A DNA stretch of 64,000 nt from an uncultured Actinomycetes bacterium (lineage in GTDB: Bacteria > Actinomycetota > Acidimicrobiia > Acidimicrobiales > Ilumatobacteraceae). Numbering within the stretch: the stretch's first letter is position 1; every line of letters starts with the position of its first letter. Positions 1 to 64,000 of the stretch are shown here, piece by piece. The translations under genes and the position numbers were made by a program. The DNA lies in NCBI GenBank assembly GCA_963822385.1, contig CAWGHJ010000003.1:1627919-1691918 (forward strand), read 5' to 3'. The notes below the pieces were generated by a model that saw only the letters and a program-made list of their open reading frames with translations, was not told where the DNA came from and searched no databases.

Positions 1-1
1 C

Positions 2-488
<487 letters not shown>

Positions 489-493
489 GCAGC

Positions 494-2425
494 ATGAGCT
501 CGTCACCGTCACCCACGCCGCGCATCGACCGGTTGCTCATCGCCAACCGAGGTGAGATCGCGCGGCGAATCATCCGAACGTGCCGCGCGCTGGCGATCAG
601 TCCCGTGGTCGTGTTCAGCGACGCCGACGCCGACGCGCCGTTCGTGCGCGAGGCCGACGACGGCCTACGACTGACCGGCAACACCGCGGCCGAGACCTAC
701 CTGCAGGGCGACCTCGTCATCCAGGCAGCGCTGCGGCTGGGCGCCCAAGCGGTGCACCCCGGCTACGGCTTCCTGTCCGAGAACGCCGAGTTCGCCCAGG
801 CGGTGCTCGACGCAGGGCTGTTGTGGGTCGGCCCTCCCCCGTCGGCGATCGCCGCCATGGGCTCGAAGATCGAAGCGAAGCGGCTCGCTCGCGAACACGG
901 CGTGCCGGTCGCCCCGGACAGCACGGTCGAGTCGCTCGACGAGATCGGCCTGCCCGCGCTGGTGAAGGCGTCGGCCGGCGGCGGCGGACGAGGGATGCGC
1001 ATCGTGCGCGATCCCCTCGAGATGGTCGAGGCCATCGCGTCGGCCGAGCGCGAGGCCGTGGCCTCGTTCGGCGACGGCACGGTGTTCGTCGAGCGGTACA
1101 TGGAGGACGCCCGTCACGTGGAGGTGCAGGTCTTCGCCGATTCCCACGGCAACGTCGTCGCCCTCGGCGAGCGCGACTGCACCATCCAGCGTCGCCACCA
1201 GAAGGTCGTCGAGGAGGCCCCATCACCTGCGGTCGGAGCCGAGCTGCGGGAGCGCATGTTCGCCGCTGCCATCGCCGCCGCCCGAGCCGTCGGCTACGTG
1301 GGCGCGGGCACCGTCGAGTTCATGCTCGACCGTGCCGGCACGTTCTCGTTCCTGGAGATGAACACCCGCCTGCAGGTCGAACATCCGGTCACCGAGATGG
1401 TCACCGGGCTCGACCTCGTGGCGCTGCAACTGTCGGTCGCCGAGGGCGCTCCGCTTCCCGATGCCGTGCTCGCGGGGGTGCCGACGAACGGCCACGCGAT
1501 CGAGGTGCGGTTGTGCACGGAGGACCCGTATCGGGGGTTCCTGCCCAGCTCAGGCGCATTCCACACGGTCTCGTTCCCCCACATTCCCGGGCTGCGGGTC
1601 GATTCGGCCGTCGAGTCCGGCTCGGTGGTGTCGCCCCACTACGACTCGATGGTCGCCAAGGTCATCGCCCACGGCACCACACGCGCCGAGGCGGCCCGCA
1701 AGGTGAAGGTCGCGCTGGAACGAGCCACCCTCACCGGACCGGTCACCAACCGCGCGCTGCTCATCGACCTGATGACGAGGCTGTGCGAAATCGACTCGCC
1801 AGGGTCGCTGGACGCTGCCGACGCACCGCAGGTCGACACCGGCTGGCTCGACCGCCAGGACCTCGGCGACGGCCCCCGCCCGACGGCCGCACAGGTGGCC
1901 GCGGCCGCGCTCGCGGTCGTGCGCACCGCGGCGGCGTCGCACCCGTTCCCCGTCGGCTGGCGCAACAACCCGTCGCAGCCGCACGTCCAGACCATCGGCG
2001 ATCACACGGTGTCGTACTCGTTCGATCGCGCCGAGCGATTGACGCACCTGGCCGTCGATGGCGAGTCGTTGCCCGTCGATGCGCATGGCCTCGACCTGAT
2101 CGCTCGCGTCGACACGACGATCGTCGGCGACACCGTGTTCGTCGGCGGCGGAATGTTCGCGCTCGCCGTGCCGCCACGCTTCACCGACCCCGACGACGCC
2201 GGCCGCGCCGGATCCACCATCGCACCCATGCCCGGCAAGGTGGTGCGCCTGCTGGTGGCCGTTGGCGACACGGTCGCAGCGGGCCAGGCGCTCCTCACCC
2301 TGGAGGCCATGAAGATGGAGCACCAGGTGGTGTCACCCACCGCGGGCATGGTGTCGGAGGTGTTCGTCTCCGCCGGCCAACAACTCGACCACGGCCAGCC
2401 GCTCGTCAAGGTCGACCCCGCATGA
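494..2425 (+). CDS. acyl-CoA carboxylase alpha subunit (biotin carboxylase + biotin carboxyl carrier domain)
   Basis: The N-terminus reads [18 protein letters not shown], followed by an ATP-grasp core ([24 protein letters not shown]). The C-terminal biotinylation motif is EAMKMEH. An alternative GTG start at 485 overlaps the upstream stop. Confidence 0.9.
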
Positions 2426-2430
2426 CCGAC

Positions 2431-2455
2431 CGGCGCGAACTTGAGTTCCTGGTGA
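2431..2455 (-). repeat. solitary copy (inverted orientation) of the 26-bp GAAC-N4-GTTC repeat family
   Basis: cggcgcGAACTTGAGTTCctggtga lies in the 55-bp gap between the carboxylase and the AtuA-like gene. Its reverse complement matches the unit seen at 6220 and 15393. Confidence 0.7.
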
Positions 2456-2480
2456 CGGGCCTGAACGCACGAGGCCCGGC

Positions 2481-4274
2481 GTGACGACACGGCGGGCGGT
2501 GCGGATCGCGAACTGCAGCGGGTTCTTCGGCGACCGGTTGTCGGCGGCGAAGGAGATGGTCGAGGCCACGCTCGACGAGCACGGCGACATCGACGTGCTC
2601 ACCGGCGACTGGCTGGCGGAGTTGACCATGCTCATCCTGCACAAGCAGCGGGCCCGCAACGCCGAGCTCGGCTACGCGAGCACGTTCCTGATGCAGATGG
2701 AACAGGTGCTGGCCACGTGCAAGGAGCGCGGCATCAAGGTGGTCACCAACGCCGGCGGCCTGAACCCTGCCGGGTGCGCCCAGAAGGTGCGCGACATCGC
2801 CGCCAAGCTGGGGCTCGACGTGAAGGTCGCCCACGTGGAGGGCGACGATCTGCTCCCCCGCGTCGACGGCCTGCGCGACCAGCTGAACCACCTCGACACC
2901 GGCGCACCGCTCATCGGCGAGCCGATCACCGCCAACGCCTACCTCGGCGGCTGGGGCATCGCCGCCGCGCTGAAGGCCGGCGCCGACGTCGTGGTGTGCG
3001 GTCGAGTCACCGACGCGGCCATCGTGGTCGGCCCCGCGGCGTGGTGGCACGACTGGGCGGTCGACGACTGGGACCGCCTCGCCGGCGCGGTCGTGGCCGG
3101 GCACGTCATCGAGTGCGGCACGCAGGCCACGGGCGGCAACTACACGTGGTTCGACGAGATCCCCGACCCGTCGAAGCCGCTCGGCTTCCCCATCGCCGAG
3201 GTCGCGGCCGACGGTTCGTCGGTCATCACCAAGCATCCCGGCACCGGCGGCGTGGTCAACGTCGGCACGGTCACCGCACAGCTGCTGTACGAGATCGGTG
3301 GCGAGACCTACGCCAACCCCGACGTGGTCACCCACTTCGGTTCCATCCAGGTCGCCCAGGAGGGGACAGACCGCGTCCGCATCAGCGGTGTGCAGGGGTC
3401 GCCGGCACCGGCCACGGCGAAGGTGTGCCTGAACCTGGAGGGCGGGTTCCGCAACCGCATGTCGTTCGTGCTCACCGGGCTCCGGCAGGCCGAGAAGGCG
3501 GCGTGGGTCGAGCGAGCCCTGTTCGCCCGCCTCGGCGGCAAGGAGCGATTCGACGACGTCGACGTGCGCTTCGTGCCCGCCCCCAGTGACGCGCGCACCC
3601 AGGAAGAAGCCTCGGGCCGCCTGCACGTCACCGTGAAGAGCAAGGACGACCGGCTCGCCGGTCGCGGCTTCAGCTCGGCGTGCATCGAGCTCGCCCTCGC
3701 CAACTACCCCGGGTTCTTCGCCACCGGCGCACCGGGCGACGCACAGTCCTACGGCGTCTATTGGCCCGCGCTGGTCGACGTCGCCGAGATCGACGAGCGC
3801 GTCGTCCTGTGGGACGGTTCGTCGATCCGAGTGCCACACCACCAACCGAGTGCCACGCCATCCGATCGAGTGGCAGCGCTCCATCCGAGTGCCACGCAGC
3901 CATCCGAGTACTCACTCGCACCCGGGGTGGGAGTGAGCACTCCGACCCCCATCGGGCCGGCCGTCGGCGAACCGCTCGGCGCGCACTTCGCCGCCCGCTC
4001 GGGCGACAAGGGCGGCAACGCCAACGTGGGCATCTGGTCGCGCGACGAGGCCGGCTACGCCTGGCTGGCGGCCAACCTGACGGCCGAGAAGGTTCGTGAG
4101 CTGCTGCCGGAAGCGGCCGAGTTGCAAGTGCGGCGGGTGGAGTTGCCGAACATCCACGCACTCAACTTCGTGATCGTCGGCCTGCTCGGCGAAGGCGTCG
4201 CCAGCAGCACCGCGTTCGACGCGCAGGCGAAGGGCCTCGGCGAGTACCTGCTCAGCCGCGTCTGGCGCGACTAA
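2481..4274 (+). CDS. AtuA-like acyclic terpene utilisation family protein (DUF1446)
   Basis: The N-terminus VRIANCSGFFGDRLSAAKEMVE..DIDVLTGDWLAELTM and the C-terminal ARSGDKGGNANVGIW block fit my recollection of the DUF1446/AtuA family. The gene lies directly downstream of the carboxylase subunits. Confidence 0.7.
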   Translation: MTTRRAVRIANCSGFFGDRLSAAKEMVEATLDEHGDIDVLTGDWLAELTMLILHKQRARNAELGYASTFLMQMEQVLATCKERGIKVVTNAGGLNPAGCAQKVRDIAAKLGLDVKVAHVEGDDLLPRVDGLRDQLNHLDTGAPLIGEPITANAYLGGWGIAAALKAGADVVVCGRVTDAAIVVGPAAWWHDWAVDDWDRLAGAVVAGHVIECGTQATGGNYTWFDEIPDPSKPLGFPIAEVAADGSSVITKHPGTGGVVNVGTVTAQLLYEIGGETYANPDVVTHFGSIQVAQEGTDRVRISGVQGSPAPATAKVCLNLEGGFRNRMSFVLTGLRQAEKAAWVERALFARLGGKERFDDVDVRFVPAPSDARTQEEASGRLHVTVKSKDDRLAGRGFSSACIELALANYPGFFATGAPGDAQSYGVYWPALVDVAEIDERVVLWDGSSIRVPHHQPSATPSDRVAALHPSATQPSEYSLAPGVGVSTPTPIGPAVGEPLGAHFAARSGDKGGNANVGIWSRDEAGYAWLAANLTAEKVRELLPEAAELQVRRVELPNIHALNFVIVGLLGEGVASSTAFDAQAKGLGEYLLSRVWRD

Positions 4275-4305
4275 ACCTTTCGGCAGCGCCAACCGTCTGA
4301 GGGGT

Positions 4306-4806
4306 GTGATCCTCTCCAGCGTCGTCACCGAACCGAGGGACGCCATCGACTTCGACGAGTTCTTCCTCGCTCACCACACCCGCCTCGTCGCGTGTGCACT
4401 GGCGTTGACGAACGATCGCGAGCGCGCCCGAGATGCTGCGCAGGAGGCCCTCGGCCGCGCCTACCGCGACTGGTCGAAGGTGCAGCGCATGGACCACCCC
4501 GCCGCCTGGGTGCGGCGCGTGCTGGTGAATCTGCTCACCGACGAAGGCCGCCGCGACGCGCACCGCCGCGTCCAGCCGGCACCCGTCGAGGCCTGGCACG
4601 AGGACACACCGCCGTCGGACTCGTCGTTGCTCGAGGCCATTCGGCAGCTCCCCATCCGCCAGCGCACCGCCGTGGTCCTGCACTACCTCGACGACCTGCC
4701 CGTCGAGCAGGTGGCCGCCGCGATGGGTGTGGCCACCGGCACGGTGAAGGCCACCCTGCACCAGGCCCGGGCGACGCTGGCACGAGACCTGGAGGCCCCC
4801 CGATGA
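4306..4806 (+). CDS. ECF (sigma-70 family) RNA polymerase sigma factor
   Basis: Region 2-like sequence DAAQEALGRAYRDWSKV..PAAWVRRVLVNL. Region 4 HTH sequence LPIRQRTAVVLHYLDDLPVEQVAAAMGVATGTVKATLHQAR. GTG start after GAGGGG. Confidence 0.85.
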   Translation: MILSSVVTEPRDAIDFDEFFLAHHTRLVACALALTNDRERARDAAQEALGRAYRDWSKVQRMDHPAAWVRRVLVNLLTDEGRRDAHRRVQPAPVEAWHEDTPPSDSSLLEAIRQLPIRQRTAVVLHYLDDLPVEQVAAAMGVATGTVKATLHQARATLARDLEAPR

Positions 4807-6209
4807 ACGACCGGCTCGACACCGAACTCGCCGCGCTGCGCGATGCCCTGCACGCCGAAGCCCGCCACGATGCCCGCAGCGAGGACGCGCTCGCCGACGT
4901 GAAGGCCGGCGTCACCACGGTCACCCGGCCGCCCCGACGTCGACCCATGTGGGTCGCCGGTGCCGTGGTGCTGGCCGCGGCGGCCGCGGCAGTGGGAGTC
5001 GTCGTGCTGTCGAACGACGACCGCGACGGGGTCACCGTCCCCGTCACCGACCCGACCATCGCCACCACGGCCCCCGAGACCACCGCCGCGCCCGACACCA
5101 CGACTCCGCCCTCCACCGCGCTGCCCACCACGACCGACGTCGCGGTGCACACGACGGTGCCCGTGCCGTCGCAGTCGGTGACGAGCGTTCGGTCGATCTC
5201 GTTCAGCGACACCGACGGCGGCTGGGCCATCGTCGAGCAAGGAGAAGGACGACCGTCGCTGATTCGCACCGACATGCCCGGTCTCGCCGCGAACTGGGTG
5301 ATCGCCGACTCGCCCGCCCCGGCCGCCGACCTGATGGAGGTCAGGTTCGCCGATGCGCTGAACGGCTGGCTGATCGGTGCCCAGCGGTGGTGGTCCACGC
5401 ACGACGGTGGAGCCACCTGGAACGAGTTGCCGCTCGCCGACTCCGGCGATGCCCCGCTCGACGTGGTCGTGGCCGGCGGTTGGGCACTCGTCCTGCGGGC
5501 GGAGCAGTCCGATGCGGAACCGTTCGCCGTCCGGGTCTGGCGCAGTCCGATCGGGACCGACGACTTCCAGCCGACCGACGCCGTGCATCCGAAGGGTGCC
5601 GGCGGCAATGACGTTCAGCTGGCCGCCGCGTTCGACGGCACCGACGTGCTGCTCTCGTTCAACGACCGCGGCGGCTCCACCTTCCGGCTCCGTCCCGACG
5701 GATCGATGTCGGGCTGGATCACACCGGCGACCGGTCGCGGGGGCGACATCGTCCTCGAGTCGGCACCAGGAGGCGGCGCCGTGTGGGCGCTCTCCCAGAC
5801 CGGCGCATGGGGTGGCGACGCCGACCCGACGCAGGTGGTGTCCGTCGCCGCAGCCGAGGGTCAGGCGTTCCGAGACGTCGTGCTGCCCGAAACCGTGGAC
5901 CTCACCGACGTGGGCGTCCGTCTGTGCGGCCTCGGCCAGTTCGACGACGGCAGCACGGCACTGGTGATGTGCGACGTGAAGGGCGCCCGCCAGTACCGCT
6001 CGACCGACCTCGGCGCCACCTGGGAGTCGATCGGCACGGCCACCGGTGGGAACGAGGGCGACGAATGGTCGTGGGGCGGCGGCGCCTCGCCGCAGGGCCC
6101 GATGGTGCTGTCGGTCAGCCACACCAGCGCCGAGACGACGAACGTGAGCAACGGGATCTGGGCCATCGTCAACTCCACCGACGCTTGGCTGAGCATCCTC
6201 GGCGGCTGA
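4803..6209 (+). CDS. putative anti-sigma factor: single-pass membrane protein with Thr/Pro-rich linker and BNR/Asp-box beta-propeller-like ectodomain
   Basis: The ATG overlaps the sigma-factor stop (ATGA). The TM segment is WVAGAVVLAAAAAAVGVVVL, followed by a TTAPETTAAPDTTTPP linker. Asp-box motifs are WSTHDGGATW and RSTDLGATW. Confidence 0.6.
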   Translation: MNDRLDTELAALRDALHAEARHDARSEDALADVKAGVTTVTRPPRRRPMWVAGAVVLAAAAAAVGVVVLSNDDRDGVTVPVTDPTIATTAPETTAAPDTTTPPSTALPTTTDVAVHTTVPVPSQSVTSVRSISFSDTDGGWAIVEQGEGRPSLIRTDMPGLAANWVIADSPAPAADLMEVRFADALNGWLIGAQRWWSTHDGGATWNELPLADSGDAPLDVVVAGGWALVLRAEQSDAEPFAVRVWRSPIGTDDFQPTDAVHPKGAGGNDVQLAAAFDGTDVLLSFNDRGGSTFRLRPDGSMSGWITPATGRGGDIVLESAPGGGAVWALSQTGAWGGDADPTQVVSVAAAEGQAFRDVVLPETVDLTDVGVRLCGLGQFDDGSTALVMCDVKGARQYRSTDLGATWESIGTATGGNEGDEWSWGGGASPQGPMVLSVSHTSAETTNVSNGIWAIVNSTDAWLSILGG

Positions 6210-6219
6210 TGGAGCCGCC

Positions 6220-6283
6220 GAACGTAAGTTCGCGGTGTTCACCAGGAACTTGAGTTCGCGGTGTTCACCAGGAACTTGAGTTC
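6220..6283 (+). repeat. tandem array (3 boxes, 26-bp period) of the GAAC-N4-GTTC repeat family
   Basis: GAACGTAAGTTC (6220), GAACTTGAGTTC (6246) and GAACTTGAGTTC (6272) are each followed by gcggtgttcaccag. The array lies between convergent genes. Confidence 0.85.
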
Positions 6284-6300
6284 GCGCTGCGGGCCGACCG

Positions 6301-6990
<690 letters not shown>

Positions 6991-7030
6991 GGCCAACACT
7001 CTGGCAGAAGCACCCCGGCCTCCCGATTCT

Positions 7031-7069
7031 GTTACAGAAATCGCACACAACGAGTGGGGATCGGTCACA
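7031..7069. promoter_or_regulatory. candidate response-regulator binding site: three phased hexamers GTTACA / CGCACA / GTCACA
   Basis: The hexamers start at 7031, 7042 and 7064, offsets of 11 and 33 bp. They lie in the divergent regulator / STAS intergenic region, 41-79 bp upstream of the regulator start. Confidence 0.2.
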
Positions 7070-7207
7070 CACGAGGTCCAAGATCACTCCTGTTCACGCT
7101 GCTCTGGTGGGGTACCTTCCTCCCCCTGGTGCCCCACCGGCAGCGGAACCTGCGGGCAGCACCCGGCGTCCAACGCCACAACCCATCCAGACCACGGAGG
7201 TTGCGAC

Positions 7208-7564
7208 ATGCTGGCACCAGCGCTCACCGCTCACACCGATCTTCACCGGCATCACGTCGCCGTGACGGTCGCCGGGCCCCTGGCCACCGAGGACCACGCC
7301 GCTGCGCTGCAGGCGGCCTGCATGCCGCTCCCCCGCACCTACGGGCTGATCGTCAACCTCAGTGGCGTCACGGTCATCACCGAGGCGGGTCTGAAGGGGC
7401 TCCGCGCGTTGGCCACCGCGGTGCACGCCACCGGTCATCGCATCGCCTTCGTGTGCAGCGAACTGATCATGCGCGCCGAGCTCGTGCTCGCCGACCTCGA
7501 CACCATCGCACCCGTGCTGCAGGCCGACGAGCAGGCGTTCCCCATCGTCGGCTACGCCGCCTGA
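7208..7564 (+). CDS. STAS-domain protein (anti-sigma-factor antagonist-like)
   Basis: VAVTVAGPLATEDHAAALQ..IVNLSGVTVITEAGLKGLRALATAVHATGHRIAFVC is a typical SpoIIAA/STAS layout. Confidence 0.7.
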   Translation: MLAPALTAHTDLHRHHVAVTVAGPLATEDHAAALQAACMPLPRTYGLIVNLSGVTVITEAGLKGLRALATAVHATGHRIAFVCSELIMRAELVLADLDTIAPVLQADEQAFPIVGYAA

Positions 7565-7635
7565 TCACGGGCGACGCGGCCCGATCGACGCCACCTGATT
7601 CCAGCAACGGTGGCCCATCGGCCACACTGTGACCG

Positions 7636-9001
7636 ATGAACACGACGCGACGACGCCGCACCCTGCGCCTGCGCACGCGCGTCACGCTCTTCTTCTCGCT
7701 CACGTCGTTGGTGGCGGGCCTCGGTCTCGCCGTGGTCACCTACGCCGTGGCGAGGTCGTTCCTCATCGACCAACGTCAGCAGACCGCACAGACGCAGGCG
7801 TTCGCGAACGCGAAGACAGTGCGCGACCAGCTGCTCGTCGAGCAGGAGTTCGACGTCGCCACGCTGCGCACCGAGAGCGGCGGCTTCCCGGTGCTGGTGC
7901 TCGACGGAGTGCAGTACACCGCGGATGCCACGCTACTCGCTCGAGGCCTTCCCGCTCGAGCTGCGCCTCGCGGTCAGCCAGGGCGCGAGCGCGCAGCAAC
8001 GGTTCGAGTACCTCGGCGACCCGTACGTGGCAGTGGGCGTGAACATGCCGGCCGTCAATGCCGAGTACCTCGAGGCGTTCCCGATGGAGAGCACCCAACG
8101 CACCATCAGTCGCATCGCCACCGCGCTCCTCGTCGGCTCGGGCGTCACGATGGTGCTCGCCGGCTTCCTCGGCTGGTGGGCCAGCCGGCGACTGCTGCGG
8201 CCGCTGTCACGCGTCGCCACCGCCGCCGGGTCCATCGCCGCCGGCGGCCTGGACGCGCGCATGCCACCGGAGAACGACCCCGACCTCGACCGCCTGGCCC
8301 GCTCGTTCAACGACATGGCCGACGCGGTGCAGACCCGACTGGAACGCGAGGCCCGCTTCGCCAGCGACGTCAGCCACGAACTGCGCTCGCCCATCACCGC
8401 GCTCACCGCTGCCGTCGAAGTGCTCGACGGCCGACGCGACGACCTCCCCGACCGCACCCAGCAGGCGCTCGACGTGGTGGTCAGCCAGGTGCGTCGGTTC
8501 GACCACATGGTGATGGACCTGCTCGAGCTGTCGCGCATCGACGCCGGCAGCACCGAACTGCACCGTGAAGAGGTCGACGTGCGCGAACTCATCCCGCGCA
8601 TCGCCCAGCGGTACGGGTTCGGCGACGTGCCCATCGAGATCGACCCGAAGCTGGCGGCGGTCGTGAAGATCGACAAGCTGCGCTTCGAGCGCATCCTCGC
8701 CAACCTGCTCGAGAACGCCCGCGAGCACGGCGGCGGCCCCGTGCGCGTGTCGCTCGACCGGCAGGGTCGTGCGGCGATGGTGCTCGCGGTCGACGACGCC
8801 GGGCCCGGCGTCGCCCGAGGCGAGCGGTCGCGCATCTTCGAACGCTTCGCCCGCGGCAGCGCGGCACGCCATCGCGTCGGCACGGGGCTTGGGCTGTCGC
8901 TCGTCGCCGAGCACGCCCACGCGCACGGCGGCGAGGCCTGGGTGGAGGACCGCCCGGGCGGCGGTGCCCGTTTCAAGGTGAGCTTCCCGGAGGTGGTCTG
9001 A
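7636..9001 (+). pseudogene. sensor histidine kinase (MtrB-like), frameshifted near 7925-7933
   Basis: The N-terminal TM and sensor part is in the frame of 7636. From about 7930 the frame of 7925 carries a second TM, HAMP, H-box SHELRSPITAL, N-box LANLLENAREHG, DDAGPGV and GTGLGLSLV. Confidence 0.85.
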
Positions 9002-9666
9002 TGCGCGCTCGGTTGACGCTCCTCGCCGCGACGTTGGCGGGCGCTGCGGTGTCCTTCGGCGCATGCAGCGTGGTCGGCAACGGCAAGGTCGACACCGTCG
9101 ACCCGCCGTTCGGCCTGGACCAGACGCTGCCCAGCAGCACCACCATCGCCACGACCACCACCGAGTTGGCGACCACCACGACCGGGCTCGACACGAGCAC
9201 CACCGGGGTACCCACCGAGGCGGTGCGGCTGTACTACATCACCAGCGGGCAGCTGAACTTCATCCCCACGCCGCTGGCCGCGGGCCCGTCGCTCGGCCAG
9301 ATCGTCGCCGCGCTGCAGGCCGGTCCGATCGACAACGAGCTCGGTGTCGGGTTGCGCAACGCCGTCCCCGACGACGTCGAGATCAAGGCCAACGACAACA
9401 ACGCCGGTGTCGCCATCGTCGAGCTGCCGGACGGATTCTTCGACGGCATCCCTGCCGCCGACCAGCGCCTGGCCGCCGCGCAGTTGGTGCTGACGCTCAC
9501 CGACAGCCGTGGCATCGGGCAGGTGCAGTTCAACCAGGCCGTGCAGAAGCCGTCGGGCGCGCTGGCACCGGCGGGCGAGCTGCTGTCGCGCAGCGACTTC
9601 CTCGCGCTCGTCGAAGGCGCCACGCCGCCGAGCTCGTCGACCACGAGCACCACGACCGCCGGGTGA
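9001..9666 (+). CDS. GerMN-domain lipoprotein (LpqB-like position downstream of the kinase)
   Basis: The signal peptide has lipobox AAVSFGAC, followed by a Thr-rich linker. LYYITSGQLNFIP...LQAGP...GLRNAVP resembles the GerMN fold family. The start overlaps the kinase stop. Confidence 0.6.
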   Translation: MRARLTLLAATLAGAAVSFGACSVVGNGKVDTVDPPFGLDQTLPSSTTIATTTTELATTTTGLDTSTTGVPTEAVRLYYITSGQLNFIPTPLAAGPSLGQIVAALQAGPIDNELGVGLRNAVPDDVEIKANDNNAGVAIVELPDGFFDGIPAADQRLAAAQLVLTLTDSRGIGQVQFNQAVQKPSGALAPAGELLSRSDFLALVEGATPPSSSTTSTTTAG

Positions 9667-9692
9667 CGCACGCCGATAGCGTGAACCACCTC

Positions 9693-10532
9693 ATGCGCAG
9701 CGGATTCGTCACCCTGGTCGGCCGACCCAACGTCGGCAAGAGCACGTTGGTGAACGCGATGTGTGGCCACAAGGTCAGCATCGTCAGCGACAAGCCGCAG
9801 ACCACCCGCACCCGGGTGATGGGTGTGCACACCACGCCCGAGGCGCAGCTGGTGTTCGTCGACACCCCGGGCCTGCACAAGCCGGTCACCGCACTCGGCG
9901 AGCGGGTCAACGCCACCGCGCTCGACAGCGTCAACGACGTCGACGTCGTCTGCCTGGTCATCGACGCCACCAAGCCGTTCGGCAAGGGCGACCAGTGGGT
10001 CGCCAGCCACCTCGACCTGCCCAACGCCATCCTCATCCTCAACAAGATCGACGCGGTGAAGGACAACGAGGTCATGCGGCAGCTGACGATGGCCTCGTCG
10101 CTCGGTGCCGCCGAGTACTTCCCCGTGTCGGCCAAGAGCGGCAAGGGCATCCCCGAGCTGCTCGCGTTCCTCACCGCGAAGCTGCCCGAAGGACCGATGT
10201 ACTTCCCCGAGGAGACGGTCAGCGACCAACCCGAAGAGCTGTGGGTCGCCGAGCTGGTGCGCGAACAGCTGCTCGCCGTCACGCGCGACGAGCTGCCGTA
10301 CAGCATCGCCACTCGCGTCACCGAGTGGGAGTGGCCGCGCATCCGCGTCGAGATCCTGGTCGAGCGCGACAGCCAGAAGGGCATGGTCATCGGCAAGGGC
10401 GGTTCGGTGTTGAAGGAAGTCGGCCGCCTCGCCCGCGCCCAGCTGCCCGAGGGCGCGTTCCTCGAGCTGTTCGTGAAGGTCGACAAGGACTGGCAGCGCA
10501 AGCCCGACCGGGTCGAGCGCCTGGGGTACTGA
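9693..10532 (+). CDS. era: GTPase Era
   Basis: G1 GRPNVGKSTL, G3 DTPG, G4 NKID. The KH domain reads VERDSQKGMVIGKGGSVLKEVG. Confidence 0.95.
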   Translation: MRSGFVTLVGRPNVGKSTLVNAMCGHKVSIVSDKPQTTRTRVMGVHTTPEAQLVFVDTPGLHKPVTALGERVNATALDSVNDVDVVCLVIDATKPFGKGDQWVASHLDLPNAILILNKIDAVKDNEVMRQLTMASSLGAAEYFPVSAKSGKGIPELLAFLTAKLPEGPMYFPEETVSDQPEELWVAELVREQLLAVTRDELPYSIATRVTEWEWPRIRVEILVERDSQKGMVIGKGGSVLKEVGRLARAQLPEGAFLELFVKVDKDWQRKPDRVERLGY

Positions 10533-11408
10533 TGGCCACGCCGGCGGCCGATGTCGACATCGACGAGGCGCTGGTTCGACGGCTGTTGCAGGCGCAGCGA
10601 CCGGATCTCGCCGGCCTGGCGATCCGGGTCGTGGCGAACGGCTGGGACAACGCGATCGTTCGCCTCGGCGAGGAGTGGATGGTGCGGCTGCCGCGTCGCA
10701 CGGCCGCGGCCACGTTGGTGGAGCACGAGCAGCGCTGGTTGCCCGAGTTGGCACCGCGACTGCCGCTCACCGTTCCCGTGCCGCTGTTCGCCGGCTCCCC
10801 CAGCGACGACTTCCCCTGGCGCTGGAGCCTGTGCCACTGGATCCACGGATCGCCGGCATCCGCCGTGCAGCCCACCGAGCCGACGACAGCGGTCGACGCG
10901 TTGGCATCGTTCCTACGCGCGCTGCACCAGCCCGCTCCGGACGACGCACCGGCGAACCCGGTGCGCGGCGTGCCGCTACGTCACCGACACGACACCGTCC
11001 TGCAACGGTTCGACACGCTGGCCGACGTCGTCGATCGCGAGCCAGCGCTCACGCGTGTGGGAGCGACTGTCCTCGACGCCCCGATGGGACGGCCCGGCGC
11101 TGTGGCTCCACGGCGACCTGCATCCCGCGAACATGCTCACCGCGGACGGATCTCTCGCCGCGATCATCGACTGGGGCGACATCACGGCCGGCGATCCGGC
11201 GACCGACCTCGCCGTCGCCTGGATGATGTTCGATCGGCCGCACCGAGATCGGCTGCGGTCGGTCACCGGCACCGACGACGCCACCTGGCACAGGGCAGGA
11301 GGTTGGGCGCTCAGCCTGGCGCTCGCCTACCTCACCGGCGATGCCGAGTCGCCGATGCCCGCCATCGGCCGACGCACCCTCGCCGAAGTGCTCGACGAGT
11401 TCGGCTGA
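10532..11408 (+). pseudogene. aminoglycoside/phosphotransferase (APH) family kinase, frameshifted near 11040-11056
   Basis: The N-terminal part (GWDNAIVRLGEEWMVRLPRR..) is in one frame. The catalytic part (WLHGDLHPANML...IIDWGDITAGDPATDLA) is in the +1 frame. The ATG overlaps the era stop. Confidence 0.8.
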
Positions 11409-11428
11409 CGCTCGCGTACGATCGGGCG

Positions 11429-11972
11429 ATGATCGCCGTCGTCCGTGCCCTGCACCGATCGTCCGAGTACACGTTCACGAAGGAATCCGTCGACGAACTC
11501 GAGTTGCTCGCCGGACTCGGCGTGGCCGGCGACGTCCATTCAGGAGCAGCGGTTCGGCACCGCAGCCGCATCGAACGCGACCCGACCCAGCCCAACCTGC
11601 GCCAGGTGCACCTGTTCGACGGTGAGGTGCTCGACATGCTCGCCGCCGAGGGCTTCGCCGTCGCACCCGGCGCGCTCGGCGAGAACGTCACGACGAGCGG
11701 GCTCGATGCGCTGTCGCTCCCGACCGGCACGTTGCTGCGCATCGGCGGCGATGCGCTGATCGCGCTCACCGGAGTCCGGAACCCGTGCCGTCAGATCGAG
11801 GCCCGCTTCCCGGGTCTGCTCAAGCGCATGGTCCACCGCGACGACGTCGGGCGAGCTGCACCGTCTGACCGGGGCGATGTCGGTCGTCCTGCAACCCGGC
11901 GTGGTGCGCGTCGGCGACCCGATCGAGGTCGTCCTACCGCCCGGCGCGCCCCAACCCCTCCAACTCGTCTGA
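11429..11972 (+). pseudogene. MOSC domain protein, frameshifted near 11848
   Basis: GENVTTSGLDALSLPTGTLLRIGGDALIALTGVRNPCRQIE reads in one frame. After the shift the sequence is GELHRLTGAMSVVLQPGVVRVGDPIEVVLPPGAPQPLQLV-stop. Confidence 0.75.
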
Positions 11973-11995
11973 CTGGATGGAGTTCCAGAACGCGG

Positions 11996-13555
11996 TCAGA
12001 CCTGGCTGGCGCGGCCGGCCCAGAAGGGGGAACGCAGCTCGCGCTTGAGCACCTTGCCGCTGCCGGTCTTGGGCAACTCGTCGATGAACGTCACCGACCG
12101 CGGCACCTTGTAACCGGCGAGGTGCTCCTTGGCGAACGCGACCACGTCGTCGGTCGTCATCGACCCGCCCTCACGGACGACCACCACCGCGTGGACGGTC
12201 TCGCCCCACTCCTCGCTGGGCACGCCGAACACGGCGACCTCGAGCACGTCGGCGTGGTGCTCGAGCGCGGCCTCGATCTCGGCCGGGTAGATGTTCATGC
12301 CCCCGCTGATGATCATGTCCTTCTTGCGGTCGCAGATGTAGATGTAACCCTCGTCGTCGCGGTAGGCGATGTCGCCGACGGTCTGATAGCCGTGCTTGTT
12401 GTCGGCCATGAACTTGTCGTGCTGCTTGTAGTAGTCGGCGAACACGCTGGGGCTCTTCACGAACAGCTCGCCGGTGTGCTCGGGGCCAACACCCTCGACC
12501 TCGTTGCCCTCGTCGTCGAACAGCTTGATCTCGACCATCGGCGCGGGCTGCCCGCACGAACCGGGCTTGCGCAGTTGGTCCTCTGGACGCAGCACACAGT
12601 TCACGCCCAGCTCGGTGCTGCCGTACACCTCGAACAGGCTGTCGCCCGGGAAGTAGGCGAGGTACATCTGCTTCAGGGCGAAGCTCCACGGCGCGGCGTT
12701 GGCGATCATCCGCTTCATCGAGCCGACGTCGTACTTCGCCTTCACCTCGTCGGGCAGGTTGCAGATCATGCGGATGGGCGTCGGCGCGCTGAACGTGGAC
12801 GTGACGCGGTACTTCTGCACGAGGCGCAGCCAGTCCTCCGGGTTGAACTTGCGCTGCAGCACCACGGTCTGGCCCAGCGTGAGGGCGATGCCCATGAACC
12901 CGCCGGGACCCGAGTGGTAGAGCGGGCCGGTGGGCACGTACACGTCGTCGGGCGTGTACCCGATGTGCGCGAGCAGCGCGGCTCCCTGGGCCGCGCCCTG
13001 CGTACCGCGACGGAGCGCGCCCTTCGGCTTGCCGGTGGTGCCGCTGGTGTAGATCATCGTCGAGCCGGGCTCGGTGGCCTCGGGGATCTCCGGTTCGGTG
13101 GACGGCGCCGAGTCGATGAGCGGGTCGATGGCGATCATCCCGTCGGGGACGTCGCCGTCGAACACCAGGTACTGCTGCACCTGCGGCAGGTCGCCGCGGA
13201 TGCGCTCGAACATGGGCGCGAACTCGGCGTCGACGTAGACGATGGTGGCGTCGCAGTGGTCGGTGACGTACGTGGCCTCCTCGTCGCTGAGGCGGTAGTT
13301 CAACGGCACCGCCGTGACACCCAGCTTGCGGGCCGCATTGATCATCACCACCAGGCCGATGGAGTTCTGCCCGCACCACACGACCTTGCTGTCGCCGGGC
13401 ACCACGCCCATGCCCAACAGCACGTTGGCCAGCTTGTTGGCCTGCTCGTTCAGCTGCGCGTAGGTGAGTTGGCGGACCGTGCCATCGGGACGATCGTCGA
13501 TGACCGCCGGCTTGTTCGGCTGGGTGATCGAGTAGGCGGTCAGGAAGTCGGCCAT
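11996..13555 (-). CDS. AMP-dependent acyl-CoA synthetase/ligase
   Basis: YTSGTTGKPKGA is the AMP-binding motif. Also present are GYQTVGDIAYRDDEGYIYICDRKKDMIISGGMNIYP and GKVLKRELR. Confidence 0.9.
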   Translation of the reverse strand: MADFLTAYSITQPNKPAVIDDRPDGTVRQLTYAQLNEQANKLANVLLGMGVVPGDSKVVWCGQNSIGLVVMINAARKLGVTAVPLNYRLSDEEATYVTDHCDATIVYVDAEFAPMFERIRGDLPQVQQYLVFDGDVPDGMIAIDPLIDSAPSTEPEIPEATEPGSTMIYTSGTTGKPKGALRRGTQGAAQGAALLAHIGYTPDDVYVPTGPLYHSGPGGFMGIALTLGQTVVLQRKFNPEDWLRLVQKYRVTSTFSAPTPIRMICNLPDEVKAKYDVGSMKRMIANAAPWSFALKQMYLAYFPGDSLFEVYGSTELGVNCVLRPEDQLRKPGSCGQPAPMVEIKLFDDEGNEVEGVGPEHTGELFVKSPSVFADYYKQHDKFMADNKHGYQTVGDIAYRDDEGYIYICDRKKDMIISGGMNIYPAEIEAALEHHADVLEVAVFGVPSEEWGETVHAVVVVREGGSMTTDDVVAFAKEHLAGYKVPRSVTFIDELPKTGSGKVLKRELRSPFWAGRASQV

Positions 13556-13689
13556 GAGCGCGCTCCTGAGCGAGTCGGGCGGTGTTCTTCGCAAGTCGTA
13601 GCGGAAACAACGCAGCCCGAACGAGCCGATCCCCATGTGAATCCCCCACGGCTTCACCGTAGAGCATCCGCGAGTGCAATGCTCTCGTC

Positions 13690-14151
13690 ATGGCACCTCG
13701 CATCATCAACGGCAGCGCAGAACTCAAGTCGGCAATCGGCGAGCATCTCGGCTACTCGCCCTGGATGGAGATCTCCCAGGAACGCGTCAACCAGTTCGCC
13801 GAGGCGACGGGCGATCACCAGTGGATCCACATCGACGTCGAGCGCGCCAAGAAGGAGAGCCCCTTCGGTGGCCCGATCGCCCACGGCTATCTCACGCTGT
13901 CGCTCGCGCCGGTGCTGTTGCCGCAGGTGGTCGTGTCCACCGGGTTCAAGATGGGCGTCAACTACGGCTGCAACAAGGTGCGGTTCATGTCGCCGGTGCC
14001 GGTGGGCGCCAACCTGCGCCTCGGCGTCAAGCTGCTCGCGGTCGACGACATCGCCGGCGGTGTCCAGAGCACCTACGAGCTCACCTTCGAGACGGAGGGT
14101 GCCGCCAAGCCGAGCTGCGTCGCCGAAGTCATCTTCCGCAGCTACGAGTGA
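13690..14151 (+). CDS. MaoC-like (R)-specific enoyl-CoA hydratase/dehydratase
   Basis: Hot-dog fold signature FAEATGDHQWIHIDVERAKKESPFGGPIAHGYLTLSL. Confidence 0.9.
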   Translation: MAPRIINGSAELKSAIGEHLGYSPWMEISQERVNQFAEATGDHQWIHIDVERAKKESPFGGPIAHGYLTLSLAPVLLPQVVVSTGFKMGVNYGCNKVRFMSPVPVGANLRLGVKLLAVDDIAGGVQSTYELTFETEGAAKPSCVAEVIFRSYE

Positions 14152-14152
14152 C

Positions 14153-15019
14153 GTGACACGCCCCTCCCTCCATGTGGGGTGCCCGATGTGGGCGCAGCGC
14201 GCATGGGTGGGCAACTACCTCCCCACCGACACGGCGCACGGGCACGAACTGCACCCGTACAGCCGTTTCCTCAACGCGGTCGAAGGCAACACCACCTTCT
14301 ACGCGCTCCCGCCGGCGAGCACCGTCGAGAAGTGGGCGACGCTCGCCGAGCCGGGTTTCCGGTTCGTGTTCAAGGTGCCGCGCTCGATCACCCACGACGC
14401 ACGTCTGCGCGACGTGAAGGCCGAGTTGGCCGCGTTCGTGGAACTGCTGTGGCCACTGGGCGACCTGGTCGGTGGGTTGACGTTGCAGCTGCCGCCGTCG
14501 TTCGGCCCGCGCGACCTGGATGCGCTCGACACGGTGCTGCGCGAGGCCCCTCCGGTGTGGCGTTGGTCGGTGGAGGTGCGGCATCCGGAGTTCTTCGGCG
14601 GCGACGGACGACGCTCACTCGAGCAGGTGCTCGGGCGCCACGGCAGCGAACGGGTCGTGCTCGACACCCAGGAACTGTTCCACCGCACGCCCTACAGCGA
14701 GGCGGGTCGCGAAGAGTGGCGCACCAAGCCGCGAGTGCCGCTCATCGCCGAGCCACTGACCGAGCACCCCATCGTCCGCTTCATCGGCTCGGACCACCCC
14801 GAGCTCACCGATGTCGGTCTGCAGCGCTGGGAGCAGACGATCGCCGAGTGGCTCGACGAGGGCCGCTCCCCGACGCTGTTCGTGCACACCCCCGACAACA
14901 CGCGCAGCCCGGCACTGGCCCGAGCGTTCCACGAGTCGGTGTGCTCCATCGTCGACGGTCTGGAACCCCTGCCCGAGCCCCTGCCGGTCGACCGAGCCGA
15001 GCAGGGCTCGCTGTTCTGA
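14153..15019 (+). CDS. DUF72 family protein
   Basis: VGCPMWAQRAWVGNYLP...YSRFLNAVEGNTTFYALP...FRFVFKVPRSITH is typical DUF72/UPF0759 sequence. The start is uncertain (GTG 14153, GTG 14174 or ATG 14186). Confidence 0.8.
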   Translation: MTRPSLHVGCPMWAQRAWVGNYLPTDTAHGHELHPYSRFLNAVEGNTTFYALPPASTVEKWATLAEPGFRFVFKVPRSITHDARLRDVKAELAAFVELLWPLGDLVGGLTLQLPPSFGPRDLDALDTVLREAPPVWRWSVEVRHPEFFGGDGRRSLEQVLGRHGSERVVLDTQELFHRTPYSEAGREEWRTKPRVPLIAEPLTEHPIVRFIGSDHPELTDVGLQRWEQTIAEWLDEGRSPTLFVHTPDNTRSPALARAFHESVCSIVDGLEPLPEPLPVDRAEQGSLF

Positions 15020-15031
15020 CCGCCCCCGGGC

Positions 15032-15331
15032 TCAGCCCGCCGCAGCGCCGACGAGCAGCAGCGTGGCGAAGGCACCGGCGACGAAGGCCACGCTGACCCA
15101 CGTCCACGGCAACCCGATGAGCAGCAGCACCGAACCCACCGACGCGCCCCAGATGCCCAGGCCCGTGCCGGCGAGCATGCCGACCAGGCCGACACCCAAC
15201 GCCGCGATGCCCGCGACGACGCAGATCATCCGCGCCAACGCCACCGCCGCGCTCGAGGCGACGTCCTTCATGGACGGTCGACGTCGCCGACCGCGCACGT
15301 CCATCTGATCCTCAGGTCGCTCGCGCCGCAT
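15032..15331 (-). CDS. small hypothetical membrane protein
   Basis: 99-aa ORF with a basic N-terminus followed by hydrophobic Gly/Ala-rich helices. No family was recognised. Confidence 0.45.
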   Translation of the reverse strand: MRRERPEDQMDVRGRRRRPSMKDVASSAAVALARMICVVAGIAALGVGLVGMLAGTGLGIWGASVGSVLLLIGLPWTWVSVAFVAGAFATLLLVGAAAG

Positions 15332-15392
15332 CGGTCGCCTCCACCATCGTCACCACCCAACCCTGTCACACCCGTGGGAGAACGGCCTCGCA

Positions 15393-15482
15393 GAACTCGA
15401 GTTCGCGCCGTTCACCAGGAACTTAAGTTCGCGCCGTTCACCAGGAACTTAAGTTCGCGCCGTTCACCAGGAACTCGAGTTC
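15393..15482 (+). repeat. tandem array (4 boxes, 26-bp period) of the GAAC-N4-GTTC repeat family
   Basis: The perfect palindromes are GAACTCGAGTTC (15393), GAACTTAAGTTC (15419, 15445) and GAACTCGAGTTC (15471). They are separated by gcgccgttcaccag. Confidence 0.9.
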
Positions 15483-15497
15483 TGCGCGCGTCCAGAC

Positions 15498-16482
15498 CTA
15501 GCGGAAGTTGGGGATGACGTCCTTGGCGAGCAGTTCCATCGTCTCGGTGTCGGGGTAGTCGCTGCACCACGGGATGAACCCGGTGCAGCCGAGGTCGATG
15601 TAGCGCTGGATCTTCTCGCTGACCTGCTCGGGCGTGCCGACCAGGTTGCCCTCGCTCCAGCTCTCGAGCGCCTCGCCCCAGAAGCTGCGGCTGCCGGCGG
15701 CGGTGACTTCGGCCTCGGTGCTGCGGATGAACACCTCGGGCGACCAGGTCTTGCGGATGGTCGCCTCGTCGCGGCCGACCGCGGCGCAGTGACCCTTCAG
15801 GATCTCGCGCTTGCGCGCCCACTCGTCGGGCTTGCCGCCGAAGTTGCTGCAGTCGGCGTAGCGGGCGACGACCCGCAGCGTCAGTTGCTCACCGCCGCCA
15901 CCGATCCAGATGGGCGGGTGGGGCGACTGCAACGGCTTGGGATCGCACTGTGCACCCTTCAGTTGGTAGTGATCGCCGTCGAAGGTGGTGTCGGGCTCGG
16001 TCCACATGCTCTTCACGATCTGCACGCTCTCGCGCAGCATGCCGATGCGCTCCTTCGGCGCAGGGAAGTCGAACCCGTACCCCTTGTACTCGTGCTCGTA
16101 CCACCCGGCGCCGATGCCCCAGTCCAGACGGCCACCGCTGATGACGTCGATGGTGCTGGTGATCTTCGCCAACACCGACGGTTCGCGGTAGCTGTTGCAG
16201 CCGACCATCTGCCCGAGCCGGACACGCGAGGTCCGCTGGCTGATCGCGGCCATCGTGGTCCACGCCTCGAACACGGCCTCGTGCGGCGGCGCGGGGCACG
16301 TTGTGGAAGTGGTCGTACACCCAGATCGAGTCGTAGCCCAGCTCCTCGGCCAGCACGGCGATGTCGACGGCCTTCTGCCACTTGGCTTCGGCACCGTCGA
16401 TGCCCGACAGTTCCATCTTCCAACCCTGGGGCATGAACACCCCGAAGACGTTCTTGGACAGGTCGCGGGTATCGGTAGCCAT
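15498..16482 (-). pseudogene. LLM-class F420-dependent (luciferase-like) oxidoreductase, frameshifted at about 16293
   Basis: The N-terminus MATDTRDLSKNVFGVFMP..DSIWVYDHFHNVP is in one frame. The remainder (APPHEAVFEAWTTMAAI..TIDVISGGRLDWGIGAGW..) is in another. An extra base in a G/C run at 16293-16296 would explain the shift. Confidence 0.85.
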
Positions 16483-16546
16483 GAGCGGACTGTACCCGTG
16501 TTCCGATGAACCGAGCGGCGTGGTCGCTGGTCTAGGTTGCCGACCC

Positions 16547-18170
16547 ATGACGGCCCAGTTCTCGGTTGCGGAAGTCCACGAAGCCATCGCCGGCACTCGG
16601 CCCGACGACGTCTGTCTGGTGTTCCGCGAGCAGCGCCTCACCTGGGCCGAGGTCACCGAACGCACCCGCCGGCTGGCCAACCACCTCATCGCCGCCGGGC
16701 TCGGCTGTCACACCGAGCGCGACGCACCTGCAGGGCCACGAGAGCGGCCAGGACCACCTGGCCATCTATCTGCACAACGGCAACGAGTACCTCGAGTCGA
16801 TGCTCGGCGCGTTCAAGGCCCGCGTCGCCCCGTTCAACGTCAACTACCGCTACGTCGCCGAGGAGCTGCGCTATCTGCTGCTCGACTCGCAGTGCCGCGG
16901 CCGTCGTCGTGCACAGCCAGTTCGCGCCCACCCTGGCCGAGGTGCTGCCCGATCTCCCGAACCTGAAGGTCATCGTCCAGGTGCCCGACGACAGCGGCAA
17001 CGCGCTGCTGCCCGGGGCGGTGTGGTACGAGGACGCGCTCGCTGCCGCGTCGTCCGACAAGCCGGCGGTCGAGTGGAGCCCCGACGACCTGTACATCCTC
17101 TACACCGGCGGCACCACCGGCATGCCCAAGGGTGTGCTGTGGCGCAACGGCGACGCCAACATCGAGTGCTTCGGCGGCAGCCGCGGCGAGACGCTCGACG
17201 CCGTGCTCGCCGAGGCCACGGGAGGCCTGAAGGCGCTGCTCGCGCCGCCGTTCATGCACGGCGCCGGCCACTGGATGAGCTTCCGCACGTGGAACACGGG
17301 CGGCACCGTGTTCGTGCAGAGCGTGCCCGAGCGGCTCGACCCCGACGACATCTGGGGCCTGATCGAGCGCGAGCAACTGAACTTCCTGCTCATCGTCGGC
17401 GACGCGTTCGGACGCCCACTGCTCGACCGCCTGGCGCACGGGCGAGCTACGACCTGTCGTCGCTGACGGTGCTGCTCTCCGGCGGCGCACCGCTGAGCGC
17501 CCCGCTGAAGGAGGAGTTCCTGCAGCACCTACCGACGCTGATGATCGTCGACGGCCTGGGCTCGTCCGAGGCGGGCGGCCAGCTGTCGCACGTCTCCGCC
17601 GGCAGCGGCGCCACGACCGGCACCTTCCCCATCAGCCCCGGCAACCACGTGCTCAGCGACGACCTCAGCCGCGAGCTCGACGCCGGCGACCCCGAGATCG
17701 GCTGGCTGGCCAAGAGCGGCAACCTGGCCCTCGGCTACCTCGGCGACGCGGCGAAGACCGCGCGCACCTACCCCGTCGTCGACGGCACGCGCTACGCCGT
17801 GCCCGGCGACCGGGCCCGCCTGCGCGCCGACGGCATCATCGAGCTGCACGGTCGCGATTCGGTCACCATCAACTCCGGTGGCGAGAAGATCTTCGCCGAG
17901 GAGGTGGAGGCCGCGGTGAAGGCCCACCCCGGCGTCTACGACTGCGTGGTCGCCGGTCGGCCCAGCGAGCGCTGGGGCAACGAGGTGGTCGCCATCGTCC
18001 GCATCCGCGAGGGCCACACCGTCACCGAGGACGACCTGCGCGCCGAGGCCGAGCGCCACATCGCCCGCTACAAGCTGCCCAAGGCGTTCGTGTTCGTCGA
18101 CGAGGTCGTGCGGTCACCCGCGGGCAAGGCCGACTACCGCTGGGCCAAGCAACAGGCCGCCGACGCCTGA
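16547..18170 (+). pseudogene. acyl-CoA synthetase (FadD-like), about 3 frameshifts (near 16730, 16900, 17440)
   Basis: Homologous segments alternate among three frames: MTAQFSVAEV.., HLAIYLHNGNEYLES.., AAVVVHSQF..YTGGTTGMPKGV.., YDLSSLTVLLSGGAPL...KLPKAFVFVDEVVRSPAGKADY. Confidence 0.85.
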
Positions 18171-18171
18171 C

Positions 18172-18273
18172 GGCCCGAGGTTTTCCGACACGTCGGCCCT
18201 GACCGAGGTTTTCCCGCGCCCCTGGGTGTCCGGAAAACCTCCGTCACGCCGCGGTGGCCGGAAAACCTCGGGT
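18172..18273. terminator. nested double hairpin between convergent genes (putative bidirectional terminator)
   Basis: GGCCCGAGGTTTTCCG (18172) and CCGAGGTTTTCCC (18203) are mirrored by TCCGGAAAACCTCCG (18230) and GCCGGAAAACCTCGGGTC (18258). Confidence 0.5.
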
Positions 18274-18278
18274 CCTGT

Positions 18279-19686
18279 TCACCAGACGGGGTCGATGGGG
18301 GTGATCGTGCCGAAGTGCTGCTCGAGGACCTCGGCGCCGCGCAGGGCGGTGAGGTCGGCGAAGCGGCGGGCCACCACCTGCGCACCCACGGGCGTGCCGT
18401 CGGCCATACCCACGGGCACCACTGCCGCGGGGATGCCGAGGATGTTGCCCGGCAGCACCGGGCGGATGAGTTCGAGCACCGCGCGGGCGTTCTCGACGGA
18501 CTCGACGTCGAAACCCAACTCGAACGGCGGCTGCGCCCACGTCGGCATCAGCAACACGTCGTGCTCGGACAGGAAGCCGTGCCACTCGCGCGCCACCCGG
18601 TTCCGCTCGGCGAACGCGTGCATCAACGTCGGCGTGTCGACCTGCTCGAACACCTCGTCGGCGAACGACAGGAACTTCAGGCCGGCCTCACCCATCACCA
18701 TCTGCAGCAGCGGCAGGTTGGCGCGGACCTCGCTGATCAGAATGGTCGACCACAGCTCGAGCGAATGCTCGAACGACGGCGGCGTGGCCTCCACCACCTC
18801 GTGGCCGGCCGCGAGCGAAGGCCTGACCCGCGGCCTGGATGGCGGCAGCGACCTGCGGGTGGGTGGTGCCACCGGGCGGGTCGGACAGCAGCGCCACCCG
18901 CAACGGCCGCCCCTCGGTGCGATCGACCAGGTCGACCGGCAGCGAGTTGACATCGCGGTCGTGGGCGCCGGCGATCGCCAGGAACCCGGCTCGCACGTCG
19001 GCCACGTGACGGGCCATCGGACCGTCGGTGAGCATGATCTGGCCGGCGATGCCCAGGTCCTCGGGTGGGATGACCGTCGCCGCCGGCACCACCCCGGTGG
19101 TCGGCTTGAGCGAGGTGATGCCGCAGCAGGTGGCCGGGTTGCGCAACGAGCCGCCGATGTCGTTGCCGAAACCCAGCGGGCTCATGCCCGACGCGAGCGC
19201 CGCCCCTTCGCCGCCACTGGAACCGCCAGTCGTGCGGGTGGGGTGCCAGGGGTTGTGGGTGTTGCCGTGCAGCGAACTCTCGGTGGTGACGCGCAGACCC
19301 AGGTCGGGCAGGTTGGTGCGGCCGATGGGAATGCCGCCCGCGAGGCGGACTCGCTCGACCAACGGCGCGTCGACGGGCGACACGGCCTCGGCGAGCATCA
19401 CGACCGCCTGGGTGGTGGGCGTCCCCGCGAGGTCGATGTTCTCCTTCACCGTCACGGGCACGCCGTGGAAGACACCCAGCGGACCACCCGCGGCAACCGC
19501 ACGGTCGGCGGCAGCAGCAGCCTCGAGCGCCGACTGGTCGAGGCGACGCACGACCGCGTTGAGCTTCGGGTTGACGTCGTCGATGCGGGCCAGGTGGGCC
19601 TGCACCACCTCGACACTGCTGACCTCCTTGCGGGCGATCATGCCCGCCAGCTCGAGTGCTCCCCTACGCCACAGTTCGTTGCTCAT
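18279..19686 (-). pseudogene. amidase (amidase-signature family), frameshifted near 18810-18830
   Basis: GVPVTVKENIDLAG.., HNPWHPTRTTGGSSGGEGAALA and NDIGGSLRNPA lie in one frame. The C-terminal 180 aa (AAGHEVVEATPPSFE...) lies in another. Confidence 0.85.
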
Positions 19687-19714
19687 GGCGCGAGATGCTG
19701 CCACAGGAACGGAC

Positions 19715-19995
19715 TCAGTTCAGCAGGCGGAGGTGGTCGACGATGCCCACGGCGTCGTCAGTGGCCTGTGCCAACGTCGGCCGCACCTCCCCCGCCCACA
19801 CACCCGGCTCGCCACGCATCGTGTGCGCCTGGGCCTGGAAGCCGACGTCGGACCCGCCGGGCAGCCCGCCGGCCGCTCGTCGGCCATCAGGGGCTTCACC
19901 TGCAGCCACCATCGACCGACGACGGCGCGACGCACGGTGCGCAGGCTCTCGTCCGGTGGTGCACCGTCGAGCCGCATGTTCGGCAACCGACCCAT
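19715..19995 (-). pseudogene. small hypothetical protein, apparently frameshifted near 19870
   Basis: MGRLPNMRLDGAPPDESLRTVRRAVVGRWWLQVKPLMADE is in one frame. ..GGSDVGFQAQAHTMRGEPGVWAGEVRPTLAQATDDAVGIVDHLRLLN-stop is in another. No family was recognised. Confidence 0.3.
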
Positions 19996-20060
19996 CGGCC
20001 GAACAGTAACCGTCGTCGCCCAACGGGCACCCGGCACGACGGCCCGTTAGCCTGCACCCG

Positions 20061-20765
20061 ATGGCCGAACGCAGCTGGGACACCGAGCAACTTCCCGAGG
20101 GCGACGAGAAGGTGCAGGCCGTTCGACAGATGTTCGACACCATCGCGCCGCGCTACGACATGGTGAACCGCATCATGACGTTCCGCCTCGACGTGCGCTG
20201 GCGCAAGAAGGCCGTGAAGCTGCTCGCGCTGCCCGCAGGCAGCACGGTCATCGACCTCGCTTCCGGCACCGGCGATCTGTGCATCGACCTGCAGAAGTCC
20301 GGCGCACTGCCCATCTCGTTCGACCTCAGCTACGGCATGTTGGCCAACGACCGCAGCGGCAGCCCGCGGGTGCAGGCCGACATCCTCCGCCTGCCGCTGC
20401 CCGACGGTTCGGTCGACGGCGCGACGTGCGGCTTCGCGCTGCGGAACCTGCTCGAGCTGCCGGCGTTCTTCGCCGAGCTGGCCCGCGTCGTCCGGCCCGG
20501 CGGGCGCATCGCCCTGCTCGACGTGGGCATCCCCCACAACAAGGTCGTCCGCTGGGGCAACAACATCTACTTCGGCAAGGTGGTGCCGAAGATCGGCGGC
20601 ATGCTCAGCGACGGCCCGGCGTACCGTTACCTGCCCAAGAGCGTCGCCTACCTGCCCCCTCGGGAGCAGATGGTGCAGATGCTGCGCGACGCCGGGTTCG
20701 CCGACGCCGAACACCACCAGCTGTCCGGCGGGCTGACGCAGTTGATGGTCGGCACCCGCCGCTGA
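20061..20765 (+). CDS. menG: demethylmenaquinone / ubiquinone-menaquinone C-methyltransferase
   Basis: MFDTIAPRYDMVNRIMTFRLDVRWRK, SAM motif VIDLASGTGDL and FALRNL match the UbiE/MenG family. The gene sits in the men gene context. Confidence 0.9.
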   Translation: MAERSWDTEQLPEGDEKVQAVRQMFDTIAPRYDMVNRIMTFRLDVRWRKKAVKLLALPAGSTVIDLASGTGDLCIDLQKSGALPISFDLSYGMLANDRSGSPRVQADILRLPLPDGSVDGATCGFALRNLLELPAFFAELARVVRPGGRIALLDVGIPHNKVVRWGNNIYFGKVVPKIGGMLSDGPAYRYLPKSVAYLPPREQMVQMLRDAGFADAEHHQLSGGLTQLMVGTRR

Positions 20766-20766
20766 C

Positions 20767-21942
20767 ATGCGCGCCCACACCCGCCCGCTGCTCGACGACC
20801 TGGACCTGAACGACGTCGCCCGCGGCGACGGCTACCTGTTCGTGCGCGACGGCGTCGGCATCGCCGGCCGGGGCGTCGCCGCACGCGTGCCGTTGGCCGA
20901 CGTGGCCGCGGTCCTGGCCGGCATCGAACACGTCGACGAGGTGGGCGGCGTCCACCCGCTCGCCATCGGCGTGGTGCCGTTCGAGCCCGGCACACCCTGC
21001 GAGCTGGTCATCCCGGCCGTCACTGTCGGCAAGGCCGCCGACGGCCGCCAATGGGTGACCGTCATCGACGACGCACGGACCGACCTCGCCGGCGGGCCGC
21101 GTCCGGTGCCACGGGCCCAGGAGTTCGCCGTGTCGCCATTGACGCCGGTCGACCGCTACCTGGCCGCGGTCACCACGGCCCGCGACGCCGTGCGCGACGG
21201 TTCGCTCACCAAGGCCGTCATCGCCCGCGAGGTGCTGGTCAGCAGTCCCGAGGCCATCGACGTGCACGCCGTGCTGCTGCGCCTGAAGGCGATGTTCGGC
21301 CGCAGCCACCGCTACTCGGTCGACGGGTTCATCGGGGCCTCGCCCGAGTTGCTGATCGCGGTTCGCGGCAACGAGGTGCGGTCGCATCCGCTCGCCGGCA
21401 CCACCCCGCGGACGGGCGACCCCGACACCGACCGACGCGCCGCCGACGAGTTGCTGGCCAGCGAGAAGAACCAGATCGAACACCGCGTGGTCATCGACAT
21501 GATCCACGACACGTTGCTGCCCTGGTGCAGCTACCTCGACTGGGAGCCCGAGCCCAGCATCGTCACCGTCGCCAACGTCCAGCACCTCGGCACGGCGATG
21601 GAGGGCCACCTCAGCGATCCTCGACCGAACGTGCTCGAACTGGTCACCGCCCTGTCGCCCACGCCCGCCCTCGGCGGCTTTCCGCGAGCCGAGGCGCTCG
21701 CACTCATCGCCGACGCCGAGGGCTTCACCCGCGGTCGCTACGGCGGGGCCGTGGGCTGGGTCGACGCGGCGGGCGACGGCACCTGGGCGGTGGCGATCCG
21801 CTGTGCCGAACTGAGCGACGACCGTCGCACGGCACGCCTGGTGGCGGGTGGTGGCATCGTCGCCGACAGCGAGCCGTTGGCCGAGCTCGCCGAGACGCAG
21901 GCCAAGCTGCAGGCCATGCTCAGCGCCATCGTCCGCCCCTGA
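20767..21942 (+). CDS. menF: isochorismate synthase
   Basis: Chorismate-binding C-terminal core: SPELLI..PLAGTTPR..EKNQIEHRVVID...TPALGGFP..RGRYGGAVGW..AIRCA. Confidence 0.9.
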   Translation: MRAHTRPLLDDLDLNDVARGDGYLFVRDGVGIAGRGVAARVPLADVAAVLAGIEHVDEVGGVHPLAIGVVPFEPGTPCELVIPAVTVGKAADGRQWVTVIDDARTDLAGGPRPVPRAQEFAVSPLTPVDRYLAAVTTARDAVRDGSLTKAVIAREVLVSSPEAIDVHAVLLRLKAMFGRSHRYSVDGFIGASPELLIAVRGNEVRSHPLAGTTPRTGDPDTDRRAADELLASEKNQIEHRVVIDMIHDTLLPWCSYLDWEPEPSIVTVANVQHLGTAMEGHLSDPRPNVLELVTALSPTPALGGFPRAEALALIADAEGFTRGRYGGAVGWVDAAGDGTWAVAIRCAELSDDRRTARLVAGGGIVADSEPLAELAETQAKLQAMLSAIVRP

Positions 21943-22004
21943 GCGACGCCCGAATCACCCGACCCGGGGTGGACAGCACCGCCGACATCGGCCATCCTGG
22001 CCAG

Positions 22005-22535
22005 ATGTCGCGACCGGCCGCGCACAACCACCTCACGCTCTCGCCGATGCATCGCGAGTTCGAGTCGCTGGTCCAGGCTGCGTACGGCGCCGGCGAGATC
22101 CGTCGGATGGTGGCGTCCACTCGCGTTGCTCGCGCCTGGGCCGCAGCCGCGGCAGGACGCGTTGCCGGCGGCCGGCGAGCCGGCGACGTCGTCGTCGGGC
22201 TCGGCGACCTCGGCGTGTTCTGTGTGGCGCTCGGTTCCCTGTCCATCCTCGGCGCCGTCCCGTCGCCGGTGCGCGCCGCGGTACGCGCCAGCATGGATCA
22301 CACCGCCCCGGGCGCGTGGCTGGCCGACGATGCCCTGCTCGAGGGCCATGCATCGCTGACATGGTTGCGCGACACCCTGGAATCGGCCGACGACGCCGCG
22401 CTGCGCACCTGGACGGTGACGATGCTGCCGCTGGTGGTCGACGCATTCGCCCGCCAGGCGCCGCGTTGGTGGCGCATCCGCCGCACCGGGTTCGCCGGCG
22501 TGGTGTTGCAGCGCCTCGCGCTGCGCGCTCGCTGA
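22005..22535 (+). CDS. hypothetical protein embedded in the men cluster
   Basis: The in-frame 176-aa ORF starts after a long out-of-frame leader of ORF 21051... It has one hydrophobic segment (VVVGLGDLGVFCVALGSLSILGAV). No family was recognised. Confidence 0.4.
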   Translation: MSRPAAHNHLTLSPMHREFESLVQAAYGAGEIRRMVASTRVARAWAAAAAGRVAGGRRAGDVVVGLGDLGVFCVALGSLSILGAVPSPVRAAVRASMDHTAPGAWLADDALLEGHASLTWLRDTLESADDAALRTWTVTMLPLVVDAFARQAPRWWRIRRTGFAGVVLQRLALRAR

Positions 22536-22538
22536 CGG

Positions 22539-24218
22539 TCAGTTCAGGGCCGCGGCCACGGCCGCGTGGACCGCATCGTGATCGGCGAGGTTGCGATCGC
22601 GATCGCTCTCGATGCGCACGACGGTGGCTTCACGGTCGCTGACCGCGGCCAGCAGGTCGTCGACGGAGTCGACCGTACGTGCGCCCAGCCCGTGGGCTCG
22701 GGCGACGGCCACCAGGTCGGTGCCGTGGGGTGTGCCGAAGAGTTGCTCGAACCGTTCGGTGCTGAGCGCCGTGCGCTGGGGAAGGAACGAGAAGATGCCG
22801 CCACCGTCGTTGTCGACCACGACGAGCGTGAGCGGCAACTGGCGGGCGGCGAGACCCGTCAGCGACGATTGGTCGTGGCAGAACGCCACGTCGCCGAGCA
22901 ACAGCACGGTGGGCTCGTCGGACGCGATGGCCACGCCGATGGCCGTGGCGATGACACCGTCGATGCCGTTCGCACCGCGGTTCGAGTGCACCACGGTGGT
23001 CGAGGCGGCGCCGAACCATTCGACGTCGCGCACCGGCATCGACGCGGACAGCACCAGACGACCCGAGATGGTGGACAGCGCACGGGCGACCGCCGGTTCG
23101 GTGAGACCTGCAGTCGTGCTGGCATCGACCGTGGCGGCGATGGCCGTCTGCGCGGTGGCCTCGGCTGCCGTCCACGCAGCCAGCCAGGTGTCGTCGCGCA
23201 CCACTTCGACCAACGGCTCGACGGCCTCGCACACCGTGCTCACTTCGCCGTAGACGCGTTCGGTGACGATGCCCAGCGGGTCGATGGTGCGGCCCTGGGC
23301 ATGCACCTGCACGTGCACCGCACCGGACGCCTGCAGCCACTGGCCGAGCACCTTCGAGGCCGGCGGCTCGCCCAGGTGCAGCACCACGTCGGGAACGTGT
23401 GCCGCGGCGAACGCGGCATGACGAAGAATGGGATCGAACGCGGTGATCGCCTGGGGAAGGTGCCGACAGCCCGAACGAGGGTCGGCCATCACCGGCCACC
23501 CGAGCGTGGCGGCCAGCGACTCGACGGCGTCGGCGTCGTCGACACCCCGTCCGGCGACGATGACGCCGCGCGGGTGACGGATCATGTCGGCCAGTTCCTC
23601 CATCGACAGCCGCGTCATGAACCAGACCGCGTCGTCGAACGGATCGCCCACCTCGTCGGTCACGGGCGGCAGGTCGCCGATCGCGCCGACGAGGGGCTCG
23701 CGGAACGGCAGGTTCAGGTGCACCGGACCGCCATCGATGCCCGCCGCGGCGAGCCAGGCGTCGGTGGCGATGTCGCGCCACACGTGGGCCGAGTCGGCGT
23801 CGGGCACGTCGACCTGCACGAACAGTCGCACCACGTCGCCGTACAGCTCGACCTGGTCGATGGTCTGCGGTGCCCCGATGCCCTGCAGTTCGGGGGGACG
23901 ATCGGCGGTGAGGACCAACATCGGAACGCCCGAGAGGTCGGCTTCGATGGCCGCGGCGTGGAAGTGCGCCGCCGCCGTGCCGCTGGTGCACAGCAGCGCT
24001 GCCGGTGTGCCCGATGCCAGGCCGATGCCGAGCGCCATGAACGACGCCGTGCGCTCGTCGTGGGCGACATGCAGCTGCAGGTCGTCACGCGCTGCCAGGG
24101 CGAGCGCCATCGGAGTGCTCCGCGAGCCCGGCGACACGACCGCGTGGCGCATGCCCATGGCGATCCATTGATCGACGAGCGTCGCACAGAAGGTCACCTG
24201 AACGTCGGCTGCCGTCAT
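22539..24218 (-). CDS. menD: 2-succinyl-5-enolpyruvyl-6-hydroxy-3-cyclohexene-1-carboxylate (SEPHCHC) synthase
   Basis: Thiamine-diphosphate enzyme layout: SPGSRSTPMALA..DERTASFMALG..TSGTAAAHF..LTADRPPEL...GDVAFCHD..VVVDNDGGGIF. Confidence 0.9.
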   Translation of the reverse strand: MTAADVQVTFCATLVDQWIAMGMRHAVVSPGSRSTPMALALAARDDLQLHVAHDERTASFMALGIGLASGTPAALLCTSGTAAAHFHAAAIEADLSGVPMLVLTADRPPELQGIGAPQTIDQVELYGDVVRLFVQVDVPDADSAHVWRDIATDAWLAAAGIDGGPVHLNLPFREPLVGAIGDLPPVTDEVGDPFDDAVWFMTRLSMEELADMIRHPRGVIVAGRGVDDADAVESLAATLGWPVMADPRSGCRHLPQAITAFDPILRHAAFAAAHVPDVVLHLGEPPASKVLGQWLQASGAVHVQVHAQGRTIDPLGIVTERVYGEVSTVCEAVEPLVEVVRDDTWLAAWTAAEATAQTAIAATVDASTTAGLTEPAVARALSTISGRLVLSASMPVRDVEWFGAASTTVVHSNRGANGIDGVIATAIGVAIASDEPTVLLLGDVAFCHDQSSLTGLAARQLPLTLVVVDNDGGGIFSFLPQRTALSTERFEQLFGTPHGTDLVAVARAHGLGARTVDSVDDLLAAVSDREATVVRIESDRDRNLADHDAVHAAVAAALN

Positions 24219-24250
24219 GACGCCCACGATACGGGCGTATCCTCGAGGTC

Positions 24251-24910
24251 GTGGTACCGACCGTGAGCGTGGAGATCTGGTCCGACGTCGTCTGTCCCTG
24301 GTGCTACATCGGGAAACGACGCTTCGAGAAGGCCATCGCTCAGCTCGAGGGCGAAGCGCAGATCGACATCGTGTACCGCGCCTACCAGTTGGACCCCACG
24401 GCATCGCCGGGCAAGGCCACGCCGGTGGTGGAGGCGTACGCGAAGAAGTTCGGCGGCCCCGAGCGTGCCGAGCAGATCCTCGAACAGCTCACTCAGGTCG
24501 CCGCGGCCGAAGGTCTGGACTTCCACATGGAGCGCGCCCTGCGCGCCAACACCTTGCTCGCCCACCGGCTGCTGTGGCTCGCCGAGGCGACGGGCCACCA
24601 GCAGGCGTTGAAGGAACGGCTGCTGAAGGCGTACTTCGTCGACGGGCTGAACGTGGGCGACCCCGACGTCCTCGCCGAGTGCGCCGGCGACGTCGGCATG
24701 TCGAGCGAACGCGTCCTCGCGTTCCTCGAGAGCGACGACGGCGTGGTCGAGGTCCAGCAACAGCTGCAGCTCGCCGCCCAGTCCGAGATCACCGCGGTGC
24801 CCACGTACGTCATCGACGGGCGATGGGCGGTGCCCGGGGCACAGGATCCCGACACGTTCGTCAGCGTCATCCGCCGACTGTTGGCGAAACGGGACGAGGC
24901 GACCTCATGA
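24251..24910 (+). CDS. DsbA-family (FrnE-like) thiol:disulfide oxidoreductase
   Basis: VEIWSDVVCPWCYIGKRRFE carries the CPWC active site. The rest has DsbA/FrnE-like helical insert architecture. Confidence 0.85.
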   Translation: MVPTVSVEIWSDVVCPWCYIGKRRFEKAIAQLEGEAQIDIVYRAYQLDPTASPGKATPVVEAYAKKFGGPERAEQILEQLTQVAAAEGLDFHMERALRANTLLAHRLLWLAEATGHQQALKERLLKAYFVDGLNVGDPDVLAECAGDVGMSSERVLAFLESDDGVVEVQQQLQLAAQSEITAVPTYVIDGRWAVPGAQDPDTFVSVIRRLLAKRDEATS

Positions 24911-25701
24911 TCGAGTGGAGGCCATTGGCCGGACGGTTGGCCGCCGAGGTGGCCGGCCCCGACGACGGGCCACGCATCGTGTTCCTGCACGGGTTCACCC
25001 AGACCGCGAACTCGTGGAAGCCGATCGCCGAGCACTTCGTCGCCACCGGCCACGAGTGCATCGTCGTCGATCTGCCCGGCCACGCCGGTTCGACGCACGT
25101 GCGCGCCGATCTCCGCCGTGCGGCCGACATGATCGCCGCCATCGGCGACAAGGCCACCTACGTCGGCTACAGCCTCGGGGGTCGTGCCGCCCTGCACGTC
25201 GCTCTGCTGTACCCGAACGTCACGCAGCGCCTGGCGCTCATCGGGGCGAACCCCGGCATCGACAGCGACGACGAACGCGCTCGACGCCGAGAGAGCGACG
25301 ACGAGTTGATCGCACGGATGGAGGAGGTCGGCCTGGAGGCGTTCCTGCAGGAGTGGGCGGCACTCCCCCTGTTCGGTGGTCGGCCGCTCGGCCCGCTCGA
25401 GATGCAGGATCGCCTGCGCAACACCGTCGAAGGGCTGTCCGGCAGCCTTCGCCTGGCCGGCACGGGCGCTCAGGGCTCGCTGTGGCCGCGGCTCCGTGAG
25501 TTCAACATGCCCGTGCTCGCCATGGCGGGCGAACGCGACGAGAAGTTCACGGCCATCGCCCGACAGATCGCCGACACCGTGCCGCGTGGAGTGTTCGCGT
25601 CCATCCCCGGGGCCGCGCACAGCGCCCACCTCGAGCACCCGCAGGCGGTCGTGGCCGCGATCGGCACCCTGCTCGACCGCCCCGCACCCATCGGCTTCTG
25701 A
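24907..25701 (+). CDS. menH: alpha/beta hydrolase, probable SHCHC synthase
   Basis: VFLHGFTQTANSW, nucleophile elbow GYSLGG and a C-terminal His (AAHSAHLEHP). The ATGA overlaps the dsbA-like gene. The gene sits in the men context. Confidence 0.75.
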   Translation: MIEWRPLAGRLAAEVAGPDDGPRIVFLHGFTQTANSWKPIAEHFVATGHECIVVDLPGHAGSTHVRADLRRAADMIAAIGDKATYVGYSLGGRAALHVALLYPNVTQRLALIGANPGIDSDDERARRRESDDELIARMEEVGLEAFLQEWAALPLFGGRPLGPLEMQDRLRNTVEGLSGSLRLAGTGAQGSLWPRLREFNMPVLAMAGERDEKFTAIARQIADTVPRGVFASIPGAAHSAHLEHPQAVVAAIGTLLDRPAPIGF

Positions 25702-25725
25702 CCGGGCGAGGCGTCGGCCGTCGGG

Positions 25726-26046
25726 TCAGGTGCGGTTGCTGATCAGGTTGACGACGAACAGCGCACCGAACACGAGCCCGATGATGCCCAGCACGATGCC
25801 GGCCGTGGCCATGCCGCGGTTGCGGTACATGCCACCCGAGCGATCGATCTCGCCGCGGGCCTGCAGACCGAGGACCAGCGCGAGCACCGAGAACACGAAC
25901 GGGATGCAGAACAGCCCGATGATGCCGAGGACCATCGCGGTCGTGGCCTTCTTCAGCGGCTGCGGGTTGGCGCCGGGCACGCCGTAGGCCTGATAGCCGG
26001 GTGGCGGCGTCATGGGCGGGGGCGGGGGCGGCGGCACGTCACTCAT
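25726..26046 (-). CDS. DUF4190-domain small membrane protein with Pro-rich N-terminus
   Basis: PPPPPPPMTPPPGYQAYG is followed by two TM helices, GIIGLFCIPFVFSVLALVLG and ATAGIVLGIIGLVFGALFVV. Confidence 0.7.
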   Translation of the reverse strand: MSDVPPPPPPPMTPPPGYQAYGVPGANPQPLKKATTAMVLGIIGLFCIPFVFSVLALVLGLQARGEIDRSGGMYRNRGMATAGIVLGIIGLVFGALFVVNLISNRT

Positions 26047-26070
26047 GGCGCCGGAGAATATCGTCCGCGC

Positions 26071-26946
26071 TCAGGCCGAGAGAGCGATGCCCACGGCCGC
26101 GAGCACCCCGGTGACGAGTTGCACCTTGCCGGTCGCACCGAGCACCGGGATGAGCCCCCGGCCCGCGGCTCCCAGGCGAACCGCTTTCACCGCAGGCGCC
26201 GCGACCACGACGCCGATCAGCCCGATCGCGGCCCACGGCCGATGGACGGCGGCGATGACCACCACGAGTGCGAACGCCAGCCCGAGCAGCACGACGTAGA
26301 ACGAACGCGTGCGGGCGTCGCCCAGGCGGACCGCCATGGTGCGCTTGCCGACCTCGCGGTCGGTGGGGATGTCACGCAGGTTGTTGATCACCAGCAGCGC
26401 GCACGCCAGGCAGCCGGCGACGCAACCCGCCAGCCAGGCGACGGCGGTGATGCGTTCGGCGACGACGAAGGCACTGCCGGCCGTCGCCACCAGCCCGAAG
26501 AACACGAAGACGAACACCTCGCCGAGCCCCAGGTAGCCGTACGGCTTCGGACCACCCGTGTAGAACCAACCGGCCAGGATGGCGGCCGCGCCGACGGCGA
26601 GCAACCACCACGACGTGGCCGCGGCGAGCACCAGGCCGGCCACTGCCGCGACGCCGAACGCGGCGAAGGCGGCGAGTTTCACGGACCTCGCGCTGGCCAG
26701 CCCGCCCGCCACCAAGCGGGTGGGCCCGACCCGCACCTCGTCGGTGCCACGCACGCCGTCGCTGTAGTCGTTGGCGTAGTTCACGCCCACCTGCAGCGCC
26801 AGCGAGACCACGAGCGCGAGGCCCACACGCCACCACACGGGCGACGGCTCGCCGACGGCCGCGGCCGCGCCGAGTGCCACCGGCACGACCGCCGCGGGAA
26901 GGGTTCGAGGACGGGCACCGAGCAGCCAACGATTCATCGCCGCCAT
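26071..26946 (-). CDS. menA: 1,4-dihydroxy-2-naphthoate polyprenyltransferase
   Basis: UbiA-family motifs NYANDYSDGVRGTD and INNLRDIPTDREVGKRTMAV, with multiple TM helices. Confidence 0.9.
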   Translation of the reverse strand: MAAMNRWLLGARPRTLPAAVVPVALGAAAAVGEPSPVWWRVGLALVVSLALQVGVNYANDYSDGVRGTDEVRVGPTRLVAGGLASARSVKLAAFAAFGVAAVAGLVLAAATSWWLLAVGAAAILAGWFYTGGPKPYGYLGLGEVFVFVFFGLVATAGSAFVVAERITAVAWLAGCVAGCLACALLVINNLRDIPTDREVGKRTMAVRLGDARTRSFYVVLLGLAFALVVVIAAVHRPWAAIGLIGVVVAAPAVKAVRLGAAGRGLIPVLGATGKVQLVTGVLAAVGIALSA

Positions 26947-26969
26947 TGTTGCGGAATAGGGTCGGTTTC

Positions 26970-28106
26970 GTGCCACATCTCGTCGCGGTCGATCTCCCGG
27001 GCGGTGCCGCGTTCGTCGAGACGCTGCGCCGCGAGTGGGACCAGGGCAATGCCGTCCTGCCGGTCGATCGCCGGTTGCCCGCCCCCGCCAGGGCCGCGCT
27101 GCTCGCGGCGATGGCACCCGATCGTCTGGTCGACGAGGCGGGAACGCACGCCCTCGAAGGCCGCGGCATCGACGAGGGTGATGCGCTGGTCATCGCCACG
27201 AGTGGCTCGACCGGTACACCGAAGGGCGTGGTGCTCACCCACGCCGCGGTCGCCGCGTCGGCTCAGGCGACGTCGCGCCATCTGGGCATCCATCGCTCGG
27301 ACACCTGGTTGGCCTGCCTGCCGCTCGCCCACGTCGGAGGCCTCTCCGTGGTCACTCGGGCCATCCTCACCGACACCCCGCTGGTCGTGCACGACGGGTT
27401 CGACGCCGAGGCCGTCGAACGCGCCGCACGCGAGGGCGCCACTGCGGTGTCGCTGGTCGCCACGGCGCTGCGACGCATCGACGCGTCGCTGTTCCGCATC
27501 ATCGTCCTCGGCGGCGCACGCCCGCCCGCCGATCGACCGGCGCACGCAGTCACCACCTACGGAATGACCGAGACCGGCAGCGGCGTCGTGTACGACGGGC
27601 GACCCCTGGCCGACGTCGACGTTCGCATCGAGCCCGACGGCGAGATCCTGCTGCGGGGGCCGATGCTGCTGCGCTGCTACCGCGACGGAACCACACCGTT
27701 GGACCGCGACGGGTGGCTGCACACGGGCGACCTGGGCCGGTGGCTGCCCGATGGTCGGCTGCACGTGGATGGTCGCCGCGGCGACCTGATCATCACGGGC
27801 GGCGAGAACGTGTGGCCCGAGACCGTGGAAGCCGCCGTGCAACACCGACGCGACGTCGCCGAGGTCGCCGTCGCGGGCGTCGCCGACGACGAGTGGGGCC
27901 AGCGGGTGGTCGCCTGGGTGGTCCCGGCGGACCCCACCGCTCCTCCGACGCTCGCCGACGTGCGGGCCACCGTGACCGAGCACCTCCCTGCGTTCTGCGC
28001 CCCCAAGCAGTTGCACCTGGTGCTGAGCCTGCCACGGACCGCGTTGGGCAAGGTCCAACGCCATGTGTTGCAGGCATCCCGGGACGACGACGCCGGCGCC
28101 CACTAA
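26970..28106 (+). CDS. menE: o-succinylbenzoate-CoA ligase
   Basis: Short AMP-binding enzyme: TSGSTGTPKGVVLTH, YGMTETGSGV, GWLHTGDLG..DGRRGDLIITGGENVWP, GKVQR. It is divergent from menA. Confidence 0.85.
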   Translation: MPHLVAVDLPGGAAFVETLRREWDQGNAVLPVDRRLPAPARAALLAAMAPDRLVDEAGTHALEGRGIDEGDALVIATSGSTGTPKGVVLTHAAVAASAQATSRHLGIHRSDTWLACLPLAHVGGLSVVTRAILTDTPLVVHDGFDAEAVERAAREGATAVSLVATALRRIDASLFRIIVLGGARPPADRPAHAVTTYGMTETGSGVVYDGRPLADVDVRIEPDGEILLRGPMLLRCYRDGTTPLDRDGWLHTGDLGRWLPDGRLHVDGRRGDLIITGGENVWPETVEAAVQHRRDVAEVAVAGVADDEWGQRVVAWVVPADPTAPPTLADVRATVTEHLPAFCAPKQLHLVLSLPRTALGKVQRHVLQASRDDDAGAH

Positions 28107-28116
28107 CGTCGCCCGC

Positions 28117-28890
28117 ATGCAGCGCCGTGTCCTCGTCACCGGCGCGGCCTCCGGGATCGGCCGCGCCATCACCGAACGTTTCGTGGCCGACGGCTGGGCG
28201 GTGCTCGCCGCCGACATCGACGACGCCGCGCTGGCGCGCCTGGCCGACGAACTCGGTGACGCCGTCGACACCGTGCGCTGCGACGTGACCTCCGAGGACG
28301 ACGTCGCCGCGATGTGCGATCGCGCCGATGCGCTCGGCGGCCTCGACGCCGCCGTCGCCAACGCCGGACGCGGTGCGTTCTCGCCCATCGTCGACCACTC
28401 GCTCGACGAGTGGAAGGCCATCCTCGACCTCTGCGTCACCGGCGTGTTCCTCACCATCAAGCACTCCGCCAGAGTCATGCACGACGGCGGCAGCATCGTC
28501 ACCATCGCATCGCTGAACGGCACCCAGCCGTCGTCCGGCATGAGCGCCTATTGCACCGCCAAGGCGGGCGTGCTGATGCTCACCAAGGTCGCCGCGATGG
28601 AACTGGGCGGGCGCGGCATTCGCGTCAACGCCATCGCACCCGGGCTCATCGAGACCAACGCGACCGGCGCGTTCTTCATGGTGCCGGGCGTGGTCGACGA
28701 GTTCGTCGAGAACACCACGGTCGGGCGATTCGGGCAGCCCGCCGACGTGGCGAACATGGCGGCATTCCTGGCGGGACCCGAGAGCACCTACGTCAGCGGG
28801 AGCACGTTCCCGGTGGACGGCGGGGCCTCGACGAAGCGGTATCCCGACCTCCCGGCGGCCTTCGCCCGGTTCGCCTCGCCCACCGGGTGA
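28117..28890 (+). CDS. SDR-family oxidoreductase
   Basis: VLVTGAASGIGRA, NAG, and catalytic YCTAKAG. Confidence 0.9.
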   Translation: MQRRVLVTGAASGIGRAITERFVADGWAVLAADIDDAALARLADELGDAVDTVRCDVTSEDDVAAMCDRADALGGLDAAVANAGRGAFSPIVDHSLDEWKAILDLCVTGVFLTIKHSARVMHDGGSIVTIASLNGTQPSSGMSAYCTAKAGVLMLTKVAAMELGGRGIRVNAIAPGLIETNATGAFFMVPGVVDEFVENTTVGRFGQPADVANMAAFLAGPESTYVSGSTFPVDGGASTKRYPDLPAAFARFASPTG

Positions 28891-30263
28891 CCGACGTGTC
28901 CGACGGCAAGCGCGCCCGGCTTCCCGGCGCCTATTGGCGCCTGTGGGTCGCCAGTGCGATCTCCAACACCGGCGACGGCATCCTCACCGCGGCGTTGCCC
29001 ATCCTGGCCACACGGGTCACCGACGACCGGCTCTCGATCGGCCTGATCTCGACGTTCTTCAGCATCCCCTGGCTGCTCTTCGCCCTGCCGGTCGGCGCGA
29101 TCATCGACCGAGTCGACCGACGCAAGGTGCTCGTCGTCGCCGACCTCTGTCGTGGCGCCCTCATCGCCGGCCTGGCCGCGATCGCCTACTTCAGCGACGT
29201 GCGAATGTGGATGCTGTGGGTCCTGGCCTTCGGCCTGGGCGTCGGCGAGGTGTTCTTCGACTCGACCTCGCAGACCATCCTGCCCGACATCGTCAGCGAC
29301 GATCAGCTGTCGCGCGCCAACGGGTTGCGCTACTCGGTCGAGCTCACCGGCAACACGTTCGTCGGCGCCCCCATCGGCACCGTGCTGTTCGCCGCCGCGG
29401 TCTGGCTGCCGTTCGGCGTCGATGCCGCCAGCTTCGTCATCGCCGCGTTGCTCGCCGCGTCGCTCCGGGGCAGGTTCAAGCCCGAGCGCATCGTGCCCTC
29501 GCTCGGCTGGCGCAACGACGTGCAGAAGGGCGTCCGCTGGCTGTGGCGCAACACACTGCTGCGCAACCTGGCCATCGCCCTGGGCCTGACGAACCTGTCG
29601 TTCGCGATGTGCGAGTCCACGTTCGTCCTCTTCGCCACCCAACAGCTCGGTGTCAGCGAGCGCATGTTCGGCGCGCTCATCGCCATCGTCGGCGCCGGCA
29701 GTGTGGTCGCCGGCATCGCCGGCGGATGGCTGGTCGATCGCGTCGGTCGCCGCTTCGCCATCCTCGTCGCCTCGTTCGTCCCGGTACTGACGATGACGGC
29801 GATCGGCGCCGTGGCCGTCACCTGGTGGGTGGTCGTGATGATCACCCTGCAGGCGATGATGGTCACCGTCTGGAGCATCATCGCCGTCACGCTGCGCCAA
29901 CAGATCGTCCCCGGTCACCTGTTCGGGCGGGTCAACAGCGTGTTCCGCTGGTTCAGCTGGGGCGCCATGCCGGTGGGCGCGTTGCTCGGCGGCGTCGTCG
30001 CCAAGGTCGCCGGCCTGCGCGCGCCGTACTTCGTCGGCGCGGCCGTCATGCTCGTCGCCTACGTGATCATCGTGACGCACCTGCGCGAGCCCGCCATCCG
30101 CCGAGCGATCAACCTCAACCGGCCGCCGAAGCCCGAGGACCGCGCCGACGACCCGACGCCGCCGCACATCGATCGGCACCCGCTCGACGACGTCCTCGGC
30201 CCGCTGCTGCACACCCCTGGCACGATGCCCGGTCCGGGCAACGGGCCGGGTCCGGTGATCTGA
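28887..30263 (+). CDS. MFS transporter
   Basis: About 12 predicted TM helices and the MFS loop motif GAIIDRVDRRKVL. GTG start at 28887 or 28896. Confidence 0.85.
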   Translation: MTDVSDGKRARLPGAYWRLWVASAISNTGDGILTAALPILATRVTDDRLSIGLISTFFSIPWLLFALPVGAIIDRVDRRKVLVVADLCRGALIAGLAAIAYFSDVRMWMLWVLAFGLGVGEVFFDSTSQTILPDIVSDDQLSRANGLRYSVELTGNTFVGAPIGTVLFAAAVWLPFGVDAASFVIAALLAASLRGRFKPERIVPSLGWRNDVQKGVRWLWRNTLLRNLAIALGLTNLSFAMCESTFVLFATQQLGVSERMFGALIAIVGAGSVVAGIAGGWLVDRVGRRFAILVASFVPVLTMTAIGAVAVTWWVVVMITLQAMMVTVWSIIAVTLRQQIVPGHLFGRVNSVFRWFSWGAMPVGALLGGVVAKVAGLRAPYFVGAAVMLVAYVIIVTHLREPAIRRAINLNRPPKPEDRADDPTPPHIDRHPLDDVLGPLLHTPGTMPGPGNGPGPVI

Positions 30264-30306
30264 GCGGCAGCCCCGAGTCGGTCGGCCGCGTCAGCTCGGG
30301 CGGGAC

Positions 30307-31608
30307 TCAGCCGCCGGCGTCGTCGCCGCTGGGTTCGCCATCGGGTTCGAGCGACACCTTGACGCGACGGATGCGCCGCCCGTCGACCTCGACCGCGGTG
30401 AACCGCCAGCCGCCGTGGACCAGCCCCTCACCGATCGCGGGCACGTGTTCCAGGGTGCCGAACAGGAAGCCGCCCACGGTGTCCCAGTCGTCGTCGGGCA
30501 CGTTCAGGCCGAGCAGGTCGTTGAGGTCGTCGATCGACGTGCCGCCGTCCACCAGGTAGGCGCCGTCACCGAGCGCCTGGACGTCGTCGTCCTCCTCGTC
30601 GTGCTCGTCGACGATCTCACCGACGAGCTCTTCCAGGCAGTCCTCCAACGTGATCAGGCCGGCCAGTGCGCCGTACTCGTCGGCGACCAGGGCGAGGTGG
30701 AACTTCTCGGCCTGCATCTCGCGCATCAGACGCGCCACCGGCTTGTTCTCGGGCACGAACTTCACCGGACGGATGAGCTCGCTGACCGGGCGATCGCCGC
30801 GACCCTCGCGCTCGGCGCGCATGAGGTCCTTGGCGAACGACAGACCGAGCACGTCGTCGTCCTTGTCCTCGTTGATGACCGGGATGCGGCTGTAGCCGTG
30901 CTCGAGCGCGATGTCGAGGCCCTGGGTGATGGTGGCGTCGTGGGCGATCGTGATGATGTCGGGGCGGGGCACCATGATCTCGCGGGCGATGGTGTCGCCG
31001 AACTCGATGATGCTCTCGATGAGCTCGCGCTCTTCCTCTTCGATCACCTCGTCGTCGACCGCGGTCTCGACGATGCCGAGCAGCTCGCTCTCGGACACGA
31101 ACGGCCCCTGCTCGAGTCCCTTGCCCTTGACGATGATGTTGGTGAGACCGATGAGGCCTCGCGAGATCCACTGCAACGGCGGGAAGGCCACCAGCGCCGC
31201 GGTCGGCCGGGCGGCGAACAGCGCGGCGCGTTGCGGGTACAGCACCGCGTACGTCTTCGGCACCGCTTCGGCGAGGACGAAGAACACGACCACGTTGAGC
31301 ACCACACCGACGGCCACACCGGCCGGGCCGAACAGGTTGCCGGCGACCACACCGGTGAGCGTGGCCTGCACGATCTGGCAGATGTTCACGGTCAGCAGCA
31401 ACGGGTTCACCCATCGCTCGGGTTCGTCGACGAGCCGCTTGAGCGCCTTGCCACCCTTGCTGCCCTGCTCGGCCAACGACGACGCACGGGGTCGGCTCAT
31501 GCGCGACAGCGCCATCTCGGCCACCGAGAGGAAGATCAACACGATCAGCAGGACGAAGATGACGACGAGCATCAGCACGTCGAGGTTGGTCACCGAGGCG
31601 GCGATCAT
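30307..31608 (-). CDS. hemolysin-family / CNNM (DUF21-CBS-CorC_HlyC) membrane protein
   Basis: The N-terminal DUF21 TM region is followed by a CBS pair (IMVPRPDIITI.., RIPVINEDKDDVLG) and a C-terminal CorC/HlyC domain. Confidence 0.9.
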   Translation of the reverse strand: MIAASVTNLDVLMLVVIFVLLIVLIFLSVAEMALSRMSRPRASSLAEQGSKGGKALKRLVDEPERWVNPLLLTVNICQIVQATLTGVVAGNLFGPAGVAVGVVLNVVVFFVLAEAVPKTYAVLYPQRAALFAARPTAALVAFPPLQWISRGLIGLTNIIVKGKGLEQGPFVSESELLGIVETAVDDEVIEEEERELIESIIEFGDTIAREIMVPRPDIITIAHDATITQGLDIALEHGYSRIPVINEDKDDDVLGLSFAKDLMRAEREGRGDRPVSELIRPVKFVPENKPVARLMREMQAEKFHLALVADEYGALAGLITLEDCLEELVGEIVDEHDEEDDDVQALGDGAYLVDGGTSIDDLNDLLGLNVPDDDWDTVGGFLFGTLEHVPAIGEGLVHGGWRFTAVEVDGRRIRRVKVSLEPDGEPSGDDAGG

Positions 31609-32201
31609 TCGGGCTGCTCCTGGCGGAAGGCGGCGGGCGCGGGGCCCACCCAGTGGTGGGCTTCGAGCAACGCCAATTCGCGGGCGCGCATGACGGCGGT
31701 CTCGTCGGGCTCGTGGTGGTCGTGACCCAGCACGTGGAGAATGCCGTGCACGACGAGCAGCGCCAGCTCGTCGTCGAGCGTGCCGGCGTGCTCGGGCGCC
31801 TGACGAGCGGCGACCGCTGGGCAGATGACCACGTCGCCGAGCAGCAGCGGCATGTCGCCCGGATCGGGCGGCGAACGGTCGGGTCCGCGGTTGGGCGGCT
31901 GGTTGTGCAGCACCAACTCGGCCTCGGCGGCATCGATGGGGAACGCGAGGACGTCGGTGGCGCCCTCCTTGCCCATGTAGTCGTGGTTCAACTCGGTGAT
32001 CTCGGCCTCGCTGATGAACAGCAGGCTCAGCTCGGCGAGGCCGCGCACGCCTTCGGCGCGCAGCACCGCCATGGCGAGTGCCTGCCAGCGGTCGATGTCG
32101 ACCGGCAGTTCGGCCTGCTCGTCGGCGCAGAACACTTCGGGTTCGCCGTCGCCACCGACACGCCGCGGCGCGTCGACCCGCGGACGGGAAGGGTCAACCA
32201 C
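31605..32201 (-). CDS. ybeY: rRNA maturation RNase YbeY
   Basis: Zinc motif HGILHVLGHDH. The GTG start at 32201 overlaps the phoH end. The longest ORF starts at TTG 32228. Confidence 0.9.
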   Translation of the reverse strand: MVDPSRPRVDAPRRVGGDGEPEVFCADEQAELPVDIDRWQALAMAVLRAEGVRGLAELSLLFISEAEITELNHDYMGKEGATDVLAFPIDAAEAELVLHNQPPNRGPDRSPPDPGDMPLLLGDVVICPAVAARQAPEHAGTLDDELALLVVHGILHVLGHDHHEPDETAVMRARELALLEAHHWVGPAPAAFRQEQPE

Positions 32202-33150
32202 GCGGACTCGCCTTCTCGTAGGCGGCAACGATGTCGGCGACGATGCGGTGACGGACCACGTCGCCGGCCGTGAGGTGCACGAAGGCCAGGCCCTCGATGC
32301 CCGTGAGGGTCTTCTCCAGCCCGATCAGGCCGCTGCGGCCGTCGGGGACGTCGATCTGGGTGGTGTCGCCGGTGACGACGACCTTGGACCCGAAGCCGAT
32401 GCGTGTGAGGAACATCTTCATCTGCTCGGGCGTGGCGTTCTGCGCCTCGTCGAGGATGATGAAGCTGTTGTTCAGCGTGCGGCCACGCATGAACGCCAGC
32501 GGGGCGACCTCGACCATCTGCCGCTCGAGCAACTTCTGCGCTCCCTCGGGTTCGATCATGTCGTACAGCGCGTCGTACAGGGGGCGCAGGTACGGGTCGA
32601 TCTTGGCCATCAGGTCGCCAGGCAGGAAGCCGAGGCGTTCGCCGGCCTCCACCGCGGGGCGGGTGAGGATGATGCGCTGCACCTGCTTGCTCTGCAGCGC
32701 CTGGACGGCCATCGCCACCGCGAGCCAGCTCTTGCCCGTGCCGGCCGGACCGAGGCCGAACGTGATGACGTTCTCGCGGATGGTGTCGATGTAGCGCTTC
32801 TGCCCGGCGGTCTTGGGCCGCACCGGCTTGCCCTTCGCACCGCGCATGATGTCGTCGGTGAGCACCTTCGACGGGCGCTCGTTCTCGCGGACCATCTCGA
32901 TGCTGCGGCGGATGGCCACTTCGTCGAGGTGCTGGCCCTGCTGGAGCAGCACGACCAACTCCTCGATCAGCCGTCCGGCGATCTCGGCCTGGGCGCCGGC
33001 GATGTGGATCTCGTTGCCGCGCACCACCACGGTGCACTCGGGGAACGACTGCTCGATGAGCCGGAGGTGGGCGTCGCGCTGCCCGACGAGGGCGGACATG
33101 AGGTGCGCGCCCGGCACGACGACGGAGTACGGCTGCGCGAGTTGGGTCAT
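32194..33150 (-). CDS. phoH: PhoH-like ATPase
   Basis: Walker A GPAGTGKSWLA, then ILTRPAVEAGERLGFLPGD and FIILDEAQN. Confidence 0.9.
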   Translation of the reverse strand: MTQLAQPYSVVVPGAHLMSALVGQRDAHLRLIEQSFPECTVVVRGNEIHIAGAQAEIAGRLIEELVVLLQQGQHLDEVAIRRSIEMVRENERPSKVLTDDIMRGAKGKPVRPKTAGQKRYIDTIRENVITFGLGPAGTGKSWLAVAMAVQALQSKQVQRIILTRPAVEAGERLGFLPGDLMAKIDPYLRPLYDALYDMIEPEGAQKLLERQMVEVAPLAFMRGRTLNNSFIILDEAQNATPEQMKMFLTRIGFGSKVVVTGDTTQIDVPDGRSGLIGLEKTLTGIEGLAFVHLTAGDVVRHRIVADIVAAYEKASPRG

Positions 33151-33419
33151 GTTCGACCGGCGAGTGGAATCATTCCGCCTTACGGTAGCGAACCGCAGCG
33201 GCATCGGGTGTCACCCGTTCGGCGCGGTCGACCACCGGGTCGGCGCGCCCGCTGCGCGCCTGGTCACGCATCGTGTTCGACCCACCACGCGACCGTTCCG
33301 ATATCGACAAGGAGCGCGCAAGAAATCACCCCTTGCGCGAAAGTGCAGGTTATGGGTTATGATGTGGACACGTTTCCCGCGGGCGGGCGTCCGTGTTCCA
33401 ACTGACGGGAGGGAGGCGC

Positions 33420-35699
33420 ATGAAGCGGGCATCGACACTTCTCACCTGGTGGTACCTCGCGATCGGCGGGGCGATCACGGCCGCGGCCGCCGCGGCCTCG
33501 GACGACCGCGTGCGCTGGATCCTCGAACTCGTCGCCATCGTCCTCGTCCTCGGCACCATCGTCGCCGCGCGCGTCCGCCACCTGCTCACACCGGCGCTGG
33601 CCCTGCTCTCGGCGGGAGCGGTGCTCGCGTTCGGGTTGTCCCGGCTGCTCCCCGACGACACCGCGCCGTCGGCCCACCTCGCCGCGGTCATCGCCGGCGT
33701 CACGGGCTACGCCATCACCCTCGGCGCCCTGTTCATCCTGCTCGAGCGCCGCGGCGTGCACATCCGCAACGGACTCGCGGCCGACGCCCTGGTCGTCGCC
33801 CTCAGCGCCTGGGTGATCGCCTGGCCGGCGCTCGTGCAGCCGATCATCGACCGGCACGGCGTCAACGCCGCCACCGTCCTGCACTCGATCCACCAGCCCA
33901 TCGCCTCGGTGGTCCTGTTCCTGGCGGTGACCCTGCTGCTGGACACCCGCAACCGCAGCGTCTCCGCGTGGCTGCTGGGCGGTGCCATCACCCTGCAGGT
34001 GCTCGCCGACCTGGTCGACGACCTCATCGACGCCGGCCACCTGGCCGGCGGGTTCGATCGTCTCGCCATGTCGCTCGGCATCGCCGCTGCCGTGTGCCTG
34101 GGCGGTGCGTTCCTGCACCCCAGCCTCAGCGCCCTGGGCAGCACGCAGCCCGACGACGAGCAGTCCACCCTCGGCCGCCTCGTCGTCACCATCGGTTCGC
34201 TGTCGTTCCCGGTCATCGTGCTCGGTGCCACGTCGGCCACCGGCACCGCCGACAAGATCGTCCGCACGTTGTCGGCCATCGCGCTCGCGCTGCTCGTCAC
34301 CGTCCGCGTCATCCACACCGTGCGCGCCAACTCACGCAGCCAGGCCGCGCTCCTCCACGGCGCCCAGACCGACGAGCTCACCGGCCTGCCCAACCGCAAC
34401 GTGCTGCTGCAGGAGATCACCAACCTGCTCGGCCGTTCGTGGGCCAACGATCAGCTGCCGACGCTGTTCTACATCGATCTCGACCGGTTCAAGAACATCA
34501 ACGACTCGCTCGGCCACGCTGCCGGCGACCAGGTGCTGCGCCTGGTGGCGCACCGCCTGCGCGACACCGCTCCCGCCGGCGCCACGGTCGCCTACGTGTC
34601 GGGCGACGAGTTCGTGGTGCTGCACCCCATGCCCACCTCACAGGACGACGCCGGCGCGGTCGCCGACGAGCTGCTCGCCGTGCTCCGCGAGCCGTTCGCA
34701 CTGGACCACGGCGACGTGTTCATCAGCGCCAGCATCGGCATCGCCACCATCAGCGCCACCTCGAGCAGCTCGCCCGCCGACCTGGTCCGCCACGCCGACT
34801 CGGCGATGTACCGGGCCAAGGACGAAGGCCGTGGCCGCCACGCCGTGTACGAGGAGGCGATGAAGGACCGCGTCACGCATCGCCTCGCCGTCGAGACCGC
34901 GCTGCACCGGGCCACGGACCGCGGCGAGATGCGCCTGTACCACCAGCCGATCCTCGACCTGTTCACCAACGAGGTCACCGGCTTCGAGGCGCTCATGCGC
35001 TGGCAGCAGGCCGACGGCACCATCGTCTCCCCCGCCGAGTTCATCCCCATCGCCGAGGACAACGGTGTCATCGTCTCGCTCGGCAAGTGGGCACTGCTCG
35101 AAGGCCTCACCCAGTTGCGGTGCTGGATCGACGAAGGCGTGTGCAGCCCGAGGGCCACCATGTCGGTCAACGTGTCGGCCCACCAGCTGCGCGAGCCCGA
35201 CTTCCCCGACACCGTCAGCGAGGCCCTCACCCGGTCGGGCGTGCCGGCATCACTGCTGTGGCTGGAGGTCACCGAGACGGTGATGATCAACGACGCCGAG
35301 CTGGCTCGCACCACGCTCACCCGGCTCAGCGAGCTCGGCGTGCGCATCGCGCTCGACGACTTCGGCACCGGCTTCTCGTCACTGTCGCTGCTGCAGAAGT
35401 TCCCGCTGCACCGCATCAAGATCGACCGGGCGTTCGTCCGCGGCCTCGCCGAGAGCGAGAACGATCGTTCACTCGTGCGCACCATCATCGCCATGGCCAA
35501 GGCCCTCGACCTCGACATCGTCGCCGAGGGTGTGGAGAGCAAGGCCCAGCTCGACCTGCTGCGCGACATGAAGTGCAAGAAGGCGCAGGGCTACCTGATC
35601 AGCCACCCGGTGCCGGCCGACGCCATGCGCACGACCGTGGCCGCGCTCGAGCGCATCGACCAGTTCCTGCCGCTGCACCGCACGATCACCACCAACTGA
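33420..35699 (+). CDS. membrane-anchored GGDEF-EAL protein (diguanylate cyclase/phosphodiesterase)
   Basis: About 8 N-terminal TM helices. The GGDEF domain carries an SGDEF variant (VAYVSGDEFVVL). The EAL domain reads FEALMRWQ, LEVTET, DDFGTGFSSLS, KIDRAF, EGVE. Confidence 0.9.
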   Translation: MKRASTLLTWWYLAIGGAITAAAAAASDDRVRWILELVAIVLVLGTIVAARVRHLLTPALALLSAGAVLAFGLSRLLPDDTAPSAHLAAVIAGVTGYAITLGALFILLERRGVHIRNGLAADALVVALSAWVIAWPALVQPIIDRHGVNAATVLHSIHQPIASVVLFLAVTLLLDTRNRSVSAWLLGGAITLQVLADLVDDLIDAGHLAGGFDRLAMSLGIAAAVCLGGAFLHPSLSALGSTQPDDEQSTLGRLVVTIGSLSFPVIVLGATSATGTADKIVRTLSAIALALLVTVRVIHTVRANSRSQAALLHGAQTDELTGLPNRNVLLQEITNLLGRSWANDQLPTLFYIDLDRFKNINDSLGHAAGDQVLRLVAHRLRDTAPAGATVAYVSGDEFVVLHPMPTSQDDAGAVADELLAVLREPFALDHGDVFISASIGIATISATSSSSPADLVRHADSAMYRAKDEGRGRHAVYEEAMKDRVTHRLAVETALHRATDRGEMRLYHQPILDLFTNEVTGFEALMRWQQADGTIVSPAEFIPIAEDNGVIVSLGKWALLEGLTQLRCWIDEGVCSPRATMSVNVSAHQLREPDFPDTVSEALTRSGVPASLLWLEVTETVMINDAELARTTLTRLSELGVRIALDDFGTGFSSLSLLQKFPLHRIKIDRAFVRGLAESENDRSLVRTIIAMAKALDLDIVAEGVESKAQLDLLRDMKCKKAQGYLISHPVPADAMRTTVAALERIDQFLPLHRTITTN

Positions 35700-35773
35700 G
35701 CCCGTGTCCGGCGTCCGACGCCGAGGCCCTCGACAAACGCGCCGATAACGGGCACTCGGCACTCTGGCGACTG

Positions 35774-35826
35774 CGTTCTTGTCATTCGCTGACCGGGGAT
35801 TCGCCGGTCAAGGCATGACAAGAACG
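35774..35826. other. 53-nt nested perfect inverted repeat at the core-genome / cassette-array junction
   Basis: CGTTCTTGTCAT tcgct GACCGG ggattcg CCGGTC aaggc ATGACAAGAACG. This gives a 12-bp outer and a 6-bp inner perfect stem. Confidence 0.6.
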
Positions 35827-36306
35827 AGGATTCGACCGACCCATCGCTGCCGATCTGCTCGCTGGACAACGCATCCCACTTCGGGCAATCTGCGCTACTT
35901 GGCTTCCGACTTCTCCCGAGACAACGACGGACGTACGCCGTTGCACTACGCGGCCCTCGATGACGACGTCCAAGGTGTTGAAGAAGGCCTGCGAAGTGGC
36001 ATCGATCCGGATTGCGCTGATCGCGAGGGCTTCACGGCTCTTCACTTCGCCGCGCAGAATCATTCGGTCACCGCAGCTCGCCACCTCCTCGAAGGCGGCG
36101 CCACCGTTGATCAGGTCAACAGGTTCGGGAACTCGCCGTTGAGCACCGCAGTGTTCAACTCCAAGGGGCGTGGCGAGATGATCGAGTTGCTCCGCGAGTG
36201 GGGAGCCGATCCGTTCCTGGCCAACAACTTCGGCAAGACGCCGCTCGAGTTGTCGCGGATGATCGCCAACTTCGACACCGCCCAGTTCTTCGGCGACCTC
36301 GCCTAA
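35815..36306 (+). CDS. ankyrin-repeat protein (cassette 1)
   Basis: About 3 ANK repeats: DGRTPLHYAAL.., EGFTALHFAAQNHSVTAARHLLEGGA, FGNSPLSTAV. The ATG at 35815 reads through repeat R1. An alternative TTG at 35899 lies just after R1. Confidence 0.8.
   Translation: MTRTRIRPTHRCRSARWTTHPTSGNLRYLASDFSRDNDGRTPLHYAALDDDVQGVEEGLRSGIDPDCADREGFTALHFAAQNHSVTAARHLLEGGATVDQVNRFGNSPLSTAVFNSKGRGEMIELLREWGADPFLANNFGKTPLELSRMIANFDTAQFFGDLA
35841..35897 (+). repeat. cassette-array repeat copy R1
   Basis: ccatcgCTGCCGATCTGCTCGCTGGACAACGCATCCCACTTCGGGCAATCTGCGCTA. Confidence 0.75.
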
Positions 36307-36350
36307 GGCAGAACTGCCGCTAGGTGCGACCGGGTGGTGTCGCGAGCGAC
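36307..36350 (+). repeat. cassette-array repeat copy R2 (short form)
   Basis: GGCAGAACTGCCGCTAGGTGCGACCGGGTGGTGTCGCGAGCGAC begins directly after the ankyrin TAA. Confidence 0.7.
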
Positions 36351-36351
36351 C

Positions 36352-36696
36352 TCACGGACACGTGAGAGCCACCATGTCGATGAAGCCGAATGTGGCGTCC
36401 ATCATCTCCTCCATGCCCTCGCCTGCTGGCGGCGGATCGACCGCCACGGTAAGGAGCTTCTGAACCGCGTCGCGCTGGGCCGGCGATAGTGCGCTAGAGG
36501 CGAGGAGGACCTCAAGCCGACCCTCAATGTTCGGGAGCCGACCGGACGTAGTCAACCCATCACCAGCGAGGTTCCGTAGCTCAACGCAGACGTCCTGCTG
36601 CGTGGTCAACTCGGGGCCACCTGAATCGGAGCAACCCAAGACAAGAAGCCCAGCGACGAGCGAGGCGCCGACAACTCGAACTGTGTTGCGCCCCAT
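36352..36696 (-). CDS. hypothetical lipoprotein (cassette 2, reversed)
   Basis: MGRNTVRVVGASLVAGLLVLGCSDSGG has a signal peptide and a lipobox-like LVLGC. No family was recognised. Confidence 0.5.
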   Translation of the reverse strand: MGRNTVRVVGASLVAGLLVLGCSDSGGPELTTQQDVCVELRNLAGDGLTTSGRLPNIEGRLEVLLASSALSPAQRDAVQKLLTVAVDPPPAGEGMEEMMDATFGFIDMVALTCP

Positions 36697-36715
36697 CGCC
36701 GCCACCTTACCGACG

Positions 36716-36776
36716 AGCGCAGAACTGCCGTTCTGCGCGCTGGACAAAGACGGCCACTTCGGGCATTCTGCGCTAG
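36716..36776 (+). repeat. cassette-array repeat copy R3 (best-preserved long form)
   Basis: AGCGCAGAACTGCCGTTCTGCGCGCTGGACAAAGACGGCCACTTCGGGCATTCTGCGCTAG. The terminal inverted repeats are AGCGCAGAA / TTCTGCGCT. Confidence 0.8.
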
Positions 36777-36791
36777 CCCGGTGAAACCTTC

Positions 36792-36998
36792 ATGGCGCCG
36801 CTGCTGGAGATGCGAGGACGGACGATCGTGAATCGATTCAGGTGGATTCAATACGCGGTTTTCGGGCTGGCCTTCTTCAGCTTTCTCTGGCTCACCATGG
36901 GCTTCGGTCTACGGATGCTCGTGGGCTTCGTCGTCGTGAGCGCGATCTGCATCTTCTCGGCGGACTACAGGACCGAAGCAAAGGGACGCCGCCCCTAG
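36792..36998 (+). CDS. small two-TM hypothetical protein (cassette 3)
   Basis: 68 aa: WIQYAVFGLAFFSFLWLTMGFGLRMLVGFVVVSAICIF. The TAG stop is the first triplet of repeat R4. Confidence 0.5.
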   Translation: MAPLLEMRGRTIVNRFRWIQYAVFGLAFFSFLWLTMGFGLRMLVGFVVVSAICIFSADYRTEAKGRRP

Positions 36999-37030
36999 CT
37001 GCCGCTCTGGGCGGCTGCGGTGCGCGAGGC
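36996..37030 (+). repeat. cassette-array repeat copy R4 (degenerate short form)
   Basis: TAGCTGCCGCTCTGGGCGGCTGCGGTGCGCGAGGC. Confidence 0.55.
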
Positions 37031-37037
37031 TGCACCG

Positions 37038-37286
37038 ATGTTCAGTTGTCCGGTGTGCGGCGCGAGTGAGTTGGCGGTGAAGCCATACGCGCACTGGCCA
37101 CCCGATGATGCGGACGCTCTGAGACCGCCCTACGAGGACGTCCTCGGGTCGCCGTCGTACGAGGCGTGTCCGTCCTGCGGGTTCGAGTTCGGCAACGACG
37201 ACAACCCCGGTACAGCCGCTCCGCTTTCATTCGCTGAGTATCGAGTCGAGTGGACTGCGCGAGGCCGACCGCGTTTCCGGCCATAG
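37038..37286 (+). CDS. small Cys-rich zinc-ribbon protein, CPCC-family-like (cassette 4)
   Basis: MFSCPVCGASEL...YEACPSCGFEFGNDDNPG...SFAEYRVEW has two CxxC pairs. It resembles what I recall of the Cys_rich_CPCC family. The TAG stop lies inside R5. Confidence 0.55.
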   Translation: MFSCPVCGASELAVKPYAHWPPDDADALRPPYEDVLGSPSYEACPSCGFEFGNDDNPGTAAPLSFAEYRVEWTARGRPRFRP

Positions 37287-37338
37287 CGCAGAGCTGCCGC
37301 TATGCGTGCTGGACAACGGCGGCCGCGTCGGGCGTTAG
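37284..37338 (+). repeat. cassette-array repeat copy R5
   Basis: TAGCGCAGAGCTGCCGCTATGCGTGCTGGACAACGGCGGCCGCGTCGGGCGTTAGG. Confidence 0.8.
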
Positions 37339-37991
37339 GAACGGGTTGCGGCCGCTTCTGTAAGAACGGCGAGTCGCTTCCTTGAAATCGGGCCATCGCG
37401 CTCGGCCACATCGTCGTGCGCTCGACTACGCCATGCTGTCGCCATCGGGTGATTCGCCACGGTCGCCAGCGCAGCGATGCTGAAACGAATCAGACCCGGT
37501 GTTGCGGGAACGACAAACGGCGAGGCCGCCGTTGGCTTGTCGAGTAGCTCCGTCAGGAGGTCGATGACCGAGTCGGTCGTTGGTAACCCGTCGAGGAATC
37601 CAATGACCGCCGCAAGATCTTCTCGAAGTCCTTGGATGACGCCCTCTCGCGAGTTGCCGATCAGCTGATCGGCGGTGAACATGGCGACGCGAGCGGGCCC
37701 GATCAGCTTCGTCGTGCTGCCCAAGGCGAAGCACTGGCTGACCTGATTCGGATCGAGCGCCTCGCCGGGCCACAGCATCTGCAGCATCGTCTGGTGGAAC
37801 AGACCGAACACCGGCGTGTGTCTGCCGTGCGCGCTGTCGAGCCCTACACGTTGCTCGTAGCCGGCCGCGGGCCGCATCCACACGCGGCGTGAGCGAGAGA
37901 AGCCTGCTTCCTCGAGTTCGGCGTCGAACGACGCACGAAGCGCGGAGTCGATCACCGTGCGGTCAGCCACAGGGACACCATTATGTCTCAC
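37335..37991 (-). CDS. hypothetical protein, N-terminus DUF4304-like (cassette 5, reversed)
   Basis: DSALRASFDAELEEAGFSRSRRVWMRP..EQRVGLDS resembles the DUF4304 N-terminal pattern (tentative). The start is uncertain (GTG 37991 to 37955). Confidence 0.5.
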   Translation of the reverse strand: MRHNGVPVADRTVIDSALRASFDAELEEAGFSRSRRVWMRPAAGYEQRVGLDSAHGRHTPVFGLFHQTMLQMLWPGEALDPNQVSQCFALGSTTKLIGPARVAMFTADQLIGNSREGVIQGLREDLAAVIGFLDGLPTTDSVIDLLTELLDKPTAASPFVVPATPGLIRFSIAALATVANHPMATAWRSRAHDDVAERDGPISRKRLAVLTEAAATRS

Positions 37992-37995
37992 CCGC

Positions 37996-38058
37996 AGCGC
38001 AGGGCTGCCGATAGGTGCGGTTTGACTCACCAGCCCCGAACGGACAAAGTGCGCTCGG
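37996..38058 (+). repeat. cassette-array repeat copy R6
   Basis: AGCGCAGGGCTGCCGATAGGTGCGGTTTGACTCACCAGCCCCGAACGGACAAAGTGCGCTCGG. Confidence 0.75.
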
Positions 38059-38531
38059 TGACCGTGATTCCCGTGTTTGCTGCCTCTCATGGCCGGAGTC
38101 GACTCTTCGCGTGGTTGGGTCGCGTGCTTGCGGCGCTCGCTCTTGCGGCGGCGGGTGTCTGGTGGGGCGACTTCATGCATCGCGCTGGCATGACGTACTG
38201 CGAGAGGAACCCGGGATGCAACGACATCGACAGCCTCGGCGTCGAGGGACTGGTTGCGTTGGTGTTGTGGCTGGTGACGGCGATCGCGACGGTCTTCATT
38301 TGTCTGAGTGCCGTACTGGCTGCACCCTCGACCTATCGGGGGCGGGCTGTGTGGGCCGCGATGATTGGCTTCTCGGTGTTCGTGGCACACCGTTACAACC
38401 TCATCTGGGCGGTCATTGTCACATGCGCTGCGACGTGCGCCGTCCTGTTCGTGTCAGACGATTTGCCTGACCCAGCGCGGCGTCGCCGTTGGGCTCGAAA
38501 GCGTGGACCACGGTCCATCGTCGAGTCGTAG
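38058..38531 (+). CDS. hypothetical 4-TM membrane protein (cassette 6)
   Basis: The GTG lies in the right edge of R6 (GCGCTCGGTGACC). Hydrophobic helices include LFAWLGRVLAALALAAAGVWW, LVALVLWLVTAIATVFICLSAVL, AVWAAMIGFSVFV and LIWAVIVTCAATCAVLFV. The longer ATG start at 37983 would read through R6. Confidence 0.5.
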   Translation: MTVIPVFAASHGRSRLFAWLGRVLAALALAAAGVWWGDFMHRAGMTYCERNPGCNDIDSLGVEGLVALVLWLVTAIATVFICLSAVLAAPSTYRGRAVWAAMIGFSVFVAHRYNLIWAVIVTCAATCAVLFVSDDLPDPARRRRWARKRGPRSIVES

Positions 38532-38550
38532 CACGCGCTGTTCACCGTCC

Positions 38551-38611
38551 GCGCATAGCTGCTGATAGGTGCCCTGGACAAACGCCGTGCGGTTCGGCCA
38601 ACCTGCGCTGG
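38551..38611 (+). repeat. cassette-array repeat copy R7
   Basis: GCGCATAGCTGCTGATAGGTGCCCTGGACAAACGCCGTGCGGTTCGGCCAACCTGCGCTGG. Confidence 0.75.
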
Positions 38612-38907
38612 TGACCGAGGAAGCGGAACCAGGCGAGTGGCAGCGCCGATTCGAGGAGTCGGTCGCCCGAGAGGACGCCAGACATGAGGCCGACGCTACG
38701 GGCTGCCTGGCCCAGCTGACCGATCTTCGATTGTGGGCTGCCGCGATTCTCATCCCGCTCAGCCTCGCTGCCGCTGGTCTCGGCTGGGTGGCGACCAGAC
38801 TCGGGTGGCCGCGCTGGGTCGGGCCCTCTGCGGCCGGCGTAGTCGCCGGTGCCATCGCATGTGTGTTCATCGCTCGGCGAATGAACAGCCGCCGACAGAG
38901 CCAGTGA
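38611..38907 (+). CDS. hypothetical 2-TM membrane protein (cassette 7)
   Basis: The GTG lies at the right edge of R7 (GCGCTGGTGACC). TM helices are LWAAAILIPLSLAAAGLGWVA and AAGVVAGAIACVFIA. An alternative GTG at 38569 lies inside R7. Confidence 0.45.
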   Translation: MTEEAEPGEWQRRFEESVAREDARHEADATGCLAQLTDLRLWAAAILIPLSLAAAGLGWVATRLGWPRWVGPSAAGVVAGAIACVFIARRMNSRRQSQ

Positions 38908-38910
38908 CCC

Positions 38911-38968
38911 GTGCAGAGCTGCCGCTATGCGTGGACGAAGCAAGGTGCCACACTCTCTCAATGCTGCG
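38911..38968 (+). repeat. cassette-array repeat copy R8
   Basis: GTGCAGAGCTGCCGCTATGCGTGGACGAAGCAAGGTGCCACACTCTCTCAATGCTGCG starts 3 nt after the cassette-7 TGA. Confidence 0.7.
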
Positions 38969-39273
38969 AAGGATTCCGCCTCGCGCTCGGACTCATCGGA
39001 CTGATGCTCGGATTGCAGGCCTGCGATCGTCCGTTCGACACTTCGGTTCAGGTCGTCAGCACGGGGAGCCAGGTGTGCGTCGAGGGAGTTGAGAACCACA
39101 CCTCCAAGTGCTTCGCCAGTGGTGACCTACCCGCCGAACTCGCAGCCGCGCCGGTAGGTGCCTGCTTCGTCGTAAGGATGAGCCAAAGCGTTGAAATCCT
39201 GTCGGTGCGCAGGGCCTGCCCGGCAGCAAGACGCGAGCAGATGGAACGCGGCCACGCACAGCGCTGCCGATAG
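38961..39273 (+). pseudogene. hypothetical lipoprotein (cassette 8), apparent +1 frameshift right after the start
   Basis: ATG 38961 gives MLRRI. One base later the frame of ORF 38911 gives RLALGLIGLMLGLQAC DRPF.., which is a signal peptide plus lipobox. The TAG stop lies inside the R9 core. Confidence 0.4.
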
Positions 39274-39315
39274 GTGCGGACCATCGGCAGCTGCGGGCGT
39301 TTCTGTCGCGCTAGC
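39258..39315 (+). repeat. cassette-array repeat copy R9 (last)
   Basis: ACAGCGCTGCCGATAGGTGCGGACCATCGGCAGCTGCGGGCGTTTCTGTCGCGCTAGC. It has an internal 8-bp inverted repeat, CTGCCGAT/ATCGGCAG. Confidence 0.75.
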
Positions 39316-39394
39316 AGTTCGCCGACGGATCACGGCATCCACACCACCACCCACTGTCGGCCTCGACCTGATCTCAGAATCCTCGTCGAACGTG

Positions 39395-39423
39395 TTGACA
39401 ATCGAACGTATGTTCGATATGAT
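39395..39423 (+). promoter_or_regulatory. sigma-70-type promoter with embedded perfect LexA/SOS box
   Basis: TTGACA (39395-39400), a 17-nt spacer and TATGAT (39418-39423). The spacer is aTCGAACGTATGTTCGA, i.e. TCGAAC-N4-GTTCGA at 39402-39417. The ATG lies 6 nt after the -10, so the transcript is probably leaderless. Confidence 0.7.
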
Positions 39424-39429
39424 GGGATC

Positions 39430-40712
39430 ATGGACGAGATCTTCGATCTTCTCGACAGCGCCGCTGCTGCGGCTGCGGATCTCGTCCCCTTGTGTACGGG
39501 AACGGTGTCGCAACGTTGTGCCCTGCTCGCCCTGCAGACCCACCTCGATCGCATCGGGGTGGTCCAGGCCAAGCTCCTCGCCTTGGCCGAGGCGTCGAAA
39601 GCCCATGAGGGCACCGGGGCACGGAACGCGGCGGGTGGTTGGCGGGGAAGTCGAAGTCGTCGCTCGGTTCGGCTCGCAAGAAGGCGGAGTTGGGTGAGGC
39701 GATGAACAAGTCGAAAGCCCTCGACGACGCCGTCACCAACGGCGAACTCTCGCCCGACGCCGCGGCCGCGTTGCACGACGCGGTGACGAACCCACCGGAG
39801 GGTGCGTCCGAGGCTGATGTGGATCAGTTGGTCGACGCGGTCAAGGGTGCCGATCCGTTCGAAGCCAAGCAGGCCGCGAACCGGTGGAAAGAGATCCTCT
39901 CCTCCGAGTCGGAAGAGCAGGCCGAGGAACGCCGCCACCAACAACGCTCCGTGCGGATGACCGCCCCCTGCGATGGTCTCGTCACCATCAACGCGACATT
40001 GCCGGTGCTGCAAGCGCGTCAGGTGTACGCGTCGGTGTCCCACATTGCCGGCCAGTACGGCAAGGACGACTCGCGCACCACCGAGCAACGCTTGGCCGAC
40101 GGGCTCGTCGAACTCGCCACCGCGTACGCGAAGGGTCAGATCACCGGTGGGCGGGAGAACCCGAACCTGCTGATCACCATCCCCGTCGACTCACTCACCG
40201 GACACTCCGACGAACCCGGCGTCACCAGTTGGGGTGACCGGATCCCCGCGTTCGTCGTGCGCCGCCTGGCGGAGAATGCGACCCTGCAGCGGGTGTTGCA
40301 GGCCGGGTCGCACATCCTCGACCTCGGCCGGTCGGTCCGCCTCGCGACCGATCAGCAGTACCAAGCGCTTGTCGTTCGCGACGGTGGGTGCCGGTGGCCC
40401 GAGTGTCACCTCCCCGCCGCGTGGTGTCAGATCGATCACCTCACCGACTGGATCCTCGACGGGCCGACGGATCTGGACAACCTGGTCCTGTGGTGCACGT
40501 TCCATCACCACGAGAAACACCGCCCCGGCGTCACAGTGTTGGGCAACGCCCACGACCTCCGCCTCCAACTCGCGGACGGCACGATCGTGCACTGCCCACC
40601 CAAGAACGGCAGAGACGTCACCAGGAACTCAAGTTCGCGCCAGACCAGCCGGGCAGAGCAGGGCGACCTGTTCGACGAACCGCCCGAACGATCTACCCAG
40701 GCGGCGGCCTGA
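39430..40712 (+). pseudogene. DUF222 / HNH endonuclease (REP13E12-type), frameshifted near 39633
   Basis: The N-terminal DUF222-like helical region (MDEIFDLLDSAAA..LLALAEASKAHEGTGARNAAG) is in one frame. The rest is in the next frame: LAGKSKSSLG...ATDQQYQALVVRDGGCRWPEC..IDHLTDW..NLVLWCTFHHHEKH, which contains the HNH motif. Confidence 0.85.
40616..40641 (+). repeat. solitary copy of the 26-bp GAAC-N4-GTTC repeat family
   Basis: cgtcaccagGAACTCAAGTTCgcgcc lies inside the last 100 nt of the HNH ORF. Confidence 0.65.
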
Positions 40713-40854
40713 GATCACGCGCCGAGCACACCGACCACCACCCGTCGAACGTGCAACCCAACCGGGAAACCCGCGCCACCGCGGTGGGCAGCGGCGCGTT
40801 CACACCCCGCACTACCCTCTGCCCGATGCGGTCGACGACGGATACGGACGGACG

Positions 40855-41544
40855 ATGACCGAGCTGCCGCTCATCGGGCGGGGACGTGCCGCCGACGTGT
40901 ACGACGCCGGCAACGGGCGGGTCCTGCGCCGCTATCGCGAACCGAGCGGTGCGTCGATGGAGCGCGAGGCACTGGCCATGCGCCACCTGCGCGCCCACGG
41001 CGTCCCGGTACCCGAGGTGTACGACGTGAGCGGCGACGAGATGGTGATGGAGCGACTCGACGGGCCGACGATGCTCGACACGTTGAAGTCGAAGCCGTGG
41101 CGGGCCGGCGCGGTCGGACGCACGCTCAGGGAGCTGCACTCGCGCATCCACGCCGTCCCCGCGCACGGGTTGGACATCCGCCGCTTCAGCGACGGCGACG
41201 CCGTGCTGCACTTCGACCTGCACCCCGACAACGTCATGGTCACCTCGAAGGGTCCGATGGTGATCGACTGGAGCAACGTCGCGATCGGCGATCCGCTGGC
41301 CGACGTGATGCACTCGTGGATGATCATGGTCACCAGTTCGCCGGAGGACGTGCCACTCCTGCTGCGGCCGATCCTGCAGCGAGTCCGTCGATCGCTGACG
41401 CAGGGCTACCTGGGCGAGACCCCGCTCGACGAACCGGCCCGACGCTGGCTGCAACGGGTGTGCGAGCAGCGCGTGCTCGACCCGCACACGTTCGAGCACG
41501 AGCGAGATCGAGTGCGAGCCCTCGCCGCGGAGCACCCGGGCTGA
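40855..41544 (+). CDS. phosphotransferase (APH/choline-kinase-like) family protein
   Basis: LIGRGRAADVYDAG.., catalytic HFDLHPDNVMV and IDWSNVAIGDPLADV. Confidence 0.8.
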   Translation: MTELPLIGRGRAADVYDAGNGRVLRRYREPSGASMEREALAMRHLRAHGVPVPEVYDVSGDEMVMERLDGPTMLDTLKSKPWRAGAVGRTLRELHSRIHAVPAHGLDIRRFSDGDAVLHFDLHPDNVMVTSKGPMVIDWSNVAIGDPLADVMHSWMIMVTSSPEDVPLLLRPILQRVRRSLTQGYLGETPLDEPARRWLQRVCEQRVLDPHTFEHERDRVRALAAEHPG

Positions 41545-41550
41545 CGGCAG

Positions 41551-41766
41551 CTACTGCTTCAGCCAGGCCTTGAACTTGGCCATCGACCCCACCGGTTCGG
41601 GCGGCGCGGTCGTCGTCTTGCCCTTGGGCTTGGCCTTGGGTGCCCCGGTCTCGCGGCACGAGCAGCGCTGACTCTTCGGGACATCGCCGAGCACCTGCTC
41701 GACGTGGGCGCCACACCCGGCCCAACTCGGCTTCCCACACTGCTTGCACGTCGTCCGTCTGCACAT
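41551..41766 (-). CDS. small Cys-rich hypothetical protein with Lys-rich tail
   Basis: MCRRTTCKQCGKPSWAGCGAHVEQVL..SQRCSCRE... (71 aa). It resembles a small protein I recall as conserved in actinobacteria. Confidence 0.5.
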   Translation of the reverse strand: MCRRTTCKQCGKPSWAGCGAHVEQVLGDVPKSQRCSCRETGAPKAKPKGKTTTAPPEPVGSMAKFKAWLKQ

Positions 41767-41809
41767 ACCCCCCAGGGTATCACCCTGAGGGGTCTGTGCA
41801 ACGATCGGA

Positions 41810-43924
41810 TCAGCCGACGGCGAGGTCGACCGTCCCCTCCCCCAGCGCCACGGGCGCCGGCGGCTCGACGGCAGGCGCACCGCCGCCGAGGTGCTGGATC
41901 AGCGTCGCCGCCAGGCCGTCGATGGTGCTGCCACCACCGGTGACGAGCACGTTCGGCATGACGTCGATGCGGCCCTCGGCGATCGCGTTGATCGCTGCGA
42001 CGATCGCGGTCGCCGCCGCGCCCAGCGCCTCCTTCTGCTTCTCGAAGCCCTCGGCGCGGGCCAAGCCCAACGCCTCGGCGGCCTTGGCCTCGGCCAGACC
42101 CACGGCCTCGGCGCGACTGGCCTCGGCAGCACCCACGGCCTGCACCTTGGTGGCCTCGGCGAGGCCGATGTTCGAGATGCGGCTGGCGTCGGCCTTGCCC
42201 ATGACCTCCACCTTCGTCGCCTCGGCGCGGGCCGTGGTCTCGACGTACGACGCCTCACCCCGCGCCTGCTCGGCACGGGCCTCGGCGGCGTTGTGGTTGA
42301 TCTCGATGCTGACCTGCGAACTGGCCAGCTGGCCCTGCATGTCGGCCGTGCCGCGTGCCTTCTCGACCTCGATGCGGGCCGACTGCGCCTCGCGCTGCTC
42401 GTGGAACGTCGCCTTCTCCTGCTTGGCGATCTCGCGCTCGGTCAACACCTGCACGAGCTCGACCGGGAAGATGACGTCCTGGATGTACACGCCGCGCGTC
42501 TCGACGTCGTACGACGCGAGATAGCGGGTGACCGCCTCGAGCGCAGCCTGCTGCACCTCGTCACGGGTCTCGATGAAGCGCACGGCCTCGAGCCGCTGCA
42601 GGGTGTTGCGGAAGTGGTTGCCCACTGCCGACTGCAGCACCTCGTTGACCAGGTTCTGCATCGTCCCGACCATCGAGATGACCTTCGGCGCCTTGGTGTC
42701 GCTGACGTGGATCTGCACCTGCAGGTCGATCGAGAACACGAAGCCTTCACGGCTCTTGCCGTCGATCGCGCTGAGCGACGAGTCGAGGTCGTGGGCCTTG
42801 CTCGATGCGCTCGCCCAGTTGAGGGTGAGGATCGACGTGGGCACGATCTCGGCCGCGTAGATGCGCGGGTTGATCGGGTACTTGCCGGTGCGCAACGGCT
42901 CTTGCCAGATGCCGCGACGACCGGGTTGCACGATCGAGCCGAACTTGAACTCGACGCCGCTGGTGTCGAGCGTGGGCAGACCCACGAAGCTCTTCACCAC
43001 GGCGACCTCGCCCTGACGGACGACGAGCATCGGCACCATCTCGACGCGCACCAGGAACGGGTTCAACAGGTAGGCGCCGTACAGCAGCGGGTCGTGCTGC
43101 AGACCGATGCGACCACCGTGGGCCATGAAGGCCTGGAAGTCCTGGTAGTTGTTGTGCAGCTCGTTCTTGCGACCGAGCAGCGTGTCGATGATCTCGGCGT
43201 CGGTGGCTCCCTCGGACTCCATCGCCTCGACGTCGGCGAAGCCGCCCAGGCGGCTGGCGATGTCGCCGGCCGGCAGCGGCTCGCCCTCGAGCGCGGTGAC
43301 GATGCCGACCATGTCGGTCGTGCCGTTCGGGGCGATGATGGTGACCCGCAACTGCTCGGGGCTGAGCCCGAACACGTCGGGGGTGATGCCGCCGCGTTGG
43401 CGGACCACGGCCTGCAGTTCGCTGGACACCGGTGCGCCGTAGACGCGGCTGGCGGTGATCACGAGGAACGCCGCAGGATGGATCGGCACCAGGGTGCCCG
43501 GGGGCAGCACGGGACGCTGGACGCCCTTCTGCCCGCCGTTGGCGAGGAACGCATCGAGGTCGTTGAAGTTCCCGAACTCGGGACGGAACTCGCCGCTCTT
43601 CGCGCCGATCTTCAGCGGGTCGCCCACCTGGGCGATGACCACGCCGATCTCACCGGCCGGCACCTGCACCCACGGGTGCTTGGTGACGGCGTTGACGGGC
43701 CACAGCTTGAAGCGCAGACCCGGCATGAGCAGCCCGGCCTGGAAGCCGGCCTCACCCTGCAGGGCGACGGGGTTGCCCTCGTCGAGGCTGCGCCGAGCGA
43801 GGCGCTTGTTGACCAGGCCGACCTCGGAGGGGCCGATGCTGTGGAAGGACCGCAGCAGGATCAGGACGATCGCTGCGACCACGACCAGGATGATGACAAG
43901 GAGAACGATGCCGACGGTCGACAT
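41810..43924 (-). CDS. flotillin-like SPFH/band-7 domain protein
   Basis: An N-terminal TM is followed by an SPFH-type core and a long Ala/Glu-rich coiled-coil with repeated AEA..KV..G units, as in flotillin/YqiK. Confidence 0.85.
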   Translation of the reverse strand: MSTVGIVLLVIILVVVAAIVLILLRSFHSIGPSEVGLVNKRLARRSLDEGNPVALQGEAGFQAGLLMPGLRFKLWPVNAVTKHPWVQVPAGEIGVVIAQVGDPLKIGAKSGEFRPEFGNFNDLDAFLANGGQKGVQRPVLPPGTLVPIHPAAFLVITASRVYGAPVSSELQAVVRQRGGITPDVFGLSPEQLRVTIIAPNGTTDMVGIVTALEGEPLPAGDIASRLGGFADVEAMESEGATDAEIIDTLLGRKNELHNNYQDFQAFMAHGGRIGLQHDPLLYGAYLLNPFLVRVEMVPMLVVRQGEVAVVKSFVGLPTLDTSGVEFKFGSIVQPGRRGIWQEPLRTGKYPINPRIYAAEIVPTSILTLNWASASSKAHDLDSSLSAIDGKSREGFVFSIDLQVQIHVSDTKAPKVISMVGTMQNLVNEVLQSAVGNHFRNTLQRLEAVRFIETRDEVQQAALEAVTRYLASYDVETRGVYIQDVIFPVELVQVLTEREIAKQEKATFHEQREAQSARIEVEKARGTADMQGQLASSQVSIEINHNAAEARAEQARGEASYVETTARAEATKVEVMGKADASRISNIGLAEATKVQAVGAAEASRAEAVGLAEAKAAEALGLARAEGFEKQKEALGAAATAIVAAINAIAEGRIDVMPNVLVTGGGSTIDGLAATLIQHLGGGAPAVEPPAPVALGEGTVDLAVG

Positions 43925-44005
43925 CGCTCACCCCCTTTCTCGGGTTGCCCCGCATAGGTGAACGTGTTTGCCGACCAGACTTCCCGGCGCACCAGACGAG
44001 ATGGA

Positions 44006-44047
44006 CTTGTTCTGCACCTGTCTGCTTCTTGTTCTACACCTGTCTAC
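44006..44047 (-). promoter_or_regulatory. two 20-bp direct repeats upstream of the flotillin gene
   Basis: CTTGTTCTGCACCTGTCTGC (44006) and CTTGTTCTACACCTGTCTAC (44028) have a 22-bp period. They lie 82-123 nt upstream of the flotillin ATG. The second overlaps the PAP2 gene stop. Confidence 0.25.
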
Positions 44048-44889
44048 ATGGAAGTCAAGGGCTGCTCGAACGACCGTTCAGCTTCCCCATCCGCCGGAAC
44101 CGGGTTCAGCACCGTGCGTCGACGGGAGAATACCCTGCTGTCGATCCACAGCGCGACGCCCAACAGTCCGATGGCGACGAGGCCGTCGAGCCACCAGTGG
44201 TTGCCGGTCGCCGACACGGCCAGCATCGTCAGCACGAGGTGACCGAGCGCCAGCCATCGCCACCGACTGGTGCTCGCCGCCACCACCCCGAAGGCCACCA
44301 CCGCGGCCCACCCGACGTGGATGGACGGCATCGCCGCGAACTGGTCGGAGACGCCCGTGCCGACCGGGCCGTACACCGACCAGCCGAAGGTGGTCGCGAG
44401 GTCGACGTAGCCGAGGTCGGTGAGGAACCGCGGCGGGGCCACACGCACGAAGCGGATCACGAGGCAGAACCCGGTGACCATCGCCAGCGCGTTCCTCCAC
44501 CGCGGGTACGCGTCGCGGTGACGGACGAACAGCCACACCAGGAACGCGACGGTCGCCGGCACGTGGACGATCGCGTAGTACCAGTTCAGCCCGCGACCGA
44601 CCCACTGGTGATCGAGGGAGAAGTGCTGCAGGGAGAGCTCGGTCGGGAAGTGCAGCCACTGCTGCAGGTCGTCGATGTGCCGAGCCCGTTCGATGGCGCC
44701 GTCCTCGGTGGCGAACGGCAGGGTGCGGGCGATGCGCCACACGGCGTAGAGCGCGCCGAGCAGGGCGAGTTCGGTGAGCGCCGGGGCGGCCGCGTCACGC
44801 ACCTTCGAGGGCGGCCGCCGTCGGAGCACGGCGACACCCGACAGGCACACCACTGCGAGGGCGACTCCCTGCTGCCACGTCGGCCACAT
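44044..44889 (-). CDS. PAP2-superfamily membrane protein (phosphatase / phosphotransferase-like)
   Basis: Multi-TM protein with AAMPSIHVGWA and SATGNHWWLDG, motifs typical of the PAP2_3-type family. Confidence 0.65.
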   Translation of the reverse strand: MWPTWQQGVALAVVCLSGVAVLRRRPPSKVRDAAAPALTELALLGALYAVWRIARTLPFATEDGAIERARHIDDLQQWLHFPTELSLQHFSLDHQWVGRGLNWYYAIVHVPATVAFLVWLFVRHRDAYPRWRNALAMVTGFCLVIRFVRVAPPRFLTDLGYVDLATTFGWSVYGPVGTGVSDQFAAMPSIHVGWAAVVAFGVVAASTSRWRWLALGHLVLTMLAVSATGNHWWLDGLVAIGLLGVALWIDSRVFSRRRTVLNPVPADGEAERSFEQPLTSM

Positions 44890-44907
44890 GCCGCACAGTC
44901 TGCCCGC

Positions 44908-45384
44908 TCAGGAACGGCGCAGCGTGGCGGTGAGGTGCAGTTGGTGGGGCTCGCCCACCGCGGCCATGTGCAACTCGTACTCGAGGACGTCGCCGCGCAG
45001 GCGGAGCCGACGCTCGACCGAGTCGACCCGCTTCGCCGTCGGCGACGCAGCCACCGTGATCGTGTGCAGGATCAGGTCGAGACCGCCGTCGACCAGGCCC
45101 ACCGTGCCGGTGTGCACCTCGCTGACACCCGTGGGTGAGGCGACGACGAGCTCGGGGGCACCACTCGCCCACCGCAGGTAGCCCGCCTCGGCGTGCAGGG
45201 GCCGCCCGTCGTCGACGGCGTTCGTGCGTTGCGTGTAGGCGAGGAAGGGCTTCACGCCACCGTCGGCGAAGGAGATCTCCTCGAGGTACTCGAACGTGGA
45301 GATCGTCGGGTAGACACCACGACCACGGCCCGCCCACGTGCCGGTGAGCAACGCGAGCGGGCCGAGACGATCGTCGTTCGTCAT
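44908..45384 (-). CDS. nitrobindin / FABP-like beta-barrel protein (DUF1794, UPF0678)
   Basis: LALLTGTWAGRGRGVYPTISTFEYLEEISFADGGKPFLAY.. is the family-typical N-terminal signature. Confidence 0.8.
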   Translation of the reverse strand: MTNDDRLGPLALLTGTWAGRGRGVYPTISTFEYLEEISFADGGVKPFLAYTQRTNAVDDGRPLHAEAGYLRWASGAPELVVASPTGVSEVHTGTVGLVDGGLDLILHTITVAASPTAKRVDSVERRLRLRGDVLEYELHMAAVGEPHQLHLTATLRRS

Positions 45385-45412
45385 GAGCGGACGTTCATGG
45401 GTGAGGCGTCGG

Positions 45413-46703
45413 TCACGGACCGGTGAACAGGCGGCCCTTGGCCACGTGCTGCGAGTCGTTGCCCTCGCGGCGGTCGGATTCGCGGTTCTTGACCTCGGCG
45501 CGGGCGACCACCTGGTGGTGCACCTCGTCGGGGCCATCGGCCAGCCGCAGGGTGCGCTGGCTGTGGTACATCTCGGCCAGCGGGAACCACTGCGAGATGC
45601 CGGCCGCACCGTGCATCTGGATGACTTCGTCGATGATGTCGCAGCACTTCTCGGGCACCATCGCCTTGACGGCGCTCACCCACACACGGGCCTCGGCGTT
45701 GCCGAGGGTGTCCATGGCCTTCGCGCCACGGAGCACCATCAGACGCATCGCCTCGACCTCGATGCGAGCACGCGACAGCACCTCCATGTTCTTGCCGAGG
45801 TTGATGAGCTTCTTGCCGAACCCCTCGCGGCTGACGCCACGGTCGACCGCCATCTCGATGGCCCGCTCGGCAACGCCGATGGAGCGCATGCAGTGGTGGA
45901 TGCGGCCCGGCCCGAGACGCAACTGCGAGATCTCGAAGCCCTTGCCCTCACCCCACAGCACGTTCGACTTGGGGACGCGGACGTCGTTGAAGCGGATGTG
46001 CATGTGGCCGTGCGGTGCGTCGTCGGCGCCGAACACCTGCATCGCCTCGACGATCTCGACACCGGGGGTGTCCTTGGGGACCAGGATCTGCGACTGCTGC
46101 TTGTACGTGTCGGCATCGGGGTTGGTGCGGACCATGACGATCATGATCTTGCAACGCGGGTCGCCGGCGCCCGAGGCGTAGAACTTCGAGCCGTTGATGA
46201 CCCACTCGTCGCCGTCGAGGACGGCCGTCGTCTGGATCTGCTTGGCGTCGGAGCTCATCACGCCCGGCTCGGTCATCACGTACGCCGACCGGATCTCGCC
46301 GTTCAACAGCGGCTCGAGCCACTGCGCCTTCTGCTCCGGGGTGCCGACGCGCTCGAGGACCTCCATGTTGCCGGTGTCGGGTGCCGAGCAGTTCAGGCAC
46401 TCCGAGGCCAGCCGGTTCTTGCCCAGCTCGGCGGCGATGTAGGCGTAGTCGAGGTTGCTGAGGCCCTCGCCGGTCTCGGCGTTGGGCAGGAAGAAGTTCC
46501 ACAGACCCTGCGCCTTCGCCTTGGCCTTCACCGTGTCGAGCAGCTCGAGCTGACCCGGAGCCCAGCTCCAGCGGTCGGCGCGACCCTGGCCCAGGCGGTG
46601 GAACTCTTCCGTGATCGGGATCGACCTCGTCGCGGATGAAGGCCTTCACGGCCTCGTACAGGGGTCGCACCCCTTCGGACATCCGCAGGTCGAAATCGTC
46701 CAT
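45413..46703 (-). pseudogene. acyl-CoA dehydrogenase, frameshifted near 46600-46625
   Basis: The N-terminal 30 aa (MDDFDLRMSEGVRPLYEAVKAFIRDEVDP) is in one frame. The rest is in the ORF 45413..46531 frame (GLWNFFLP.., YVMTEPGV.SSDA, WGEGKGFEISQLRLGPGRIHHCMR). An alternative ATG lies at 46733. Confidence 0.85.
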
Positions 46704-46851
46704 GCTGGCGCTCTTCAGTGCACCACCGGTCATCTGTGTACCTCCACTACTCGACGTCGGCATCGGCATCGGCCTGACTGAGGGCGACCGTAGCCGCCAG
46801 CGCCCGGAACGCCAGAGGTGGAACGTCCGTCCAGCGCCGCGGCAGGGCGAC

Positions 46852-47622
46852 TCAGAGGTGGAACGTCTCGGTGTGACCGTCGACCGCGATCGCCTGGCCG
46901 CTGACCATCTTCGCCGCGGGTGACGCGAGGAACAGGCACATGTCGGCGATCTCGGACGGTTCGACGAACCGGGCGATCGACTGGCCCCCGACGTACTCGG
47001 CTTCCACCTCCGCGGCATCGACCCCACGGTGGGCGGCCTCGGCGGCGATGACCGCCGTCATCCGGTCGCCGGCCACCGAGCCGGGGCAGACGGCATTGCA
47101 GCGCACGCCGTACGGCCCGAGCTCGACGGCGAGCGACTTGGTGAGGCCGATGACGGCCCACTTCGCCGCCGCGTACGGCGTGCGCATGCCGTAGCCGTAC
47201 AGACCGGCGGTCGACGAGATGTTGACGATCGATCCGGCCCCCTGCGCCTTCATCACCGGCGCCACCTTGCGCACACAGAGGAAGTGGGTGTCGAGACCGA
47301 CGGCCAGGCAGGCACGCCACTCGTCGAGGCCGACGTCCTCCACACACGCGGTGGGGCCCTTCGCGCCGGCGTTGTTGACGAGCACGTCGACGCCACCGAG
47401 GTCGGCGATGGCTGCGTCCAGCCATTCGTCGAGCGCAGCCGGATCGGCGAGATCGACCTTCGTCGCGGTCACCCCGGGAAGCGCATCCCGGACCTCGCGC
47501 AGTGCGTCATCGTCGACGTCGCACAGGTGCACTCGCGCGCCCTGCGCGGCGAACGCCGCCGCCACCACTCGACCGATCCCTGCCGCCGCGGCGGTGATGA
47601 GGACGCGCTGTGCCGGTTCCAC
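46852..47622 (-). CDS. SDR-family oxidoreductase
   Basis: VLITAAAAGIGR, NNAG, and catalytic YAAAKWA. Confidence 0.9.
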   Translation of the reverse strand: MEPAQRVLITAAAAGIGRVVAAAFAAQGARVHLCDVDDDALREVRDALPGVTATKVDLADPAALDEWLDAAIADLGGVDVLVNNAGAKGPTACVEDVGLDEWRACLAVGLDTHFLCVRKVAPVMKAQGAGSIVNISSTAGLYGYGMRTPYAAAKWAVIGLTKSLAVELGPYGVRCNAVCPGSVAGDRMTAVIAAEAAHRGVDAAEVEAEYVGGQSIARFVEPSEIADMCLFLASPAAKMVSGQAIAVDGHTETFHL

Positions 47623-47637
47623 GGCGCGACCGTAGCG

Positions 47638-48411
47638 TCACAGCAGGCGCACGAGTGCGGTGAGCCCGACCACCACGATCACGGCACGCAGCACCTTCGG
47701 GTTGAGTCGACGCCCGACCTTGGCGCCGATCTGCCCGCCGACCGTCGAGCCCAGCGCGATGGTGCCGGCGACCTTCCAGTCGACGTGGGTGGTGAGGATG
47801 AACACCACCGACGCGATCGCGTTGACGCTCAGCGCCAGGACGTTCTTGGCCGCGTTCAGTCGCTGGAGCTCGTCGTCGAGGAAGATGCCCAGCACGGCGA
47901 TGAGGATGATGCCCTGCGCCGCGCCGAAGTAGCCGCCGTAGATGCCGGCGCCGAACACGAGTGCCGCCAGCCCGAGCGTGACGTCTCGATGGCCGACATG
48001 CACCTGATCGCCGAGCGCGGCGACGCGGCGAGCCGCCAACCACCGCGACAGCGTCGGCTGCACGATCACCAGCACCAGGGCGACGGCGATGAGGACGACC
48101 ACGACCTTCTTGAAGACCGTGCTCGGCAGCAGCAGCAACAGCGTCGAGCCGGTCAGTCCACCCAGCAACGACGCCGGCACGAGGCGGCGCAGCCGAGGCC
48201 GTTGGCCGACCAGTTCGCGCCGATAGCCGTACGCGCCCGACATCGAGCCGGGAACGAGCCCGATGTTGTTCGACACGTTGGCCAACAGCGGCGGGTAGCC
48301 GAGCGCGACCAACGTCGGGAAGGTGATCAGCGACCCCGACCCGACGACGGTGTTGATGGTGCCCGCCGCGGCGCCGGCGAGGAGGATGATCAGGAAATCG
48401 GTGAGCGACAT
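47638..48411 (-). CDS. TauE/SafE-family sulfite/anion exporter
   Basis: TM protein with an internal repeat: GTINTVVGSGSLITFPTL and GIYGGYFGAAQGIILIAVL. Confidence 0.85.
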   Translation of the reverse strand: MSLTDFLIILLAGAAAGTINTVVGSGSLITFPTLVALGYPPLLANVSNNIGLVPGSMSGAYGYRRELVGQRPRLRRLVPASLLGGLTGSTLLLLLPSTVFKKVVVVLIAVALVLVIVQPTLSRWLAARRVAALGDQVHVGHRDVTLGLAALVFGAGIYGGYFGAAQGIILIAVLGIFLDDELQRLNAAKNVLALSVNAIASVVFILTTHVDWKVAGTIALGSTVGGQIGAKVGRRLNPKVLRAVIVVVGLTALVRLL

Positions 48412-48472
48412 GAGCGACCGCCATGTTCGCATCCGCGGTGCGGACGCGCGCGACCAGGCTCAGCGGGCCGCG

Positions 48473-49591
48473 TCAACCGGCAGTGGTGTCGTGCGCCGTC
48501 CCGGAGCCGGGCACGCCCGGCACCTTCACCGGGATGCGCTCGGCCAGCCCCGACGCGCGGAGACGGCGGACGAGATCGATCAGCAGCACGGCAACGGGCA
48601 CGGCGAGAATGAGACCGACGATGCCGCCGAGGATGCCGCCGGCGGTGGTGGCCAGCAGCACGACCAGCGGGTGGATGCTCAGTCGCGTGCTCATCACCTT
48701 CGGTTCGAGCACGTTCTCGAGCAACAGGTTGCAGGCCAGCACGATGGCGAGCATCACCAGCGCCTGACCGATGCCGCCCTCGGCCAGCGCCAGCAGCACG
48801 GCCAGGCCGCCACCGAGGAACGCACCGATGTACGGCACGTAACCGCCCATGAAGTTGACGACGGCGATGGTGCCCACGAGCGGCAGCCCCATGAGCAGGC
48901 TGACCAGCGAGATGACCACCGACACCGCCGCCGACAGCACCGAACGACCGGCCCAGTAGGCGCGGATGGAATGGACACCCGTGGTGAGGAAGTCGCGTAC
49001 GTCATCCTGCACGTCGGACGGGAACTGCCGGACGAGCCAGACCTTGATGATCGGGCCGTCCTTGAGGACGTAGTAACCGATGAGCACGGCGAGCACCATC
49101 GCACCGACGAAGCCCGTCACCGCACCGACGCCGCTGACGAGCAACGTCACCAGCCCTCGCCCGATGAACGCCGCGACCGAGGCGATGGCGTGGCGGATGG
49201 AATCGAGCGCGCTGGCGTCGAGCCCGATCTCGTCGGTCGTGCCGGCCAGCTCGGCGAGCGCACGGTCGATCTGGTGGGCGAGCTCGCCGGTCTGGCGGAC
49301 GATGTTGCGCACCACGAGCACCGCGACGAGCGCGAGCGCGGCGATCGAGCCGAGGACCACGACGGCCGCTGCCGCGGCCGGCTTCATCCACCGCTGCAGC
49401 CGACGAGCCAGCGGGTGCACCGCGGCGCCGAGCATGACGGCGAACACGAGCGGCAACACCAGCTCGGAGACGGCGGCCAGGGCCGTGATGGCGATCGCCG
49501 CGACCACGACGCACCCGATGATCGTCCAGGCGAGGATTCCGACGCGGCGCACCGTGCGGTGGGCGTCGGAACCGGCTGCGGCGCTGGGCAT
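48473..49591 (-). CDS. AI-2E family transporter (PerM-like)
   Basis: Multi-TM protein with LLENVLEPKVMSTRLSIHPLVVLLATTAGGILGGIVG. Confidence 0.85.
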   Translation of the reverse strand: MPSAAAGSDAHRTVRRVGILAWTIIGCVVVAAIAITALAAVSELVLPLVFAVMLGAAVHPLARRLQRWMKPAAAAAVVVLGSIAALALVAVLVVRNIVRQTGELAHQIDRALAELAGTTDEIGLDASALDSIRHAIASVAAFIGRGLVTLLVSGVGAVTGFVGAMVLAVLIGYYVLKDGPIIKVWLVRQFPSDVQDDVRDFLTTGVHSIRAYWAGRSVLSAAVSVVISLVSLLMGLPLVGTIAVVNFMGGYVPYIGAFLGGGLAVLLALAEGGIGQALVMLAIVLACNLLLENVLEPKVMSTRLSIHPLVVLLATTAGGILGGIVGLILAVPVAVLLIDLVRRLRASGLAERIPVKVPGVPGSGTAHDTTAG

Positions 49592-49615
49592 CGGGCATCT
49601 CCTCCTACGTCACGC

Positions 49616-49650
49616 GTCCGGTGCGGCAGACGAGTGCTGCCGCACCGGAC
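49616..49650 (-). terminator. perfect 14-bp stem hairpin downstream of the SHOCT gene
   Basis: GTCCGGTGCGGCAG acgagtg CTGCCGCACCGGAC lies 11 nt after the stop. There is no clear U-tract. Confidence 0.5.
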
Positions 49651-49660
49651 GACGGGGCGA

Positions 49661-50050
49661 TCAGGCGAGCAGCTTGGCCTTGGCGGCGGCGAACTCGTCG
49701 TCGGAGATGGTGCCCTGCACCTTGAGGGCGACGAGCTTCTCGAGCTCGGCGGACACGCTGGTGGTGCCAGCGGCCTGCTGGATGTACTGCTTGGCCGCGG
49801 CCTCGTTGGCCTTGGCCTGCTTCATCGCACGCTCGTTCATGCCCTTGCCGCGGGCGATGATGTAGATGAAGGCGCCCAGGTACGGGAACGCGAACAGCAG
49901 GACGATCCACAGCACCTTCATGCCACCGGACGTCTCGTGGTCGCGGAACAGGTCGCCGAAGATCATGAACAGCAACATGATCCACATGAAGAACAGGAAG
50001 AACCACAGCATGGACCAGAGCACCTGGCCGACAGCGAAGGTTGCGAGCAT
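49661..50050 (-). CDS. PLDc_N-type membrane domain + SHOCT domain protein
   Basis: The TM pair has WIVLLFAFPYLGAFIYIIARG. The C-terminal SHOCT-like sequence is AELEKLVALKVQGTISDDEFAAAKAKLL. Confidence 0.7.
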   Translation of the reverse strand: MLATFAVGQVLWSMLWFFLFFMWIMLLFMIFGDLFRDHETSGGMKVLWIVLLFAFPYLGAFIYIIARGKGMNERAMKQAKANEAAAKQYIQQAAGTTSVSAELEKLVALKVQGTISDDEFAAAKAKLLA

Positions 50051-50179
50051 CGAACTCTCCTCGAAGTGATGGAGGACGCCGATCAGCGTCTCGACCATGA
50101 CCGTATCGGGCCTGGTGGGGTCAGTCGATCACCCTGTCCGGGTGATCTGCGAGACCTGGCCACGACGTAGGTTCGCAGC

Positions 50180-51841
50180 ATGAGGGCCTCCCGCGCTGAT
50201 CTGCGCAACGACGCGATCGCCGGGCTCCCCGGAGCGATCAGCAGTGTGCCCGACGGCATGGCCGCGGCCATCCTCGCCGGGGTCTCCCCGGTGCAGGGCC
50301 TGTACGCCAGCTTCGCCGGCCCGACGGCCGGCGGGATGCTCTCCAGCACGCGCATGATGGTGATCACCACCACCAGCGCCGCGGCCCTCGCCGCCGGGTC
50401 GGCCCTCTCCGGTCTCGATCAGGAAGCGCGCAACCGATCGATCATCCTGATGACCATCCTCGCCGGCGCGCTGATGGTCGCCGCGGGCATCGCCAAGCTC
50501 GGCCGCTACACCCGCTTCGTCACCCAGTCGGTGATGATCGGCTTCCTCACCGGTGTCGCCGCGAACATCGTGTTCGGTCAGCTGCAGGACCTGACCGGAG
50601 CCAGCCCGCCGAGCGGCATCGCCGCCAAGCGGGCGCTGTGGGTGGTCGCCCACCCGGGCGACTGGCACATTCCCACGCTGTGCATCGGATTGGGTGCCAT
50701 CGCCCTACTCGTGCTGCTGGTGCGCACGCCACTGAACTCGTTCTCGGCGGTCCTCGCGCTCGTGGTCCCCACCGCCATCGTGTACCTGTTCTCGATCGAC
50801 GGCGTCGCCAACGTGTCCGACATCGGCGAGATCCCCGGCGGCATTCCCCTTCCGGCGCTCCCCCACCTGTCCGACCTCTCGATCAATCTGCTGCTCGGCG
50901 CGTTCTCCGTGGCCGCGATCGTGCTCGTGCAGGGCGCCGGCGTCAGCGAGGCCGCGCCGAACCTCGACGGCACCCCGAGCGTCGCGAACAAGGACTTCAT
51001 CGCCCAGGGCGCCGGCAACATCGCCGCCGGGTTCTTCAAGGGCATGCCGGTCGGCGGGTCGGTCGGTCAGACCGCGTTGAACGCATCGGTCGGCGCTCGC
51101 ACGCGTTGGGCGGCCATCTTCAGCGGTCTGTGGATGCTGCTCATCCTCGCCGTCTTCTCGCAGCTGGTCGGCAAGGTGGCGGTGTCCACGCTCGCCGCCG
51201 TGCTCATCGTCGCCGGCATCAGCTCCGTCCGCGTTCGCGAGGCGGCCGCGGTGTGGAACACCGGGCTCAACTCGAAGATCGGCATGGTCACGACGTTCGT
51301 GGCGACACTCACGCTGCCGGTCGCCGCCGCCGTCGGCATCGGTGTCGCGTTGTCGCTGCTGCTGCAGCTGAACCGCGAGGCCATCGATCTGGCCGTCGTC
51401 GAGGTCTACTTCGATGACGACGGCCGGCCGGCCGAGCGACGCGCCCCTGCGGTGCTGGCCTCCAACCAGGTGACGGTGCTGGCCGTCTACGGCAGCCTCT
51501 ACTACGCCGGGGCACGCACACTGCAGGCCCGACTGCCCGACCCGACGGGCAGCGAGCGCCCCGCAGTGGTGCTGCGGCTTCGAGGCCGCACCTCGATGGG
51601 TGCCACCGCGTACGCGGTGCTCCAGCAGTACGCCGGCCGTATCGCCGCCGCCGGCGGCACGCTGACACTCACCGGTTTGACGCGGGGCGTCGCGGCCGAA
51701 CTGCGCCAGACCGGCCGATTCGACCTGAACGGGCCGATCACGCTGGTGCCGGCCACCGAAGTGCTCTTCGAGTCCACCGAGCGCGGCTACCGCACCGCCG
51801 AGGCGTGGCTCATGGCGCAACGACCCACGGAGGAATCATGA
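50180..51841 (+). CDS. SulP-family anion transporter with C-terminal STAS domain
   Basis: DAIAGLPGAISSVPDGMAAAILAGVSPVQGLY is followed by multiple TM helices and a C-terminal STAS domain. Confidence 0.9.
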   Translation: MRASRADLRNDAIAGLPGAISSVPDGMAAAILAGVSPVQGLYASFAGPTAGGMLSSTRMMVITTTSAAALAAGSALSGLDQEARNRSIILMTILAGALMVAAGIAKLGRYTRFVTQSVMIGFLTGVAANIVFGQLQDLTGASPPSGIAAKRALWVVAHPGDWHIPTLCIGLGAIALLVLLVRTPLNSFSAVLALVVPTAIVYLFSIDGVANVSDIGEIPGGIPLPALPHLSDLSINLLLGAFSVAAIVLVQGAGVSEAAPNLDGTPSVANKDFIAQGAGNIAAGFFKGMPVGGSVGQTALNASVGARTRWAAIFSGLWMLLILAVFSQLVGKVAVSTLAAVLIVAGISSVRVREAAAVWNTGLNSKIGMVTTFVATLTLPVAAAVGIGVALSLLLQLNREAIDLAVVEVYFDDDGRPAERRAPAVLASNQVTVLAVYGSLYYAGARTLQARLPDPTGSERPAVVLRLRGRTSMGATAYAVLQQYAGRIAAAGGTLTLTGLTRGVAAELRQTGRFDLNGPITLVPATEVLFESTERGYRTAEAWLMAQRPTEES

Positions 51842-52770
51842 CGCCGCCCTCGAACGACGAACACGATCGGCTGCTCCCCTCGTGGCGCCCAGGGGCCACA
51901 CGCGACGCCGTGGTGGCATTCCTGCAGGCTGCCGACGCCATCGCTCCCGACGAGCGGGTCGCCGTGTTCGACAACGACGGCACGTTGTGGACCGAGAAGC
52001 CGATGTATCCGCAACAGGCGTTCTTCATCCACGAGCTGGCCCTCGCGGTGCGGGCCGACGCATCACTCGCAGAGCGCGTCGAGTACGCCGCCCTTCTTCA
52101 ACGCGATGACGCCGCGGTGAGCGAGCTGGGGTTGCCGCGCATCGGCATGGCGCTCGCCGACCTCTTCACCGGGATGTCACCCGACGAGTTCGCCCAGCGC
52201 GCCCGCAGCTTCATCCTCGACGGCATCCATCCCACCTCGAACCTGCCCTACGCCGCCGGCACCTATCGGCCCATGCTGGAGCTGCTCGAGGCGCTGCGCA
52301 CGCGCGGCTTCGCCAACTTCATCGTCACCGGCGGTGGCACCGAGTTCGTCCGCGCGGTCAGCCAGCAGCTGTACGGCGTCGCGCCGGAGGGCGTCGTCGG
52401 CACACTCATCGGCTACGAGTACGTCACCGTCGACGGCGCCCCGGCCGTCGTACGCACCAACCAGCTGACGGGCGACGCCAACGAAGGCCACGCCAAGGTG
52501 GTCAACATCCAGCAGCACCTCGGTCGGCGACCGGTGTTGGCCGCCGGCAACTCGGCGGGCGATCGCGAGATGATCGAATGGGCCGTCGCTGCCGACGGGC
52601 CGTCGCTCGGCCTGTTGGTCGATCATGACGACGACGAGCGCGAGGTCGCCTACGAGAGCGTGGCCGGCACGTTCGAGTCCACCGAACGCATCGTCGACAT
52701 CGGCCGTCGCGAGGGCTGGACCGTGGTCAGCATGCGCGACGACTGGTCCACCGTGTTCGGGGGCGAGTGA
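51838..52770 (+). CDS. HAD-superfamily hydrolase
   Basis: Motif I VAVFDNDGTLW and a later GNSAGDREM. The ATGA overlaps the sulP stop. Confidence 0.8.
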   Translation: MTPPSNDEHDRLLPSWRPGATRDAVVAFLQAADAIAPDERVAVFDNDGTLWTEKPMYPQQAFFIHELALAVRADASLAERVEYAALLQRDDAAVSELGLPRIGMALADLFTGMSPDEFAQRARSFILDGIHPTSNLPYAAGTYRPMLELLEALRTRGFANFIVTGGGTEFVRAVSQQLYGVAPEGVVGTLIGYEYVTVDGAPAVVRTNQLTGDANEGHAKVVNIQQHLGRRPVLAAGNSAGDREMIEWAVAADGPSLGLLVDHDDDEREVAYESVAGTFESTERIVDIGRREGWTVVSMRDDWSTVFGGE

Positions 52771-53978
52771 TGCACGAGGGCCTGAACATGGCGGTCATCG
52801 CCGGGGTCACCGGTGCGCTCGTCGTCTGGAGCATCGTCTCGAAGCGAATGGAGCGCTGGAACGTCTCGGCGCCGATGTGGTTCGTCGCGGTGGGATGGTT
52901 CCTGGCCAATGAGCCGTTCCAGGCCGTGCACGTCGGCCTGCAGAGCGAGGGGCTGCGCGAGATGGCCGAGATCGCGTTGGCGATCGTGCTGTTCAGCGAC
53001 GCGGCGAGGGTGAACGTGCGCGATCTGCGTCGCGACTCCGGCCTGCCGGTCCGCCTGCTGCTGGTGGGGCTGCCCATCACCATGGCGCTGGGCACCGTGA
53101 TCGCCCACCTGCTGTTCCCGTCGCTCGGCTGGTGGATCTGCGCCGTCATCGGCGCCGCCGTGGCTCCCACCGACGCGGCGCTGGGTGCAGCGATCATCGA
53201 CGACGAGCGAGTGCCCGAGCGCATCCGTCGCGTGTTGAACGTCGAGAGCGGACTGAACGACGGCATCGCCACGCCGTTCGTGAAGTTCTTCCTGGTGGCA
53301 GCCGTCGTGGGCACCGCGCTGGAGACCGAGTCCGAAGGACGCGCCCTGCTCGAGATCGCCATCGGCGTGGGGGCCGGTGTGGCGATCGGCTTCGCCGCCG
53401 CGTGGCTCCTGCGCACCGCCCGTCAGGCCGGCTGGGCGAACCCGGCGTACCGCGCCGTCGGCGTCGCGGCCACCGCACTGCTGGCCTACGCCGCGGTGCT
53501 GGAGTTGAAGGGCAACGGCTTCGTCGGCGCATTCGTCGCCGGCATGGCGTTCGGTGCCGCCACCAAGGACGAACTCGCGGAGTCGCTCGAGTTCACCCAC
53601 GACGCCGCCGAGCTCGCCTCGTTCGTCGTGTGGTTCATGTTCGGCGCGGTGATGCTGCCACGGCTCGCCGATGCCCAGTGGCAGGACTTCCTGTTCGCGG
53701 CGCTCGCGCTCACCGTCGTCCGCATGCTGCCGGTCGCGCTCGTGCTCATCGGCACCCGGCTCGACATGGCGACGGTCGGCGTCGTCGGCTGGTTCGGTCC
53801 TCGCGGCCTGGCCTCGGTGGTGTTCGCGTTGCTCGCGGTCGACGGGCTCGCACCGGCCGACAGCGCACGGGTGGTCAGCATCATCACGGCCACGGTCGCG
53901 ATGAGCGTCCTCCTGCACGGCATCAGCGCCGCGCCGATCAGCGCCCGCTACGCGGCCACGCACGCCGAACCGACCTGA
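52767..53978 (+). CDS. cation:proton antiporter (CPA1/NhaP-type)
   Basis: About 11 TM helices, APTDAALGAAII and ESGLNDGIATPF. The GTG/ATG start overlaps the HAD stop. Confidence 0.85.
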   Translation: MMHEGLNMAVIAGVTGALVVWSIVSKRMERWNVSAPMWFVAVGWFLANEPFQAVHVGLQSEGLREMAEIALAIVLFSDAARVNVRDLRRDSGLPVRLLLVGLPITMALGTVIAHLLFPSLGWWICAVIGAAVAPTDAALGAAIIDDERVPERIRRVLNVESGLNDGIATPFVKFFLVAAVVGTALETESEGRALLEIAIGVGAGVAIGFAAAWLLRTARQAGWANPAYRAVGVAATALLAYAAVLELKGNGFVGAFVAGMAFGAATKDELAESLEFTHDAAELASFVVWFMFGAVMLPRLADAQWQDFLFAALALTVVRMLPVALVLIGTRLDMATVGVVGWFGPRGLASVVFALLAVDGLAPADSARVVSIITATVAMSVLLHGISAAPISARYAATHAEPT

Positions 53979-54012
53979 GCCGATCGGCGTGCATGGCACG
54001 CGGAGGATGACG

Positions 54013-55513
54013 TCAGTGGCCGGCGCCGTCGGTGCCGGCCTGAAGTTGAGCCAGGACAGCAGTCGAGGTTGAACGACGCCGGCTTCTGCCGTGGCGGGTA
54101 CTTCACGAAGTTCTCGATCTGGCCGGCAACGAGACCCTGCATCTTGTACAGCACCCACAGGTGGTCGATCATCCAGTCCCAGTAGGTGTTCGAGTTGTCG
54201 TCGGCCCGCTCGAACGGGTCGGTGCGCAGGTTGAAGATCTTCGGCGCACGCAGCTTCACGAACGGCTCGAGCCACGCCAGCAGCCGGGTCGCGCGCTGCT
54301 CCATGAGCACGCACTTGTAGTCGCCGATGCGGATGGCGACGATGTCGCCGTCGTCGCTGACGTAGAAGAAGAACTCGCGCGGGCTGTTGCTCGACCTCAC
54401 CGGTGAAGTACGGGAGCATGTTGTAGCCGTCGAGGTGCACGTTGAAGTTCTTGTCGCCGGCCTGGTGGCCCGCGAGCAGCTTCTCCTTGATGTCCGGCTC
54501 ACCGGCGCACGGCCAGCAGCGTGGGCAGCGACGTCCTGATGGCAGACGATGTCGTTGCGCACCGTGCCCGGCGTGGTGTGGCCGGGCCAGCGGAAGAATG
54601 CGGTACTCGCCAACCGCCTTCCCAGTTCGTGTTCTTCTCGGACCGGAACGGGGTGATGCCCGCGTCGGGCCAGCTGTTGTAGTGCGGGCCGTTGTCGGTG
54701 GAATACATCACGATCGTGTTGTCGGCGATGCCCAGCTCGTCGAGCTTGTCGAGCATGACACCGACCAGTCTCGTCGTGGGCCACCATGACGTCGTTGTAG
54801 TCGCCCTGGCCGTTGCTCTTGCCCTTGTTCTTCTCCGACCGTGCGTACGGAAGTGCATGGCGGTGGTGTTCCACCACAGGAAGAACGGCTCCTCGGCCGC
54901 GGCCGCCTCCTCCATGAAGCGCAGCGCGTGCGCCGGTCACTTCTTCGTCGATGGTCTCCATGCGCTTCTTCGTCAGCGCTCCGGTGTCCTCGATGGTCTG
55001 GCCGCCGTTACCGTCGGCGTGGCAGTGCAGCACGCCACGCGGGCCGAACGCTGCCTTGAACGCCGGGATCCTTCGGGTAGTCGGGGTGCTCGGGCTCCTC
55101 CTCCGCGTTGAGGTGGTAGAGGTTGCCGAAGAACTCGTCGAAGCCGTGCATCGGTCGGCAGGAACTCGTCCTTGTCGCCGAGGTGGTTCTTGCCGAACTG
55201 ACCGGTGCGGTAGCCGAGCGGCTTGAGCAGCTCGGCGATCGTCGGGATCTTCCTTCTGCAGGCCGAGGTCGGCACCGGGCATGCCCACCTTGGTGAGGCC
55301 GGTGCGCAGCGGGTTCTGGCCGGTGATGAACGCGGCGCGACCGGCCGTGCAGCTCTGCTGGGCGTAGTAGTCGGTGAACGCGACGCCCTCGTTGGCGATG
55401 CGGTCGATGTTCGGGGTGCGATAGCCCATCTGGCCACGGCTGTTGTAGCTGATGTTCCACCAGCCGATGTCGTCACCCCACAGGATCAGGATGTTCGGTT
55501 TCGTCGCGGCCAT
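54013..55513 (-). pseudogene. arylsulfatase (type I sulfatase), about 10 frameshifts
   Basis: The N-terminus reads [36 protein letters not shown]. Homologous segments then hop between all three frames ([23 protein letters not shown]; [14 protein letters not shown]; FFLWWNTTAMHFRTH; MYSTDNGPHYNSWPDAG..; FFFYVSDDGDIVAIR..). Confidence 0.85.
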
Positions 55514-55636
55514 GTCGTCCTCACTTGTCGGTCACCCTGCTCGAGGGCACTCATTGACGGAGTCTGGGTCTCCAGCATGACATCTTGCCGATCGAACCGA
55601 CGGACGAACATCATCCCGCCAGGGTGAGACCACCGG

Positions 55637-57316
55637 TCAGTCGAGCAGCGCCAGTGCCGCGTCGACGTCGGGCTGGATGTGATCCTCGCCCACCAGCTCG
55701 ACCAGGCCCGCCCGATCGGCCGTCGACAGCAGGTCGGCGTGCACGTCGGTGACGTACAGCTCGATCGAGCGGCCACGCAGCCACGCCACCAGATCGCGGA
55801 CCATCTCGATGCTGGTCACGTCGAACCGGTGCTGCGCCTCCTGGCTGAAGACCACGGCACGCAGGCTCGGCCCTGCCGCCTGCACGCACTCCTTGATCGC
55901 CTGCTCGTTCGACGACGCGTTGGCGTAGTACAGCGGGGCGTCCAGGCGCAGCACGAGCACGTCGTCGCGCACCTCCGCACCCGGATTGCGATCCACCGCC
56001 CCGAAGCCCCGACGCCCGGGGAGTCTCCCGAGCACGCTGAGACTGGGGAGGCTCGACCGGTACACCACCAGCAGCAGCGACGCTGCCATCGCGATGAGCA
56101 GTCCTTGCAGCACGTCGAGCGCGATCACCCCGACGAGCGCGGTGATGCCCAGCCAGAACTCGGTGGGCGCGAGCCGGTAGACGGCCTTCAACTTCTTCAC
56201 GCTCATCATGTGGCTGACCGCGTGGATGATGAGGGCACCGAGCACGGCCTCGGGAAGCGACGTGAAGAGCGGCGTGAGCGCGACGACGGTGACGAGCGTG
56301 GCGACGGCGGCGGTGATGCCGGACACCTGCGACTTGGCGCCGCCTCCCTCGTTCACGGCCGACGACGACATGCCGCCGCATGCGACCAGCCCGCCGAAGA
56401 AGCCCGACGCGACGTTGGCGACACCGAACGCGATGAGTTCCTGATTCGGATCGATCTCGTAGCCATGGCGGGTGGCGAACGATTCGGCGACGCCGAGTGC
56501 TTCGCTGTACGCCACCAGCACGATGCCGGCCGCCGCCGGGAGCAGGACCCACAGCGTGGAGATGCCCAGGTGCGGCAGCGAGAACGACGGCAACCCCTTC
56601 GGCAGGGTGCCGACGGTCTCGACGTCGTGCCGACCTGCGAGGTCCATCGCGGCGCTGAGCGCGATGGCGCCGGCCAGCACCAGCAGGCCGGCCGGCAACC
56701 GCGTCGACAGGCGCGGCAGACCGAAGAGGGCGACCAGCGCCACGGCGCCGATGGCGAACGACCACCAGTTCGCATCGCCGAGCTGGGTGAGCACGTGCCA
56801 CAGCTTCTGGAAGGTGTTGCCGCTTCCCTTCGAGACGCCGAACAGCTTGTTCAGCTGGCCGACCGCGACGAAGATCGCCAGGCCGACGACGAAGCCCTCG
56901 GTGACCGGCCGCGACAGGAACTGGGCGATGAAGCCGACCTTGGCGAAACCGGCGAGGAGGAACAGTCCGCCCACCACCAGGACGAGCGCGCCACCGTACG
57001 CGACGAGTTGCCCGGGATCGGTCGGGTGCAGCGCACCGATCGACGCTCCCACCAGCGCCGCGGTCGCCGACGTCGCAGCGACCATCAGATGACGCGACGT
57101 GCCGAACACCGCATACGCCAGCAACGAGAACAGCAGCGTGTACAGGCCCGCTTGCGGCGGAAGCCCGGCCAACCCGGCGTAGGCCATGCCCTCCGGCACG
57201 ACCAGTCCCCACACCGTGAGGCCCGCGATCACGTCCCGACCGAGCCAGGCGCGGTCGTAGGTACGAGACCAGTTCATCAACGGGACGGTCGGCGACTTCG
57301 TTCTCATGCTCAGCAC
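55637..57316 (-). CDS. SulP-family sulfate permease with STAS domain
   Basis: DVIAGLTVWGLVVPEGMAYAGLAGLPPQAGLY is followed by multiple TM helices and a C-terminal STAS domain. The ORF is intact. Confidence 0.9.
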   Translation of the reverse strand: MLSMRTKSPTVPLMNWSRTYDRAWLGRDVIAGLTVWGLVVPEGMAYAGLAGLPPQAGLYTLLFSLLAYAVFGTSRHLMVAATSATAALVGASIGALHPTDPGQLVAYGGALVLVVGGLFLLAGFAKVGFIAQFLSRPVTEGFVVGLAIFVAVGQLNKLFGVSKGSGNTFQKLWHVLTQLGDANWWSFAIGAVALVALFGLPRLSTRLPAGLLVLAGAIALSAAMDLAGRHDVETVGTLPKGLPSFSLPHLGISTLWVLLPAAAGIVLVAYSEALGVAESFATRHGYEIDPNQELIAFGVANVASGFFGGLVACGGMSSSAVNEGGGAKSQVSGITAAVATLVTVVALTPLFTSLPEAVLGALIIHAVSHMMSVKKLKAVYRLAPTEFWLGITALVGVIALDVLQGLLIAMAASLLLVVYRSSLPSLSVLGRLPGRRGFGAVDRNPGAEVRDDVLVLRLDAPLYYANASSNEQAIKECVQAAGPSLRAVVFSQEAQHRFDVTSIEMVRDLVAWLRGRSIELYVTDVHADLLSTADRAGLVELVGEDHIQPDVDAALALLD

Positions 57317-57400
57317 CCTTCGTCAATGATGTCGCGAAGCACACCCGCACCGGCGGAACCCGTCACGGGCACGACCGGTAGGGTTCGTCGGCACCACACT

Positions 57401-58793
57401 ATGAGCGACCACTCCGCACCCTCGATGACCGCATGGCCGGCCGACGCACCACCCGGCTTCCACCTGCTCGCCAAACCGAGCGGGTCGACGTGCAACATCG
57501 ACTGCACCTACTGCTTCTTCCTGTCCAAGGAAGCGCTGTACCCGAACGACAAGAGCCGCATGTCGGCCGCCACGCTGGAGGCGTACATCCGCCAGCTGCT
57601 CGAGTCGCACCGGGCACCGAACGTCACCGTCGCCTGGCAGGGTGGCGAACCGACCCTGATGCGCGTCGAGTTCTTTCGCAAGGCGGTCGAGCTGGTCGAG
57701 CAGTACCGCCGGCCCGACCAGGTGGTGCAGCACACGTTCCAGACCAACGGCATCCTGCTCGACGACGAGTGGTGCGAGTTCTTCGCCGAGCACGACTTCC
57801 TCGTCGGCCTCAGCGTCGACGGCCCCAAGGAGCTGCACGACACCTACCGTGTCGACCGGCGGGCGCAGGGCACCTGGGACAAGGTGATGAACGGGTGGAG
57901 GCTGCTGCGCCGCCACGGGGTGGAGTTCAACATCCTGTGCACGGTCAACGCGGCCAACGAGCGCCACGGACGCGACGTCTATCGGTTCCTCCGCGACGAC
58001 CTGGGCGCGAAGTGGATGCAGTTCATCCCCATCGTCGAACGGGCCAGCGCCGAGACCCTGGCCATCGCCAACCAGGGGTGGAGCGTGCGCGAGGACGGGC
58101 GCAAGCGCTTGCTCTACACCCAGACGGGCAACCTGGTCACCGAGCGCTCGGTGGGGTCGCGACAGTACGGTCAGTTCCTCGTCGACATCTTCGAGGAATG
58201 GGTGCGGCACGACGTCGCCTCGGTCTTCGTGCAGATGTTCGACGTCACGCTCGGAGGCGATGTTCGATCGCCACCTGCTGTGCATCCACGCACCCACCTG
58301 CGGCTACGGGCCGGCCATCGAGCACAACGGCGACCTGTACAGCTGCGACCACTTCGTCGAACCCGACTACCTGCTCGGCAACATCCACGAGACCCACATG
58401 GTCGAACTGATCAGCAAACCCGAGCAGCGCAAGTTCGGTCAGGACAAGCGCGACCTGCTGACCCAGCAGTGCCAGGGCTGCAAGGTGCGCCACCTGTGCA
58501 ACGGCGGCTGCCCCAAGGACCGCTTCGGCACCTCCCGCGACGGCGAGGCCGGGCAGAACTACCTGTGCGAGGGCCTCGAGCTCTTCTTCATGCACACGGG
58601 GCCTGCCTTCACCGGGATGGCACAACTGCTGCAGCAGGGTCGTGCACCGTCCGAGGCGATGGCCGTCGTCAAGGCCGAGGACGCCCGCCGCGGCCCCTAC
58701 GTGCCGTGCCCGTGCGGCAGCGGCGAGAAGTTCCGCTTCTGCCACGGCCCGAAGGCGGCTCGGTCGCCATTCACCGGCGTCGCCGCTCAGTGA
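57401..58793 (+). pseudogene. anaerobic sulfatase-maturating enzyme (radical SAM / SPASM) with C-terminal SEC-C motif, frameshifted near 58255
   Basis: CNIDCTYCF is the radical-SAM cluster motif. Also present are GGEPTLM and SPASM cysteines (CGYG..YSCDHF; QQCQGCKVRHLCNGGCPKDR). The C-terminus is PCPCGSGEKFRFCHG. Confidence 0.85.
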
Positions 58794-59020
58794 TTCGGTC
58801 GTGAACCGGCGGCGCGTCGGTCGGCTCGTCGAACCTCGACCAGCGCGGCGCCGATGACGCGCAGGCGGTCGAGCACGCCGTTGAGCGCGGCCTGGTCCAG
58901 CGGAACGGTTTGCAGCACGGTGGCACCGCAGGCACGACGGATGTCCACGTCGGCGAACGCCGCGGACGACAACTCGTCGAGCTCTCCCTCGATCGTGATC
59001 CGATAGGCGATGTCCGCCAT
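58787..59020 (-). CDS. small hypothetical protein
   Basis: 77-aa ORF: MADIAYRITIEGELDELSSAAFADVD..LDQAALNGVLDRLRVIGAALVEVRR. No family was recognised. Confidence 0.4.
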   Translation of the reverse strand: MADIAYRITIEGELDELSSAAFADVDIRRACGATVLQTVPLDQAALNGVLDRLRVIGAALVEVRRADRRAAGSRPNH

Positions 59021-59131
59021 GGAGCCGTGTCCCCTCTTCCATCAGCGCGTCAGTGAATTCTGATGAGCGGACCCGTCGGAGGCGTCACCCCTGAAAGGTG
59101 AACGCGTCCGCTGCACCTAGGCTGCCCCCTC

Positions 59132-61795
59132 GTGACGTCGGCGGAGGAGCACCAGCAGCTCCCGGTGGCATCGCGCCCGCCGGTGTTCGCCCGCACCAAG
59201 TTCCTCGCGCCGCAGCCGCGTACGACGCTGGTCCCGCGGGACCAGCTCGTCCGCAGGCTGCACGAGGCCGACTCGCTGCCGCTGACGATCGTCGTCGGCC
59301 CTCCCGGATGCGGCAAGACGTCGCTTCTGGCCGACTGGTTCCGCCACGACGACGACGGCAGCATCGCCTGGCTGGCCGCCGATCGAGGCGACGAGGATCC
59401 CGAACGCTTCTGGCACGCGTTCATCCGCGCCGTCCAGCAGGTGACGCCGTCGTTCGGCGTGGAGGCCGCCGACCTGATCACGCTCGACGGCCATGTGAAC
59501 AGCGACGTGCTCGAGTCCATGCTCGACGACGACGCTCGCCTCGACGAGCGGGTGCGCATCGTCCTCGACGACTTCCATCTGGTGTCGCTCGCCGCCGCGC
59601 AGCAACTGCAGCAGCTGCTCGAGCGCGGCCTGCAACACCTGCGACTGATCATCGGCAGTCGCAGCGACCCAGCGGTGGGTCTGTATCGGTTGCGCCTTCA
59701 ACGGTCGGTCTGCGAGGTCCGTGAACGCGACCTTCGACTGGACATCGACGAGACCCGGGCACTGGTGGCGAACATCGGCATCGACCCCGATGCGGTCGAC
59801 GTGCAGGCGTTGCTCGACCGCACCGAGGGGTGGGCGGCCGGGGTACAGATGGCTGCGTTGTCGGTGCTGGGCACCGACGACCCTGCGGCCCGAGTCCTCG
59901 AACTCGCCGGCACGACGCAGACGATCGCCGGCTACCTGACCACCGAGGTGCTGGCCAACCAGCCCGAGTCCGTGCGCCAGTTCCTGGAGGACACGTGCGT
60001 GGTCGACGAGCTCGACGCGGCCATGTGCGAGGCGTTGACACACCAGCACACGTCGGCCGACGGCGCCGGACGGGTGACGCTCGAGCAGGTGGAGGCCGCC
60101 CACCTGCTGCTCCACCGGATCGACGCGGCGGGCACGGTGTTCCGCTACCACCACCTGTTCGCCGAGATGCTCCGCCACCGACTGAACGCCGGCTCGCCGG
60201 AGCGCTTCCGCGAGCAGCACCGTCTGGCCGCGGAGCAGTACGAGCGCGTCGGGAACATCAGCGATGCCGTGCGGCACTTCTGGCACGCCGGTCGGGCCAC
60301 CGAAGGGGCACGACTGCTGCGTGGGCACCTGGTGAACGTGTACCTCAGCACCGGAGCACCACCACCGGTGGACCTGACCATCCTGCCCAGCGACGACGCC
60401 CTCCGCGACGCGCCCGGCGACGCGGTCGGGTACGCGGTGGGGCTGATGCTGAACGGGCACACCCAGCTCGCGGCGTCACTGATGCGGCGGGCCGATGCGG
60501 CACGGCAACCGGGCACGACACCGCACCTCGACGCCGTGCACATCACCGGTGCCCGCATCGCCACCGAGCTCTCGACCGGCAACACCGAGACCGCGGTCCG
60601 GCTGACACGTGAGTTCCTGATGCTCATCGACGGCCAGGAACTGGACCACGACGACTGGGTGGCGGCGTCCATCCCGTTCGGCATCAGGGCCGCCATCTGG
60701 GAGGGCGAGTTGCAGCTCGCCGAGGAGTTGGCCGACAAGGTCCGCCGACACGTGGACCCGCGGGTGGCCGGGGTCGACGTCACGGGGGCGTTGGGACTGC
60801 TGGCGCTGGAACGCGGCCACCTCGAGACGGCGATCGAGCTGAGCCGAGGCCGCGCACGCGACGGCGCTCGACCTCGACGTCGCCGGCAGCGGCCCACACG
60901 TCGCGGCCCGTGCCGTCCTGGGCACCGCACTGCTCGACATGGGCCGCCTGGTCGAAGCCGAACCCGAGCTGGTGACCGTCGCCCAGTCGCCACGGCTCGA
61001 ACGCGTCCCGTCGTACGTGATGAGCGTCATCGGGCACCGCCCGGCTCCTGCGCGCCAAGGGCAACTTCGACGCGGCCGTCCGCCTGCTCAGCGAGGCCCG
61101 GTCCCGTCTCCGCGCCGCGGCACCCGGCCCGACGCTGCTCGCCCGCCTCGACCTCGCCGAGGCGTCGCTGCACCTCGTGCTCGGCGACATCGATCGATCG
61201 ACAGGCCTCTCCGACGCGCTGCCCGAGAGCTTCCGCACCGCAGCTCATGCGCGGTTGGGTGCAGGTGCTGCGCCGGAACTGGTCGGCGGCGACCGCCGTC
61301 GAGGAACTGCTCACCGGGAGGGCGACCACGCTGCGCGAGCGGTTCGACCTGTCGCTCCTGCGACTGCGCATCGCGCTCGACCGCGAGGCCGACGAGGCGA
61401 TCGTCGGCGCCGCGGCCTCCGCCGTGCTCGACCTGGCCGAGCACACCGGGTTCGTGTTCCCCGTCGCCGAGGCCGGCACCGACGTCCTCCACGCCGTGGC
61501 CGCTGCGGCCAGGCGCCGCCCGCGCACGCACGCAGTCGAACGCCTGCTGCTGGCCCAGCCCCTCCCCCGCCCGGCCGACCAGGCCCGACCTCAGTACCGG
61601 GTGGACGAGCTGTCGAGCCGCGAGCTGATCGTGCTGCGCTACATGGCCACGTCGATGAGCAACCAGGAGATCGCCGACGCCCTGTACCTGTCGGTGAACA
61701 CGGTGAAGACGCACATCAAGCACGTGCTGCGCAAACTCGGCGCGTCGTCGCGTACCGAGGCGACCAAACGGGCCCGCGAGCTGCACTACCTGTGA
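59132..61795 (+). pseudogene. LAL/MalT-type LuxR-family transcriptional regulator with an internal out-of-frame stretch (about 60845-61250)
   Basis: Walker A GPPGCGKTSLL is followed by a long helical/TPR-like middle and a C-terminal LuxR HTH (LSSRELIVLRYMATSMSNQEIADALYLSVNTVKTHIKHVLRKLG). The middle 130 aa of the long ORF is Arg/Pro-rich nonsense. Sensible sequence there lies in the other two frames. Confidence 0.8.
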
Positions 61796-61879
61796 CGTCC
61801 TCGGTCGCGCCTGGCGACTGTGACGTGTGCATCGTCGGTCCTGGTGGTGGTTCACGGTCGCCACTGACAGAATGCCCTC

Positions 61880-63508
61880 ATGGCCTCCCGTGACGCGCAC
61901 CTTGCTCGAATCGACGGCGGATCGTTCGACGTCCTGATCGTGGGGGGCGGCATCAACGGGGCCGTGGCCGCCGCTTCGCTGGCGGGCCGTGGCGCGTCGG
62001 TGGCGCTCATCGATCGCGGCGACTTCGGTGCACTTCACCAGCCAGGAGTCGTCGAACCTGGTGTGGGGCGGCTTCAAGTACCTCGAGCACTACGAGTTCC
62101 TGCTCGTCTGGAAGCTGTGCCGGTCGCGGAATCGGCTGATGAAGGCGTACCCCGACAACATCAAGGAGATCAGCTTCCTCGCCAGCCTCGACGAGACCGC
62201 GCCGTACGCGCCGTGGTTCGCCGGACTCGGGGCGCTGGGCTACTGGGGCATCGGCCAGTTCGGCACCCGCTACCCGCGTGCTGTTGAAGAAGGACACCAT
62301 CGAGCAGGACGAGCCGGCGATCAACACCGATCGACGTGCGCGGCGGCATCGAGTACCGCGACGCCTACCTCATCGACAACGACTCGCGCTTCGTGTTCTC
62401 GTTCGTGCGCTCGGCGCATCGAGGCCGGGGCGACGGCCGCGAACTACGTCGAGCTGGTGAACGCCGACCCGCGAAGGCGACCGCTGGCGAGTCGAGTTGC
62501 GCGACACCGACTCGGGCGCGCACGTACACCACGTCGGCGAGGGTGGTCATCAACGCCGCCGGTCCGTTCGTCGACGAGCTGAACCGCCAGTTGGGGCTCG
62601 ACCACCGACCACCGCATCGTCTACTCGAAGGGCATCCACCTCGTGGTGCCGCGCCTCACCACCGACCGACCACAACCGGGTGCTCGCGTTCTTCGACGAC
62701 ACCCAGCGCCTGTTCTACGTGATCCCGATGGGTCGGCGATCGGTGATCGGCACCACCGACACGCGCGTCGACGACGCCGACACGCGAGGTCACCGACGAG
62801 GACCGCGACTTCCTGCTCGGGCAGATCAACGCCCGCCTCGACCTGCGCCACGCCGCTCACCACGGACGACATCATCTCCGAGCGCTGCGGCGTGCGGCCG
62901 CTCGTGGTGAAGACGAGCGGCCGGCAACACCGACGACGTCGACTGGACGTCGCTCAGTCGCAAGCACGCCATCGAGACCGACCGCAAGCGGCGGGTCGTC
63001 ACCATCTTCGGCGGCAAGCTCACCGACTGCCTGAACGTCGGCGAAGAGGTCGCCGAGGAGGTCGAGTGACTCGGCGTCCCGCTCGAGAAGGACCTGCACA
63101 ACTGGTACGGCGAGCCGGCCAAGGCCACCCGCGACGAGTTCTACCGGCAGGCCCGGCTGATGAAGCTCGACTCGTTGCGCACCAAGCCCGACACCGAACC
63201 ACTCACCGATCGGTTGTGGCGCCGGTACGGGCGTCGCGCGTTCTCGATGCTCGAGGCCATCCGCGACGACCCGCGCATGGGCGAGGACATCATGGACAGC
63301 GCCGACTACCTGCGCGTCGAGCTGCACCTCGGCGGCACACACCGAGATGATCACCAAGCTCGAGGACTTCATGCGCCGCCGCTCGAAGATCGACCTGGTG
63401 GTGCCCGAGGACGACATCGTCGAGTCGGCCGGCCTGCGCGAGGTGGCCGAGATCCTGTTCGGCGACGACGCCGATCGCCGCCTGCAGGAGTACCTGGCCG
63501 CGCGCTAG
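61880..63508 (+). pseudogene. glpD: FAD-dependent glycerol-3-phosphate dehydrogenase, at least 10 frameshifts
   Basis: The N-terminus FDVLIVGGGINGAVAAASLAGRG is the FAD-binding fold. Segments are then scattered over three frames: TSQESSNLVWGGFKYLEHYEF.., GGIEYRDAYLIDNDSRFVFSF.., VVINAAGPFVDEL.., VLAFFDDTQRLFYVIPMG... Confidence 0.8.
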
Positions 63509-64000
63509 AGACCGAGTCGCTCGGTGGCGACGGTCTTCAGTCGCTTGTAGTCCACCTTGCCGTTCGGCGCACGTCCGATGGTGTCGACCACGACCAACTG
63601 ACGCGGCGCCTTGTAGTGCGCCAGGTGCGACTTGACGTGATCGGCGAGCTCGTCGAGCGTCGGCGCCGCGCCATCGGTGGCTTCGACCACCGCACAGATG
63701 GTCTCACCGAAGCGCGCATCGGGCAGGCCCACCGCGACCGCGTCGCGCACCGCCGGGTGCTGCTTCAGCGCCTCCTCGACCTCCTCGGGGAACACCTTTT
63801 CGCCACCGGTATTGATGCAGACGGAACCGCGGCCGAGCAGCACCAACGTGCCGTCCTCGTTCACCTCGGCCCAGTCGCCGGGGACGGACCAGCGCTGACC
63901 CTCGTACGTGCGGAACGTCTGTGCGGTCTTGGCCTCGTCCTTGTAGTAGCCGAGCGGGATGAATCCTCCGACGGCCACCACGCCACGCTCTCCCGAACCG
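63505..64000 (-). CDS. acyl-CoA synthetase, C-terminal part (5' end beyond the window)
   Basis: GYYKDEAKTAQTF..WSVPGDWAEVNEDGTLVLLGRGSVCINTGGEKVFPEEVE...YKAPRQLVVVDTIGRAPNGKVDY. Confidence 0.85.
   Translation of the reverse strand, partial: GSGERGVVAVGGFIPLGYYKDEAKTAQTFRTYEGQRWSVPGDWAEVNEDGTLVLLGRGSVCINTGGEKVFPEEVEEALKQHPAVRDAVAVGLPDARFGETICAVVEATDGAAPTLDELADHVKSHLAHYKAPRQLVVVDTIGRAPNGKVDYKRLKTVATERLGL

Follow-up and report, generated by a model that had tools for sequence, protein, structure and literature searches.

In the pdif (XerC/XerD) modules of Acinetobacter plasmids, the flanking sites alternate in orientation (inverted), have a 6-nt spacer and are similar to chromosomal dif. Among short intergenic repeats, Correia elements of Neisseria can supply promoters, and mycobacterial MIRUs overlap flanking stop and start codons; these repeats and REP/BIME elements are either spread over the whole genome or iterated in tandem at a single place, and occur in both orientations. 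Within Acidimicrobiia, the fGI1 islands of 'Ca. Actinomarinales' are additive flexible genomic islands in which the att-site direct repeats are tRNA gene fragments, with cassette transfer between genera and larger insertions (PMC7771536). Surveys of Actinobacteria found no complete integrons (10.1101/2022.02.28.482270; PMC4889954).

The window, i.e. the whole 64-kb stretch of DNA analysed here, contains an island of ~3.5 kb (35841-39315) in which eight one-gene cassettes alternate with nine + strand copies of a repeat, each ~26-62 nt in length, with eight short ORFs between the copies. An nhmmer profile of the repeat recovered eight copies (35842, 36308, 36716, 37284, 37995, 38550, 38910 and 39255). 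The ninth, R4 (36996; core 36999-37006), is a short variant obtained by pattern search and was validated because the identical variant stands before the same gene in loci L043 and L071. All nine same-strand copies of the original prediction are thus present, and its layout was reproduced on recomputation, with start-to-start spacings of 280-712 nt and a single ORF in every interval (six on the + and two on the - strand); the description as single-gene cassettes divided by a discrete, directional repeat holds. The features are as follows.

35774-35826, no strand: inverted repeat with 26-nt arms at the left island edge, 15 nt ahead of R1
35841-39315, +: whole cassette array, nine junction repeats and eight cassettes
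35841-35899, +: junction R1, first of the array, without left arm; core CTGCCGAT 35847-35854; -35-like TGGACA 35863-35868; -10-like CAATCT 35886-35891; C1 TTG start 35899 (+7)
35899-36306, +: C1, ankyrin-repeat protein (Pfam Ank, E = 6e-18)
36306-36330, +: junction R2, arm-core-arm alone; core CTGCCGCT 36314-36321; in the left arm, the C1 TAA stop occupies the place of the arm's TAG
36352-36696, - (reversed): C2, small putative lipoprotein (signal peptide ...LLVLGC, from the translation)
36716-36776, +: junction R3, best long copy; arm AGCGCAGAA 36716-36724; core CTGCCGTT 36725-36732; promoter-like TGGACA 36741-36746 and CATTCT 36764-36769
36792-36998, +: C3, membrane protein of 68 aa; TAG stop within R4
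36996-37030, +: junction R4, variant form; core CTGCCGCT, then cassette-specific CTGGGCGGCTGCGG
37038-37286, +: C4, zinc-ribbon protein of 82 aa; cassette also in arrays L043 and L071/L072
37284-37344, +: junction R5; C4 TAG stop and arm AGCGCAGAG 37285-37293; core CTGCCGCT 37294-37301; promoter-like TGGACA 37310-37315 and decayed -10-like hexamer CGTTAG; reversed ORF next
37335-37991, - (reversed): C5, 218 aa; no homologue among 5.8 billion proteins except C5 itself
37995-38057, +: junction R6; core CTGCCGAT 38005-38012; -35-like TTGAC; promoter-like CAAAGT 38045-38050; C6 GTG start 38058 (+7)
38058-38531, +: C6, membrane protein
38550-38610, +: junction R7; core CTGCTGAT 38559-38566; promoter-like TGGACA and CAACCT 38599-38604; C7 GTG start 38611 (+6)
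38611-38907, +: C7, membrane protein
38910-38935, +: junction R8, arm-core-arm; core CTGCCGCT 38919-38926; the left arm holds GTG 38911, the sole in-frame start available to C8
38911-39273, +: C8, putative lipoprotein (...GLMLGLQAC); TAG stop within the R9 core region
39255-39315, +: junction R9, last of the array; arm, core CTGCCGAT 39264-39271, arm; inverted second core ATCGGCAG 39283-39290 after the right arm; -35 and ORF absent downstream

Allowing ≤3 mismatches, the core pattern matched 18 times in the 64-kb window, against 7.5 ± 3.0 in shuffled sequence, and all matches with ≤2 mismatches fell inside the array; the rest of the 64 kb gave no profile match with E < 0.03. Repeats of one array share ~65-80% identity, i.e. 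they are not homogenised. The island has a G+C content of 62.6-66%, compared with ~68-72% in the flanks, so that the predicted drop is real, although smaller than earlier hand counts had suggested. No tRNA was found in the 64-kb window, and the inverted repeat at the left edge was absent from the other loci.

Two parts can be distinguished in the repeat: a ~26-nt site in which an asymmetric, nearly invariant core CTGCCGNT is framed by the arms AGCGCAGAG (left) and AGGTGCGCT (right), and an optional promoter-like module (TGGACA, 17 nt, CAnTnT, 6-7 nt, GTG/ATG). Over 35 long copies, conservation reaches 97-100% at core positions C16-G21, 94% at T23 and 100% at G26, and is lower in the arms, which form the dyad GCGCA-N14-TGCGC. 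Such a pattern, in which an asymmetric centre is best conserved and the inverted arms are weaker, suits a crossover region but not an operator. The 'short' copies retain arm-core-arm and continue into a different, cassette-specific right part; they are not truncated long copies. The distance from the promoter-like module to the start codon is fixed: a start codon opening an ORF lies at +6/+7 in 16 of 23 copies with an intact CAnnnT, compared with 0 of 14 with a decayed hexamer (background, 5.3%). Identical geometry is seen in the window's own canonical promoter (TTGACA-17-TATGAT-6-ATG). Of 35 copies, 34 begin the -10-like hexamer with C rather than T; agreement with TATAAT is limited to 2-3 of 6 positions, and a consensus promoter scan did not call the hexamer; if the module is a real promoter, it may need an alternative sigma factor. 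The module may act as a promoter, and the junction as a whole looks like a recombination site fused to one. The original prediction overlooked this module, which makes up the right two thirds of the long form and abuts the start codon.

A search for the core in relatives, as originally suggested, showed that at least 10 further Acidimicrobiia contigs carry arrays of this repeat. The family comprises 62 sites in 11 sequences (the window and 10 loci, among which L071 and L072 are one and the same array; 602 kb searched), clustered in single-orientation runs with a median spacing of 588 nt. All named records with several copies are Acidimicrobiia or unclassified Actinomycetota, and none was found in the viral contigs searched. 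The arrays are restricted to variable islands, and the same cassettes occur in different arrays: three recur beside different neighbours, with homology edges at or near the core. The C4 cassette, common to the window, L043 and L071 in a three-way alignment, is 83-89% identical; its identity begins at the upstream CTGCCGCT and stops past the downstream CTGCCGMT, and the upstream left arms and the sequence beyond the downstream core differ. Identity in a membrane-protein cassette shared by L027 and L056 spans core to core. An antitoxin (ribbon-helix-helix) and Doc toxin cassette is 93% identical between L021 and L009 within unrelated flanks; its homology begins past the upstream core, and degeneracy of the downstream site in L021 leaves that end ambiguous. 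Breakpoints are resolved only to the core ± ~10 nt, since all copies are alike around the core, and only for these three shared cassettes. Where C4 homologues occur in Nocardioides, an ICE-like element or core contexts, no repeat is present, indicating that it does not belong to the gene itself; nor is it a duplicated gene end. Cassette content varies among relatives: synteny between the window and L062 ends at 35705 and restarts at 40853, and the island is strain-specific, the closest relatives having none. In relatives that match the flanking GGDEF-EAL protein at 94% and 87% identity, a PNPOx gene takes the place of the array. Array order is the same in L071 and L072 (two samples), so that ongoing shuffling was not observed there. 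Across arrays, the cargo includes toxin-antitoxin pairs, DUF4238, methyltransferase, lipoproteins, one gene without homologues and, from translations, putative acetyltransferase and Nudix genes, which is typical accessory content.

We favour, at about even confidence, the second option of the original prediction, a so far undescribed cassette-capture system, in which mobile cassettes of one gene each form an array, integron-like in function, and would recombine at the core site, mostly carrying their own promoters. Each junction would be a hybrid, in which the 3' end of the upstream cassette gives the left arm (T)AGCGCAGAG, often with the gene's stop codon, and the 5' end of the downstream cassette gives the right arm AGGTGCGCT. 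In most cassettes, this downstream end would add the module (-35 TGGACA or TTGAC, a 17-nt spacer and a -10-like CAnTnT preceded by GGG, then GTG/ATG after 6-7 nt), from which a leaderless mRNA of the ORF would be transcribed. Both halves would join at the nearly invariant, non-palindromic 8-nt core CTGCCGNT, and the order arm, 8-nt core, inverted arm is that of the simple, double-stranded core sites used by site-specific recombinases. Recombination inside the core, probably site-specific, would excise, insert and swap cassettes among arrays, with the recombinase, most likely of the tyrosine and possibly of the serine type, encoded elsewhere in the genome. The array ends match this model, as R1 has the core and promoter module without a left arm, and R9 has arm-core-arm without module or ORF.

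No recombinase tied to the site is present among those examined, which counts against this reading. In agreement with the absence originally reported for the 64 kb, tblastn of the window with five queries (two tyrosine recombinases, a resolvase, and IS110 and IS1380 transposases) yielded nothing (best E = 0.046), and the window's ORF translations resemble core metabolic genes by eye. Tyrosine recombinases adjoin the arrays in L015 and L021, with a mutual identity of just 29%, and one of them adjoins a tmRNA-like 3' end; L005/L032 carry a tyrosine recombinase remnant at tRNA-Lys. All of these look like ordinary island integrases. In L034, a large serine recombinase lies ~9 kb away from the array. 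The main rival explanation, which we consider possible though unlikely, draws on this negative search: the repeat would be a shared promoter/operator of co-regulated island genes, shuffled through homologous or microhomology recombination between ~60-nt repeats, without a dedicated recombinase. The constant spacing of the promoter-like module to the start codon agrees with it, as do the position of the dyad directly upstream of the -35, where activators bind, and the sole indel between the near-identical strains L005 and L032, an ordinary microhomology deletion rather than a cassette-sized change at cores. Homology-driven exchange also predicts breakpoints in the best-conserved stretch. However, conservation peaks in the asymmetric centre instead of the dyad arms, which is unusual in an operator; arm-core-arm is kept without the promoter module in R2, R4, R8, R9 and many sites elsewhere, and is present even beyond the last gene, whereas R1 lacks the left arm expected of a gene 1 operator. 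Invariant identity between two sites amounts to only ~6-8 nt, the arms being cassette-specific, and this is too short for RecA-type exchange; the lack of homogenisation within an array also argues against it.

A selfish repeat of REP/BIME or MITE type (Correia-like and promoter-bearing), inserted between island genes, would account for the short length, the inverted ends (T)AGCGCAGA...TCTGCGCT(A), the promoter-like interior and the IS110-family transposase genes close to sites in L027 and L059. We regard it as improbable: the ~60 kb of flanking core genome and the core-gene parts of the other loci hold zero copies, with none of the scatter of a plain REP; copies are confined to runs of a single orientation each, nearly every intergenic gap of an island holds one, each half of the hybrid junctions travels with a different cassette, and no target-site duplication is evident. 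Still less probable is a structured RNA, an intercistronic processing or stabilising signal or small RNA repeated within one transcription unit, despite the intercistronic position on the strand of most ORFs and G-T wobble-compatible arm changes (by eye) in the L015 copy at 1224-1295. Rfam gave no match to the repeat, even up to E = 1, neither covariation nor a stable or shared fold was detected (DNA energy parameters only), and the breakpoints at the core would be left unexplained. The least credible reading, already contradicted on its defining features, is the divergent CALIN first proposed, i.e. a true integron array without integrase, whose highly divergent attC sites would act as folded single strands with IntI elsewhere. 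Mostly co-oriented single ORFs, stop codons overlapping the repeat, toxin-antitoxin pairs among the cargo and complementary consensus ends are in its favour. The end-to-end hairpin described previously does exist in the consensus and in R3 (- strand) but is not conserved among copies, and its attC-like character with extrahelical bases was not borne out: end-to-end pairing over 35 copies was 72.0%, compared with 72.1% in shuffled copies, hence no covariation, and 11 of 12 ssDNA folds (DNA energy parameters) had z-scores of -1.2 to +1.0, no better than shuffles, with no common fold. The reported absence of canonical attC triplets was confirmed, as neither the array nor the rest of the window contains a RYYYAAC...GTTRRRY pair. 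Across genomes the element is conserved by sequence and not by structure, the reverse of attC, and its left third, rather than its right end, contains the breakpoints. The array-neighbouring tyrosine recombinases scored 22 and 51 bits against the integron-integrase model (cut-off 265), and the surveys cited above point the same way. Attempts to identify the repeat as attC therefore ended in rejection, with AAC/GTT boxes absent, pairing equal to shuffled, folds ordinary and no recombinase in the window.

The favoured system shares with integrons its tandem, compact cassettes, mostly single-gene and co-oriented; a directional repeat at each junction, with cassette boundaries within a conserved core and overlapping stop codons; cargo of toxin-antitoxin, lipoprotein and homologue-less genes; the presence of one cassette in several arrays; and, as in CALINs, arrays without a nearby integrase. 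Unlike in integrons, the site is kept by sequence, and AAC/GTT boxes, covariation, an extrahelical-base hairpin and IntI are missing. The crossover falls within the repeat's left third, which leaves ~40 nt of the repeat as part of the following cassette's 5' end, and most cassettes seem to carry their own promoter, in contrast to Pc-dependent integron cassettes. As in pdif modules, small discrete units, including toxin-antitoxin genes, are bounded in various contexts by short double-stranded arm-spacer-arm sites, with the recombinase encoded elsewhere, but here all sites within a run repeat directly, their core is 8 nt long and the arrays are chromosomal; to our knowledge, the sites bear no evident likeness to dif. 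Correia, MIRU, REP and BIME elements are likewise short intergenic repeats with inverted ends, yet they do not bound exchangeable gene units. The 'Ca. Actinomarinales' fGI1 islands similarly grow, in Acidimicrobiia, by small cassettes bounded by a direct repeat that is a recombination target (PMC7771536), whereas the repeat here is not tRNA-derived, delimits single-gene cassettes and carries a promoter-like module. Because junctions and some cassettes recur in other Acidimicrobiia, the system found in Ilumatobacteraceae and these relatives behaves like an integron, yet is not one, in a phylum essentially without integrons.

Between window positions 35841 and 39315, the array repeats one element nine times, always on the + strand. 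Eight of the nine were recovered when the window was searched with a profile built from the long copies (E from 3e-15 to 5e-3), and no profile match below E = 0.03 was obtained in the remaining 60 kb. The ninth copy is a short variant, R4, with its core at 36999; it was identified by pattern search and accepted because two other arrays show the identical variant in front of the same gene. With up to three mismatches allowed, the core pattern gave 18 matches in the window versus 7.5 ± 3.0 in shuffled sequences, and the near-exact matches were all located inside the array. The copies, R1 to R9 from left to right, delimit eight intervals of 280-712 nt, each holding one ORF (C1 to C8), six on the + strand and two on the − strand. 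The G+C content of the island is 62.6-66%, compared with about 68-72% around it. The island and its flanks contain the following features:

33393-35699: GGDEF-EAL gene, left flank
35841-39315, + strand: repeats R1 to R9, enclosing the cassettes C1 to C8
C1: ankyrin-repeat protein (Pfam, E = 6e-18)
C2 and C8: proteins with lipoprotein signal peptides
C3, C6 and C7: membrane proteins
C4: zinc-ribbon protein
C5: protein whose only match among 5.8 billion proteins is itself
39430-40712: DUF222-HNH gene, right flank, with a canonical promoter (TTGACA, 17 nt, TATGAT, 6 nt, ATG)

The array is strain-specific. Orthologues of the flanking GGDEF-EAL protein are labelled Ilumatobacteraceae, Acidimicrobiales or Actinomycetota. 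In a metagenome-assembled genome (MAG) in which this protein is 94% identical (L062), synteny ends at window position 35705 and returns at 40853, with a PNPOx gene in between. In a relative at 87% (L063), PNPOx is accompanied by two small ORFs and by the DUF222 promoter seen in the window, and the repeat is absent; a relative at 61% has neither PNPOx nor the array. L062 and L063 lack the whole island rather than single repeats. A second strain-specific segment lies close to the array at 41783-44043; L062 lacks its 704-aa ORF (41810-43924, − strand), which by eye resembles SPFH/flotillin proteins. An inverted repeat (35774-35826; 26-nt arms, 85% complementary, 1-nt loop) lies 15 nt before the first core, at the island's left edge. 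This repeat and the flanks are without counterpart in the other loci, and a conserved attI-like left flank was rejected on that ground. On the right, the DUF222-HNH gene (promoter region 39395-39432) looks leaderless, with its ATG 6 nt past TATGAT. A palindrome that looks like an actinobacterial LexA box, TCGAACGTATGTTCGA (39402-39417), overlaps this promoter, and both are also found in L063 (3945-3992). Near 39640 the gene's reading frame is shifted, which points to a pseudogene or a sequencing error. We rejected the gene as the source of the mobilising enzyme because L063 has its start and promoter and no repeats.

The anatomy of the repeat was derived from an alignment of 35 distinct long copies with per-column counts. 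Its first part consists of a left arm, (A/C)GCGCA(G/T)A(G/A), a core that begins with CTGCCG (97-100% conserved) and continues with N, T (94%), M, K and an invariant G, and a right arm close to GTGCGCT. The sole dyad, GCGCA-N14-TGCGC, surrounds the asymmetric core. The second part contains TGGACA (GACA 86-100% conserved; TTGAC in a minority), a variable stretch, TCGGGCA and nTnT, and reads as a promoter in the form TGGACA, 17 nt, CAnTnT. Short copies keep the first part and then continue with other, cassette-specific sequence. Within the core, GCCGATAG (for example, at window 38007-38014) resembles GCCGATAA, the -10 consensus of sigma-28/WhiG-type promoters; no conserved matching -35 is present upstream of it.

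The second part appears to behave as an expression signal. When A2 and T6 of its hexamer are intact, an ORF-opening GTG, ATG or TTG is located 6 or 7 nt past the hexamer in 16 of 23 copies, versus none of the 14 copies with a decayed hexamer (background rate 5.3%). Within the window, this rule is true for C1, C6 and C7, and the ORF after R5, whose hexamer is decayed, is reversed. The -35/-10 spacing and the start distance would fit a sigma-70-type leaderless promoter (hexamers 16-18 nt apart, start codon 6-7 nt past the -10), and this geometry tracks hexamer integrity; no Shine-Dalgarno sequence was found between hexamer and start codon. The same geometry is seen in the canonical DUF222 promoter of the window and in leaderless genes, a common class in Actinobacteria. 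The putative -10 hexamer CAnTnT was not called by a promoter consensus scan. Because its first base is C in 34 of 35 copies and it is directly preceded by GGG, an alternative sigma factor may read it.

The original prediction had the two ends of the junction pairing into an attC-like folded hairpin, and this part of it failed. Across 35 copies, that hairpin, made up of nine end pairs and TGCCG/CGGGCA, had 72.0% of its cells paired, compared with 72.1% after shuffling, and 216 of 500 shuffles reached the observed covariation score. No measure of hairpin pairing exceeded the controls, nor did pairing of the left arm with the right. Twelve ssDNA folds gave z values from -1.2 to +1.0 apart from that of R9, and the structures differed between copies; neither covariation nor a common fold emerged from the alignment and both-strand folding that had been proposed as a check. 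R3 favours a local hairpin, which had been noted from the start as a competitor, over the end-to-end fold. R9 is the only strong folder (z = -2.98), by way of a private inverted core copy. The ends are therefore complementary in the consensus, and individual copies do not maintain this pairing. A regex scan for RYYYAAC...GTTRRRY pairs (gap 40-130 nt) returned none in the array and none in the window on either strand; the ends read AGCGCAGAG and TCTGCGCT. An attC-type hairpin was accordingly rejected on the covariation count, slid and shuffled controls, both-strand folding and the absence of R'' and R' boxes. A known RNA family was rejected since Rfam gave no match in the window, either at the gathering score or at E up to 1, and a tRNA-derived att repeat was rejected since the window contains no tRNA. 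The inverted core copy of R9 (window 39264-39290; CTGCCGAT ... ATCGGCAG, 11 nt apart) could represent head-to-head sites or an inversion scar.

When 185,579 species genomes were scanned once for the pattern GCAGRRCTGCCGMTAKGYGYG, 30 loci were obtained, about 11 of them from Acidimicrobiia or Actinomycetota MAGs, and multiple copies were present only in these. A metagenome scan yielded 31 further loci, a scan of viral contigs gave 0 matches, and some loci were added through cassette homologues. At least three sites were found in 11 sequences (the window and 10 loci), with 62 sites in total. The sites form single-orientation runs with a median spacing of 588 nt inside low-GC3 stretches, and the core genes around them are free of the repeat. 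In L056, 13-14 sites form two runs that diverge from a centre (3-8783, −; 10857-14373, +), and a wastewater array (L071) has 8-10 sites in 5.2 kb. Diverging runs also occur in L021 (231-3168, −; 5262-6198, +). The repeat-free centres of both hold UPF0158, or DUF2293 with a lipoprotein; no recombinase was found there, only UPF0158, DUF2293 and a methyltransferase. Two low-G+C islands at one chromosomal locus (L075, 5198-14769; L076, 2276-11868) carry many small co-oriented ORFs (DUF4265, DUF6896, PadR and a C4 homologue), with content differing between the two strains. No junction repeat of any kind was found in them, which indicates that similar cargo can be organised without it. In the literature searched, we found neither the core sequence, nor a description of integrons in Acidimicrobiia genomes, nor an Ilumatobacter repeat of this kind.

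The evidence for exchange comes from three cassettes shared between arrays, core-to-core in two cases and with one end ambiguous in the third. Cassette C4 occurs in three contexts: beside C3 and C5 in the window, among other neighbours in L043, and among others again in the array represented by both L071 and L072. The three-way alignment shows 83-89% identity from CTGCCGCT of the upstream site to after CTGCCGMT of the downstream site; outside these limits, the three upstream left arms differ, as do the sequences after the downstream core. L027 and L056 have a common membrane-protein cassette with the same core-to-core limits. L021 and L009 have a common cassette of a ribbon-helix-helix antitoxin and a Doc toxin (93% identity, unrelated flanks); here homology begins past the core on the upstream side, and its downstream limit is ambiguous. 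Exchangeable cassettes with boundaries in a conserved site core, a trait of integrons, are present here with a different core, CTGCCGNT. The homology limits indicate that each junction is a hybrid, taking its left arm from the upstream cassette and its right arm and promoter module from the downstream one. The ends of the array agree with this model: R1 lacks the left arm, and R9 retains arm, core and arm, with neither promoter module nor ORF behind. The repeat does not belong to the gene itself: of the C4 homologues (64 found), those in Nocardioides, in an ICE-like element and in core contexts carry none.

A dedicated enzyme was sought in the window and beside the other arrays. By tblastn, no recombinase was found in the window, and hence no IntI-type tyrosine recombinase adjoining the array. 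The search of other genomes and metagenomes suggested in the original prediction did reveal further arrays, but not a consistent adjoining recombinase. The tyrosine recombinases beside L015 and L021 are generic enzymes, 29% identical to each other; their scores with the integron-integrase model TIGR02249 are 21.9 and 50.7 bits, where the cut-off is 265. The L015 integrase abuts a tmRNA/tRNA-like 3' end, GGGGTTCGATTCCCCTCGTCTCCACCA (about 6150-6205), and in L005 and L032 (at 4002-4214 and 5262-5474) the array is part of a tRNA-His/tRNA-Lys island, with the remnant of an integrase at tRNA-Lys. Arrays are often carried by genomic islands of the tRNA type. On the low identity, the scores far below IntI cut-offs, the tmRNA-like end and the tRNA-Lys remnant, these enzymes were rejected as the cassette recombinase, and they are probably the integrases of the carrier islands. 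In L034, whose array runs on into L031 and L050, a large serine recombinase (Resolvase, Recombinase and Zn_ribbon_recom domains) is located about 9 kb from the array; it and genes resembling type I restriction-modification by eye occupy 1082-3019 and 4243-11648, upstream of the array. This enzyme, too, looks like an integrase of the carrier island. IS110-family transposase genes lie near junction sites, at a distance of a few hundred nt, in L027 (1-1107) and L059 (2-481), the pieces being 87% identical, and an IS1380 is inserted in the L015 array (2017-3435). IS110-type elements are known to target repeats such as attC or REP, and these elements may parasitise the junction site.

Several familiar explanations do not fit the distribution of the repeat. 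A REP/BIME would be dispersed in both orientations; the 64 kb are clean outside the array, and the 79 sequences searched (602 kb) contain copies only as same-orientation runs within low-G+C islands. In the annotated loci, we noticed no RAYT (Y1/HUH) transposase of the kind that accompanies REP/BIME. A MITE is contradicted by junction halves that travel with different cassettes and by relatives that miss the whole island, and the alternating orientation of pdif/Xer sites by the direct orientation in every run. Scattered repeats, cassettes identical in all relatives and duplicated gene ends had been named beforehand as counter-evidence, and each was answered in the negative.

We favour site-specific exchange at a double-stranded site of about 26 bp, a reading to which we give an even chance, because the site is short and directional, its near-invariant centre is non-palindromic, the inverted arms are weaker and the breakpoints fall at the centre. 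The junctions would be a family of mutually recombining core sites, and a recombinase encoded outside the window would act on arm, CTGCCGNT and arm. With a promoter for leaderless mRNA in the cassette side of the site, the cassettes would be self-expressing. The enzyme is the weak point of this reading. In the main rival, a shared promoter/operator repeat is shuffled by homology-driven recombination. In an operator the arms are the conserved part and in attC the structure, and neither is the pattern of the junction. Strain comparison, another proposed check, showed the island missing in relatives, but no cassette movement elsewhere: the near-identical L005 and L032 differ solely by a 214-nt microhomology deletion inside a cassette, so site-specific cassette loss between them was rejected, and L071 and L072 have the same cassette order. 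Because of this deletion, the shared order and the enzyme gap, the homology-driven explanation keeps some weight, and we consider it unlikely. The broader proposal that Acidimicrobiia own an integron-independent cassette-capture platform, with a dedicated recombinase, a double-stranded site of about 26 bp and self-expressing cassettes, is tentative, though a real possibility.

If true, this would give a phylum that essentially lacks integrons a system of equivalent function. It would also provide a new recombination site to study or use as a tool, together with what is presumably a new recombinase. A separate cassette system in a class widespread in freshwater, soil and wastewater would imply that this type of accessory-gene organisation evolved more than once, and the apparent fusion of site and promoter would lift the position-dependent expression that constrains integrons. 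The 21-nt pattern retrieves arrays directly from metagenomes and would thereby help to catalogue the flexible genes of Ilumatobacteraceae. For single-gene capture and shuffling, integrons are the textbook system. The arrays resemble them in having compact cassettes with typical accessory cargo, a directional junction and exchange bounded by the core, whereas the window array fails the tested sequence, structure and integrase criteria of that family. Large integron surveys have reported no complete integron in Actinobacteria, an absence they could not explain (PMC4889954; 10.1101/2022.02.28.482270). The additive islands of 'Ca. Actinomarinales' are similar, but their repeats are tRNA fragments (PMC7771536). 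With pdif modules, the arrays share short core-type sites and a recombinase encoded elsewhere, and they differ in site orientation, which is direct here, and in repeat origin. We regard the array as a variety of cassette array, with a substantial chance of being a separate system.
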